From Barthelona sp. PAP020 (Eukaryota): a stretch of DNA of 49,857 nt. Numbering within the stretch: position 1 is the stretch's first letter; the number at the start of each line of letters is the position of its first letter. The stretch is from assembly GCA_040182905.1 (NCBI GenBank), contig JARQWU010000045.1, positions 1-49,857 on the forward strand, read 5' to 3'. This document shows, one piece after another, positions 1-49,857 of this stretch. Both the position numbers and the translations under genes were made by a program. The notes beneath the pieces are model-generated. The model ran no database searches. It was not told the origin of the DNA and saw nothing but the letters and a program-made list of their open reading frames with translations.

Positions 1-2
1 TG

Positions 3-101
3 ATTGAACAATATCAAAGAAGGTGCGTAGTTAAGTCTCCTGGGTTTATGGTCAAATTTATTTCTGAAGAAGGTATCACCTGTGAAACAATAAAAAAATA
101 A
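3..101 (+). CDS. Probable 3' end of a gene entering from the left edge (..IEQYQRRCVVKSPGFMVKFISEEGITCETIKK*), product unknown
   Basis: Open frame from the window edge to TAA at 99-101, followed by an A/T-rich spacer; no recognisable motif. Confidence 0.35.
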   Translation: MEQYQRRCVVKSPGFMVKFISEEGITCETIKK

Positions 102-194
102 ATGTTGTATGAATAGAAATTGTTTTTTTTTTCCGATTGATATTCCGAAAAATCGAATGTATAACTTGTATATTTCCAATAATCACACATAATA

Positions 195-3100
195 ATGACA
201 AATATTGCCGAAATGAAAACATCCAATTCAAAATATATATCTGTACGATTACCTTCTGCAGATCCAATAGTTTTTGATAATAATTCTGACTTTAGTGATG
301 ATGATATAGAGATTGCAAGGGAGTTTTTTCAGCTTGAGTTCGATAATAAACATGATAAGAAATTTGATTTTGATAAATTAAAAAATTCCAAGCATTTACC
401 AAATATTGACTTACTAAATACACCCAAGAATTCAAAAGGTTCAATGAACGGTCATAAATTGAAAACTCCTACTGTTTCTTCAAATAACACCATTCATAAT
501 TCACCTTTTGATCTCAATATTCAATATGTTGATTTGAAAAGAGCTATATATATAAATGATAACCAAAATATTGAGCAAATTGAACAAAACGTTGATAATT
601 CATTGGGAACTGAAATAGAATCGTCAGAAAATTTTCATTCTCACTCTAAAAATGAGATTGAAAATCAATCTTCAGTCTCTATTGTTCAGATAGGTGATCA
701 TTCAGTTGTTAATACCCCAGATATTGACTTGACAACATTTGAATCCACTCCCAACATCACGAGGGTCTCAAGTCAGTTATTGTATAAAAAGATGCAAAAT
801 AGTCCCACTTTTTTCAACAAGAGTAATTATTCAAAAACAGTTTTAGACACCCCCTATGATATTAAGCAAGGAGAAAATGGACTCACAAAGCAAACTTATG
901 GGTCACAAACATTGGTAAATGGTGAACTGAAAAGTTTTACTGAGGTAAAGAACAAAGTTGAAAAAATTAAGTCGAAACTTTCCAAAATTAATACTCATGG
1001 ACCTAAAATTCACAAGAGTAAAGGTAATCAAGAGATAGAAGATAAGATTGACCAACCAGTTGTAACAAAAAAAGTTAAATCTAAGTCAAGCTCAAAATAT
1101 AAACAAATAGTCAAGCCAAAAGGTGAATTGAATGAATTTCCTAAAAAACCTGTCAAAAAAGATTCTCGATTCAAACAACCCAAAGATTTTAATTCTCAAA
1201 TCAATATTATGAGATATGATTTGCATTCAAACAACAATATCTTGTCTGATGTTTCCAAAGTTGATGTAAATAGAGTGATTTGTGATGCTTTTGGTATTGA
1301 TATTCCGGAAACAGATCTCTTAGGTATGAATTCTATTGATGTGGAGAACACTGAACAATCTTCAGAACCAAAATTGAATTTGAATGATGCGTTGAGAAAT
1401 GCGCGCCGAAATTCTTTGAAAGTTTATTCTGAAGGAGTTGAAAAAGTCTTGAAGTCAATTAAATCTTCATCCAAAATTAATTCAATGCTAGCAGTTACAT
1501 TTCCAAGTGCAAATCTTTCCAATGGTGAAACATTTGAATTGACGAAATTTGCTGTGGGAAAATTAGAAAATTTAAATGAAGATGTTGTATTCATGCCCTT
1601 TAAACAAGAGAGATCTGCATCCACTGAAAAAAAACCCTCAGTTATCATGATAAATCTGAATGCTCAACCCGAATCATTTATCGAAGCTGTAAAAATATCG
1701 AAAAGTTTCAATATTTTCAAAAGTTTTAAAGAAAAACTTGTAAAATTAATCAGAAGGTTTCATCGCTTTTATTTATCGATGTTACAATTGCAAAAGCAAT
1801 TTCAAAATTCTTTTTCTATAAAAAATATTGAAGAGACCCGTAAAAAGAAGTTGCTAAGGATTCTTGCACAGATTCGATCTACTAACAGTTATTTGGAACT
1901 TTATGATGTTATTCTAAAGAACCAAACGTTTTTAGTTCATTCCACTGGGGGTGCATTACACATGCAATTAGTTATTGATTGGATTGAAACAATGAAAAGA
2001 GAACAATTCCAAGTTCATACTCAATCTTATTCTCATGTTCCATATCAGACAATTGATGAAAAAAGCACTTTAAATGCTCAGGCAAATGCAGTAGATTCAC
2101 TTAAGAAAGTTGTGGACTTGTCTAAAATGTCAAAGACTGTTGAATTTGAATTTTATTCAGACTCTATGTCGAAAGGCCAAGAACAGGGTATTAAAACACC
2201 TTTGTTAGAATCTTCAAATACTTCATTATTGTTTAACCAAATAAAGAAAGAAACTTTTTATCCTTCTAATGAAGAAGAAGAATCACAGCAAGGAAATAAT
2301 ATCGACAATCATGATTTACAAGCAAATACAAAGAATCTTAGTGAAATTTCTTTTAATGATACAATACAAGAGGTATTGACTCACATTCAAGCAAAGAAGG
2401 ATGTTTCGACTGATGAATCCATAAAATCCAATGCAAGTCAGTTGTATAAAACTGTTTTACTTCGAAATTTGGATGAAAAATGGTCCATGGGTGTTGAAAT
2501 GTTGATTTCTATATTACGAAGTGAACTTGAAGCGCAAATAGAACGCAGCCGACATATAAGAAGATTTTCTTTTTCATCCCCAAATGTTTTTGATTGTCAA
2601 ATTGACTCTGATCCTTTATTAACATTGAAGAGAGAAGATCTTTTTGATTTGGAAGAAGCAGAACGAAATGAAATGTTTGAGGCAGATATTTTTTCAAAAA
2701 AAAGGGAAGAAAATATGATAATGTATGAGAGAATAAAGTTTTTTAAGGAGAAATTTGAAGAAAATCGGTTGAAAGAAGAAGAAGAATCAAAAGAAAGAAT
2801 CAAGCAATTGTTAATTAAACAAGAGATGCTTACTTCTTCAAAAAGAATTGAAATTGGAAATGTGAAATCATTTTTTACTCGAGAAAAAGAAGCTTTTGTG
2901 GAAAAACAGAAGAAACTACTGAAAGAGCAAGAAGAAATGAAAGAAATTGAAGAATTGCAAGAAAAATTAGCGAAGTTAAAAAATGATGGTTCAAAAGAAG
3001 ATTTAAATAATGATGAACAAGAAGAAGAAGAATCTTTGGTATTGAAACCATTGGATCCAATTACAATTTCATCCACCGAATTAGATGATGATGAAAGGGA

Positions 3101-6100
3101 AGGTTTTGTTGACAGACTAGTAAGAGATGAAGAAAAGATTGATATTAAGTCTTTATCAAGATCTACATCAAAGTCTGAAGAGTTGATTCAAAATCCTCGA
3201 TTGAATAAATCTATCGATACTATGAAGGTTGAGGTAAAAAATAAAAAAGATGAGATATTTGATCTCTCAGTTGATTGGATGAAAGATCCAGACTATAAAA
3301 AATCTGAAAAAGTGTTGCATGACACGATAGGGTCAGTTAAAACAAAAGATTTTGCATTGCCTCAAGCAAAAATCATTGTTGATGCTGATGTTTTGAAAGA
3401 TAACTCAAATATTATATCTAATATTGAAAATGATTCTGAATTGGGCAGTGCAACTGAAATTGATGAATCTGAGACAGAAAATAGCGATTCAAGAGCAGCT
3501 TCAACTTCAGAACTTTCTTATGAATATACTGAAGAGGATATCAATGATATGAATGATATTTTGACACGTTCTTCTTCAGCAACAAGTGTTTTTACTGATA
3601 CTGCATACAATTCAGAAACAGATATTACCTCTGATAACTCTGAACCAAACGATCCAAATAGAAGTATTGGTGTTGAAGATGATCTTGCTGAAACCATGAG
3701 AAAATCCATTGATGATTTGTTAAAAGCTCATAATGTTGAAAGAACCAAGGCAAATAAATCTCCATTGAAAAGAGTTCATACCAACCCAAATTTGGATACT
3801 CTGAAAGTTAGTCGTGATAAAATTGAATCAGATGATGAAAAACTTGTTTCTGGACGGAGTAATTTTTCAAATGATAACAATATTGGGGTAAAGAAAGCTG
3901 ATACGGTTGTAAATAAAGGGAAAAAACAGAATGAAAAGAAACAAAATAAAAATTCATTGATTAAGTCGAAAAAGTCAAAATCAAAATCAAATCAATCCAG
4001 TGATGAAGGAAAGTCAAGTTCGTCAAAGCCTTCCAAATTAAAAGTTAAGGTTAAAACGAAGGGAAAACCCAAATCAATTAATTTACATACTGAAAAGAAT
4101 TTAAATAAGGAAAAGAAACAACAATCCAGTGTGAAATCCAAGACAAATTCAAAATCTATGAAATCTGCTAAACAAAAAAAAACCACAAAACAGAGCAAAT
4201 CCAGTAAATCAAGTAAATCCACAAAATCTGCAAAAGCATCAAAAACCTTATCTTCAAATGGAGAAGAAGAAAAAAAAAGACGTCAAAAAATTATTGAACT
4301 TGCGCAAATTTCTGAAGAAAATTTGGGAGATATTAAGAATATGATGGATGTACTTGCTGAACAGGAAAATAATAGGTTGGAAATTTTGGATTTACAAAGA
4401 CATGAAGAAGTAGAATTTGAATGCAAAGAAAATGTTCTTTTGTTTGAAGAGAATAAATCTCGATTGAATTTTCTTCAAATAGAACATAGAAATTCCATTA
4501 AGAATAAATTAGATCTCAAAAGATATGATAGAGATGCTTCAATATTTGAAAAGACTAATCTTGACGATAACGATAGTATTTTTGACGAATATCCAGCAGA
4601 AAGTGATAAAAATGATGAAGTTGACTCAATTGCGGAACAATTACTTAAATTACAAAAAGAAGCTGAATTAGAGCAATTAAACATTGATACTGATCGTGAA
4701 AAAGCCAAAAATTCAAATGAAAATTCAAAAATTGATTTAGATGATAAAATAGCGGGTTTATTGAAAAATTTGAATAGAAAGCACACTGAAATTGATAACT
4801 CCAAGAAAATAACAAAGACAAAAACAAAAACAAAACCACAACCACCAGATTCAAATAATAATTTGAGTAAAGTTCGAAAAAAACCGAGAAAAATTAATAA
4901 GAATGGAATGGCTCGAACAGAATCAGTTCTTTTTGCCAGAATGGAGACTCCTGTTGAATATGTTTTTGATGAAGATGATAACATTAAAATTCTTGATGAA
5001 GAAACGTCTAAAGAGAAAGAAAAATCTAAAATATCCCCTTTTGATGTTGTAGGTAAACATGGATACACGATTAGACAACTTAGAGAACAACAGCGAATGG
5101 AAGTTATTGAAATATTTTGTATTAAACAGAATTCTCATGAGCTTCATCGGCAAAAAATTGAAACAAAGTTGATGCAAGTTGCTGAAGAGTATTCATCAAG
5201 AATTCAAGCAGAGTTTCAAACGATAAGTGATCAAAATTTCAACAAAAATTATGATGAAACCATAAAAAATTTGTTATTAAATCAGGATAATGATGTTGGC
5301 AAAAATAATTCAACTTCTTGCAAGGATTCTGAAATTCTCAATGTTAATAATGTTGAATTTGGGCCTAATCATCCAACTGAAGATGAATGGACTCTTATGA
5401 AGAATGCTGCAATTCAATTTTATCAAGAAAAAGCAGATATGGAATTAGAGTGGTTCTTTAATGGTGAATATCAAAATAATGTGGAATTTTTGAAATCTCA
5501 AGATAATAGTCGTTTTCGTAAGTTTAATTTGCCCAAAAGCATTACCAAATATTATATTGAATTGGAAAATGGATATCCTGATATCGATGGCACTTGGTGG
5601 ATAGAAGAAGATACTGTTCAAGATCAAGATGTTAAAAATAGGAATATTGAAAATGCATTTATTGTTAAACAGGAGATTTTAGAGCCTGTACTCACATCTT
5701 TTCCTGGTTTAATGACTTTTTGTGGAGCATTGTTGAAATTGAATGGTACTTTTATTGCTGTGACTGATGACAGTTCATTATTGGATGAAGATTATGAAAC
5801 TGATTCTGACAGTTCAAATGATGCAAAAAATTTACAACTTGATAATTTGCATAAAGTTCTTTCTGAACATTCCCCAAACACAACTTTAATAATTGAGGAT
5901 TTGAACAGATTGAATTCTCAAGAAAAGTTCTCCAGCAAAAGTAAACATTTTGAAGAAAACATTCAAGGAATAATTAATTCGACAAATGAACATAAAAATA
6001 AGACAAATATAGTGGTTATTGAGGACAATATGGGTGGTAATAAGATCATAAATAACAGCATTAGCGTTGGTGCAATGGGAGATGATTCAAATTGGACGAT

Positions 6101-7472
6101 TAATGAAGAACAAGAATATATTGAGAATATTGATGAAAATGCTTTGAGGGTTGCTGCTTTAAAAAGGCGTAAAAATTCCAAATCAAATGCCAGTAATCAA
6201 GTAAATCCAGTTGGTTCTACCAGGCGTAGAAGATCCTCATTTAGCATTACTGCAGATAATTCTCATGAATTTTCTTCAAGAATATCAACAATTGTACAAC
6301 AAATTGATTCTAATCGTTCAAATAATGATTTATCACAATCCAATCGTTCTAATGGTTCAGGAATGTCCTTTGATTCTGTGTTTATGTCTGATGATGATGA
6401 TGTTTTTGATGATAATGAACTTAAACATCAAGATTATATAAAACAAAAAAAGAGAAGAGATACTTTAAACGATTTACAGAATTTGGTAAAACAAATGGAT
6501 ACCACTAGATCATATATCAGCGATGCCACTGAATTATTAGCAAGAAACTCGGAAAATACTAGATATAATGCAATTCTTGAAGAAGAAGATGATGATTCAT
6601 CTTTCAATGGTAGAAATAAAAACAATACATCAGATAATAAGAAATTGAAATTCCCAAAACATCTTTTGAAATTATTTGAAGAAACGTCCCCAGACAATCA
6701 ATTTGATCACATGGGTTTTGAAGATGTTCCAAGTATTAACACAACAGATTACAGTAAATCAACGTATAAACGTTTGAAGCAAGCTGTAAAAACAAACATT
6801 CATTTGTATGTTCCTTCTCCTGGAAATTTCTTTGAAAATAAAGCAAAAGAAAGTGTTGAACCAAAATCAGGAGCTACTACAAGCAGATCAATCATTTCTG
6901 ATGATGAAAAGATTGACATAAAAATGAGTTTAGCAAAAATATACGACTTGCCTGAAGGTGAAAAGTCAGATTCTGATCGTGAAGTTGATGAAGCACCATT
7001 TGAACGATTTGTTTCAGAAATAGCTTTAGATCCTATGTTGAGTTTTATGAAAGCTGAAGAAGAACGTGTACACAAAAAAACAGAAGCTTTTGTAAAAAAA
7101 GCTCGTGGACCAATTAAAGATCTCAAAAATAGAAACATTCACAAACGTTCAAAGAAAAATTTATTACCTGATTTTGATTTTGATAATTTATTTTCAACCA
7201 ATAATTCAACATGTGAAGAAAACGAGAATTCACCCATTGTTGATGAAAATGATAGTCCTAATAGTTTGATGAGTTTTGATTCATTTGATAGTTTAAGCAA
7301 TATACCTGCCAACACACCAAGAGACAATGTCAGTTTGGAACAAGTTTTTGACCTTGATAAGAAATTTGATTTGAAAGCCAGCACTTCAAACCTTAAATTA
7401 CCATTTGATTGGACATTACACATAAGAAAAACCCCAATTGTCAAATATAGATTGCCCAAAAACAAAAAATAA
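195..7472 (+). CDS. Large hypothetical protein (2425 aa), low-complexity K/E/S/N-rich with predicted coiled-coil segments
   Basis: 7.3 kb uninterrupted ORF in very AT-rich DNA, so it is coding; no domain recognised. Confidence 0.8.
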   Translation: MTNIAEMKTSNSKYISVRLPSADPIVFDNNSDFSDDDIEIAREFFQLEFDNKHDKKFDFDKLKNSKHLPNIDLLNTPKNSKGSMNGHKLKTPTVSSNNTIHNSPFDLNIQYVDLKRAIYINDNQNIEQIEQNVDNSLGTEIESSENFHSHSKNEIENQSSVSIVQIGDHSVVNTPDIDLTTFESTPNITRVSSQLLYKKMQNSPTFFNKSNYSKTVLDTPYDIKQGENGLTKQTYGSQTLVNGELKSFTEVKNKVEKIKSKLSKINTHGPKIHKSKGNQEIEDKIDQPVVTKKVKSKSSSKYKQIVKPKGELNEFPKKPVKKDSRFKQPKDFNSQINIMRYDLHSNNNILSDVSKVDVNRVICDAFGIDIPETDLLGMNSIDVENTEQSSEPKLNLNDALRNARRNSLKVYSEGVEKVLKSIKSSSKINSMLAVTFPSANLSNGETFELTKFAVGKLENLNEDVVFMPFKQERSASTEKKPSVIMINLNAQPESFIEAVKISKSFNIFKSFKEKLVKLIRRFHRFYLSMLQLQKQFQNSFSIKNIEETRKKKLLRILAQIRSTNSYLELYDVILKNQTFLVHSTGGALHMQLVIDWIETMKREQFQVHTQSYSHVPYQTIDEKSTLNAQANAVDSLKKVVDLSKMSKTVEFEFYSDSMSKGQEQGIKTPLLESSNTSLLFNQIKKETFYPSNEEEESQQGNNIDNHDLQANTKNLSEISFNDTIQEVLTHIQAKKDVSTDESIKSNASQLYKTVLLRNLDEKWSMGVEMLISILRSELEAQIERSRHIRRFSFSSPNVFDCQIDSDPLLTLKREDLFDLEEAERNEMFEADIFSKKREENMIMYERIKFFKEKFEENRLKEEEESKERIKQLLIKQEMLTSSKRIEIGNVKSFFTREKEAFVEKQKKLLKEQEEMKEIEELQEKLAKLKNDGSKEDLNNDEQEEEESLVLKPLDPITISSTELDDDEREGFVDRLVRDEEKIDIKSLSRSTSKSEELIQNPRLNKSIDTMKVEVKNKKDEIFDLSVDWMKDPDYKKSEKVLHDTIGSVKTKDFALPQAKIIVDADVLKDNSNIISNIENDSELGSATEIDESETENSDSRAASTSELSYEYTEEDINDMNDILTRSSSATSVFTDTAYNSETDITSDNSEPNDPNRSIGVEDDLAETMRKSIDDLLKAHNVERTKANKSPLKRVHTNPNLDTLKVSRDKIESDDEKLVSGRSNFSNDNNIGVKKADTVVNKGKKQNEKKQNKNSLIKSKKSKSKSNQSSDEGKSSSSKPSKLKVKVKTKGKPKSINLHTEKNLNKEKKQQSSVKSKTNSKSMKSAKQKKTTKQSKSSKSSKSTKSAKASKTLSSNGEEEKKRRQKIIELAQISEENLGDIKNMMDVLAEQENNRLEILDLQRHEEVEFECKENVLLFEENKSRLNFLQIEHRNSIKNKLDLKRYDRDASIFEKTNLDDNDSIFDEYPAESDKNDEVDSIAEQLLKLQKEAELEQLNIDTDREKAKNSNENSKIDLDDKIAGLLKNLNRKHTEIDNSKKITKTKTKTKPQPPDSNNNLSKVRKKPRKINKNGMARTESVLFARMETPVEYVFDEDDNIKILDEETSKEKEKSKISPFDVVGKHGYTIRQLREQQRMEVIEIFCIKQNSHELHRQKIETKLMQVAEEYSSRIQAEFQTISDQNFNKNYDETIKNLLLNQDNDVGKNNSTSCKDSEILNVNNVEFGPNHPTEDEWTLMKNAAIQFYQEKADMELEWFFNGEYQNNVEFLKSQDNSRFRKFNLPKSITKYYIELENGYPDIDGTWWIEEDTVQDQDVKNRNIENAFIVKQEILEPVLTSFPGLMTFCGALLKLNGTFIAVTDDSSLLDEDYETDSDSSNDAKNLQLDNLHKVLSEHSPNTTLIIEDLNRLNSQEKFSSKSKHFEENIQGIINSTNEHKNKTNIVVIEDNMGGNKIINNSISVGAMGDDSNWTINEEQEYIENIDENALRVAALKRRKNSKSNASNQVNPVGSTRRRRSSFSITADNSHEFSSRISTIVQQIDSNRSNNDLSQSNRSNGSGMSFDSVFMSDDDDVFDDNELKHQDYIKQKKRRDTLNDLQNLVKQMDTTRSYISDATELLARNSENTRYNAILEEEDDDSSFNGRNKNNTSDNKKLKFPKHLLKLFEETSPDNQFDHMGFEDVPSINTTDYSKSTYKRLKQAVKTNIHLYVPSPGNFFENKAKESVEPKSGATTSRSIISDDEKIDIKMSLAKIYDLPEGEKSDSDREVDEAPFERFVSEIALDPMLSFMKAEEERVHKKTEAFVKKARGPIKDLKNRNIHKRSKKNLLPDFDFDNLFSTNNSTCEENENSPIVDENDSPNSLMSFDSFDSLSNIPANTPRDNVSLEQVFDLDKKFDLKASTSNLKLPFDWTLHIRKTPIVKYRLPKNKK

Positions 7473-7584
7473 ATTGTTTTTTTCCCTTTCTATTTTTAAG
7501 CGGTAAATACATAAAAAAGCTCCAAAATAAATAAAAATACATTATAAATTTACAAAAGTTTTTGAAAATAAATGGATCCATTTC

Positions 7585-8069
7585 TTATTGCATCATAAAG
7601 TTTACAAATTCTTCATAATCGATTTCACCATCTTTATTACGGTCAGCGACTTCAATCAATTTATCAGCATCTTCAATAGATAATGGTTCGCCCATTGTTG
7701 TTAAAATGTTCTTTAATTCGTAGGCTGAGATTTTACCGGTTTTATCTTTGTCAAAGAAGCGGAAAGCCTTCTTTAAGTCCTCGGCGGAATCTGCTTCTCT
7801 GACTTTCTTTGCCATCATGGCCAAAAATTCAGAGAATTCAACGGTACCAGAGGCATCGGTGTCAACAGTGTTCATAATTTCAACAAGTTCTCTTTCAGAA
7901 GGATTGTAACCAAGAGAACGCATAATGATGGCGAGTTCTGTTAAATTAATCTTACCATCCATATCTCTATCGAATGTCATGAAAGCTTCACGATATTCAG
8001 CAACTTGCTCGTGTGTTAAATTAGAGGCCTAAAATATTAGTTGAATGAAATAGCTACTTGTTTAACCAT
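7585..8069 (-). CDS. CaM: Calmodulin or calmodulin-like EF-hand protein, ~148 aa; complement(join(7585..8028,8067..8069))
   Basis: Four EF-hand loops (DRDMDGKIN, DTDASGTVE, DKDKTGKIS, DRNKDGEID). The frame extends upstream to ASNLTHEQVAEYREAF, preceded by ...CTAATATTTTAG; ATG at 8069-8067 is followed by GTTAAA, giving a 38-nt intron (8029-8066). An alternative in-frame donor GTAGCT lies 9 nt further in. Confidence 0.9.
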
Positions 8070-8163
8070 TGTAAAATTGAAAAATGGGTTTAAAAAAAAC
8101 TGTGGAAAAACTTTTCAAAGAATTTTCCCCCTTCTATTTTTTTTGAGATTGCCAGTTTTAAAA

Positions 8164-8480
8164 ATGGTATTTTTATGATGACACTGACGCTATACACACC
8201 TGGAACACTGTTTATTTATCGTGTGATTTGTTTGTGTGACTTTTTATCTTTTTCATTTTTGTTTCATTTTCTAACAAATTAGCCTGAAAACACAATTAAA
8301 TACGCCGAAGTTGTCGAAGTTTACAACCGTACCGGTTCTCGTGGTGGTATCACCCAAGTCCGTGTTGCTTTCACTGATGAAGACAGCCGTAGAATTCTCC
8401 GTAATGTCAAGGGACCCGTTCGTAAGGGTGATGTTCTTTGTCTTCTTGAATCCGAACGTGAAGCTCGTAGATTGAGATAA
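8164..8480 (+). CDS. RPS28: 40S ribosomal protein S28 (eS28); join(8164..8166,8283..8480); missed by the ORF track
   Basis: Exon 2 translates as [65 protein letters not shown], with the eS28 signatures [14 protein letters not shown] and [19 protein letters not shown] donor and CTAACAAATTAG acceptor define a 116-nt intron. Confidence 0.95.
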
Positions 8481-8578
8481 GTTTTTATACATTATAGATC
8501 CCGGCAATCGTAGATAAATTTATGTTTATTTCTTTGTTAATAAAAAACGTTCTGATATTTATTGATATATATTGAAGA

Positions 8579-8908
8579 CTATTTCATTTTTGCAACCATG
8601 TTTGATTCTGCAGGTGGTTTTCTGATCCCTGGACCTCGATCAGGGTCGCTTCTCTGAAACATTGGTGCGTATTGCAAAGTCTCTGGAACTCTGATATACT
8701 TGACCTGGCTTCCGGGGATGAATATTCGCTCCAATGCAATCTTCGAACCATCAGGCTTTGATAAAGTGACATTTATCATGTGTAAATTCATGTTATCCTC
8801 TGCCAAAAATAATTTTCCCTCGTATATTTCATCGTTGGTTAATACTACAGACACAATCAAATCTCTCGCCTCATGTAACAACTTTAACGGCGCAGGTAAA
8901 ACATTCAT
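8579..8908 (-). CDS. SmD3: Small nuclear ribonucleoprotein Sm D3
   Basis: PLKLLHEA..., YEGKLFLAEDNMN, IFIPGSQVKYIRVPETLQYAPMF match the SmD3 consensus. Confidence 0.9.
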   Translation of the reverse strand: MNVLPAPLKLLHEARDLIVSVVLTNDEIYEGKLFLAEDNMNLHMINVTLSKPDGSKIALERIFIPGSQVKYIRVPETLQYAPMFQRSDPDRGPGIRKPPAESNMVAKMK

Positions 8909-8946
8909 CGTGCTTCGACACTTGAAAAAACAAAAAATATATTTTA

Positions 8947-10092
8947 TCAGACTAATTGATCCAAATTACTTGGTAGAGGCTTGATAACAGTTCTAAAATG
9001 CCTTTCTGTGGTTTGTACTCTTTCCAAATCGTCAACAAACGAAATTGCCAGTCCGTTGCTGCCAAATCGCCCGGATCTTCCTATTCTGTGTAAATAAGTT
9101 TCGTGGGTGTCCGGATAGTCAAAATTTACAACCAAGGAAACTTGTTGAACATCAATACCTCTTGCAATAAGATTCGTAGCTATCAGCAGACGGATTTCAC
9201 CATCTCTGAACATTTTCATTATATGATTGCGCTCCTCCTGTGGCAGATCTCCGTGGATCGTGCCAACAACGAATCCATTGTTCATCAATTTGTCCATCAA
9301 TTTCTTTGCTCTTTCTTTGGTGTTGACAAACACAACCGCCTGTGCTATGATAATTGACTCATAAATATCCGTCAAAGCCTCAAACTTCCACTCTTCCTTG
9401 ATATTTACATAGTACTGCTGAATTCCCTCCAATGTCAAGTCTTTGTTCTTTACCAAAATTTTCACCGGTTTGTTCAAAATTTGATCGCCTATCTCCAAAA
9501 TTTCGCTGGGCAATGTGGCAGAAACCAACGCGATTTGAACTTTTCGTGGAAGAAGCCTGTATATGTCAAAAAGGCTTTCACGATTTCCCTGCTTCAACAT
9601 TTCATCAGCTTCATCAATGATGAGCAATTTAATGTGATTCGGCTCCAACACATGCATCTTCAGCAATTGCAAAACCCTTCCCGGTGTTCCAGATACTATC
9701 TGAACGCCCTGCTCCAATTTTCGAACTTGTTGTCCAACAGCTACACCACCACTGCAATTTAAAGACTCAACTTGCAACAAATCGCCAAAAATTTGTATGT
9801 TGGAATGAGTTTGCTCCGCTAATTCTCTTGTTGGAGACAATATCAACACCTGCGGTTTCTTTGATGCAGATTCGTAAACTTGCAAAGCGCACAAACAAAA
9901 CATTACGGTCTTACCGGTACCAGCAGCGGCCTGTGCAATGATATCTTTACCGTCAATAATTGGTTTCATAGCTTTCTGTTGGATAGATGAAGGTCTGACA
10001 AAGCCGTACGAAAAAATACCCTTCAACAACTCATCTTTCAATCCAAAGTCCTCAAAACTTAAATATCGCTCCAATTTTTGTTTTTTAACCAT
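8947..10092 (-). CDS. EIF4A3: DEAD-box RNA helicase of the eIF4A family, most like eIF4A-III (DDX48/Fal1)
   Basis: Q motif GFVRPSSIQQ, GTGKT, PTRELA, GTPGRV, DEAD, SAT and ARGIDVQQVSLV; EEWKFEAL and YLHRIGRSGRFG are eIF4A-III-like. Confidence 0.85.
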   Translation of the reverse strand: MVKKQKLERYLSFEDFGLKDELLKGIFSYGFVRPSSIQQKAMKPIIDGKDIIAQAAAGTGKTVMFCLCALQVYESASKKPQVLILSPTRELAEQTHSNIQIFGDLLQVESLNCSGGVAVGQQVRKLEQGVQIVSGTPGRVLQLLKMHVLEPNHIKLLIIDEADEMLKQGNRESLFDIYRLLPRKVQIALVSATLPSEILEIGDQILNKPVKILVKNKDLTLEGIQQYYVNIKEEWKFEALTDIYESIIIAQAVVFVNTKERAKKLMDKLMNNGFVVGTIHGDLPQEERNHIMKMFRDGEIRLLIATNLIARGIDVQQVSLVVNFDYPDTHETYLHRIGRSGRFGSNGLAISFVDDLERVQTTERHFRTVIKPLPSNLDQLV

Positions 10093-10151
10093 TCGATACC
10101 AATAAAAAGAGCAGCCAAGAAAAAAAAAATTATTGAGGACTACATGTACAT

Positions 10152-10838
10152 TTATCGTTTCTTTCTCTGAGAGGATTTAGATTTAGCAGCTTTCTTTGTG
10201 ACGTTTGCAGTTTTTGACACTTTCGGAACCTCTTCATCATCCGCAATTAAGCCGGGTGCCCAATCGTTCAAACTCTGCACATCATTAACCTGCTCATTCA
10301 ATTCTCTTTGCTTTTTTATTCTTCGGTTGGTTTCAAGTAAAGTTGTTGGCAGTTCTTGAATTTTTTCGTTCTTTATTTTGTTGCCATTCTCTTGTGGTAT
10401 CATGAACAGCAATTTATCAGGATCTGTGTTGTCTCTTGTCGGTGACTTAGTTCTGATTTTTCTCCCCATTGAAGTTTCCAGTGAATATTTTGTAGACAAA
10501 GGTGCAGTTCCATGCTTTTTCTTTCCAAAACCATAAAGCCATTCATCCTCAGACCTTTTTTCCTGTAGATGCACTTTTTCGGGTCTTTTTTCTGAAGGAA
10601 TACTGGGTTCTCCAACAATCTTCTTTCCAGTCGCTTTTTCTGGCGCTGGTTTCGCTGTGTTAACCTTTTTCACATAAGGTTTAAACTCTTTTTGCTCATA
10701 CACTGGTGGTGCAATATGTTTTCTCTGTTTTAAAATATGAATATCATCTATTTGTTGGCTTTCAGGAGGTGAAATACGCTTCTTCGATTGAAACTTGAAT
10801 GAAGGTTTGCTTCCCTCAATGTCACCTATCTTGTTCAT
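10152..10838 (-). CDS. Hypothetical basic, likely disordered protein (228 aa)
   Basis: ATG-initiated ORF filling the gap between neighbours; no domain recognised. Confidence 0.65.
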   Translation of the reverse strand: MNKIGDIEGSKPSFKFQSKKRISPPESQQIDDIHILKQRKHIAPPVYEQKEFKPYVKKVNTAKPAPEKATGKKIVGEPSIPSEKRPEKVHLQEKRSEDEWLYGFGKKKHGTAPLSTKYSLETSMGRKIRTKSPTRDNTDPDKLLFMIPQENGNKIKNEKIQELPTTLLETNRRIKKQRELNEQVNDVQSLNDWAPGLIADDEEVPKVSKTANVTKKAAKSKSSQRKKR

Positions 10839-11004
10839 TCGTTCAAAGGGAAAAATTATTCTTTTTTCCTTTCAAATAAAAAACATGAAAATCATATCAT
10901 TTATAATAAAATAAAACAATAAAAGACTATAAAAGACTAATAATATCTACAATGAAAAGTAAAGAAAAAAAAAAGCCATATTTGAACATCAATTACAACA
11001 AACG

Positions 11005-12585
11005 CTAATTAAAATAATCACTTAAACTCACAACGAATATTTCCTCACTCTTTGAGGGCGTGCTTTCTAATTCAACATTTGTTGCCCACCAAAAACCATT
11101 CACTCTGGAATCTAAAGTGCCTTTTACAATGGAGCCAATTTTACAAATTGAATTTCTGGAAACTTCGATAGAAACCACGGGAAACGTCTCTAAATCATTG
11201 GCGAATTCTTTGTCTAAAAGAATAAAAGAATACATTCTTCCTGTGGGGTTCTTAAAGTGTGCAATGATTGTTCCTTTTACCAAATTACCTTGTAAAGATT
11301 GAACAACACGTGGTTTATGTGCTTGAGCTTTTCCAACATTAGACCAATGAGCCGTAAATGAGACAACATCTCCTCTTCGAAATGACTGATGAGAAGATGA
11401 TTGAATATTTGCACTAAACCACACTTCCATTCCACAACTTAATTTCAAGAATCCAAAATTATTGTTGACAACATTGTAAACAAATCCTGTGTATAATTCA
11501 CCTGCTTGAAATAAATCCGACGTTTGTGGCGGTAATTCACTGAGTTCAATATCAACAGCTTCAGGACCAATATCAATATCATAACTGGCATGGAATGTAA
11601 CTCTGCTGCCAATCAAATATCTGCAATCTTGAGATCCTTTATTGTATCTTTTCTTTTTCATCAATGATCTAGGACCCAATTTAGAAACATAACCCTGATT
11701 TGTGACTTCAACATCCACCTTAAAATTTTCTAACTTGAATATGAAAACTGAATCATCTTCATCAGTGACAATAAATCCAACTAACAATTCAGAAAGATGG
11801 ATAAAGTGTTTGATGACTCCAGTTAATTTTGGCAAAACACTCATTTGAGATGAAGCAATAGAGGAGATAGAAGTGGTTGATAGCAACGATTTTGTACTGT
11901 TTGAACTTTGACTTTGAATATCTGTAGTGTTAGATTTAACGTTTCGGCTTATATTTTGCATAGATGTTGAAGCATCAGAAAGTACAGGCATTGAACTAAA
12001 CCCGACGGTTTGTGGTTCATCCTTCTTCGAAGTTGAAGACATCAAATTTGGCTGTGAAAAATTCAAATTATAGTTATAAAAACCACCAACAGGTGCACTT
12101 GCAGGAAATGTTTGCTTTAACTCTGCATGCAAAGCACTAATGGGTTCATCATCAAAAGAAGTATCAACAACTAATTGCTCATATGAAGGTGAATTGAAAC
12201 TATTAAACATATCATTTTCAGTTGAAAAGGGGAAATCTTCTTCAATGTTGAAGTGACCATTGTCCAAAGAAAAAGGTAATTCTTTTTCCAATGAAATCCC
12301 ATTTTCAATATCCTCCGTTGGAAACATAGGATAAGATGATGTTATTGAAAAAGATTGTTCAATTTCATCAACTAAAGCACTGGGTATTTCTTCATGTGAT
12401 TGATGAGTTAAAGACAGTAAATCATTTTTGAATTTTAATATCTCCCTATTATCTAGATATTTGCTCAATTCACTTGTAGGCATTTGGACTAAATAAAATA
12501 AATTATTGATTTGAGCGTTGAAATGTGGAATCAATTTAGAATACCCATGTTGACGACACCATGAGACTGCATCATTTCCAACCAT
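11005..12585 (-). CDS. Putative nucleic-acid-binding protein: N-terminal SAM-like helical domain, Ser-rich linker and 2-3 C-terminal cold-shock/OB-fold domains
   Basis: YTGFVYNVVNNNFGFLKLSCGMEVWF...FRRGDVVSF...GKAQA resembles a cold-shock domain (RNP1-like FGFL). Similar G-x-I/V starts occur at LTGVIKHF and VKGTIIAHF. The N-terminus VSWCRQHGYSKLIPHF resembles SAM helices 1-2. Confidence 0.6.
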   Translation of the reverse strand: MVGNDAVSWCRQHGYSKLIPHFNAQINNLFYLVQMPTSELSKYLDNREILKFKNDLLSLTHQSHEEIPSALVDEIEQSFSITSSYPMFPTEDIENGISLEKELPFSLDNGHFNIEEDFPFSTENDMFNSFNSPSYEQLVVDTSFDDEPISALHAELKQTFPASAPVGGFYNYNLNFSQPNLMSSTSKKDEPQTVGFSSMPVLSDASTSMQNISRNVKSNTTDIQSQSSNSTKSLLSTTSISSIASSQMSVLPKLTGVIKHFIHLSELLVGFIVTDEDDSVFIFKLENFKVDVEVTNQGYVSKLGPRSLMKKKRYNKGSQDCRYLIGSRVTFHASYDIDIGPEAVDIELSELPPQTSDLFQAGELYTGFVYNVVNNNFGFLKLSCGMEVWFSANIQSSSHQSFRRGDVVSFTAHWSNVGKAQAHKPRVVQSLQGNLVKGTIIAHFKNPTGRMYSFILLDKEFANDLETFPVVSIEVSRNSICKIGSIVKGTLDSRVNGFWWATNVELESTPSKSEEIFVVSLSDYFN

Positions 12586-12800
12586 TTTTTAAAAATTTCC
12601 AAAAATAATGAATGAAAGGGTATTTTTAAAAAAGAATAAAAGATAGAACTTTTTTTTTTTACAAAGAATTCTTTTTCATTTGAATAAATCATTGTTTCTC
12701 AAGTTTGTTTGTGTAAAATAAAGAAAAATGAAGTGGTTTTTTTTCGAACAATTTTCTGTTTGAACAAAAAAATTTTTTTTAAAGACTATCAAATTAATGC

Positions 12801-13895
12801 ATGAATTATTCATGTAGTATATGTCATTTACCATTGAATATAATCAATGAAGATGAAATGATTGAAATGAGAGAAATGAAAGAAATTTTGGACACATTTG
12901 TTCAAGAATGGTCTGATGAATTAGATATAAATCCAATTATATGTGAAAAGTGTTTTCAGAATTTAATTGGGAAAATTGAAAATGAATGTCAAGAGATTGA
13001 AAATGAAATTGGTTTATTAGAAAGTTCAAAAAAAACTGCCATTAATTATATAAATGCAAACAGTACTGAAAGGGAAAATAGTACTGAGGAAATAAAGAAA
13101 GAATTGGATTTACTGTTTGAAGAAGAAAACAAGCTATTGGAAGAAAACCAAAGATTAAAGCAAGAAAAGATCAAACAACAAGAAAATTTGAAAGATTTGT
13201 TGCTTTTAAATTCCATATTTGAGGACAACTTAGAAAAATATTGGAAGAATTTATCAAGTTATGAAGATACTGTTTTTGACTTGATTCAAGAAAATCAAGC
13301 CAAATCAAGAGAATATGAACAATTAAATATTCAAATTGAAAATTTAAAAGCTACCGATCCTTTGAAAGACGTTTTCAATATCAATTATTCAAATGCTACA
13401 ATCATTGGTATTCCATTCAATGAAAAGGCGAATTGGGATGAAATAAATGCTGCTTGGGGACATATTTGTTTATTAATGGAAAGAATCAGATTAGAATCAG
13501 GGTTTAATTGGACAAATATTGAAATCATTCCTAGAGGCTCATATTCTATTATTACTTTGTTTCAAAAATTTAATGTAAATAAAAAACAGGAGGATTTTCC
13601 ATTGTTTGGGCAAAAATGGGGCTTTTTTGGCAACAACGAACGAAATCGTTATTTGAGAGCTCAGGAATTGTTTATTACGGTCTTTAATGATTTGGCTTCT
13701 TTTGTCATGGCAAACGCTTCTTTAAAAACAGAATCAAATTGTTCTTTACAACTGCCGAAAAGAATAGATGGAGATGGTAATATTGGTGGTGTTCCTTTGC
13801 AACATAAAAACATTGGTGATGAATGTTTAGCCTTCTATTATCTCTTGGAAGATTTGCAGTTCTTAATTACAGTGTTACAAAACACTCAAGTATGA
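12801..13895 (+). CDS. ATG6: Beclin-1/ATG6/Vps30 homologue
   Basis: N-terminal CxxC, PIICEKC (cf. HPLCEEC), a long coiled coil, then NWDEINAAWGHICLLM and IIPRGSYS of the BARA domain. Confidence 0.85.
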   Translation: MNYSCSICHLPLNIINEDEMIEMREMKEILDTFVQEWSDELDINPIICEKCFQNLIGKIENECQEIENEIGLLESSKKTAINYINANSTERENSTEEIKKELDLLFEEENKLLEENQRLKQEKIKQQENLKDLLLLNSIFEDNLEKYWKNLSSYEDTVFDLIQENQAKSREYEQLNIQIENLKATDPLKDVFNINYSNATIIGIPFNEKANWDEINAAWGHICLLMERIRLESGFNWTNIEIIPRGSYSIITLFQKFNVNKKQEDFPLFGQKWGFFGNNERNRYLRAQELFITVFNDLASFVMANASLKTESNCSLQLPKRIDGDGNIGGVPLQHKNIGDECLAFYYLLEDLQFLITVLQNTQV

Positions 13896-14050
13896 AGAAT
13901 TTTTATGTATTGTAAATTTTTGTTTTATTTTTCAAGTTTGATACCATCCTTATTCTCTTTGGTTTTATCAAAAAATATTTATAAAAAAAAACTATCCATG
14001 ATGAAAAAAGAAAAGTACTGGTTCAAATTTCATTCACTTTTTTTTCCAAA

Positions 14051-14568
14051 ATGAAAAATCAATTACGTATCAACAAAGAAATTCAGGGTTTACATGAAAT
14101 GAATGCTAACCCTATTGATGGTATTAAAGGAAGAGTAGTTGGTGATGATATTAATCACCTTGAAGCTATTATCAAAGGACCTGTATTCATTTACTTGTAC
14201 AATATTCTAATTTTTAGCCTGAAACTCCTTATGAAAGCGGAGTGTTTTTAATTGATATCACTATTCCTGAAAGGTTTCCTTTTGATATGCCTACATTTAC
14301 TATGGTAACCCCATGTTACCATCCTAATATCAGTCATAGGGGTGAAATTTGTTTGGATTCGATTAAAGAAAATTGGAAACCTCAAAATCGTATCACTTAT
14401 TGTTTGATTACAATTCAACAATTATTAGCATCTCCTAATCATGAACATTATTTGAATCAAGAAGCTGCCACTCTCCTTTCTGGCAATTCACAAAATTTTG
14501 ACTCTGAAGTCAGGTGTCGAGTTCAATCTCATTCCACTGTAATTAATTTTGATGATTGGAATGCTTGA
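14051..14568 (+). CDS. Ubiquitin-conjugating enzyme E2; join(14051..14182,14218..14568)
   Basis: Removing the 35-nt intron GTATTC...CTAATTTTTAG (14183-14217) joins two track ORFs into IKGPPETPYESGVF...YHPNISHRGEICLDSIKENW, which has the HPN motif and catalytic Cys. Confidence 0.92.
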
Positions 14569-14689
14569 AATTAATTTCATCTCTTATTGTAAATTAAAGA
14601 ACCACATTTTTGTTTATTTTTCCAAACTCTTCTTCTGTGATATTTTTGTGTAATTCAAATATGATGAACATTTATTCCAAAAAAAAAAA

Positions 14690-17600
14690 GTGTTCGTAGC
14701 AAAGCGGACGGATTTCACGTAAAAGACAATATAAATGTGTTTAAGGTTTCTTCTTGCAATTTCTGATATTAATGGATATCAAAATTGAAAGTGAAATAAC
14801 AACAAAGAATCAAATGATTCAGGGTAATAAGGATGCAAGTGTGCATAGTAGGTTAGCAAGGAATTACATGGTTTCATCAAGGAAACCCAGAGAAGAACAA
14901 TCAAAATTTATTGGCAAGAAGGGAAAAGATTATTAAACTTTTATTTAGATAATCGCCCCATCCACACCTAAAGTATTTCAAAATGGTTATGGAAAAAGAA
15001 ATCGTGGATGACGCCGAAGCAATGGATGAAAGGGTTAATTTATGCACAGAAAACCTAGCTATTCTCCAGGCAAAACTTAGCATGATGACTGAAAACTTTG
15101 AGTCACTTGCTGGAGGGAAAAAGGATAGCAAGAGATCTAAACCCAAGGATGAATACACGGGAGAAAGGGTTCTCAAAAAAATGTTTGACCACCAACAATG
15201 GTTAGAGGAGATTTTCGGTGAAATCTCTTTTAAAGAAACATGTTCTGGACGTTTCAATCATAAAAAACTTCAGTTCATGATCCCAATCGCTCTGTTCATG
15301 GGAGACATGTTCAGAGCATTAAATTTAAAAGATTTTGATCTCTCTCCTGCACTTGAAGACATCAAAATTGTCTTAAAAAAATTCTTAAGAAGTGAGTGGT
15401 GGGAAAGTTCAATCAAACATCAATTGATGAATTTAAGTTGCATACATCAATTGTTTTGGGAATATAGGGAACCAAAAGAACGGTTCAAAAACAAGAAGAA
15501 GAATAAATTCAGGTCAATAGAAGAAAGAATTGACAAAAAAATTGACCAATTACTGTTAAAAAAGGAGCAGGTGGTAGTCCAAAATGAGACTATGAAAACT
15601 TTAAAAAAGGATTTAAAGAAAATTAAGCCACCAGAACGCTCAGAAAAAGAAGAAAAAATTTTTACAGAAGAGGTTCAAAATCCTCCAAATTTTATTTTAA
15701 AGAGGGATTCCATTCAAATAGTTCCAAATTCTAATTGTGATGGAAACTGGAATCCTGATGAATTCATAAAGTTAACAAAAGCGTTGCATTACACAAAGGA
15801 ACAGCAAGCTTTTATAAAAGAAATTGTTACTGGTGCTCCAACATTAGTTGATCCGGAACTCACAGGTTCAAATGAAGTGGATCACTGGGCTGGGAGTCAG
15901 ATAAATAAAGTATTAGAAAAATGGACAGAAGGCAATAATAATGTGTTAAAAGAATACAATGGTCCAATCATAAAAAATGCAGCTTTAGGCGCTGTACCTA
16001 AATCAGATGGAACAATAAGACCCATTCTGGATTGCACGCCTATGAACTCGGTCAGCATGTTGTGGCCACACGAGTTAAACTGTTATAGGTATTTTCCTTT
16101 AATACCTAAATTCGCTGCAGTACTGGACATAAAAGATGGGTATACTCACATACCTTTAAGTGAAGATTGGCTACCAATGACGGTAGTAGAAGTGGAAACA
16201 AAGAAGTATGCAGCCCAAAGATTACCTTTTGGGTCTGCTGTTTCTGCACAATTATTTTCAATGGCCCTACAAGTTCCCGTTGATGCTGCTAGAGCAAATG
16301 GAGTATTCGTCTTGCAATACGTTGACGATCTGCTCATCGGCGGAGATACTTTAGAAGAATGCAAAAAGAATACAAAAATCATGATGAATTTGCTAAAACA
16401 GGTGGGGTTTAAAGTTAAAGAATCAAAGATCCAGAAGCCATGCACTGAAGTAGAATATCTTGGCTTCAAGATTAATACCAAAGAAAGGGTAATTAGCTTA
16501 CCAAAGGAAAAAAGAAATGCAATGCTGGATATGCTAAACGGATTAACAATTCAAGGAGCGATCTCGCTCGAAGGAAAACTACAATCAGCCAGCATTGTTT
16601 CACAAAAATACAGAGGAATTGCTTTAGAGTTAGGAAACGTTATTCACTACAAGAAACATTATTTTGGTGCAAAAGACTTGAAAGAATTAATTACAAAATA
16701 TGGACACTTAAAAATTGAAATTACTGAAAATCTGAAGGATAAAATTGAAAAGTTGCTTAGCATAGAGTTAAAGGGAGAATTATGTCCCAGAGTTGTGACA
16801 GGAATAATCGCTACAGATGCTTCGTTGAAAGGAATAGGTTGGGTTTTGGAACAAAAAGACCAAAGCAGACCATTAATGCATAAACAAGAGGTTTCCAGTG
16901 GAGAAACAAACATCGCAGTTATTGAATTAGAAGCGCTATGGCAAGCATTATTAAAGATGAAGAAGCAAGCTAAGGACGCGTGCTGGGTATGGTTGATTGA
17001 CAACCAAAACGCCTTAGCAGCATTTAGAAAACAGAAAAGTTCGAGTATGAAGCTATCTACGTTATCGAAGAAAATATGGGAATTGATTGAATCACTGAAT
17101 TGTCAAGTGATTCCATTTTGGATACCAACAAAAAAGAATACAATAGCAGATATGCTTTCCCGAGGGAAAACAATGAAGATTTCGAAAGGAGTCGTGTTTA
17201 CAGACATATCGTTATGTCCAGAAGAATTCAAAATACCGTCATACATGTATCCTTCATACACAGCATTGAGAATGTGTCCTCGAGTGAAGAATAGAACAGG
17301 AAAAAACTTACAAGGAAAATCAAGGTCAATAAGAAGAATTTTAGATAGAACAAGAATAAGAACTGGGAAATTCCCAGATGAGATTAAAGAAGATTTATGG
17401 AAAGAAGATTTAAATGAAGAAGAAGAAGAAAATGAAGAATTAGAAAAATTGAAAGATGAGAGAAATATTAAGGATGAAGAGACATTAGATGAAGAATGGG
17501 CCGCAATAGGTTATGATTCAATATTGTTTTACACAGCCGTGCAGAAAATAGGTACAAAGATGTACTACAAAGAAACAGTGGAGAATGTAGTTTTAGATTT

Positions 17601-18940
17601 GATTCTTAGAGCTGCAAGGTTTGGCGTTAATGTGGAAGTAAAAGGAATAGAGGCAGAGTCTTACCCTGCCTGGAGATCGTTGGTGAAATTTTGCGATGGA
17701 AACAGAAGTATCCAAATAGAAAGTGGAAAGTTCCAACAATTATTTAATTCACAGACAAACTGTTACGATGATGTAGAGAAAGAATTCACAAGATACAGAT
17801 GGGATGATTCCCTTGTGTGGGAAACCATGAAACTAGGAGTTGCAAAGTCAACATGGGATCAATACGAAGGATATTACACAAGATTCTTGAATTACTGCAA
17901 GAAAAGAGGAAGGATAGATGACTTGGATAAAATTGATCATGAGCTGGAATCACTGGCACATGAGTTCGTAGACACGGAAGGTTTAAAGAGAAATGATAAC
18001 GGAAACTACAAGATGAAAGCAGAGACGCTTGGTAGAATATATGCAGGAATAGTATACTTTTGGAAAGCCATTGGCTGGAATGCAGGTGGTGGATTTATGA
18101 ATATGAAGAAGATGATGCTAGCCAAGCACAAAAGATTAAGACCCCCGACGGCAGAAGATCACCGACCGAAGACTGCAATAAGAAGAAAGCAGTTGGTAGA
18201 CTTTTGTCGATACATGATAGAAAACAGTAAACAGGATAAAGAAATGATTAACGACATGTTGGATGCAGCATGTACGTTGTATTTCACTTGCTCGAGAAGA
18301 AGTGATTTGGAAAGTGGTTCAATTGAAGTGAAGGTTGGGCCAAAGACAGTTTTAATGTTTATATACTGTAAGAAGGTGAAAAGTATTAAAGAAGTATCCC
18401 TATTTTGGACAGAATTAGAAGGAAAGGGAGGATTCGAAAAGCGATTGTTAGATAGTTATAAAACAAGAATAAGAAGAGGACAGGTAATAAGCCTGACAAA
18501 TAATGTTGAGAAAATTAAAGAAATTAATGAAAATTTATCGAAAGAATTAAAGAAGTTCTGTAAGGAAAGGAACTTCAATTATCCACTGGCTCTTCACTCG
18601 TTTAGAAGAGGAAGGGCCAGGGCTTTGTTCAAGGCTTTAGAAAATGGGGATCGTGCCGGTGATATAGACGTACTGAAACAAATGGGTGGATGGAAGTCTG
18701 TTCAAATGGCCGAGTTGTACGCAGCTCATTCGGTTTACGTGGATTCGATTCAGAATAATTCTGGACAAGAGTGTTCTGAACCATCCACGCAAAACGACTC
18801 AGTTGCAAGTACCCCCAAACTCTAACCGAGAACAATAAAGATCTTCATAAACATTTATTATTATTGTCGTGTGAAATTTCCCCAACCCCAGTTGGTAAAT
18901 AAATTAAAGCCTTTAATTTTGCCCTTTCGTCTAACATGAA
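14690..18940 (+). mobile_element. Tyrosine-recombinase (DIRS-order) retrotransposon, apparently intact; boundaries approximate
   Basis: Carries RT, RNase H and tyrosine recombinase domains. Imperfect inverted repeats lie at 14712-14743 and 18848-18877, and the purine-rich, intronless composition differs from the flanks. Confidence 0.85.
14983..18825 (+). CDS. Single-ORF polyprotein (1280 aa): Gag-like/coiled-coil N-terminus, reverse transcriptase, RNase H, linker, tyrosine recombinase
   Basis: RT: AVPKSDGTIRPILD, LDIKDGYTHI, RLPFG, YVDD (16318-16329), EYLGF. DIRS-type RNase H: TDAS (~16813), ELEA, DNQ, NTIADMLSR. Recombinase: STWDQY..RFLNYC, CSRRSDL, HSFRRG (18595), GGWKS, MAELY (Tyr at 18718). 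Confidence 0.93.
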   Translation: MVMEKEIVDDAEAMDERVNLCTENLAILQAKLSMMTENFESLAGGKKDSKRSKPKDEYTGERVLKKMFDHQQWLEEIFGEISFKETCSGRFNHKKLQFMIPIALFMGDMFRALNLKDFDLSPALEDIKIVLKKFLRSEWWESSIKHQLMNLSCIHQLFWEYREPKERFKNKKKNKFRSIEERIDKKIDQLLLKKEQVVVQNETMKTLKKDLKKIKPPERSEKEEKIFTEEVQNPPNFILKRDSIQIVPNSNCDGNWNPDEFIKLTKALHYTKEQQAFIKEIVTGAPTLVDPELTGSNEVDHWAGSQINKVLEKWTEGNNNVLKEYNGPIIKNAALGAVPKSDGTIRPILDCTPMNSVSMLWPHELNCYRYFPLIPKFAAVLDIKDGYTHIPLSEDWLPMTVVEVETKKYAAQRLPFGSAVSAQLFSMALQVPVDAARANGVFVLQYVDDLLIGGDTLEECKKNTKIMMNLLKQVGFKVKESKIQKPCTEVEYLGFKINTKERVISLPKEKRNAMLDMLNGLTIQGAISLEGKLQSASIVSQKYRGIALELGNVIHYKKHYFGAKDLKELITKYGHLKIEITENLKDKIEKLLSIELKGELCPRVVTGIIATDASLKGIGWVLEQKDQSRPLMHKQEVSSGETNIAVIELEALWQALLKMKKQAKDACWVWLIDNQNALAAFRKQKSSSMKLSTLSKKIWELIESLNCQVIPFWIPTKKNTIADMLSRGKTMKISKGVVFTDISLCPEEFKIPSYMYPSYTALRMCPRVKNRTGKNLQGKSRSIRRILDRTRIRTGKFPDEIKEDLWKEDLNEEEEENEELEKLKDERNIKDEETLDEEWAAIGYDSILFYTAVQKIGTKMYYKETVENVVLDLILRAARFGVNVEVKGIEAESYPAWRSLVKFCDGNRSIQIESGKFQQLFNSQTNCYDDVEKEFTRYRWDDSLVWETMKLGVAKSTWDQYEGYYTRFLNYCKKRGRIDDLDKIDHELESLAHEFVDTEGLKRNDNGNYKMKAETLGRIYAGIVYFWKAIGWNAGGGFMNMKKMMLAKHKRLRPPTAEDHRPKTAIRRKQLVDFCRYMIENSKQDKEMINDMLDAACTLYFTCSRRSDLESGSIEVKVGPKTVLMFIYCKKVKSIKEVSLFWTELEGKGGFEKRLLDSYKTRIRRGQVISLTNNVEKIKEINENLSKELKKFCKERNFNYPLALHSFRRGRARALFKALENGDRAGDIDVLKQMGGWKSVQMAELYAAHSVYVDSIQNNSGQECSEPSTQNDSVASTPKL

Positions 18941-19028
18941 AGCTTTTATAATCATTTTCTGTTTTACAGCATGAATTAAGGTTATTTCCAAAACTCGATC
19001 CTGCTTCCTTGTTTTTTTTTTTGAAAAA

Positions 19029-19101
19029 TGGACTATCAGGGCGTCGATCCCCGTGCCTCCCGCATGCTAAGCGGGTGCTCTACCAGGTGAGCTAATAGCC
19101 C
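19029..19101 (-). tRNA. tRNA-Ala (anticodon AGC)
   Basis: Reverse complement GGGCTATTAGCTCACCTGGTAGAGCACCCGCTTAGCATGCGGGAGGCACGGGGATCGACGCCCTGATAGTCCA, 73 nt: G3:U70 acceptor stem, anticodon arm CCCGC-TTAGCAT-GCGGG, Ala-type GATCGA T-loop, followed by a TTTTT Pol III terminator. Confidence 0.96.
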
Positions 19102-19376
19102 ATATAACAACAAAAATTTTTTTTAAATGAACAATTTGGTGTGAAGAACATTTGATTTTGTTGTTAATCATTACTACCATTATTTGACCTTCTTGAGAAA
19201 TTCACTAGTAGCAGTTAACATTTGTTCTTCGTTGGATAAAGTTTTTTTTATCTTTATGAATTGGGGTTGATGTTTTCAAACCTGGTATCAACAACAAAAT
19301 GGGAAAGAATTCTCTCCTCAAACACAACAAAAATTGGAAATCGTATCAGGGATCTTTCACTTCTGTTTTGAAGATT

Positions 19377-19702
19377 ATTGGTCCAGTTATGAAACAAATA
19401 CATTATTTACAAAGAAAGTAAACTCAGAAAACTCATTCTAGCAAATTTCAGTCAAAATCTCAGGAGGGGAATTGAGGGACTGAAATGTAATTGGAACAAT
19501 CAAGTAGGAGAATTTCGGAGAAATTCTTTATTCCTATTTTTTTGTATTTTTGCAAAAACAAAATTTTAAAGATTGAACTTTACCTTAGAAAATTTAAAGT
19601 TATTCAACAGATCAATCGGGCCTCAAAAGCCTTTAACCAAATAAACACTATTCTTTATATTTTCACTCATACTCACAGTGCTTTTTGTCTTGGAAATAAT
19701 TA
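19377..19702 (+). repeat. Dispersed ~320-bp repeat, copy 1 (inverted relative to copy 2)
   Basis: Aligns with the reverse complement of 25261-25577, sharing for example ATTCCTATTTTTTTGTATTTTTGC, AACTTTACCTTAGAAAAT, TCAACAGATCAATCGGGCCTC and AACCAAATAAACACTATTCTTT. Confidence 0.9.
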
Positions 19703-19949
19703 GCTCAAAGCTGGCTTCAAAGTTCTCGATTTGACATAAACAACAAAATCAATCATATATCTTTACAAAAGTGTGTGGTTATGAAACATATGTCCAAACA
19801 AAGCAAGCACCGAACATTTCCTGCGCCTCTAATACATAAAAACTTGGAACACAAACATACTGAACACAAACAGCAACATAATGAAATCATCTCTATTGTG
19901 AAAAGTTGAATGAAAGAGTGTGATGCTTGTTAAAAAGGAAAGCATTGGA

Positions 19950-22900
19950 TTAATTGTAGAAGGACCGTAAAAGCTCTACAATTTGAGCATGACCGTTGGT
20001 TCGGGCAATATCTATTGGTGTCAATCCTTGTTCAGTTTTGAGGTTGACATTGGCTTTATGATACAAGAGCATTTTAGCAACATCAACATGACCTTCTTGA
20101 CAACTAATATACAATGGCGAGCAACCATCTTTATCACATTGATTGGCATCAACCCCATGATCCTCTAAGAGCATTTTAGCAACATCAACATGACCTTCTT
20201 GACAACTAATATGCAATGGATAACGACCATTTTTATCACATTGATTGGCATCAACCCCATGATCCTTCAATAGCATTTTGACAACATCAACATGACCTTC
20301 TTGACAACTAACGAACAATGGAGATTGACCATCTTTATCACATTGATTGGCATCAACCCCATGATCCTCCAATATCATTTTGGCAACATCAACATGACCT
20401 TCTTGACAACTAATATGCAATGGATAACGACCATCTTTATCACATTGATTGGCATCAACCCCATGATCCCTTAATAGCATTTTGACAACATCAACATGAC
20501 CTTCTTGACAACTAACGAACAATGGAGATTGACCACATTTATCACATTGATTGGCATCAACCCCATGATCCTCCAATAGCATTTTTGCAACATCAAGATG
20601 ACCTTCTTGACAACTAATATACAATGGAGACCAACCATCTTTATCACATTGATTGGCATCAACCCCATGATCCTCTAATAGCATTTTGGCAACATGAAGA
20701 TGACCATTTTGACAACTAACGAACAATGGAGAGCAACCATCTTTATCACATTGATTGGCATCTACCCCATAATCCTCCAATAGCATTTTGGCAACATCAA
20801 GATGACCATAATAACAACTGAAGAGCAGTGGAGAGTGACCACCTTTATCACATTGATTGGCATCAACCCCATGATCCTCTAATAGCATTTTGGCAACATG
20901 AAGATGACCTTTTTGACAACAAATATGCAATGCAGAGCGACCATCTTCATCACATTGATTGACATCAACACTATGATCCAACAGCATTTTGGCAACATCA
21001 AGATGACCTTCTTGACAACTAATATACAATGGATAGCGACCATAATTATCACATTGATTGACATCAACCCCATGATCCAAGAGCATTTTGGTAATATCAA
21101 GATGACCATTTTGACAACTAATGAACAATGGAGAAGTGCCATCATCTCTGCACAAATTAATATCTTCCCCAAGATCTACGAGCATTTTGGCGATATGAAC
21201 ATGACCACATTCACAACTCACAAATAATGGCGACTCATCATTGTTCATACATAATTTGACATTGGCACCACGGTTCAAAAGTAGCTTTGCAATATCAAAA
21301 TAACCTTGTTGACAAGTGATATACAATGGCGAAGTACCATTATTCGTACACAAATTAATATTTGCCCCATGATCCAAAAGCACTTTTGCAACATCAATAT
21401 GACCTTGTTGGCAACATAAAAATAATGCAGAAAAGCCATCACCACCACATTTATCGATATCAGCCTCATGACACAATAAAAACTTTACCAAATCAACACA
21501 ACCTTTAAAGCAACTAGCAACCAATGGTGATAAGCCATTTTTCACACACAAACTAATATCAGCACCCCATTTCAAAAGCATTTTAGCAAGATCCAAATGA
21601 CCTTCTTGACAACTGATGTAAAATGGTGAAGCCCCATCATTAGCACATTTGTTGATATCAGCTCCATAATCTAATAGCATAGTTGCCACATCAAGATGAC
21701 CTTGAAAACAACTAACACACAATGGAGAGTAACCATTTTTCATACACAAACTAGCATTAGCACCCCATTTCAAGAGCATTTTAGCAACATCAAAATGACC
21801 CTCTTGACAACTAATCAAAAATGGTGAAGCCCCATCATCACCACATTTATTGATATCAGCTCCATAATCCAATAGCATAGTTGCCACATCAAGATTGCCT
21901 GAAAGACAACTAACATACAATGGAGACATACCATTATTCCTACACAAATTAACATTAGCCCCATTATCCAACAGCATTTCGACAATCTCATCATGACCTT
22001 GAAAACAACTAACATACAATGGAGAGCAACCATTTTTCATACACAAACTAACATTAGCACCCCATTTCAAGAGCATTTTAGCAACATCAAAATGACCCTC
22101 TTGACAACTAATCAAAAATGGTGAAGCCCCATTATCAGCACATTTATTGATATCAGCTCCATAATCCAATAGCATTTCCACCATATCAAGATTGCCTGAA
22201 AGACAACATGCAAACAATGGACGGAGAACACCATCATCACATATGTTAACATCAGCACCATGATCCAAGAACATTTTTACAAGTGAAGAATAACCCCTTT
22301 TACAACATATTAACAATGGGGAAGCACCATTATATTGGCACAAATTAACATCAGCCCCATGATCCAAGAGCATTTTGGCAACATCAAGATGACCATTGTA
22401 ACAACTCATGTACAATGAAGAAGTTCCATCATGCACACACAAATTAACATCAGCCCCATGATTCAAGAGCATTTTGGCAACATCAAGATGACCATTCTGA
22501 CAACTCATGTACAATGGAGAAGTACCATTCTTATTACACAAATTAACATCAGTCCCATGATCCAAGAGCATTTTGACAACATCAAGATGACCATTGTAAC
22601 AACTGACAAGCAATGGAGAAGCATCATATTTATCACATTGATTAACATCAACTCTTTGATCCAAGAGCATTTTGACAATCTCTAAATAGCCCTTAAAACA
22701 ACTGATATACAACGGTGAAACCCCATTGATCGTGCATTTGTTGACATCAGCTCCTTTGTCCAAAAGCATTCTAACCACATCATTATGCCCATTTTCACAG
22801 GCAGTAAATAATGAACAAGCACCAGTATTCTTACAAAAGTTGATATCGACCTCAAAATCCAACAACATCTCCACAATATCACTATGACCACAAGAAGAAG

Positions 22901-24560
22901 CCTCCCAAAGAACGGTTTCACCCTCATTTCCAACCTTTATCCATTGTTTAACAACTTCCAATTTTCTATCACGCACACTATGATATATCGTATCTGTATT
23001 GCAATATTCGAAAAAATTATCTGGAACAATAACTTCATATAATCTATGTTTCATATAAGAATCAACAATGGCAGTAGGAACGATTTTCAAGTCAGCAATC
23101 AACCCATCGAGATACTCAACTATTTCTGAAAACATTGGTCTATTTTCGGGATCACGATTAAAACACTGAAACATAAAATTATATCCAATGGCCGATTCTA
23201 ATTCTTCGTGTTTAAAAGGCAATTCACCCTTATATAATTTTAGAGGAATTACACGATCAGAAATTCCTTCAAAAGGCTTGAACATTGTCATCACTTCAAA
23301 GTAAGTTGTTGCAAATGCCCAGCAATCAATACCAGGATGAGCAAAAATTTCATTGTTTACCAATTCAGGAGGCATATAACAAATGGTTCCTGTCTTAGAC
23401 ATCCTACTGTTTCTTTCAAAAGAACGAACAAGACCAAAATCGCACAGAGCAGTTGTTCCATCCTTTCTGATCAAAACATTCTTTGGATTGATATCTCGAT
23501 GAATTACACCTTTACTATGACAAAATTCAAGTGCAGAAGACAGTTGTAACATACTGATTAATCTCTCAAGAACAGTCATTTCAGCCATTCTTTTACTCAA
23601 TGTATATGGGCAATATTCCATCACAATTCCCCAATGATTTTTATCATTTTTACCTTTCCATTTCTTACATGTCATACCATACACTTTGCAAATGAATTGA
23701 TGAGGAAATTTTACAGCAATACATTCACCTTTCACTTCTTTTTTAGTTGAAGTATTGATAAATTTTATAGCAACATCGGAGTGCTGATGTTGACCAAAAT
23801 AAACTGTGCCATAACTACCGGATCCCAATTCCCTTTCTTCATTTAACAGTTCATAATCTATAAATGGAACCTTAAACGCAGAACTGACGAGTTTCTGTTC
23901 AAATTCATTCATTTTTTGTTGCAACTCTTCCATCTTTTTCTTACGTTCTAAAGGATCCATTTTCGACATTTCATTCATTTGCAGATTTTGTTTTGAATGG
24001 AAAATTTCATCCATATTGAATATATGCTTGTTTATTTTGTCATAAATATTGGCAGGAAGTGGTGAAATGGAGAAAGACTTTCCACTTGACATATTATTCA
24101 AATTCTTATTTAAATTCACAGCCAAATTCTTGTTTAAATCATCAAGCTTATGGTGCAAACAAATTAAATCCTCGAAATAACTTGCATGAACAAATTTTCC
24201 AAATAAACTAACACAAATTCGATTTTCAATTAATTCCATAACTTCTTTAAAACATTCGGAAAACTGATTCAAATATTTTTCGAATCCAATATTTGTCCAA
24301 TTTTGTGTCAATATTTCTTCAAAACTGCCCAAAAACCAAAGCATTCTGAAATATAAAATTAAAACATCTTTTTCCACTTTTTTAACATTAGTAAATCCAA
24401 TTCGAAGCTCTTTTGCAACGTTTAAAATCGATACATTGTGTTGAGAAAGAGACATAAAGATTAAATCAAAATCTACCCCTTCAATGAACTCTTGAAAGTC
24501 AGCAAAATCGTCGAAAGTATCTAAAAGTGACGTTTGGTAGTTTTTTAGAGCATTTGACAT
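19950..24560 (-). CDS. Protein kinase (TKL-like) with about 29 C-terminal ankyrin repeats; probable ATG at 24560 (MSNALKNY)
   Basis: LGSGSYGTV, VAIK, HRDINPKN, DFG, GTICYMPPE, DCWAF and RP, followed by repeats of the form G-x-SPL-x-x-SC-x-x-GH-x-DVAKMLL-x-x-G-A-D-V-N. Confidence 0.92.
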   Translation of the reverse strand: MSNALKNYQTSLLDTFDDFADFQEFIEGVDFDLIFMSLSQHNVSILNVAKELRIGFTNVKKVEKDVLILYFRMLWFLGSFEEILTQNWTNIGFEKYLNQFSECFKEVMELIENRICVSLFGKFVHASYFEDLICLHHKLDDLNKNLAVNLNKNLNNMSSGKSFSISPLPANIYDKINKHIFNMDEIFHSKQNLQMNEMSKMDPLERKKKMEELQQKMNEFEQKLVSSAFKVPFIDYELLNEERELGSGSYGTVYFGQHQHSDVAIKFINTSTKKEVKGECIAVKFPHQFICKVYGMTCKKWKGKNDKNHWGIVMEYCPYTLSKRMAEMTVLERLISMLQLSSALEFCHSKGVIHRDINPKNVLIRKDGTTALCDFGLVRSFERNSRMSKTGTICYMPPELVNNEIFAHPGIDCWAFATTYFEVMTMFKPFEGISDRVIPLKLYKGELPFKHEELESAIGYNFMFQCFNRDPENRPMFSEIVEYLDGLIADLKIVPTAIVDSYMKHRLYEVIVPDNFFEYCNTDTIYHSVRDRKLEVVKQWIKVGNEGETVLWEASSCGHSDIVEMLLDFEVDINFCKNTGACSLFTACENGHNDVVRMLLDKGADVNKCTINGVSPLYISCFKGYLEIVKMLLDQRVDVNQCDKYDASPLLVSCYNGHLDVVKMLLDHGTDVNLCNKNGTSPLYMSCQNGHLDVAKMLLNHGADVNLCVHDGTSSLYMSCYNGHLDVAKMLLDHGADVNLCQYNGASPLLICCKRGYSSLVKMFLDHGADVNICDDGVLRPLFACCLSGNLDMVEMLLDYGADINKCADNGASPFLISCQEGHFDVAKMLLKWGANVSLCMKNGCSPLYVSCFQGHDEIVEMLLDNGANVNLCRNNGMSPLYVSCLSGNLDVATMLLDYGADINKCGDDGASPFLISCQEGHFDVAKMLLKWGANASLCMKNGYSPLCVSCFQGHLDVATMLLDYGADINKCANDGASPFYISCQEGHLDLAKMLLKWGADISLCVKNGLSPLVASCFKGCVDLVKFLLCHEADIDKCGGDGFSALFLCCQQGHIDVAKVLLDHGANINLCTNNGTSPLYITCQQGYFDIAKLLLNRGANVKLCMNNDESPLFVSCECGHVHIAKMLVDLGEDINLCRDDGTSPLFISCQNGHLDITKMLLDHGVDVNQCDNYGRYPLYISCQEGHLDVAKMLLDHSVDVNQCDEDGRSALHICCQKGHLHVAKMLLEDHGVDANQCDKGGHSPLLFSCYYGHLDVAKMLLEDYGVDANQCDKDGCSPLFVSCQNGHLHVAKMLLEDHGVDANQCDKDGWSPLYISCQEGHLDVAKMLLEDHGVDANQCDKCGQSPLFVSCQEGHVDVVKMLLRDHGVDANQCDKDGRYPLHISCQEGHVDVAKMILEDHGVDANQCDKDGQSPLFVSCQEGHVDVVKMLLKDHGVDANQCDKNGRYPLHISCQEGHVDVAKMLLEDHGVDANQCDKDGCSPLYISCQEGHVDVAKMLLYHKANVNLKTEQGLTPIDIARTNGHAQIVELLRSFYN
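20069..20884 (-). repeat. Eight near-identical 102-nt tandem units encoding 34-aa ankyrin repeats
   Basis: The (G/T)CATTTT..CAACAT anchor recurs at 20069, 20171, 20273, 20375, 20477, 20579, 20681, 20783 and 20885; the period then changes to 99 nt. Confidence 0.92.
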
Positions 24561-25260
24561 CAAGAATGATGAAATAAAAAAAAGATTTTCTTCTTTCTTC
24601 AATCCAGTTTAATGTTTCATTTTTAAATCACTGAATAACAATTTCTTACTCTTTTTACAAGCATTTTAGCATTTCTAGGAGTTTTTGATTGTGATAATTA
24701 GGTTAAATAACATAAATTCGCAGATTGAAATTGTGAATTGCCATTTGAGATTTCTTGAATTATATATCTTTCAGTTAATACTCTTAATTTGTTACTTTTC
24801 AAATAATTTTCAAAAAATCACAGATTCTTCCAAAATAATCTCTGAACAGAGGCTGCAAACAAGTGAATTGAAATAAAAATGAAATTCTTTAGTAACTGAC
24901 AATGAACAGGTTGAATCAGAGCTTTAGAAATTCAAATATTCTTTGTGAAAGATAACCGCGGCTATTGCTTCTGGCACCATTAATATCATTCTTTTTTGGC
25001 ATGCTCAAGCTAAAAATCCATAACAAAATGACAAAGTGGGAGACCCTTTTTTACTTGAACCCGTGTAAAATTTTAAAAATCTGTGATCTCACACTTCTTT
25101 CATGGAAGACTGAAAGAAGTTTATTGCATGACCACAAAACCCGTTATCATTGAAACTATCAACAAAAGAAGGTAAATACCCGGTCAAAACAAAGTTCTTT
25201 TCAATTCATTAGTGGTAAAAATCAATAAATTAAATTTACATTGAAATTCTCAAAAATTTT

Positions 25261-25577
25261 TAATTATTTCTAAGCCAAGAAGCACTGTGCGTATGAGTGA
25301 ATAAAAAAGAATAGTGTTTATTTGGTTGAAGGCTTTCGAGGCCCGATTGATCTGTTGAAAAACTTTTGATTTTCTAAGGTAAAGTTTAAACTTTAAAATT
25401 TTGCTTTCGCAAAAATACAAAAAAATAGGAATGGAAAATTTTTCCAAAATTTTCATACTTGATGAGCAAGATTCAATTGCAGCCACTCATTCTCTGTGGC
25501 TGAGATTTAATGAAATGAGTTTTCTCTGATTACTTTTTCTTTGTAAATAAATATAGTTGTTTCACAACTTGACCAAT
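25261..25577 (-). repeat. Dispersed repeat, copy 2 (inverted partner of 19377-19702)
   Basis: Reverse-complement match to copy 1; the two spurious ORFs over these copies also share IPIFLYFC and QQINRASKAFNQINTIL. Confidence 0.9.
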
Positions 25578-25780
25578 TCAATATCCAATTCTTCAGATTT
25601 TAGCACAAGCAGCCAAAATGAAATCAGTGATTTCATTCATTATTGAATTTTCATTGAGTAATTTTCCCGATTTTAAATCACCATTTATGATTAGAATACT
25701 CGATTTTGTTTTTGAATTGCTTTTAGGAGGACCCAAAACTCTGTCAAAAGCCAAGCTCTTCTGTATCACTGTGTCACTTA

Positions 25781-25955
25781 CCAAGAAGCACTAGGAGATG
25801 AGTGAATGACAAATATGAGTGTTTAATTGGCTGGAGGCTTTCGAAGGCAGATTGATTGGCTGAAACTTTTAATAATAAGTGAAACTGAAACTTTATAATT
25901 AGTTTAAAGTAAAAAACAAGAATTAGAAAATTTCTCCCGAGTTTTCACACTTGAA
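25781..25955 (-). repeat. Dispersed repeat, copy 3 (partial, more diverged; same orientation as copy 2)
   Basis: CCAAGAAGCACT..ATGAGTGAAT..AGTGTTTA.TTGG.TG.AGGCTTTCGA.G...GATTGAT..and TTTTCA.ACTTGA match 25275-25465. Confidence 0.75.
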
Positions 25956-26820
25956 TGTCTTTATTAAATTTTAATCCTTTGAGTTTTGTCTGAAATTTGC
26001 TAGAATGGGTGAATAATTGTGGTTGTTTCACTACTCGACCAATTCTCTTTTGTTCATTTATATGAACTGTTCTTCTTGGTTTGGAAAGAGTTTTTGATTT
26101 TTTTTTCTTTTTGTTTTTTTCATAAAAATTCCTTTCTTTTAAATTTAAGGCACAAAAAATAAATGGATGTAACATGTATCTTTATGTTTGAAAATTAAGG
26201 ATGAACATTTTGCACAGTTTTTCAAGTCATTCTTTTGTTTCCTTTTTAAAAAAGATTCGGAGTTTGGAATTTCAATACACTGGCTTAGTGCTTCAGGATA
26301 TCAATAAAATAAATATTTAAAGCATTTCTTTCCATTTATTATATGCATGAGATTTCTTGGCCTCGACTTGTTGATACAAAAAATAGTCCTTGTAAAAAAG
26401 CTTTTCATATTTTTGCAAAAAAGAAAGGAAAATGAAAATGAAGGAACATTCTTTGCTTCTAACGAAAAAAAAATTTTCCTTCTTTTCATAAACCTTAATC
26501 TTCGCAATTTTTGATCTCCTTCTGAAAAAAACTTTTTTCCAAAATCAAAAAAAAGACCATTATCAGGAAAGAAATTCGCTGATACTATTCTTCTTTCAAC
26601 CATTTTCAACTTGTGATCACAAACAAAAAAAAATAGGCCAAAAATTTTACAAAAAAAAGGGAAAAGAATGAAAAATATGATTGTAACTTCAGTGAAAACT
26701 AAAAAAACACAATACAGGTAAATACAAGTGGATAAATGAATAAATTATGGAATAAATTGAGAAATTTAGTCATGTTCAGGGCTTTTATAGCTTTTTCGAA
26801 TTTCAAAAATTTTTTTTCAT

Positions 26821-27258
26821 CTATCCAAAACGAATATCTGTTTCATAAGTAGCATCAAGACTGTCGTTAGCGATTTTTAGACCAGATAAAATTGTGTCAT
26901 TCTTCAATTTGTAAGAATTAACTTGGGCTCGCGATTTCAATTTTTCTCGTTTCAATTCTTTTTGAATCAATAAGGTTCTAGCTTTTCTTAATTTTTCCTT
27001 TTCATTTTGATCCTTTAAATAAACCTTTTTGTAATGGTTATCCGAATTTTGTTCCATCAATCTAAATAAATCTCTTTCCAATTCTTCTTCCTGATTTAAA
27101 CTCCTATTGTTGACAATAGGGGAAGGAGGATTAGTTATTTTTTGATTATTGGATTTTGCAATCTTTAAAATCTTTTTTGGTGGAGGTGAAGGAAAAACAT
27201 GTTCAATCACTCTTTTGGTATGTCTTGAATACTTTGGACTTAAATTTAATAAACTCAT
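26821..27258 (-). CDS. Hypothetical basic protein (~145 aa; probable start MSLLNLSPKY at 27258)
   Basis: Open frame with a coiled-coil-like C-terminal half, head-to-head with the flavodoxin-PFLA gene; no domain recognised. Confidence 0.6.
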   Translation of the reverse strand: MSLLNLSPKYSRHTKRVIEHVFPSPPPKKILKIAKSNNQKITNPPSPIVNNRSLNQEEELERDLFRLMEQNSDNHYKKVYLKDQNEKEKLRKARTLLIQKELKREKLKSRAQVNSYKLKNDTILSGLKIANDSLDATYETDIRFG

Positions 27259-27364
27259 ATCAATGATTCTGATTGATTGAATTGTGTGGACAAAACGAGA
27301 TTGGAGATTGTTCGAAAAAAAAATTTCTTTATTCATTTTTTTTTACAATTATCTGTATTAATTG

Positions 27365-28687
27365 ATGAATTATCGTCCTTTTGTTCCAATTTATTTTGCC
27401 ACAAGAAGTGGAAGTTCAAAAAAAGTTGCAAGGATAATCAATGCTCAATTATCCCATTTCAATATCAACCCTGCTCTTTTGGATTTGAAAGACACATGTT
27501 TCGTTCCACCTCAACCTTTAATTATTTTTGTTATTCCTTCTTATGGCAAGGATAAACCACCTCAAACTGCGGAACAGTTTTATGAAAATATTTTCAGTGA
27601 GAATTGTCCTCGTTATGATGGTATTCAAGTTGCAATTTTCGGTATTGGTTCTTCTAACTATGTTAATACCCCTAATTGTGTTGCAGTTGACTTGATGCAA
27701 AGATTTATTGATTTAGGAGCATCAAATTGCATTCCTGTTGGTTTTGGCGATCGTAAAAAGGGCAAAGGTTTATATAATGAGGATTTGAGCACTTGGTTAA
27801 TCACTCTCTTTGAGAAAATGCAAACAAATTTTTTTAATATTGAAGAAAATGTTAATACAGCCCTTTCATTTAACAAAGAAGTCTTTGAAAATGATGTAGC
27901 CATGGAAGATGATGAGTCATATTGGGATCCCGCAACATTGAAAGATGATGAACCTGGTTTTATTCATTCCGTTGAATCTTTTAGTGGTTGTGATGGAGAA
28001 GGAGTTAGATATCTTGTTTTCCTTCAAGGTTGTCGTCTTAGATGTCTTTATTGTTGTAATCCTGATACTTGGTGTTTGCAGGCAAAAGGACAATTATCAA
28101 CACCTGCAAATATTCAAATAGGTAAAATTGTTCGCGCCAAGCCTTTTTGGAGACATGGTGGTGGTGTTACTTTATCCGGTGGAGATCCTCTATTACAACC
28201 TCGTTTTACTGCTTCTTTACTCAAACAATGCAAGGAAAACGATATAAATACCTGTTTAGAAGTTACAGGTGATGTTATTGATTCTAGAGTGCTAGATCTT
28301 GTTTTACCATTTTTGGATACGGCTATTATTTGTTTCAAAGGTATGACTGCAGAATCATATTCAAAAATTACTCGTGGAGGATCTTTGAATGTTGCTCTTT
28401 CTTTTTTGCATGAGTGTATTAAAAGAAATGTGAAAGTGTGGATTACTTATGTTCTTGTTCCAGGTTATACTGATACAGATGAAGAAATTTCTCTTTTATG
28501 TGATTTTGTGTCACATTATTCAACATATATTGAACGTATTGAGTTACTCCCTTATCATAATCTTGGAGATTTCAAATGGGAGAACATGGGTTTAAAGAAT
28601 GAACTGGGAGATCTTAAATTAGACAGAGAACGCATTCAGTTGATTCTTAACAATTTAAAAAAGCATCATAATAATGTTCTTGTTTAA
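27365..28687 (+). CDS. pflA: Flavodoxin - pyruvate formate-lyase activating enzyme (glycyl-radical activase, radical SAM) fusion
   Basis: N-terminal flavodoxin motifs IYFATRSGSSKKVA, IFVIPSYG, AIFGIGSSNY and GFGD. C-terminal GFIHSVESFSGCDGEGVRYLVFLQGCRLRCLYCCNPDTW (CxxxCxxC), GGGVTLSGGDPLLQ, YVLVPGYTD and IELLPYHNLGDFKW, all PflA-like. Confidence 0.92.
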   Translation: MNYRPFVPIYFATRSGSSKKVARIINAQLSHFNINPALLDLKDTCFVPPQPLIIFVIPSYGKDKPPQTAEQFYENIFSENCPRYDGIQVAIFGIGSSNYVNTPNCVAVDLMQRFIDLGASNCIPVGFGDRKKGKGLYNEDLSTWLITLFEKMQTNFFNIEENVNTALSFNKEVFENDVAMEDDESYWDPATLKDDEPGFIHSVESFSGCDGEGVRYLVFLQGCRLRCLYCCNPDTWCLQAKGQLSTPANIQIGKIVRAKPFWRHGGGVTLSGGDPLLQPRFTASLLKQCKENDINTCLEVTGDVIDSRVLDLVLPFLDTAIICFKGMTAESYSKITRGGSLNVALSFLHECIKRNVKVWITYVLVPGYTDTDEEISLLCDFVSHYSTYIERIELLPYHNLGDFKWENMGLKNELGDLKLDRERIQLILNNLKKHHNNVLV

Positions 28688-28888
28688 TTAGAAAGAGTTC
28701 TTTTTTGAAAGTATAAATATTTAATTTGATTCATTTTTTATCAAGATTTTGCAATTAATTCTTTTTAAATTGTGAATTTAATTGTGATAAATTTATTCAA
28801 AACGTAAAATTGTCTGTTGAAGAGAGAAAAAAAAATTGTACAACCATCAAAGAAATTTTTCCATTTAAATGTGTTGGTTGTTAATAAT

Positions 28889-30732
28889 ATGAGTGAAAAA
28901 CGGAAATTACAAAGTATTTATAATATTTATATACATTCTAACTGTCACAGATGATATAGATCGAACATTACGAAAAGTTGATGAAAGAACTTCATTAATT
29001 GATTCATTATGGGAGAAATTAGATACAGCTGATTCTTCTATACAAGAAGAAAAAGTGCAAAATGAGATAAAAAAAGGTATTTCAATTCAATTCTTATCTT
29101 CTAACATTTTTAGAGACAAAAAAACTTCAAAAATTACGAGAAAACATAAAATTATGGATTTCACAGGGTGATTATCGTGATAAATCGACTTTAATGCAAG
29201 CCCGAAGATTAATTGAGGAAAGAATGGAACGATTTAAAGGTACAGAAAAAGAGCTAAAGACCAAAGCATATTCAAAAGAAGGATTGCAACAAGCTGCAAG
29301 AAAATCAAAAATTTCTGAACCCAAAGATCGATGTTTAGAATATTTACAGGAGATTAAAAGAGATTTGGAAGCCTTAATTGAAAATTCTGAAACAGAAATA
29401 GATGATTTGATGGCTTCTTTAAGTAAAACAAAGAAAAAGAGAATCCAACAACAGATCAGTGAATCTATCATTACCTTTGAGGGACATATTGAGTCACATC
29501 GTTTTCATTTACAAAAAATTGAAGAATTGTATCGTAGTGTGTTCAATGATCAATTAGACCCCGAGGAAGTCATTGAAATTGTTCAACCTCAACTCGAATA
29601 CTATGTTGATTTCTATAACACTGATGATTTTTTCATCGATACCAACTTTTATGATGATCTACAAGAAGGTTCCAAGCATTATGAAGTGAATGTATCACTT
29701 GGAAAAGATTCTGACTTTTCAGATGTTGAGTCTTTTGGCACGAGTGAAAAAATAACTTCAAATGAGGATAATACCACTGATGATAGTTATAGCGTTATTT
29801 CAAAGTCTAGCACTTTGAGTCACATGACAAATAGTACACAAAATATCACAAGAACGTCAGACACAACTTCCACAACATCAAGTAGAAATGTTGGTTTCAG
29901 ACTATTACCAGCCATTGTTCCCTCTCCTTCATCTCGTGGTGAATCAAAAAGTCTGGCAGCTATTTTAAGAAATGCAAATCCTGAACTAAAAGAAGACAGA
30001 AAACCTCCCATTGCACCACCCCCTGCCATTACACTTCCTTCAACTCAATCATCGAATGATAAAGAAAATTTGAAAGAAATGACTGGCGATGTTGACACCA
30101 TTGTTATTGATGACAGTATTCATAAAGATGAAACTCTGAAATCAGCTCAGGCAACACCATCTACTAAGGAACCTTTGTCTTTGCAATCATTTCCTCATGG
30201 TGGTTCTGTGTCGTCTTCATCTCTCTGTCAACCAGAATCAAATGTAAAAAAAGAATTATTTCACAAGGAACAATTTAGAAAGGATCCTATTCGCTATTTA
30301 AAAACAAGAATTGATTCTACTTTGAATGAGAGTGCCACAATTTTTGAGCATTTGCATTATATGAAATATGTTCCTCAAAATCCTTGGCCAACACCTTCAT
30401 ACTATCCTCAAATACCGTCTTCTAAGGTTCTTTATCCAAATGGTATGATATTGGGAAAGTTTTCTCCTGAGTTGTTATTTTACATCAGTTTTTTTGAATC
30501 GACACATCTACAACATATGGCTAATAACCGATTGAAAAAGAATCATTGGAGATATCATACTGAAGAAAATGCTTGGTTTTTAAGAGACAGTAATCCAGAG
30601 ACAACTAATACTTATGAAAAAGGGGATTACTTAGTCGTGAATCCTGAGGGAGAAGAATTTTTAAGGCCTCAAAAGATTCATGATTTTACATTTGATTATG
30701 AATTCTTAGAAGGGAAGGGTAAATATGTTTGA
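28889..30732 (+). CDS. NOT3: CCR4-NOT subunit NOT3/NOT5 (CNOT3); join(28889..28913,28951..29076,29114..30732)
   Basis: Removing two 37-nt GT-AG introns gives MSEKRKLQNDIDRTLRKVDE...NEIKKETKKLQKLRENIKLW...ARRLIEERMERFKGTEKELKTKAYSKEGL; C-terminal NOT box YVPQNPWPTPSYYPQ...LKKNHWRYH. Confidence 0.94.
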
Positions 30733-30962
30733 TTTTTTGATTTTTTTACAAAAATTGGAAATTTGATACATTTACAAAAGAAATCTTCAAAGTTCAATTC
30801 AACAAAATGCTGCATGTTTCAAACATTATATAAATATTTAACAGAAATTTGAAAAGCCAATTTTGAAAAGAAAAGAAAAGATGAACAAGGAATGAATTGG
30901 TAAAAATCGTTTCTTTGGTCAATCATTCGAAGTTCTTTTTTTAATTCAATTTGTCTTTTGTT

Positions 30963-33173
30963 ATGATTGAAGTATCAAGCGACTTGGGTACAAACGAGCT
31001 GATTCAAACAAACGAAAAAGAATTTGTCACTAAGTTTATTTTGAATTGGAAATCAAATGGTAGAAAAGAGACAAATATTTTGGAATCATTCACAGAATGT
31101 AAAAAATCTTTGAGACTTACGAAAATCCCTTCATCAACATTGCATATTCTTGATCATTACTTTTCGAGTGGTGCATTTGCATGTTTGAGTACTGCTGAAA
31201 GATGTGGAATCATGGTTATGGTTAAAATTTTTCATAAAAACCCCAATGAAAATGAACTTCTCAATGAATGTCTACCGATGGCACTGAATCATCCATTTAT
31301 CCGACAAATTCATGGTGTGACAGAAATTGGTCATAAAACTGGTATTGTGATGGAATTTTGTGATTCAGTTTTGGAACAGGAAATTGCAAATCTTACAGTG
31401 ATTGAAAAACTCACAATATTGATGCAAGTGGCTTCTGTTCTTGACTATTGTCATGAATGTGGTATCATGCATGGTGATTTAAAACCCAACAATGTTCTCT
31501 TAAGAAAGGTAAATGGAAAGTTTATTCCTGCTTTAAGTGATTTTGGAATGGTTAAAGATGCCAATAGCATGTCAATGGTTTCAACAGTTGGTGCCATTTG
31601 TTATGTTCCACCTGAAATTTTAATTAATGATTGTACAGATGATGTTAATCGCAAAGCTGTTGATGTTTGGGGTTTTGCTGTGATGATGATTTATGTGATG
31701 ACAGGCGTTCGTCCTTTTGATGGAGTTCATAACCTCAAAATTTATATGGATTTGTTAAAGGGGAAACTCCCCTATTCTGATGAAATAGTTGATTCTATTC
31801 CTGGTTTTGGCATTGTAAAGTTGTGTTTGGAGAAAGATCCAAATCAACGTCCCTCTTTTGAAATGATTGTTGATTATTTGAGGAGAATCATCAATGTTGT
31901 GGCTGTTGAAACGACGGATGTTTTGAAACCAGTAACTATTGATCCCAACGACCCAAATATAAAACATGAAATGAGTGATATTGACATCCCAAATGAATTT
32001 TCATCTTGTAACATTCCACTTAAAATGTATAATGCTGCGGTGAAGGGAAACATTTTGGTTGTTAAGCAGTGTATTAAGTTTGGAGTTGACGTGAACAAAC
32101 AAATAAAAGGAAAATCCTCCCTGTTGGTTGCTGCTGCCCATGGACATGTAGACGTGGTAGAACTGTTATTGGATTTTGGTGCTGACATTGATCTGTGCTC
32201 AGATGGTTGTTCTCCTTTGTTTGTCAGTTGTCAACACGGACGTTTCGATGTTGTTACAATGTTGTTGGAACATGATGCTGATATTGATTTGTCCAATAAC
32301 AATAAAACTTCACCTTTGTTCATGAGTTGTCAAAATTGTCATCGTGATATCGCTGAAACGCTCCTGAAATCTGGAGCTGATGTCAATTTGTGCACGTATA
32401 ATGGTGTTTCTCCATTGCTAATTAGTTGTCAAAAAGGTTTTTTTGATATTGTTAAAATGTTGTTGTCATTTGGAGCCGATGTTAATGTTCGCTCAGAAAA
32501 TGAAAGTTTTCCATTATTGATCAGTTGTGTGAATGGTGATTATAATATTGTTGAAATTCTTTTGAAGCATGGAGCTGATGTTAATCTTTGTGGCAATAAA
32601 GGTGTGTCTTCATTGTGTATTAGTTGTCAACAAAACCATTTTGATATTACTAAGCTTCTATTGGAACATGAGGCTAATGTTGACTTATGTATGAATGATG
32701 GTAGTTCTCCCTTGTTCCTCAGTTGTTTAAAAGGTCATCATCATATTGCTGAGATGCTTTTGGATTTTGGTGCTGATATTAATCTGTGTACAAACACTGG
32801 AACTTCTCCATTGCTTATCAGTTGTAATCAAGGACATGTTGATAGTGTTAAAATTCTGTTGGATCATGGTGTTGATGTTAATTTATGTAATGATTTTGGA
32901 TGTTCTCCATTGTTGGTTAGTTGTTTGAAGGGTTGTTCTGATATCGTCGAGATACTTGTTGAACATGGTGCGTATGTTAATTTATGTGATCAAAGTGGAG
33001 GTTCTCCATTGTTCGTTAGTTGTCAAAAAAATCATCTTGAGATTGTTAAAATGCTTTTAGATAATGGTGCTGATGTTCATCTGAAATTCGAAGACAATTA
33101 TTACCCTATTGATATTGCTGAAGCTTTTGGTTTTTTGGAAATTGTTGAACTTTTGAGACCTCATTATCGTTGA
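30963..33173 (+). CDS. Protein kinase with about 11 ankyrin repeats; paralogue of 19950-24560
   Basis: HGDLKPNN, DFG, GAICYVPPE and DVWGF, the same SPL-x-x-SC-x-x-GH ankyrin type, and a homologous kinase-ankyrin junction (IPNEFSSCN..VVKQCIKFG vs VPDNFFEYCN..VVKQWIKVG). Confidence 0.92.
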   Translation: MIEVSSDLGTNELIQTNEKEFVTKFILNWKSNGRKETNILESFTECKKSLRLTKIPSSTLHILDHYFSSGAFACLSTAERCGIMVMVKIFHKNPNENELLNECLPMALNHPFIRQIHGVTEIGHKTGIVMEFCDSVLEQEIANLTVIEKLTILMQVASVLDYCHECGIMHGDLKPNNVLLRKVNGKFIPALSDFGMVKDANSMSMVSTVGAICYVPPEILINDCTDDVNRKAVDVWGFAVMMIYVMTGVRPFDGVHNLKIYMDLLKGKLPYSDEIVDSIPGFGIVKLCLEKDPNQRPSFEMIVDYLRRIINVVAVETTDVLKPVTIDPNDPNIKHEMSDIDIPNEFSSCNIPLKMYNAAVKGNILVVKQCIKFGVDVNKQIKGKSSLLVAAAHGHVDVVELLLDFGADIDLCSDGCSPLFVSCQHGRFDVVTMLLEHDADIDLSNNNKTSPLFMSCQNCHRDIAETLLKSGADVNLCTYNGVSPLLISCQKGFFDIVKMLLSFGADVNVRSENESFPLLISCVNGDYNIVEILLKHGADVNLCGNKGVSSLCISCQQNHFDITKLLLEHEANVDLCMNDGSSPLFLSCLKGHHHIAEMLLDFGADINLCTNTGTSPLLISCNQGHVDSVKILLDHGVDVNLCNDFGCSPLLVSCLKGCSDIVEILVEHGAYVNLCDQSGGSPLFVSCQKNHLEIVKMLLDNGADVHLKFEDNYYPIDIAEAFGFLEIVELLRPHYR

Positions 33174-34068
33174 TCTTTCCCTTATCCATTTATGGTTTGT
33201 ATGGCATTCTTTCTGTTTTTTTGCAGGATATATTGTGCTCTCAATGTTCAGAAGCATTGAAAATTATCTTATCATACTTGAATTCAAAATTAATTTTTGT
33301 TTTAATATCGTGAAAATGGCTTTGTTTGTAAAATCTAATCCATCTTTTATTTGTTTTACTTACTTTTATTTGTTGTTTGTTATTTCCAACCTGAAACACG
33401 TGTGAAAGAAAGAATATGAAAGAATAATGCTTGCTCTTTTCAGTTTTTTGCAGGTTCGATTGATATATTGAGACTTTGAATGTTCCCAAAGAAAAGGTTC
33501 AAACCTCAAATATTTTGTTTGTGCCAATATTCAAAATATAACAATTGGAAAGTATTTCCCAAATTTTCAAACTTGCGAATTTAGATTAAATTTTAGGTGT
33601 AATTTTCCTTTTTTCATCAAATAATGGAAAAGTAACCTCATCTTCATTTCAAGAAAAGATACATTTCACCTTTTATATAAATTCAGGGCTCTTTCTTTTG
33701 AAATTATAATCAGCAAATAAAGTAATAGCTTAATTCAATGAAAAATGTGTGAAAACTTAAAAATGTGATTATTTTGCCAAACAAACATCTTGTTTAGCGA
33801 TAAAACATGTCAATTAGAATTTATTTTTTTCAGATACTTCCAAAAAAAAAGAGGTGTAGAAGTTGTTTTATCTTCGCAATTAAACGAGGGAATTTTGGGA
33901 CAATTTTCCACTTACATCCTTTGAATTTTTGAATAGAAAGTGGGATATCAAAATTTGGTAAACAAATTAAACAGTAAAAATTTGAATTTGTCATTCATCA
34001 ACACCCCTTTCATTGAAAAAAAAAATTAAAAACAAAATCAAAATTTTCTAACATTTTATAAACTCATT

Positions 34069-37000
34069 TTAAACAAAATTCAATGGGGAAAATTCAGAGA
34101 TTGTCAAAGGTTCAATTTCTAAAGTTTCCAAAGTTCTGCTGTGATAGCTCTCAATTTGATTCTTTAAAACACTATCTAAATAACCGTCTGTTGAATTTAA
34201 TGCAACTTTTAGTCCATCACTATCTTCGTCCACTCTAAACAGCTTATAAAGCACAACATTAGCGATATATCTTTGATCTGCTTTTAAATGTCTTAAAGAA
34301 GTGAAAATAATTTGAGTAAACAACGGTAATAATGTGTCATCAATAATATCATGTGAATTGTCTTGTGATTGTTTATCTAAAATGGTACGAATTGCAATAA
34401 AAGCAGTTTCTCTAACATAAGTATGATCAGAAACAATCATATTAACTGCTTGAATTAACAAATTGCTCTGTAAAATGAATAATTCTTTTTTAACTATTTC
34501 ATTAGCACAAATATTTGGTATTGCTCTTAACCAACCAATTTGAATGTCTGGATTGGTTAAATTCTTTAAACCTTTCAAAGCATTATTGATAACGATTTTA
34601 AGCAAATCAGCTTTGATTTGCTCGTTAACACACACACAATTAATTAAAGAAATATATCCAAGATTCATCGATTCTTTATAATTTTCAATAATTTCCTCAA
34701 ACCAATCATTTATTGAATCTTCATCATCAAAATAGTTTATAACAATACCACCAATTTTAGCAATAACTGATCTAATTTCAGCATTATCAGAAACAATTTC
34801 TGAATCAACTATATTCCATAATACATTGATTAAACTATCCTCAATATCAATATCTAAAGTTTGTAATTCAATCAATAATAATCGAACACAATTATATATG
34901 CTAAAACGTACATCTTTTGAAATAGGATCTGAAAATGATGAATATAATGAAGGTATTTTGAAATCATTTTCAATTATTAATTGTCCATAACCAGCATAAC
35001 AGAGAATTTGTGCTAGAATCGTATTTGGCTTGCGAATATATGGTACAGCAATAATCAATATCTGACATGATAAATCTCGTACAGAACGATCTTCAAATAA
35101 TAATAATTTTGGCAACAACGTATTTAATGCTGAAACAAACGCTTTCAATTCTTTAATACTATCTTGTAATATTATTTTAACTGTTTCTAAGTATTCATTG
35201 ATAACAGCTAATTCTAATCGTTGAGGATTACTCAAAATACGAATCAATGGAGCAATACAACCTTTTAAAATGTTTGTACGATCAGGAACATTCTTAATAT
35301 CTGAAGACAAAATTAAATAACGGATTCCTCTGGCAATGGTTGTTTGATATGCACTGATAGCTTCAATAAAAGGTTTAAATAAGATTTCACTCAATTCTTT
35401 CATTGCAACACCATATTTAAATCCTTCAACGTATAAACCTTCAGCAGTACTCCATAATTGTAAACTTTGAATAGTACTGATAATTTCATCCAAATGTTCA
35501 ATAGAAGCCTTAGGAATCAATTGATTGATACGCTTAAAAATCTCACCAATAGCTATGCTTAAAGGTTCACAATCTGTTTTTAATAACATTAATAAGTTAC
35601 TAATATAATCACCGAATAATTTTGCCTCAAATTCAACAATTCCACGGCCTTTTTCAATGATGAGATCAAAAAAGTCTATCAAAACATAACAAAACGCCAA
35701 TTGGATTGTCAATGAAGGAGAATGTATCTGTTTTTTCATTGCTATGGTAATTGTAGTCAAATCAGTCTTGGAAACTTCAAACAAAATAAAACTCAAGTTC
35801 TTTAAAATGGCTTGACCTGTTTCATTAATCACCAACAAAGTTGTTGTGCTATTAGATTCTTCAGGAATTGAAGCTTCAATTAATCTGCCAACAATTTTAT
35901 GTAATTGTTGTCTGATACCAATTGGTGCAACAGTACTCAACAAAGCTAAAGTCATAGAAGAGCTTATTGTTACTGAAGATAAGAATTGAGGAACCAATTG
36001 TTTTGATAAAGAAGGATTCTCTCCAAGAATTACTGTCAATGAATCTGTTGCGTATTGACTCAATTCTGCTATCGAAACTGTATTCAATAAACGAGATAAA
36101 GTTGGAGCAATAATTAAATATCCACCGTTTAAATTCAACGTAGAAAACGCAATACCGGCTGAAACTCGTGTTTCCAAGGAAGGATCAATCATTAATTCAT
36201 ATAAATTATCACATATTTCTTCTCCTTTCAATTCTAAAATCTCTTTAGATTGCTTTGATATCAATGAATTAAGCATTTCAGCAAAAATAACATTTTTAAC
36301 TTCTTTTTTCAATGAAAACAACATACTTAAAGATTTTTCTTTTTGATTTGTCCCTAAAGCAGTCAAAGCTCTTAATATACATTCAGATATACAAGTAACA
36401 TCAACTCTAGCTTTCAAATATGATGACACATCATTTAATTCATCATGATGATTCCAACGTTCTCCTAAAGTCCTGCCATAAAATCTTAAAATATATTCTA
36501 ATGATTGACTAATAGTTAAAGGAGTATTAGCTATTACTGATTTCCATATCATTGTGGCAGAAGAAGCGATATTATTGATAACATCGTTTCTTCCCATAAA
36601 TAACATGGCAATTAACTCATCATAGTAATCAGGAATCAATTCTTTCATTGACTTGGTGCTTGATTTCACAATTTCTTGTAACTTTGTATGTTTCATAGAA
36701 CTACTCATAGAATCCATTTCCTTATCTAAAATTTTCAATTCATCATGTTGTTTCAGTTGTAAAATGAAATTGATGAAATAGTTCAATATGTCAAAACTAT
36801 GTTGACGGACTGTATCATGATCATCAATCATTCCTACACGTAATAATGAATGTACAATATGTTTTCTATAAACAAGTCCAAATCGTTCGATTATATTGTT
36901 AGCAACAAGAATACTGGCTTTACGAATCTCGATATCTGATCTTGATAACACAGTTAAAGTTAAGTCAAATGTTTTACTGGCATATGAAGAATATTTCTGC

Positions 37001-40000
37001 TGTAATGCATCAGGTAAATAAGTCAATAATAATAAGTATCCTAAAACAACATTATTTGCTTGACTTTTCAAACTGACAACAATCTTAGGCCACAACATTT
37101 GTAATTCATCAAGTCCTTGACTAGCAATAATTTGACTCAATGCTTGAGCAGATCCAATACGTTCAGAAGGATTAGTACTTACCAAACCTTCATATAATCC
37201 ATCAATAATTAAAGTATCACATTTTGTTTTAAATCTCTTGACCAATTGTCCTAATGCAATACTGCTGGTTTCTCTTACACTTGGCACACTATTTTGAACA
37301 GTATTATATAATTTAATTAAGATTTGGTCAATATAAGGATCTAAATCTTTGTGTTCCGAAATATTAATAATTGATCCAATAATAGTACAACTCATGCGTT
37401 TGTTAGTTGTATTAACATCACCTAAACCCGAATTTAAAACTGGTATAAGTAAGGATAATGAAGCACCATCAATTGAAGTTGAAAAACTAAGATGTAATAT
37501 TGTTTCTAAAGTAGAGAACAAATATTTTGCTGGTCTAACCAAAGCATTTATCAATTTAGGTGCACTTTCTTTGATTTCAGTACAAGTAAAAGCTTCAGAA
37601 ACTGATAATAATGTCTTTGAAGCAGTATCACTTACAGAACTATTTGTATCTCTCACACAATCAACTAAATCAGGCATGATTTCAGGTAAGATTTTATTCA
37701 TTACCTTAGCATTACTCAAAGTCATATTAGCTAACATGTTTAAACAAGATATACGTACTCTACTACTCTTTTCTTTTCTACTAATGGCATTTTTAATAAT
37801 AGGCAAGATAGATTTGATACCACTTGGTCTTAATCCAGTAATTAAACGACTAGAAATGCTTAAAATTATTTGTGACATTCTATTATTACTGCAACTCATT
37901 AGTTCAATAATAGCAGGTAATAATTGAACTAAATAAGGTTCAAACAAACGATTAAAACAATAACTTAAAGATTCAGTCAAAGTTAAGAAAATCAAGTGTT
38001 TATTTTCATCTTTATTTAATTTTCTTTTGGGTTCTTGACCATTTTCTTGAACATTTTCTTGAACATTTTCTTGATTGATTGGTTCAAAAATTAAATCTTT
38101 CAATTGATCAATTATATTCAATTGTTTTAATGAAAATGGTCCAATTGCTTTTAAAATACCACTAATAATATAAGAATAACCTCTTTTGTGTAAATCTTCT
38201 TTTAATTCTAATAAATCATTAAAACATTGTTTCCAATTATCTTGTTGTTTAATTTCAACTAATAATCTACCTAAATCTAACCCTAATTGTCTTTGAATTT
38301 CAATTGAATCATGTAAAATAATATTAATCAAAAATATTTGAATTATAGCCCTAATATCTTTTTCACTATGCATATTAATAACTAATTCAGTTAAATTTCT
38401 GATGAAAAATACAATTCCTTGATCCATAATAATTAATTGACGTTGATATTCATTGATTAAAGATTTTTGATGTTGTTTAGGCAAATCAGAATGTAAAGTT
38501 TCATAATCAATAACATTAACCAATTCAATTCTTTCTTGTAATAAATCTTCAAAACTATTTCTGAATGATAAATATATTTCTTGATCATTTTCAGCAAATT
38601 TCAACATTTTTGCTGTCAATTCAGAACAACATAAAACTACTTCACCACTCATATCTTGTAAAAATGTGGGTTCACTTAACCATTCTTCAATAATAGTTTT
38701 ATTAATTGTTTCATCAATTATTTCAATTAAAATTTTAATTAAAATTTGACGATATTCTTTTAAATTATCTTTAAAAGTATTTCTTAATATTGTTTGATTA
38801 TGTATAGTAATCCAATTTTGTTTATTATCAAATATTTCATTTAATATAGCAAAATAATGACATATTACTAAAATAAAAACATTATCTAAATTCTCATCAT
38901 CTTTTTTCAAAAAATAATTTTTGAAAAATCTTGGTAAACTATTGATAAAAACTTCAGCATCATAATATTGTTTGCTGAAATCTAATATAAACATCAATCC
39001 TTGACTAGTATATTCTTCTTTTCCAAAATTATATTGTTGATAAGGATTTATAACTCTTTCATTTAATAAAGTCTTTTCATTTTCCTTAATGTTTAATAAA
39101 CTGATTCTTTTAGATAATTCTACATTTTCTTCTTGATAACCAAACACCTTTAAAATCAAATAATATTCTTCTTCTTTAATTCCTTTGGGTAAATAACCAT
39201 TTTCTAATGATACCATTAAACAATCAATCATTACCAATTTAGTTTGATCATTTGCTTTCATAAAAACATCAATTCCCAAATTTTCAAAAATTTCAAAATA
39301 ATTCCATTGTTTGAAAGTCAATAAATACATTGAAATATGTTCTATTTGAGAAGGATAACAATTTTTCAATATTTTAAAAATTAATTCATTAAACCATAAT
39401 TTTAACTGTTTATTCATGTTTAAAATAATAATTACATCTTGTTTACTTAATTGTTCCAATAATTGTCGAACAAAATAATCAAATATATGTCCATAAGTAT
39501 CAATATTTTCAATAATTATAGGAATTAAAAAAATAAATTGATGATACGTTAAATCACGATTTAAATCAACAAATTCAGTTAATTTGTCTTTATTATCAAC
39601 ACCACCAAACCAAATCTCTTTAGAAACATTCTTAAAATCAATTCTATCAAATAACACATCTAAACTATTCTCCAAAATATTCAAAAGTTTTGTAATCTTC
39701 CCAAACTTTAAAAATTTGAAAAATTTGAAAAACTTTTGACAGTATAATCCATATATAACATCATCAAATTGATTAATAAAGCAATGTATTAAATTGAGAA
39801 TTATTTCAAAATTGTTTAATTGTTGATTGAATTCTTTTCTTATTAAAGTTTCTTCTGAAAGAATTTTATCAAATTCAACTAATTTTTCATATTCAACCGC
39901 AACTAACATATCTCTTTGAGTTTTAGAAGCTTTTAATTTCTCATCTTGGAAATTTAAAATACTAGCTCTTTCTAATGCTTTACCATGTTTTTTACTTATA

Positions 40001-42018
40001 TCTATTGGTTTAAAATCATCAGAACAAACCTTTTCATAACGATTTACAATATCTTTCATACCATCCAATTTAATTGAAATGGTTTCAGAATTATCATCCA
40101 ATAAAATAATATTGAAATATTCTTGTGAACATTTATCATTTAAAAATTCATAATATGTATCAAATTCTTTCAAAATCAAATCGAATAATTCAGCAGAAAT
40201 ATGAATTTTTGATTGAAGTAATAATTTTTGAAATTTAGATTCTCTAATCAAACCATGATATTCTTGACGTAATTTCAAATCATTAGTTTTAGTTAATTTT
40301 GATGATTTTGCTAATTTTGGTAACTTTTTAACAGTATCATAATAAATTAAACTGTATAAAAATTCTGATTGTTCAGTGATATGTAATAATATTGAATTAA
40401 GACATTCAATACTTAGCTTATGTTTAAATAAACAATAAACAATATTGAATTCATATTTTTCAAAAATTAAATTGCAAATTTCATAAAAGTATGTGTTATT
40501 ATAATCAAATAAGGTCAACCAATGAGAAATAACATTAACATTCAAACTATCAAGCATCGAAAAAATAAATGCTAAACAAGCTCCATAATATTGAGAAGTA
40601 ATTCCTTTAGGTAAAATATAAAACTTTGAATTAAGATCATTGATAGTTAATTCTAACATTTCTTTGTTTAAATCAAGTTTATTATAATAGGCAAGCATAC
40701 AATGTGAAAATATTAGCCAAAAACAATTTACATTTTCCATAATATTTTCATCAATTGAACTTAATTCAATAATCTCATTATAATATGTATCAGGTAATGA
40801 TTTAAAGGCTTCTATTTCAACAGGAATAATAGGAGATGTTTCAGAAGGAAAAAAATAATATGGATATAATAAATCACAAAAGAATTTCAATTTTTCAATT
40901 TTTTCAAATTTTACCCAAAACTTTTCAAATGTTTCAATGTTTTGATCTTTTCTTAATTGAATTAAAGCTAATTCCATATCATAAACTTCTTTTTCATTTA
41001 AAATATTTATCACTTCTGAATCAACCAAAGAATTTTTCTTTAAAAATGCTAAAACAAATGTAGAATTTAAAAATATATTGTCTAATAAACATTTTTTGAT
41101 CAAAGAAATTGAATAAAATCCCAAAAGTACATTGCTTACTTCACATAACTTTGTGGTATCGTGTTTTAAAGCAAATTCAACGAACTTTACAATAAATTCA
41201 TCAGCTAAACCTTTATATTCCAAATTCAATAGCTCATAAATTAAAGAAACAGAAAAATTTAAAGATCTTTTAAAAATACGAACAAATAATTCATAACAAT
41301 CATCAAAACATTCATATCCAAACTTATTAATGAAATATTCAAGAATAAAACGTAAAAATACCTCAATAATCTCCATTTTACCACTAAATAAATTCAATTT
41401 GATAAAATCACTTTGAATATAGTCTGTTTTAACCATTAATAATATGGATAAATATAAAATAAAAGGCTTTGTTATTGCATTGCCATTCACATTAAAAACA
41501 TTCAAATAATCAATCAAAAATATGTCAAAAGAATCGTTTACAACTTTTTTGATTTTTTTAAAACTCTTTTCTAAGTTCACATTGATATAATTATCAAAAA
41601 TTATCTCAAACAATTTAAAAAAGCCACGAACTTGTTGTTTGCCATCAAGAATATGACAATGTTCAATAAAAATACAAAAACAGTCCAACAAAAATTTGTA
41701 AGTTTTTGCAGAAACTTTTTTGGGGAATTTTTCAGTAATAACATTTATAAAATTATATGTTGCATCTTCTCTTGATTTTAATAAAACTTTCAAAAATTCA
41801 ATCATCTGATTAAATGTTTCAGTTTCTTGATGTTTTTTAAAACAGTTAAACCACACAGAAATAGCAACATTTCCTTGCTCAAGAGTAAAAGTTTCATCAT
41901 TTAAACACTTATTCATGTGTTGAAAAAATGTAATTCTGTGATCAATAGTTCCAGAAATTGCAAGCTTACCTTGCTCTTTCAATTCTAAAGATAAATATTC
42001 TTCAGAATTAAAACTCAT
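34069..42018 (-). CDS. GCN1: GCN1 translational activator (HEAT-repeat protein, 2649 aa)
   Basis: Size plus conserved central motifs RLFEPYLVQLLP, LPEIMPDL..D....V, FSTSIDGASLSLLIPVL..GL, VPSVRE, ERIGSAQALSQII and APLIRIL. Confidence 0.88.
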   Translation of the reverse strand: MSFNSEEYLSLELKEQGKLAISGTIDHRITFFQHMNKCLNDETFTLEQGNVAISVWFNCFKKHQETETFNQMIEFLKVLLKSREDATYNFINVITEKFPKKVSAKTYKFLLDCFCIFIEHCHILDGKQQVRGFFKLFEIIFDNYINVNLEKSFKKIKKVVNDSFDIFLIDYLNVFNVNGNAITKPFILYLSILLMVKTDYIQSDFIKLNLFSGKMEIIEVFLRFILEYFINKFGYECFDDCYELFVRIFKRSLNFSVSLIYELLNLEYKGLADEFIVKFVEFALKHDTTKLCEVSNVLLGFYSISLIKKCLLDNIFLNSTFVLAFLKKNSLVDSEVINILNEKEVYDMELALIQLRKDQNIETFEKFWVKFEKIEKLKFFCDLLYPYYFFPSETSPIIPVEIEAFKSLPDTYYNEIIELSSIDENIMENVNCFWLIFSHCMLAYYNKLDLNKEMLELTINDLNSKFYILPKGITSQYYGACLAFIFSMLDSLNVNVISHWLTLFDYNNTYFYEICNLIFEKYEFNIVYCLFKHKLSIECLNSILLHITEQSEFLYSLIYYDTVKKLPKLAKSSKLTKTNDLKLRQEYHGLIRESKFQKLLLQSKIHISAELFDLILKEFDTYYEFLNDKCSQEYFNIILLDDNSETISIKLDGMKDIVNRYEKVCSDDFKPIDISKKHGKALERASILNFQDEKLKASKTQRDMLVAVEYEKLVEFDKILSEETLIRKEFNQQLNNFEIILNLIHCFINQFDDVIYGLYCQKFFKFFKFLKFGKITKLLNILENSLDVLFDRIDFKNVSKEIWFGGVDNKDKLTEFVDLNRDLTYHQFIFLIPIIIENIDTYGHIFDYFVRQLLEQLSKQDVIIILNMNKQLKLWFNELIFKILKNCYPSQIEHISMYLLTFKQWNYFEIFENLGIDVFMKANDQTKLVMIDCLMVSLENGYLPKGIKEEEYYLILKVFGYQEENVELSKRISLLNIKENEKTLLNERVINPYQQYNFGKEEYTSQGLMFILDFSKQYYDAEVFINSLPRFFKNYFLKKDDENLDNVFILVICHYFAILNEIFDNKQNWITIHNQTILRNTFKDNLKEYRQILIKILIEIIDETINKTIIEEWLSEPTFLQDMSGEVVLCCSELTAKMLKFAENDQEIYLSFRNSFEDLLQERIELVNVIDYETLHSDLPKQHQKSLINEYQRQLIIMDQGIVFFIRNLTELVINMHSEKDIRAIIQIFLINIILHDSIEIQRQLGLDLGRLLVEIKQQDNWKQCFNDLLELKEDLHKRGYSYIISGILKAIGPFSLKQLNIIDQLKDLIFEPINQENVQENVQENGQEPKRKLNKDENKHLIFLTLTESLSYCFNRLFEPYLVQLLPAIIELMSCSNNRMSQIILSISSRLITGLRPSGIKSILPIIKNAISRKEKSSRVRISCLNMLANMTLSNAKVMNKILPEIMPDLVDCVRDTNSSVSDTASKTLLSVSEAFTCTEIKESAPKLINALVRPAKYLFSTLETILHLSFSTSIDGASLSLLIPVLNSGLGDVNTTNKRMSCTIIGSIINISEHKDLDPYIDQILIKLYNTVQNSVPSVRETSSIALGQLVKRFKTKCDTLIIDGLYEGLVSTNPSERIGSAQALSQIIASQGLDELQMLWPKIVVSLKSQANNVVLGYLLLLTYLPDALQQKYSSYASKTFDLTLTVLSRSDIEIRKASILVANNIIERFGLVYRKHIVHSLLRVGMIDDHDTVRQHSFDILNYFINFILQLKQHDELKILDKEMDSMSSSMKHTKLQEIVKSSTKSMKELIPDYYDELIAMLFMGRNDVINNIASSATMIWKSVIANTPLTISQSLEYILRFYGRTLGERWNHHDELNDVSSYLKARVDVTCISECILRALTALGTNQKEKSLSMLFSLKKEVKNVIFAEMLNSLISKQSKEILELKGEEICDNLYELMIDPSLETRVSAGIAFSTLNLNGGYLIIAPTLSRLLNTVSIAELSQYATDSLTVILGENPSLSKQLVPQFLSSVTISSSMTLALLSTVAPIGIRQQLHKIVGRLIEASIPEESNSTTTLLVINETGQAILKNLSFILFEVSKTDLTTITIAMKKQIHSPSLTIQLAFCYVLIDFFDLIIEKGRGIVEFEAKLFGDYISNLLMLLKTDCEPLSIAIGEIFKRINQLIPKASIEHLDEIISTIQSLQLWSTAEGLYVEGFKYGVAMKELSEILFKPFIEAISAYQTTIARGIRYLILSSDIKNVPDRTNILKGCIAPLIRILSNPQRLELAVINEYLETVKIILQDSIKELKAFVSALNTLLPKLLLFEDRSVRDLSCQILIIAVPYIRKPNTILAQILCYAGYGQLIIENDFKIPSLYSSFSDPISKDVRFSIYNCVRLLLIELQTLDIDIEDSLINVLWNIVDSEIVSDNAEIRSVIAKIGGIVINYFDDEDSINDWFEEIIENYKESMNLGYISLINCVCVNEQIKADLLKIVINNALKGLKNLTNPDIQIGWLRAIPNICANEIVKKELFILQSNLLIQAVNMIVSDHTYVRETAFIAIRTILDKQSQDNSHDIIDDTLLPLFTQIIFTSLRHLKADQRYIANVVLYKLFRVDEDSDGLKVALNSTDGYLDSVLKNQIESYHSRTLETLEIEPLTISEFSPLNFV

Positions 42019-42277
42019 TTCGAATTAATTAAATGACAAAAAAAAAAGGGTAAAAAAGTCAAAATTTTCTTTTATTACCAGCACTTGATTGTTTAACAAT
42101 TGGTTTTGTTGTTTTGTTCTGTTTGTATATATATGATATATTGTCAATAATTATCAATTTAATCAAAATGAAAAATAAAATGTTTGAAATAACCGAATGT
42201 TTATAAACTACAATATAAACCAAAATAAATCGTCTGTAATCAAAAGTATTTGATATTTCGACTAAAATTGAAAGGAA

Positions 42278-43093
42278 TTAAGAAGTCCAATCGAAATCGC
42301 TGGTTTCTATTTTGAAATCATGTTTTTTGATCGGCTTAGATTGCTTTTCTTTTACTTGTTCTTCACTCAAAATCTTAACAAAGGGTTTATCATTGGATTT
42401 TTTGTCGAACTTCAAGGTTGGAATTTTGAGTTCCATCTCACTTGATGATTGTGTTGAATATATTACTTCTTTAGAAACTAAATTTTTGATTTTTTCAGCC
42501 AACGTTTTTTCTTTAGTTGTTTCTAATACGTTTTCCTTGTTTGTAAACACACCTATTTGGGTTTTTTTTTCTGCTAATACCAGTGCTTCTTCCAAATTTG
42601 ATTCAATAATGGGCAATTCGTTTGAGACTGTGATTGAATCTGCTGTTTCTGTAATTTTTTCTTTTGACTCATCACCCATAAGCTCAACATCTGCTATTTT
42701 TTCAGATACATTTGATTCAATGTGTATATTAGCACCATTATCACTCATCACATCAACAGAACTTTTTTCCACCGCCTTTTGAGCAGTTTCATCTGAAACA
42801 TAATTTTGCATTTTTTCATTGTTGTTAAAACAATTATCAACACGATATTGACTTTCTTTCTTTTGTTTCATTGAACCAATTGTTTTTTGTTTTTCATCAA
42901 GATTGAAGAAAGCTTTGAATACTAGTTGCCAATCTTCATCAAGACTTTTGATGTGGTTTTTGAATTCAATATCAAATTCCTTGTTTGAATTATTATTTTT
43001 TTCAAACCATTGTAAACATTGTTTTCGATAGTTTGCACATTCAGATAAAATGATTTGTTGATCGTCTTCGGATAAAAAAGAGTAATCAACCAT
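42278..43093 (-). CDS. Hypothetical acidic protein (271 aa)
   Basis: ATG-initiated ORF filling the interval; no domain recognised. Confidence 0.65.
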   Translation of the reverse strand: MVDYSFLSEDDQQIILSECANYRKQCLQWFEKNNNSNKEFDIEFKNHIKSLDEDWQLVFKAFFNLDEKQKTIGSMKQKKESQYRVDNCFNNNEKMQNYVSDETAQKAVEKSSVDVMSDNGANIHIESNVSEKIADVELMGDESKEKITETADSITVSNELPIIESNLEEALVLAEKKTQIGVFTNKENVLETTKEKTLAEKIKNLVSKEVIYSTQSSSEMELKIPTLKFDKKSNDKPFVKILSEEQVKEKQSKPIKKHDFKIETSDFDWTS

Positions 43094-43169
43094 TTGATGG
43101 GTTAAATAAAAGAATTGAGAGCAATCAGAGGCTTTTTATTGGAATCAATTTTTTTTTTAAGTTTTTATT

Positions 43170-43487
43170 ATGAATGAAATAATCACATCCGATTTGGCCC
43201 AAAGTATTGATGAACCAATTAAAAATTGTAATGAAGTTTTGAATGAAGTTAAAATTTCTCAAGACAATTTATTGAAAGAAATGGACCTTTTAGAAGAAAA
43301 ATTGATGGAAATAAAGCATTTTGAAATGATTAATATTCAAGAATATATTGAATTAATAAAAAATTTAAGAAACAAAACGAACAAATTAGAACAAAAAGTT
43401 ATTCAAACTCAAAGTAATGTAGAAACAACAAAAAATCGTGCAAATATTTATTTAAAATCTTTATTTGATAAAAGAAATCAACATTAA
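43170..43487 (+). CDS. Snapin/Pallidin-family coiled-coil protein (BLOC-1/BORC subunit-like)
   Basis: 105 aa; the pattern P...C...L.EVKISQ..L...MD.L...L....I..YI..I...R resembles Snapin (AVRESQ..L...ID.L...LDPYV.KL...R). Confidence 0.6.
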   Translation: MNEIITSDLAQSIDEPIKNCNEVLNEVKISQDNLLKEMDLLEEKLMEIKHFEMINIQEYIELIKNLRNKTNKLEQKVIQTQSNVETTKNRANIYLKSLFDKRNQH

Positions 43488-43520
43488 TACAATATATATA
43501 CATAAATATTTTTTTTAAAT

Positions 43521-45707
43521 TTACAAAAGTTTATTTTTTCTCAACAAATGGACTGTTTGACCATCTTTAATTCGTATTCTTTTATTTTTTAAAATTTTTA
43601 ACAATTTTTCAATCACAAATATGTATTTATTCAACTGATCATTTGAAACATTCTTAAAAGTTTCAACTTCTTCCTTATATTTATTTAATTGTAAATCTCT
43701 GAAAATTAGCCACCTTTTGTACTTTTCAATTCTTTCTTCATATTGAATTCTTTCTTTTCTCAGCAATTTTTCAGCAGCTTCAATTTTTTTTTCAATTTGA
43801 TTGTCCATATTTTTTGTTGTGTCCATCATATATCTAGTCTGAGAAACGTTTGTTTCGGGTAATATCCTTGATGTATTTAATTTTGTTTGTGAACGTTTTG
43901 TTATTCCAAAAGTTTCATTCATTTCGTTTAATTTGCTTTCAAGGCGTATTTTTGAAGTTGCTTGCAAATCTATGATTTTTTGTTGTTGGCTGTTCTTGGA
44001 AACTTCCAATTGGGTTTCAAATTCAACTTTTTGTTGAAAATTCTTGTGTTTCAGTTCGTTTATAGTTTCTTGAAGCTTATTCATTTTGAGCAATAATTCC
44101 CTTTTTTGTTTATTGTTTTCCAATTTCATCTGCTGAATTTTGATTTCTTGTTCTTTTACAATTTCTGCATCTATTTCGTCATTCAAGAGCTTAGCCATTG
44201 CAGTCATAGGTCTAGCATCAAAAGAACCAGTCTGAAAAGAACTAGAGCAAAAAGAACCAGCAGAATTAGTTAAATTTTGAAAAAGATTGTTTTTTGATTG
44301 ATTCTTCACACTATTCATGGCAGTACTTGGTCTTTCCAATGACAAAATATTTTGTTCTGTGGGATTTTCCATCCTTTTACCATCTTTTAACTCTAAAATC
44401 TTCTGATTTGCTTCATTTAATTGTTCTTTCAAATGACTCACTTGACTTTGAAGTTCCTTTATATAATTATCAGCTTGTTCCGATGAAACACTGTTAAAAT
44501 TAATTTTTGGATAGTTTTTAATTGAACTACATTGAAAACTAAAAGATAACGTAGATAAGCATTCATTTGTAAATGATTCATGTGGATGTAAATGTGCTAA
44601 TAATCTGGTATATGAATTTCCTGCCAATGAACTTTGTAAAATACGTGTCAACTTACTTTCACGGAAAGGGATATGATCTTTATTGGTAGTCAAATGCAAT
44701 ATTACCTTTCCAAGAATACTTAACGACTTATTTATAGACATTGCTTCAGCAGCACGTAATCCTTCGACTTTTGATTGAGATAATCGTTCAGATCCTGCAA
44801 GATCAACAAAATTGATTTTAGAGAATCTTGATTCATTTCCAGATTTGGATGTTTGCATCAAATACAGAGAAAACACTGTGTGGGATCTTGAAGAATGTTC
44901 ATTCATTGCAGTTCCAAATGTTTTTCGATGTGTCAAACCAGAATTAATTAAATGCTCTACATCTTTTGAGCAATACAATGGAATAATACTCAAATCATTG
45001 ACAAAGACTTCACCATCCATCGATCTAATGTCAAGATTTTGATTTTTTGCCAAACTTTTTGATTTACCAATATTTTTTGGACGCAAAGGAATAACTTTAT
45101 TGTTTAGATGAGGTTGCAACAATAATTCACTAACTCTATGGGAACCCCAATCTTCAATTGAACAATTAGAAAAAGATCTTTCATATTCTTCACTATTTGA
45201 AAGAATATTGTTACTGATTAAATGTGTTTCAGCTGGAAATTCCTCATTCGTCGAATAAATACCCAAATCATTTATATTTTCCAAATATATTTCCATAAAA
45301 CTTCCAAATATTTGGTAATTTTTATAAACAACCAACGAATTCAATTTGGAAAAAATATATTCAATCGATAAGCTAATAATACCTCTTGTCGGCTCTGATT
45401 CACCAAACAAAGAGTAACTTTTACCTGCACTTGTTTGTCCAAAACAAAATATACAACTATTATATCCTTCTAAAAAATGATCAACCAAAGGTTTGGCACA
45501 TTCATTAAACACAGTTTTTTGATCACTTTCTGGAGGAAAAATACGATCAAATTTATATTTTCTATCTGTAGTTTCGTTTTCATCATAAATAGAAATGATT
45601 TCAGGGTTGTGCTTAGGTTCGAAATTTGTAATTGGAAGACTTCCATCATAATTCGGTCTGCATCTTATATATGTTTTAACTGTTTCAGAATCAGCTAAAT
45701 CACTCAT
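43521..45707 (-). CDS. Kinesin motor protein (N-terminal motor, coiled-coil tail)
   Basis: YIRCRP, FDRIF, FGQTSAGKS (P-loop), SFMEIYLE, MNEHSSRSH, VDLAGSER and HIPFRESKLTRILQSSLAGN. Confidence 0.95.
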   Translation of the reverse strand: MSDLADSETVKTYIRCRPNYDGSLPITNFEPKHNPEIISIYDENETTDRKYKFDRIFPPESDQKTVFNECAKPLVDHFLEGYNSCIFCFGQTSAGKSYSLFGESEPTRGIISLSIEYIFSKLNSLVVYKNYQIFGSFMEIYLENINDLGIYSTNEEFPAETHLISNNILSNSEEYERSFSNCSIEDWGSHRVSELLLQPHLNNKVIPLRPKNIGKSKSLAKNQNLDIRSMDGEVFVNDLSIIPLYCSKDVEHLINSGLTHRKTFGTAMNEHSSRSHTVFSLYLMQTSKSGNESRFSKINFVDLAGSERLSQSKVEGLRAAEAMSINKSLSILGKVILHLTTNKDHIPFRESKLTRILQSSLAGNSYTRLLAHLHPHESFTNECLSTLSFSFQCSSIKNYPKINFNSVSSEQADNYIKELQSQVSHLKEQLNEANQKILELKDGKRMENPTEQNILSLERPSTAMNSVKNQSKNNLFQNLTNSAGSFCSSSFQTGSFDARPMTAMAKLLNDEIDAEIVKEQEIKIQQMKLENNKQKRELLLKMNKLQETINELKHKNFQQKVEFETQLEVSKNSQQQKIIDLQATSKIRLESKLNEMNETFGITKRSQTKLNTSRILPETNVSQTRYMMDTTKNMDNQIEKKIEAAEKLLRKERIQYEERIEKYKRWLIFRDLQLNKYKEEVETFKNVSNDQLNKYIFVIEKLLKILKNKRIRIKDGQTVHLLRKNKLL

Positions 45708-46276
45708 CTAACATGAACAATTATTGAAAAACAAATTTCAATGAAACTTTAGAATTTATTTTTCGCTTTTCCTACCTTTCAAACTTCACAAAAACATTGT
45801 TTCAAACACTTATTTTTCTTTAAATTATATAAAATTATCTTTTATCAAAAAAGAATGAAATTGAAAAAAAACCATTCAATCCAATTCTTCGTGTCAAGTC
45901 TTCTTTTCGATGTTTAGTGAATAGTGTTTTTTTTTAAATGAATAGTTAGTTGTTTTCTTCAATTTCAAAAAATGCTGCTCTAAATCCATTTCATTTTGCC
46001 CTCATAATCAACCTGAGAAGTATTAAATTTTCATTCATTTGCTAATAAAAATGGCACAAAAGAATTATTTTTACATTTATTAAAAGAAAAAATCAAGATA
46101 TATTGTTTATCTTCTAAAGGAATAGTTTTCGGTATGAATGAGCACTTTTCACCTGATAGAATAAAGTCTAATAGTACTGAAGAATCAGAGGGACAAATAA
46201 TGAAAGAGAAGAACAGAAAGTTTTAAAAAAAATGATATTTTTGCAAAGACAATGTTTCAAAAAATCATCATAACTC

Positions 46277-47449
46277 TCAATCATCATCATCATCATTTTC
46301 ATCATTTTGTTCAATAACAAATTCATGCATATTTCCACCATTATTTTTGTTTATATTGATCAAATCCCAGCATTTATTGACAATTTTATCATATTCTTCC
46401 TGATTCATACAAAGGCCTGCACCAATTAATTGACGAATGATACCAAAATTTACATGAAAAGAAAAAAGACTTGATAAAACATGAACGCAATTTTTAGATA
46501 ATTCAATGAGTTTGGATTGATAAAAAGAGTCACAACTATGAACAATAGAATACAATCTAATTGTTTTATTAACACACCTTCCACAAGCTATTTGTTTCAT
46601 GCAAGGTGAAATGGCAAGCGAAAAATGGGAATCGAAACCACAATAGATCCTTTGAATCTCATTAAAATTCTTCATATCAAATGATGTAATATATCCATCA
46701 CCCGATGAGACAAGAAGAACATTGGATGTCAAGAAACAAAGTGACCACACATATACATCCATGTCAAACATATGAATAAGTGATCCGTTGTCCATATTCC
46801 AAAGCTTTACTTTGTTTGAAAGACTACCAGCAACAATAATTCTTTCAGTTGGATGAAAGTCAATGGCTTTGACACAACTATCATGATCAAAAGAACGAAT
46901 AAGAGTCAGATTAACAGCATCAATCAACATGACAGTCTTGTTACCATTTCCAACCAAAATATAATCACCATTGGATGAAAGTTTCAATCTCCAAATCACC
47001 CAAGCATGAAGCTTTGTTTCAAAAGCAACATTACAACTTTTAATATCCCACTTTTTAAGACTTCCATGATCATCACCGGAAAATATATAACGAGAACAAT
47101 GAGAAAAGCAAATGCTATTAATATAGGAATCATTTGTCCATTTGCTTAAAATGGAAAAATTTTGGAGACTATAAACAATTATAGACTTATCATAGGAGCA
47201 TGTAGCGAACATTAGTCCATCCTTTGAAAAAGTAACATCTTCAACATTCGTTGAATGATCTTTCAAAACGCGAATTAACTTTCTTGTTCGCGTATCCATC
47301 AAATAAACAGCACCATCATTCCTTCCAATCACCAAATATTCGCCATTTGGCGAATATCTGCCAACATTCATTGAACTAACTTCAATTTCTCCAAAATTCG
47401 TTTCATCAATTTTCCATTGGAGCATATCATAAATATTATTCTCTGACAT
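46277..47449 (-). CDS. WD40-repeat protein (probable start MSENNIY at 47449)
   Basis: Repeats such as HSTNVEDVTFSKDG..FATCSYDKSIIVY, SGDDHGSLKKWD and AGSLSNKVKLWN. Confidence 0.88.
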   Translation of the reverse strand: MSENNIYDMLQWKIDETNFGEIEVSSMNVGRYSPNGEYLVIGRNDGAVYLMDTRTRKLIRVLKDHSTNVEDVTFSKDGLMFATCSYDKSIIVYSLQNFSILSKWTNDSYINSICFSHCSRYIFSGDDHGSLKKWDIKSCNVAFETKLHAWVIWRLKLSSNGDYILVGNGNKTVMLIDAVNLTLIRSFDHDSCVKAIDFHPTERIIVAGSLSNKVKLWNMDNGSLIHMFDMDVYVWSLCFLTSNVLLVSSGDGYITSFDMKNFNEIQRIYCGFDSHFSLAISPCMKQIACGRCVNKTIRLYSIVHSCDSFYQSKLIELSKNCVHVLSSLFSFHVNFGIIRQLIGAGLCMNQEEYDKIVNKCWDLININKNNGGNMHEFVIEQNDENDDDDD

Positions 47450-47978
47450 ATGTTTAATCAATTAATGATACATTTGACTCCTGTAGACCGAAAGAGTTAA
47501 CCTCTGACTCTGAGATTCACAGACACAAATTTAAACATCTAACTCATGTAATAATGTTAACACAATTCATTGTATCCTTTTAAACCGAATATTTTTGTGC
47601 AACAAAAAAAACAGTTTTTTACGCTTGATTCACCAAAGAACAGTAGACAAAGGACAATTATGACAATGAAAAAGCCTTCAAAAACTGTATAACATCTTGT
47701 TTAAAAGAAGAATCATCAACATAAAATTGTACCCTTTTCAAAGAAAACATCCTTTTTGTTTTTATATCATCAATACACCCTTTGATATCGGTTTTTTTCC
47801 TCATATAATATCTATCTTGTTTTGATGAGCAAATATTAGCCTTCTGGCTAAAATCAGTTCTTCAACTTTTTTTTTTTCCTTTAAAATGTTCCAAAAAAAA
47901 CTTTTTCTGTGCAATTCTACTTTATTGCATGCGAATCAAAACTGTTGATAGAAAAAAAAAGGAAAAAAGTGAACTGTT

Positions 47979-49454
47979 TTACAACACTTCTGAGGCAAGT
48001 CTATGTCTTTCTAATGATGAAAAATCTTGGCTTTTATTTGTTAAAACTAACCAAAAGCTCTTTCCGCTATCAAAATCATCAATAGCCAATAATTGGTTTA
48101 AAAAACGATCAACAGACATTTCTTTGATAAATTTTCCATACTGTTCATCATCAAAGGCAGAATCTTCACTATATATTATATTTGCTTTGTGACTGATGTT
48201 CAAACAAGATAATTCATAAATTTCTTCTAATTTGGTTGTGACATCACCAAAAGTTGATAGTGATAAATTTAAAACATTTAATTCAATCAAATTTCTTGAA
48301 CATACTGGACATTTTGGATTTGGTAAAGCAGGACGTATTGTATTTATTAAACGACTGTCACCCGGTTTATAAGTTTTTAAATAAGTACAAAATTCTTCCT
48401 CATTGTTCAAAATTTTCAATAATTCATCCATAGCAAACGCTGACACCAATGCATTTGTCGTTGACAATGCTGGAATGATGTTACCAATGATTTGCTGAAT
48501 ATCAAAAGGTGAAATGACATCAATATTAAAACAAATACATCTCATATAAGTCAATCCAATAATAAACCACATTATTGAGGGAATATCTTTGTCAAATGCT
48601 AAATCTTTTGAAAAATCAAAAAGCTCCCTGAGTTTATTAAATCCGTACCACAAATATTGAAAAGCTTCTTCAAACGATAAATTATTTTGCACCAAAGGAT
48701 ATGGTGGATCTTGAATATTGTGTTCAGAAGTATGTATTATATTCATATCAATTGGTGACGGCTTCTTTTCATTGGTTTTTTCATAACTATTTAATTTGAG
48801 CAATTCAAGTATATCGTTAACAAATAACTGTTCAATTAATTGCGCAATATTCATTTCTAAACTAATTTTTGAGATTTCTTCCATTTCTTTGTCTTGTTCC
48901 TTTGAAAACAATTGTTGAAATATACTTTTTGCCCATACAATACAATGAATTGGTTTGGTTGGTGTCTTTCTTATCGTACAAACTGGATATTGTTTGGGTG
49001 CAGGTTTATCTCTACAGGCAAAACATTCAGTTTTTGTTGGTATAATTGTAATTGATTGACCCAATGACCCGGAACTACCAACATCAATCAATGGAATTTT
49101 CAATGCAACACATTGAATATTCACATATTGTCTTGAATCAAAATTATCAAGAGCATTCAAAACCACGTCAAATTTTTTCCAATCATAAAAAGATAAACAA
49201 TCTTCAATCTTATCATGAAAATATTGATAGTTTAAAGAAAACTTTTTGTTTATTACTTCCACCGCTACTTGTGCTTTGGGCATTCCAACATGCTCTTTTT
49301 TGAATAAAAATTGTCGATTAAGATTTGATTCGTCAATTGTATCAAGGTCAACGGTGCAAACATTTTTAAATCCTAACATTGCCAGATTTTTCAATATTTC
49401 ACATCCAATCCCACCCGATCCTACAACTAGAAGTTGTTTTTCGAAAATATTCAT
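47979..49454 (-). CDS. UBA2: SUMO-activating enzyme subunit 2 (UBA2/SAE2)
   Basis: VVGSGGIGCEILKNL, DLDTIDESNLNRQFLF, NALDN, CFAC, the catalytic YPVCTIRKTPTKPIHCIVWAK, FDKD, GNIIPALSTTNA and PNPKCPVC. Confidence 0.92.
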   Translation of the reverse strand: MNIFEKQLLVVGSGGIGCEILKNLAMLGFKNVCTVDLDTIDESNLNRQFLFKKEHVGMPKAQVAVEVINKKFSLNYQYFHDKIEDCLSFYDWKKFDVVLNALDNFDSRQYVNIQCVALKIPLIDVGSSGSLGQSITIIPTKTECFACRDKPAPKQYPVCTIRKTPTKPIHCIVWAKSIFQQLFSKEQDKEMEEISKISLEMNIAQLIEQLFVNDILELLKLNSYEKTNEKKPSPIDMNIIHTSEHNIQDPPYPLVQNNLSFEEAFQYLWYGFNKLRELFDFSKDLAFDKDIPSIMWFIIGLTYMRCICFNIDVISPFDIQQIIGNIIPALSTTNALVSAFAMDELLKILNNEEEFCTYLKTYKPGDSRLINTIRPALPNPKCPVCSRNLIELNVLNLSLSTFGDVTTKLEEIYELSCLNISHKANIIYSEDSAFDDEQYGKFIKEMSVDRFLNQLLAIDDFDSGKSFWLVLTNKSQDFSSLERHRLASEVL

Positions 49455-49857
49455 TGAAAAAAAATAGGATAATCTATTGTTATAACAATATTCATTGACA
49501 CTTTTGCTTTATAATAATTATAATGACAAAAAATTACTATTTAAAACAATTGATGATGCTTGTAAAATTGTAATTGCAAATAATACACCTTCCAAAAGAA
49601 TTCTGCTGACAATAAATCAAAATGCTCGAAACAAAAAAAAAAGAATTGTCATTTTTTTATTTCAAAAAAGAACAAAAAGTTTGAATCACAAACATAAGAT
49701 CTGTTTCAGTCACAGTATTATCAAACGCTATAGATGATTTGTCCTATGGATATGGAGAAAATTGAATGATTTTATCTATTCTGTGTCTTAAACGTTCAAT
49801 GAAACCATCCATTTCGAAAGAATCAAGTCTGCTAATAACATTACTCATTGAATTGAC

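What the first reader, a model, noticed from the sequence alone, without database searches (positions are those of the whole stretch)
14983..18825. Tyrosine-recombinase retroelement with Gag-like region, RT, RNase H and recombinase fused in one ORF
Seen: a single stop-free 1280-aa frame carries an intact RT (YVDD), a DIRS-type RNase H (D-E-D-D residues) and a tyrosine recombinase with R...HxxR...W...Y residues. No protease motif and no DDE integrase are visible. Established: DIRS1, Ngaro/PAT and VIPER elements usually encode Gag, RT-RH and the recombinase in separate or overlapping ORFs. Inference: this may be a compact, possibly undescribed lineage in which one polypeptide reverse-transcribes and then integrates the cDNA circle, in effect a single-protein RNA-to-DNA writer. 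The intact frame suggests recent activity or domestication.
Basis: partly seen in the sequence, partly recalled or inferred. Interest (0 to 1): 0.88.

Follow-up and report, generated by a model that had tools for sequence, protein, structure and literature searches.

The report
One-gene recombinase retrotransposon in a protist
A single unbroken gene in a microbial eukaryote (likely the flagellate Barthelona) carries reverse transcriptase, RNase H and a tyrosine recombinase, and is likely a compact variant of the known DIRS-type jumping genes that would copy and re-insert itself using one protein, although the usual end repeats are not visible in this copy.

Summary
14983-18825 (+) is one stop-free 1280-aa frame with RT, RNase H and tyrosine recombinase (YR); all 14 catalytic or motif residues checked are kept in two relatives. 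The fusion is not an assembly error: two full-length transcript proteins from Barthelona sp. PAP020 (38-40% identical) and a third family are fused in the same order. A near-identical transcript protein (506/508 aa) points to that host; it and a 78-aa fragment look like broken copies. Codon use differs from the flanking genes, which favours a mobile element over a domesticated gene. The novelty was overstated: single-ORF YR retrotransposons are in print (Bodo saltans TATE, other domain order), fungal Ngaro YR can share the RT frame, and six other database proteins join RT and YR. What is distinctive: a long-branch Barthelona lineage with no detectable methyltransferase, no overlapping frame, a conserved ~220-aa unknown linker, no convincing terminal repeats in this copy, and a tRNA-Ala gene 202 bp downstream (one case). 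'Gag-like' rests on position only. Verdict: new variant of a known kind (order DIRS); subgroup unresolved; mechanism inferred.

The parts
14983..18825 (+). Single 1280-aa ORF of the YR retroelement
14983..15747 (+). N-terminal region aa 1-255, fast-evolving, lysine/glutamate-rich; Gag-like by position only
   Evidence: No meaningful Pfam or Atlas hit; 27% and 8% identity to P0002 and P0003; no CCHC
15748..16782 (+). Reverse transcriptase region aa 256-600 (D382, YVDD 446-449)
   Evidence: Pfam RVT_1 4.6e-21; best PDB hits are Ty3 and retroviral RTs; 49-50% identity to relatives
16783..17163 (+). RNase H aa 601-727 (D612, E648, D673, D723)
   Evidence: the four acidic residues are invariant in 10 aligned RT-YR proteins
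17164..17817 (+). Conserved linker aa 728-945 of unknown fold with an acidic insert, at the place where DIRS/PAT elements carry the methyltransferase-like domain
   Evidence: 35-36% identity to P0002/P0003; no MT match by HMM or hhalign; folds uninformative
17818..18732 (+). Tyrosine recombinase aa 946-1250: core-binding plus catalytic region (R1105, K1131, H1205, R1208, W1237, Y1246)
14690..14982 (+). Probable 5' non-coding part of the element; left end not established (begins after an A12 run; A-box-like 11-mer at 14697-14707)
   Evidence: Sequence; motif seen in 17 of 100 shuffles of the window; boundary is inference
18826..19010 (+). Probable 3' non-coding part; right end not established; no convincing terminal repeat
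19028..19102 (-). Host tRNA-Ala(AGC), convergent, its 3' end 202 bp past the ORF stop
   Evidence: ARAGORN; Rfam RF00005 49.7 bits

Best explanation
This is one stop-free gene encoding reverse transcriptase, RNase H and a tyrosine recombinase, and it is likely an autonomous DIRS-order retrotransposon of a Barthelona-specific lineage that would replicate through a single polyprotein. Shown: the ORF, its domains and catalytic residues, transcription of the family, sibling families with the same fusion. Inferred from DIRS-order models: the RNA is translated into one chain; RT and RNase H copy that RNA to cDNA; the cDNA is closed into a circle; the YR domains of several chains recombine the circle junction with a short genomic target, without target duplication. 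With no protease motif the chain likely works unprocessed and in cis, or is cut by a host protease in the acidic linker. The family most likely has split direct repeats (A-ORF-B-A-B), and this copy shows only A-ORF-B because the B-A-B loop was lost by recombination or dropped in assembly (inferred, untested).
For: Stop-free ORF with three catalytic domains. P0002 and P0003, labelled Barthelona sp. PAP020 transcripts of type complete, align over the whole RT-YR span without a break. A further Barthelona family, P0016/P0160/P0161, also joins RT-RH-YR. Apparent broken copies of this family exist among transcripts: P0012 (506/508 identical, aa 354-861) and P0017 (78% over 67 aa of YR). GC at synonymous third positions is 0.31 against 0.14-0.23 in 11 of 12 other window ORFs. 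Closest RT-RH relatives are YR-retrotransposon-like: 109 of 161 proteins then held carry the DIRS/PAT methyltransferase-like domain. The non-coding flanks (about 290 and 185 bp) are in the size range of A and B repeats listed for TATE (73-381 and 161-294 bp); this is only compatible, not proof.
Against: No convincing terminal repeats or internal complementary region in this copy, and these are required for DIRS-1 retrotransposition (PMC7192593). No genome or reads were available, so copy number, ends, target site and polymorphism are untested. P0012 ends between RNase H and YR. The highly expressed-type gene eIF4A also departs from host codon use (GC3s 0.39), so codon bias alone does not prove foreign origin. 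In DIRS-1 most cDNA detected is linear single-stranded and the circle junction was not amplified.
Confidence: 0.7

Rival explanations
1. The family truly has no terminal repeats and moves by a different route: one unprocessed protein binds its own RNA, makes cDNA and joins it to a target near tRNA genes with its YR.
For: No repeat above chance among 10 flank comparisons, while the control repeat scored 292 against a shuffle maximum of 35. No overlapping frame, no MT, conserved unknown linker. tRNA-Ala 202 bp downstream, the only tRNA in the window. tRNA-gene targeting arose repeatedly in compact dictyostelid genomes (PMC5006619); the species' genome is listed at 13.2 Mb (PMC11316075).
Against: One copy only. 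With roughly 20 genes in the window, a tRNA falling in one of the two gaps next to the element has about a 1-in-10 chance (my rough estimate). Loss or collapse of split repeats explains the same picture. A weak ~30-nt inverted match (14923-14949 against about 18930-18959) was reached by 6 of 200 shuffles.
Confidence: 0.13
2. It is a domesticated, immobile host gene derived from a YR retrotransposon.
For: Intact ORF, no terminal repeats, lies between ordinary host genes in a gene-dense region; transcribed family.
Against: All three enzymatic modules are retained together; several sibling families and apparent broken copies exist; codon use is not host-like.
Confidence: 0.12
3. The RT-RH-YR fusion is an accident of this copy or of assembly, and the family normally has separate or overlapping ORFs.
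For: P0012 stops at the residue matching aa 861. Some database fusions look accidental: P0020 lacks the first 40 YR profile positions and P0088 has half an MT domain.
Against: P0002, P0003 and P0016 are independently fused; the linker is conserved in frame at 35-36%; the alternative frames have no open stretch over 73 codons.
Confidence: 0.03

Closest known systems
Ngaro-like YR retrotransposons (fungal clades, PMC3783388; Cafeteria, PMC8547959)
   Same: Order Gag-like, RT, RNase H, YR; no MT; usually no ORF overlap; YR can be in the RT-RH frame in fungi.
   Different: Described with separate ORFs and split direct repeats; neither is seen here. No labelled Ngaro sequence was available for the tree.
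DIRS1-like and PAT-like retrotransposons
   Same: RT-RNase H type and domain order; most of the nearest RT-RH hits carry their MT domain; no protease, no DDE integrase.
   Different: No detectable MT, no long ORF overlap, no ITR/ICR or split repeats, one ORF instead of three.
TATE of Bodo saltans (VIPER-like; PMC6681497)
   Same: Gag-like, YR and RT/RH in one ORF (two copies), in a free-living flagellate.
   Different: Domain order there is Gag-like, YR, RT/RH; here YR is C-terminal. One copy there shows split repeats.
tRNA-gene-associated retrotransposons of dictyostelids (TRE3, Skipper-2; PMC5006619)
   Same: Position within a few hundred bases downstream of a tRNA gene in a compact genome.
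   Different: Those use endonuclease or DDE integrase; listed distances are about 7-136 bp. Here one case, at most 202 bp depending on the true end; targeting not shown.

Membership tests
Order DIRS (YR retrotransposons) | RT and RNase H with a tyrosine recombinase in the same element | tested here: met
Order DIRS (YR retrotransposons) | No aspartic protease and no DDE integrase | tested here: met
Order DIRS (YR retrotransposons) | Gag-like ORF1 upstream of pol | tested here: inconclusive
   255-aa region in that position, no homology found
Order DIRS (YR retrotransposons) | Dispersed copies and mobility | not testable with these tools
   No genome or runs; transcript relatives suggest several copies
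DIRS1-like | Inverted terminal repeats plus internal complementary region | tested here: not met
   Best inverted match ~30 nt, reached by 6 of 200 shuffles, one of 10 tests; no ICR. One copy only.
DIRS1-like / PAT-like | Methyltransferase-like domain after RNase H | tested here: not met
   No HMM hit; hhalign probability 2% on the RNase H end motif alone and under 1% without it. A far-decayed MT is not excluded: P0021/P0096 also score under 1%.
DIRS1-like | Separate, often overlapping pol and YR ORFs | tested here: not met
   One ORF; other frames closed
PAT-like / Ngaro-like / VIPER-like | Split direct repeats A-ORFs-B-A-B | tested here: inconclusive
   None in this copy; loss or assembly collapse could not be checked without reads
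Ngaro-like | No MT, YR after RT-RH, no long overlap | tested here: met
Ngaro-like | Falls in the Ngaro clade by RT | not testable with these tools
   No labelled Ngaro references among hits; backbone unresolved
VIPER-like | YR placed before RT/RH | tested here: not met
   YR is C-terminal; order from PMC6681497

The most novel reading that the evidence does not exclude
A new lineage of YR retrotransposons that has dropped terminal repeats, protease and separate Gag, and uses one unprocessed RT-RNase H-recombinase protein, with a new linker domain, to write its RNA into DNA just downstream of tRNA genes.
Probability: 0.12. Interest if true: 0.78.

Novelty: new variant of a known kind. Interest (0 to 1): 0.42.

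Why it matters
DIRS-order integration has had little biochemical testing (PMC7192593 notes YR specificity had not been studied experimentally). An element of at most about 4.3 kb with one ORF and no overlap is an easier system to reconstitute, and it asks how Gag-to-Pol ratios and recombinase multimerisation work without frameshift or protease. I found no report of YR retrotransposons in this metamonad group in the searches run. If the repeat-less, tRNA-targeted reading held, it would be a new integration route and a compact RNA-to-DNA insertion tool; that is not shown.

Tried and rejected
Vestigial methyltransferase in the linker: suggested by eye, not supported by HMM or hhalign. Structure prediction: both models unusable (mean pLDDT 35.6), so no fold search was run. 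ESM Atlas: one hit at 0.79 for the linker, below useful level; none for the N-terminus. Related loci: none in metagenome or viral contigs. Sequencing runs: none was listed, no RNA holder listed. Split tRNA or other RNA gene at the left end: no Rfam support; the A-box-like motif (consensus recalled) appears in 17 of 100 shuffles; the 14688-14830 fold has z -2.35, one of 5 folds tried. A 22-nt left-end pattern matched 7 metagenome loci, all one 54-57% GC context with no tblastn match to the ORF: chance. YR-only search found just P0017. The profile search for more full fusions returned 37 proteins, none new with both RT and YR Pfam labels, but it scored only the top 7997 candidates. Subgroup placement by tree: unresolved. 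Earlier scan notes: none for this genome or sequence. Supplements of the papers were not read; element structures in them may bear on precedent.
Full report
Observation. The window is a gene-dense, roughly 30% GC eukaryotic stretch (eIF4A-like helicase, ATG6, a ubiquitin-conjugating enzyme, ankyrin kinases, GCN1, kinesin). The frame 14983-18825 (+) gives 1280 aa without a stop, about 1e-46 by chance; the two other + frames carry 120 and 97 stops and no stretch over 73 codons. Pfam finds RVT_1 (4.6e-21), RNase H (1.2e-3) and Phage_integrase (3.9e-4) in that order. Catalytic positions were assigned from alignment and from recalled family motifs; 14 of 14 are identical in the two closest relatives. 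No protease motif, CCHC knuckle or DDE integrase was found.

Relatives and host. A whole-protein search returned 3 hits among 7990 scored candidates; two are full-length fusions of 1208 and 1209 aa, 38-40% identical, labelled Barthelona sp. PAP020 transcripts. A search of 1.84 billion representatives with aa 262-1280 gave 8524 hits at E<=0.001, of which the best 150 were returned. Among them P0012 matches aa 354-861 with two substitutions, P0017 matches 67 aa of the YR at 78%, and P0016 is a 967-aa RT-RH-YR fusion; all three carry the same species label. So the host is likely that species or a very close relative; which assembly the window comes from was not determined. The species is listed with a 13.2-Mb, 30.5% GC genome (PMC11316075, one section and passages read).

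Is the fusion real? Yes. The RNase H-to-YR linker is conserved in frame at 35-36%, as much as the YR itself (30-34%). Three families at about 40% identity and a more distant fourth share the layout.

Is the fusion new? Not as such. PMC6681497 (abstract, sections 3, 7, 9, 13 read) reports two Bodo saltans TATE copies with one ORF, in the order Gag-like, YR, RT/RH. PMC3783388 (passages and section 15) says fungal Ngaro YR is either in the RT-RH frame or frameshifted. Of 202 proteins held, 12 hit both my RT-RH and YR profiles; 6 are from Barthelona or the window and 6 are not (P0013, P0020, P0062, P0084, P0086, P0088). Seven of the 12 were used to build the YR profile. P0062 and P0084 are nematode UniRef entries and P0013 a EukProt gene model, so false introns may have joined them; P0020 and P0088 have clipped domains and may be frameshift accidents; the sources of P0086 and P0088 were not looked up. 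A lineage-wide fusion in this domain order was not found in 7 paper searches; Repbase and subscription reviews could not be searched, and no supplements were read.

Placement. Of 161 proteins held at that point, 109 carry the DIRS/PAT methyltransferase-like domain; the Barthelona proteins do not, and profile-profile tests of the linker were negative. In a careful tree of 34 hand-picked RT-RH rows out of 131 aligned, the three close families group at 100/100 on a stem of 1.36 changes per site, P0016 joins at 96/83 on a long branch, and the backbone is open (quick tree of 45 rows; full FastTree). No row was a labelled Ngaro, PAT or VIPER reference, so the subgroup is unassigned. By features it resembles Ngaro (no MT, no overlap, YR last; PMC3266345 passages; PMC8547959 passages).

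Ends and surroundings. The upstream host gene stops at 14568 and a tRNA-Ala gene ends at 19028 on the opposite strand, leaving at most about 4.4 kb. Repeat searches found nothing convincing. In 10 flank comparisons with shuffles the best were a ~30-nt inverted match reached by 6 of 200 shuffles and an A-rich direct match reached by 3 of 50; the control repeat scored 292 against at most 35. An A-ORF-B-A-B element that loses its B-A-B loop, in the cell or in an assembly graph, would look like this; that is inference. The tRNA adjacency recalls dictyostelid elements downstream of tRNA genes (PMC5006619 passages), but it is one case with roughly 1-in-10 chance odds.

Mobile or domesticated. Synonymous GC3 is 0.31 against 0.14-0.23 in 11 of 12 other ORFs; eIF4A is the exception at 0.39. 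With sibling families and apparent broken copies this favours a mobile element. No genome or reads could test it.

Mechanism. Shown: one ORF, three enzymatic modules, transcription of the family. Inferred from the DIRS model (PMC7192593 passages): RNA to cDNA by RT and RNase H, circularisation, YR recombination into a short target. That paper found mostly linear single-stranded cDNA and could not amplify the junction, so the circle is a model even for DIRS-1. Recalled, not tested: tyrosine recombinases act as tetramers, so several chains would be needed. Without a protease the chain likely acts whole or is cut by the host. The N-terminus and linker remain unexplained.

Other papers touched only by passage search, with nothing decisive: PMC4157794, PMC3537659, PMC8869645.

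Verdict. A real, probably mobile DIRS-order element of an apparently undescribed Barthelona lineage with a conserved one-ORF layout.

Noticed in passing
window 19469-19702 and about 25261-25490: A non-coding inverted repeat of about 230 bp, near 85-90% identical, brackets the 1552-aa kinase-ankyrin gene (19950-24608); weaker related pieces lie near 25911 and 33533, by the second kinase-ankyrin gene. Could be a small mobile element or a duplicated regulatory block.
   Followed up: partly
P0016/P0160/P0161 (Barthelona transcripts): A second RT-RH-YR fusion family with only about 80 aa before RT and a YR closer to phage integrases (PHROG 1, 1.3e-15; His rather than Trp near the catalytic Tyr), so two YR types may be fused to RT in this host.
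   Followed up: partly
P0003 and P0017: Both come from the same Trinity gene (DN3174_c1_g1) although P0017 resembles the window's family, hinting at nested or neighbouring copies, or a chimeric assembly.
   Followed up: no
window 14697-14707: A-box-like 11-mer just after an A12 run at the probable left end; could be a Pol III signal, but 17 of 100 shuffles give one.
   Followed up: partly
window 14183-14217: Probable 35-nt GT-AG intron in the ubiquitin-conjugating enzyme gene, read by eye.
   Followed up: no
window 183-7472 (+) and 11005-12588 (-): Long ORFs (2429 and 527 aa) with no Pfam hit at E<=0.01.
   Followed up: no
P0062 (Strongyloides papillosus, UniRef): A 1260-aa entry with N-terminal region, RT, RNase H, MT and YR in one chain; worth checking whether it is a true single ORF.
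   Followed up: no

Follow-up and report, generated by a model that had tools for sequence, protein, structure and literature searches.

At issue is whether one reading frame, at positions 27365 to 28687 of the forward strand, encodes both an activating enzyme for pyruvate formate-lyase (PFL) and the flavoprotein domain that could hand this enzyme its electron. The frame lies in a stretch of 49,857 nt, the whole of which is called the window here. A reading made from the letters alone, referred to below as the sequence-only reading, had proposed such a fusion in an anaerobic protist. Published articles are cited by PMC number, each for the parts of its text that were accessible.

The reading frame and its surroundings

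We observed that the frame translates without a stop for 440 aa and that, 6 nt before its ATG, the same frame holds a stop codon; none of 20,000 shuffles of its first 591 nt was stop-free. The whole layout is common to three other proteins, which are 35-39% identical to the window protein. The frame and the introns of the adjoining gene are as follows.

27365..28687, + strand: flavodoxin-PFLA fusion, single ORF, 440 aa, with full-length homologues P0002, P0121 and P0268
28914-28950 and 29077-29113, + strand: 5' introns of a NOT3-like gene, 37 nt each, the only such short signature matches in the window

These results confirm the in-frame flavodoxin and the complete PflA-like domain of the sequence-only reading, both Pfam domains scoring above their cut-offs within the 440-aa frame, and its placement of the fusion in an anaerobic protist lineage is supported. 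The CxxxCxxC motif, here CRLRCLYC, falls exactly at 28031-28054, where it had been reported, and the linker that had been called acidic holds 13 D/E against 2 K/R in residues 156-197. The earlier statement that the gene has no intron also agrees with our observations: the two 37-nt introns of the NOT3 gene share a GTATTT ... TTCTAAC ... YAG signature, and no branch-plus-acceptor motif of this type was found within the fusion ORF. One lax 49-nt GT-AG stretch occurs in the linker, at 27851-27899; because it contains no branch motif and encodes residues common to the Barthelona protein, we read it as coding. The protein also appears to lack an obvious presequence, as had been suggested, since in the AlphaFold2 model of the window protein the flavodoxin beta-1 strand begins at residue 6, and the N-termini of all four fusions lie within about 8 residues of the flavodoxin domain.

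The GC and GC3 contents of both halves are those of the neighbouring genes, and the genes around the fusion are ordinary eukaryotic genes that form no metabolic cluster; two genes that each combine a protein kinase with ankyrin repeats flank the locus, at 19950-24608 (- strand) and 30945-33173 (+ strand). The gene-poor stretch upstream of the fusion carries two pairs of diverged direct repeats, each pair about 500 nt apart: 25293-25360 with 25798-25865 (68 nt, 79%) and 25543-25579 with 26009-26045 (37 nt, 84%). Elsewhere in the window, a single frame of 1290 codons at 14953-18825 (+ strand) matches reverse transcriptase, RNase H-like proteins and, weakly, tyrosine recombinase, and we read it as a DIRS-like retroelement; no clear terminal repeats were found at this element. 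Frames at 183-7472 (+), 11005-12588 (-), 10152-10871 (-) and 42278-43135 (-), of 2429, 527, 239 and 285 codons, respectively, have no Pfam match.

The flavodoxin-like domain

The N-terminal part of the protein matches Pfam Flavodoxin_1 (PF00258) at residues 9-144 with 54.9 bits (cut-off 25). We assign the following features to it.

27374..27829, + strand: short-chain flavodoxin-like domain of diflavin-reductase type, residues 4-155 (Pfam, profile scores and structure comparison)
27401..27418, + strand: predicted FMN phosphate-binding loop, T13-R-S-G-S-S18, which fits the consensus with Ser for Thr
27542..27544, + strand: Y60, predicted flavin-stacking aromatic, corresponding by motif position to TYW1 Y149 (PMC9186531)
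27659..27661, + strand: Y99, predicted flavin-stacking aromatic, invariant in 4/4 fusions and in 4/4 diflavin-type comparators

The best profile matches of this part were NDOR1 (73.5 bits), CPR (71), CysJ (62) and cindoxin (58); other bacterial flavodoxins and MioC scored 46 bits or less. By structure it has the five-stranded flavodoxin fold and resembles the NOS, NDOR1, BM3, CPR and TYW1 domains at Z 16-18.5, with NOS, NDOR1 and BM3 at 17.6-18.5 (NDOR1: VIA Z 18.1, rmsd 3.4, 154 aligned) and the TYW1 flavodoxin domain (6PUP) at 16.5; 6PUP was not among the 60 best sequence matches shown. AlphaFold2 gave a flavodoxin fold for both proteins modelled, those of the window and of Skoliomonas sp. 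RCL (pLDDT 86.9 and 91.7). A whole diflavin reductase was rejected, since Pfam detects no FAD- or NAD(P)H-binding domain on the fusion chain and the CysJ match covers residues 7-154 only.

From its motifs, the flavodoxin part of the fusion likely binds FMN. The phosphate-loop consensus T/S-X-T-G-X-T (PMC9186531) is met in the proteins of the window and of Skoliomonas sp. GEM-RC1; the loop of Barthelona sp. PCE is degenerate (T-Q-N-R-N-S) and that of RCL has Trp at the third position. Six FMN-site residues, G93, G95, S97, Y99, N104 and D129, are invariant in 4/4 fusions, and the Y60 position is Y in two of the four and V in the other two. The enrichment of invariant sites in the FMN loops (6/38, against 8/104 elsewhere) is not significant (p = 0.20), and the flavodoxin domain diverges faster than the activase, with 26-50% identity as against 40-71%.

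The four loops of the FMN face contain 9, 6, 5 and 4 K+R in the four fusions against 2, 3, 4 and 3 D+E, whereas those of four diflavin-type comparators, a small set, are acidic (K+R 0-2, D+E 7-10). Judged by these compositions, the FMN face of the fusions is neutral to basic, unlike that of the comparators. Going by flavodoxin mutagenesis, the loss of acid residues near FMN would tend to raise the flavin potential and to give a weaker reductant. As a separate observation, the top 100 expressed genes of Barthelona sp. PCE, the species with the degenerate fused phosphate loop, include a separate 'flavodoxin family protein' (PMC11316075 Supplementary Data 3, as far as accessible).

The activase domain

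The remainder of the chain contains the features listed here.

27956..28684, + strand: PFL-activating enzyme domain, residues 198-440, with no ferredoxin-like insert (TIGR02493, match to E. coli PFL-AE, structure)
27992..28009, + strand: DGxGxR motif of glycyl-radical activases, D210-G-E-G-V-R215 (alignment)
28031..28054, + strand: CxxxCxxC radical-SAM cluster motif, C223, C227 and C230 (alignment)
28178..28186, + strand: GGD, a SAM-binding motif of the GGE type (alignment)
28259..28447, + strand: remodelled cation site, E299, C323 and T361 at the positions of E. coli D104, D129 and R166 (alignment to E. coli PFL-AE)

Pfam Radical_SAM matches residues 218-375 with 67.1 bits (cut-off 29.5), and the PFLA equivalog TIGR02493 matches continuously from 200 to 432 with 228.9 bits, just below its cut-off of 231.75. 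PFLA is the top NCBIfam family by at least 43 bits (PFLE/PFLC 152, NrdG 50). The domain matches E. coli PFL-AE with E 1e-43 and 36-37% identity, and its partial-barrel fold is like that of PFL-AE (3cb8: VIA Z 32.8, rmsd 1.5, 241 aligned). On these grounds we predict that the radical-SAM domain activates PFL.

The DGxGxR motif, which has a peptide-binding role, is invariant in 5/5 BaSk rows and near-invariant in the 259 other rows of the alignment, and the positions of H398 and K404 are kept. The Asp at the third position of the GGE-type motif has been seen before (PMC10267522). What sets the BaSk activases apart is the region of the K+ ligands D104 and D129 and of the Arg166 switch, which have been described for the E. 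coli enzyme (PMC10267522). These three positions are E, C and T in 5/5 BaSk rows, which also share H37C; Arg166 is kept in 254/259 non-BaSk rows. The K+ site of the E. coli type (D104, D129, R166) is thus not present in the window protein. The replacement at D129 extends further, the column being Cys in 45/45 eukaryote-side rows and Asp in 215/219 others, from which it follows that the E. coli K+ site describes the E. coli enzyme and not the family. Cys at this ligand can be regarded as a one-residue marker of eukaryotic PFLA.

Distribution of the fusion

A word-based search returned, besides the window protein, one match with both domains, from Barthelona sp. PCE (best 120 of 535), and an HMMER scan of 1.84 billion representatives returned three in all, adding Skoliomonas sp. 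GEM-RC1 (best 150 of 9,271). A profile of the flavodoxin part matched 9 of the 7,996 candidates scored, namely the three known fusions, a protein of Skoliomonas sp. RCL and five proteins of sulfite-reductase type. Among the matches listed, then, the flavodoxin-PFLA fusion occurs in the window protein and three others (one from Barthelona, two from Skoliomonas), all of them BaSk metamonads, and the sequence-only reading holds in its premise that the architecture is not widespread. In a Pfam scan of 22 matches, chosen mainly by length, both domains were found only in two BaSk fusions.

Searches for looser associations gave negative results. No flavodoxin match was found within up to 3 kb of pflA at 80 prokaryotic genome loci (best 80 of at least 600) or at 80 metagenome loci (best 80 of 447), both small samples, and no flavodoxin domain was present in 40 other eukaryote-side activases. 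With residues 1-188 of P0268 as query, only the self-match was obtained among 847 candidates, and no PDB chain spanning both domains was found among the structure and sequence matches.

The one BaSk exception is the 277-aa gene model of S. litria, which begins in the linker and is without the flavodoxin domain; this may be either a real loss or a gene-model error. In the accessible parts of the BaSk genome paper, that PFLA model has an FPKM of 407, and the 438-aa model of GEM-RC1 has an FPKM of 299 and no predicted presequence (PMC11316075). The word 'activating' appears five times in the accessible gene table of the same paper, which is consistent with one PFLA per species.

Other unusual architectures were encountered among the relatives. 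Three single-chain proteins on the eukaryote side of the tree (P0227, P0240 and P0300) have PFL fused to PFLA, and a genome bin of Syntrophomonadaceae (L072:646-3732) has PFL and PflA in one frame of 1029 codons, which reflects either a genuine fusion in a bacterium or the loss of a stop codon. P0221, a PflA of 363 aa, has a C-terminal extension of about 120 aa with no further Pfam match at E 0.001. P0124, a metagenomic protein of 1839 aa with six near-identical tandem flavodoxin domains, is either real or an assembly artefact; as a relative of the flavodoxin-PFLA fusion it was rejected, its six repeats being unrelated to it.

The linker and the origin of the two halves

The segment between the two domains is short and strongly acidic.

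27830..27955, + strand: acidic linker, 42 aa, net charge -11, residues 156-197 (composition)

Linkers of the BaSk fusions are 37-50 aa long with net charges of -7 to -11. In the AlphaFold2 model of the RCL protein a low-confidence flexible hinge (157-165) is followed by an ordered segment, and pTM values of 0.79 and 0.74 for the window and RCL models hint at a fixed domain arrangement but are given no weight here. Four of the five BaSk proteins carry a D[LI]E[DN][LF] motif in the linker, which is absent from that of the window protein. A similar acidic motif, D[ILV]ED[LI]-like, occurs in 9/30 N-terminal extensions of other eukaryote-side PFLAs (carriers include P0004, P0008, P0139, P0220 and P0227) and in 0/16 others; shuffled controls gave a mean of 0.07 and a maximum of 2 in 2,000, for a pattern that was picked after viewing the sequences. 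Since the motif is common to BaSk linkers and eukaryotic PFLA extensions, the flavin domain was likely added before an existing eukaryotic extension. Similar acidic motifs may be present in TYW1 and CDKAL1. A partner common to these proteins may dock at the motif; among the matches listed, a literature search on DIEDL returned unrelated matches only.

An unrooted IQ-TREE tree was made from 61 of the 264 activase domains, comprising the 45 eukaryote-side rows of a FastTree tree and 16 bacterial rows. The five BaSk rows form one clade (100/97), where Barthelona sp. PCE and the window protein are sisters (100/97) and the S. litria activase is placed among the fused Skoliomonas proteins. Given this clade and this placement, the fusion is most simply explained as ancestral to the BaSks and lost or mis-modelled once, and we regard an ancestral origin as probable. 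The BaSk activases group with two unnamed proteins and with chytrid and blastoclad PFLAs (97/91), and a 100/99 branch parts the eukaryote-side activases from the 16 bacterial rows. Eukaryotic PFLA is reportedly of bacterial origin, as the title of a paper by Stairs in 2011 is said to claim.

The sequence-only reading had proposed halves of different origin, a bacterial-type PflA and an FMN domain of diflavin-reductase or TYW1 type. Separate origins and the diflavin-reductase type of the FMN domain stand; the activase, however, is not directly bacterial-type and groups with eukaryotic PFLAs. We find no support for TYW1 as the source of the FMN domain: the Asp-Phe-Arg loop that is conserved in the TYW1 flavodoxin domain (PMC9186531) is absent in 4/4 fusions, and the sequence and structure comparisons included one fungal TYW1 representative. 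Candidate donors of the FMN domain were at hand, as BaSks have flavodoxin modules on pyruvate:ferredoxin oxidoreductase (PFO) and on the hydrogenase HydA and also encode Tah18 (PMC11316075). As leads only, the nearest whole-protein clusters in the ESM Atlas were those of TYW1, at 0.88-0.89, and a giant-virus-rich cluster was found at 0.91.

A putative electron relay and the alternatives to it

Our preferred reading, to which we give a probability of about 0.65 from sequence and analogy, is that a separate reductant loads the tethered FMN domain, which then hands a single electron to the [4Fe-4S] cluster on the same chain. It draws on the E. coli flavodoxin donor, on the TYW1 precedent and on conservation, and the span of the four fusions across Barthelona and Skoliomonas was counted in its favour. 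In E. coli, flavodoxin is the donor to PFL-AE in vivo (PMC13450708). Its binding site is separate from the PFL interface, and only an estimated ~11% of PFL/PFL-AE complexes are occupied by it (PMC6325248); stand-alone flavodoxins are largely prokaryotic (PMC10913485). The fused domain of TYW1 binds FMN, and turnover was supported with NAD(P)H (PMC8941971).

The events might be reconstructed as follows. In a BaSk ancestor, an FMN domain of diflavin-reductase type would have been attached to the extension that an ordinary eukaryotic PFLA carries at its N-terminus. Because the fusion protein has no FAD/NAD(P)H domain, a separate reductant is inferred to load the FMN; candidates are PFO, the CysJ module on BaSk hydrogenases and Tah18. 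The FMN domain would then swing on its linker of 37-50 aa and reduce [4Fe-4S]2+ to 1+, upon which SAM would be cleaved and a glycyl radical placed on cytosolic PFL. With tethering, the acid patch by which free domains of the flavodoxin type dock would no longer be needed, and the FMN face could have become neutral to basic.

PFL is present in all published BaSks, is assumed to be cytosolic in skoliomonads and belongs to the 100 most expressed genes of three Skoliomonas (PMC11316075), which favours the probably cytosolic PFL fermentation that had been envisaged for this lineage. By eye, one S. litria PFL row in the accessible data of that paper has the loop RVSGYAV, which is accepted by E. coli PFL-AE (PMC13450708). 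No PFL gene was found within the 49,857-nt window.

Several observations count against the relay. The S. litria model is without the flavodoxin domain despite high PFL expression; to this are added the degenerate PCE loop, the Trp in RCL, the p value of 0.20, the faster divergence of the flavodoxin domain and its loss of acid residues near FMN, which would tend to weaken the flavin as a reductant, and, on the activase side, the changes at D104, D129 and R166 together with a TIGR02493 score 3 bits below cut-off. As sequences, the S. litria model and the PCE phosphate loop would speak against a strict need for the flavodoxin domain. A complex prediction with the two domains as separate chains plus FMN and 4Fe-4S, without alignments, gave a score of 0.02 and a mark of 0.34, which speak neither for nor against the relay.

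A bolder version of the relay, which we hold to be possible but unlikely, is that the BaSk activase is self-reducing. It would then be a second, independent flavodoxin-radical-SAM fusion in which the charge of the FMN domain was reversed to accept electrons from the acidic carriers of the cell or, at a slow rate, NAD(P)H, the K+/Arg166 switch was dropped, and PFL is activated without free flavodoxin or cation control.

Under the first alternative, the flavodoxin-like domain would be a passenger, decaying or devoid of flavin, that serves as a scaffold or for docking, and the electron would reach the activase in trans from ferredoxin or a different flavoprotein, as it does in other eukaryotes. 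The S. litria model, the loop of PCE (which lists a separate 'flavodoxin family protein' in its top 100), the lack of significant enrichment in the FMN loops and the 40 other eukaryote-side activases that manage without the domain are all in keeping with this. Yet 4/5 BaSk proteins, which span a deep split, have retained the domain at full length, the fusions are invariant at Y99, N104, D129 and the G-x-G-x-S motif, and the phosphate loops of the window and GEM-RC1 proteins are intact; we consider a passenger rather improbable. Slighter still are the chances of an FMN-binding domain with another redox task, one that shields or repairs an oxygen-labile cluster or gates activation by the redox state of the cell and is not a working donor. 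A neutral to basic FMN face, set against acidic comparators, would be expected to raise the flavin potential, in keeping with this idea. The ferredoxin-like inserts of other activases, too, have no settled donor role (PMC13450708), but flavodoxin is the established donor of the PFL-AE family (PMC13450708) and the working TYW1 domain also has lysines flanking its FMN site (PMC9186531).

It is very improbable that the radical-SAM domain has changed its target to another glycyl-radical enzyme or is inactive. D104E, R166T and H37C in 5/5 BaSk rows (Arg166 being kept in 254/259 others), a score just below the PFLA equivalog cut-off and the lack of PFL in the window might be so explained; against this, PFLA scores far above the other families, the domain superimposes on PFL-AE at rmsd 1.5 and is without a ferredoxin insert, PFL is highly expressed in the relatives, and the gene table, in its accessible part, is consistent with one PFLA per BaSk species. 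Finally, that two genes or a mis-assembly were read as one ORF is hardly credible: translation from Met180, within the linker, could yield a separate activase about as long as the S. litria model, but the same single-chain layout recurs in three other assemblies, there is no stop or intron signature, and the GC and GC3 of the halves are like those of neighbouring genes.

Comparison with known systems

In the literature searched, a body of full text with most subscription journals outside its coverage, we found no description of a flavodoxin-PFLA fusion, and the novelty that the sequence-only reading had attached to it stands to that extent, the fusion being unremarked in the accessible literature. 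The authors of a paper of 2021 knew of no radical-SAM proteins, other than eukaryotic TYW1, to which a flavodoxin_1 domain is attached (PMC8941971). A review of 2026 gives PFL-AE as a radical-SAM domain only, and in its accessible text the words 'fused' and 'fusion' are absent (PMC13450708). The accessible parts of the BaSk genome paper label the 438-aa GEM-RC1 protein only 'PFLA', with a domain table of PFO and HydA alone (PMC11316075), and PFL and PFL-AE have been noted in fornicates and a Barthelona in an article whose main text, as accessible, does not contain 'flavodoxin' (PMC9161772). Within the literature searched, as far as its text was accessible, this layout has thus been reported only for TYW1, an unrelated tRNA-modifying enzyme.

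Eukaryotic TYW1 (6PUP/6PUQ; PMC8941971, PMC9186531) resembles the fusion in its N-terminal short-chain flavodoxin, its linker, its radical-SAM domain and its lysines near FMN. It differs in being a tRNA-modifying enzyme with an auxiliary cluster and a Wyosine_form domain, neither of which was found in the window protein (no PF08608). The activase domain compares with archaeal TYW1 at Z 16.9 and rmsd 3.8, as against Z 32.8 and rmsd 1.5 with PFL-AE. Identity with TYW1 was rejected on the lack of Wyosine_form, the PFL-AE-type core and the missing Asp-Phe-Arg loop; since the radical-SAM halves belong to different families, the TYW1 and BaSk fusions are independent.

E. coli PflA (3CB8, 3C8F, 8FO0) shares with the fusion its fold, CxxxCxxC, DGxGxR, the lack of an auxiliary ferredoxin domain and a flavodoxin donor, but is a stand-alone protein of 245 aa served by a separate flavodoxin, whereas the window chain itself includes a diflavin-type domain and has the K+-site residues D104, D129 and R166 replaced by E, C and T. 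Unfused eukaryotic PFLAs (chytrids, green algae, Vitrella, Amoebidium) and the PFL-PFLA fusions lie on the same side of the tree, share the Cys at D129 and carry the acidic motif in 9/30 of their N-terminal extensions; they are without a flavodoxin domain, however, and Arg166 is kept in 38/40. HPAD-AE, BSS-AE and CutD-type activases also have an extra redox domain on the same chain (PMC13450708), but theirs is an Fe-S insert of unsettled function inside the radical-SAM domain, and that of the window protein is an N-terminal flavin domain.

In sequence and in structure, the N-terminal domain matches the FMN domains of diflavin reductases (NDOR1/Tah18, CPR, CysJ, NOS) best, and comparable modules occur in the PFO-flavodoxin and HydA-flavodoxin-CysJ fusions of anaerobic protists, including BaSk PFO and HydA. 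The window chain differs in having no FAD/NAD(P)H domain, in carrying the module at its N-terminus and in showing no acid clusters on the FMN face.

Only for very few radical-SAM systems has the means of reduction in the cell been settled. The scope of the present case is narrow, one protist clade, and its chemistry is as expected; yet it would be a second, independent joining of flavodoxin to radical-SAM, on an enzyme for which flavodoxin is the textbook donor, and it suggests that eukaryotic PFL activases, in cells mostly without free flavodoxin, may draw on diflavin-type FMN modules as donors. A natural single chain of 440 aa also offers a means to trap the contact between flavodoxin and cluster, and its D104E/D129C/R166T set is a natural test of the need for the K+/Arg166 switch of E. 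coli PFL-AE. In the aggregate, the fusion has the layout of TYW1 and would have the chemistry of PflA with its flavodoxin, and is itself neither a TYW1 nor a diflavin reductase.
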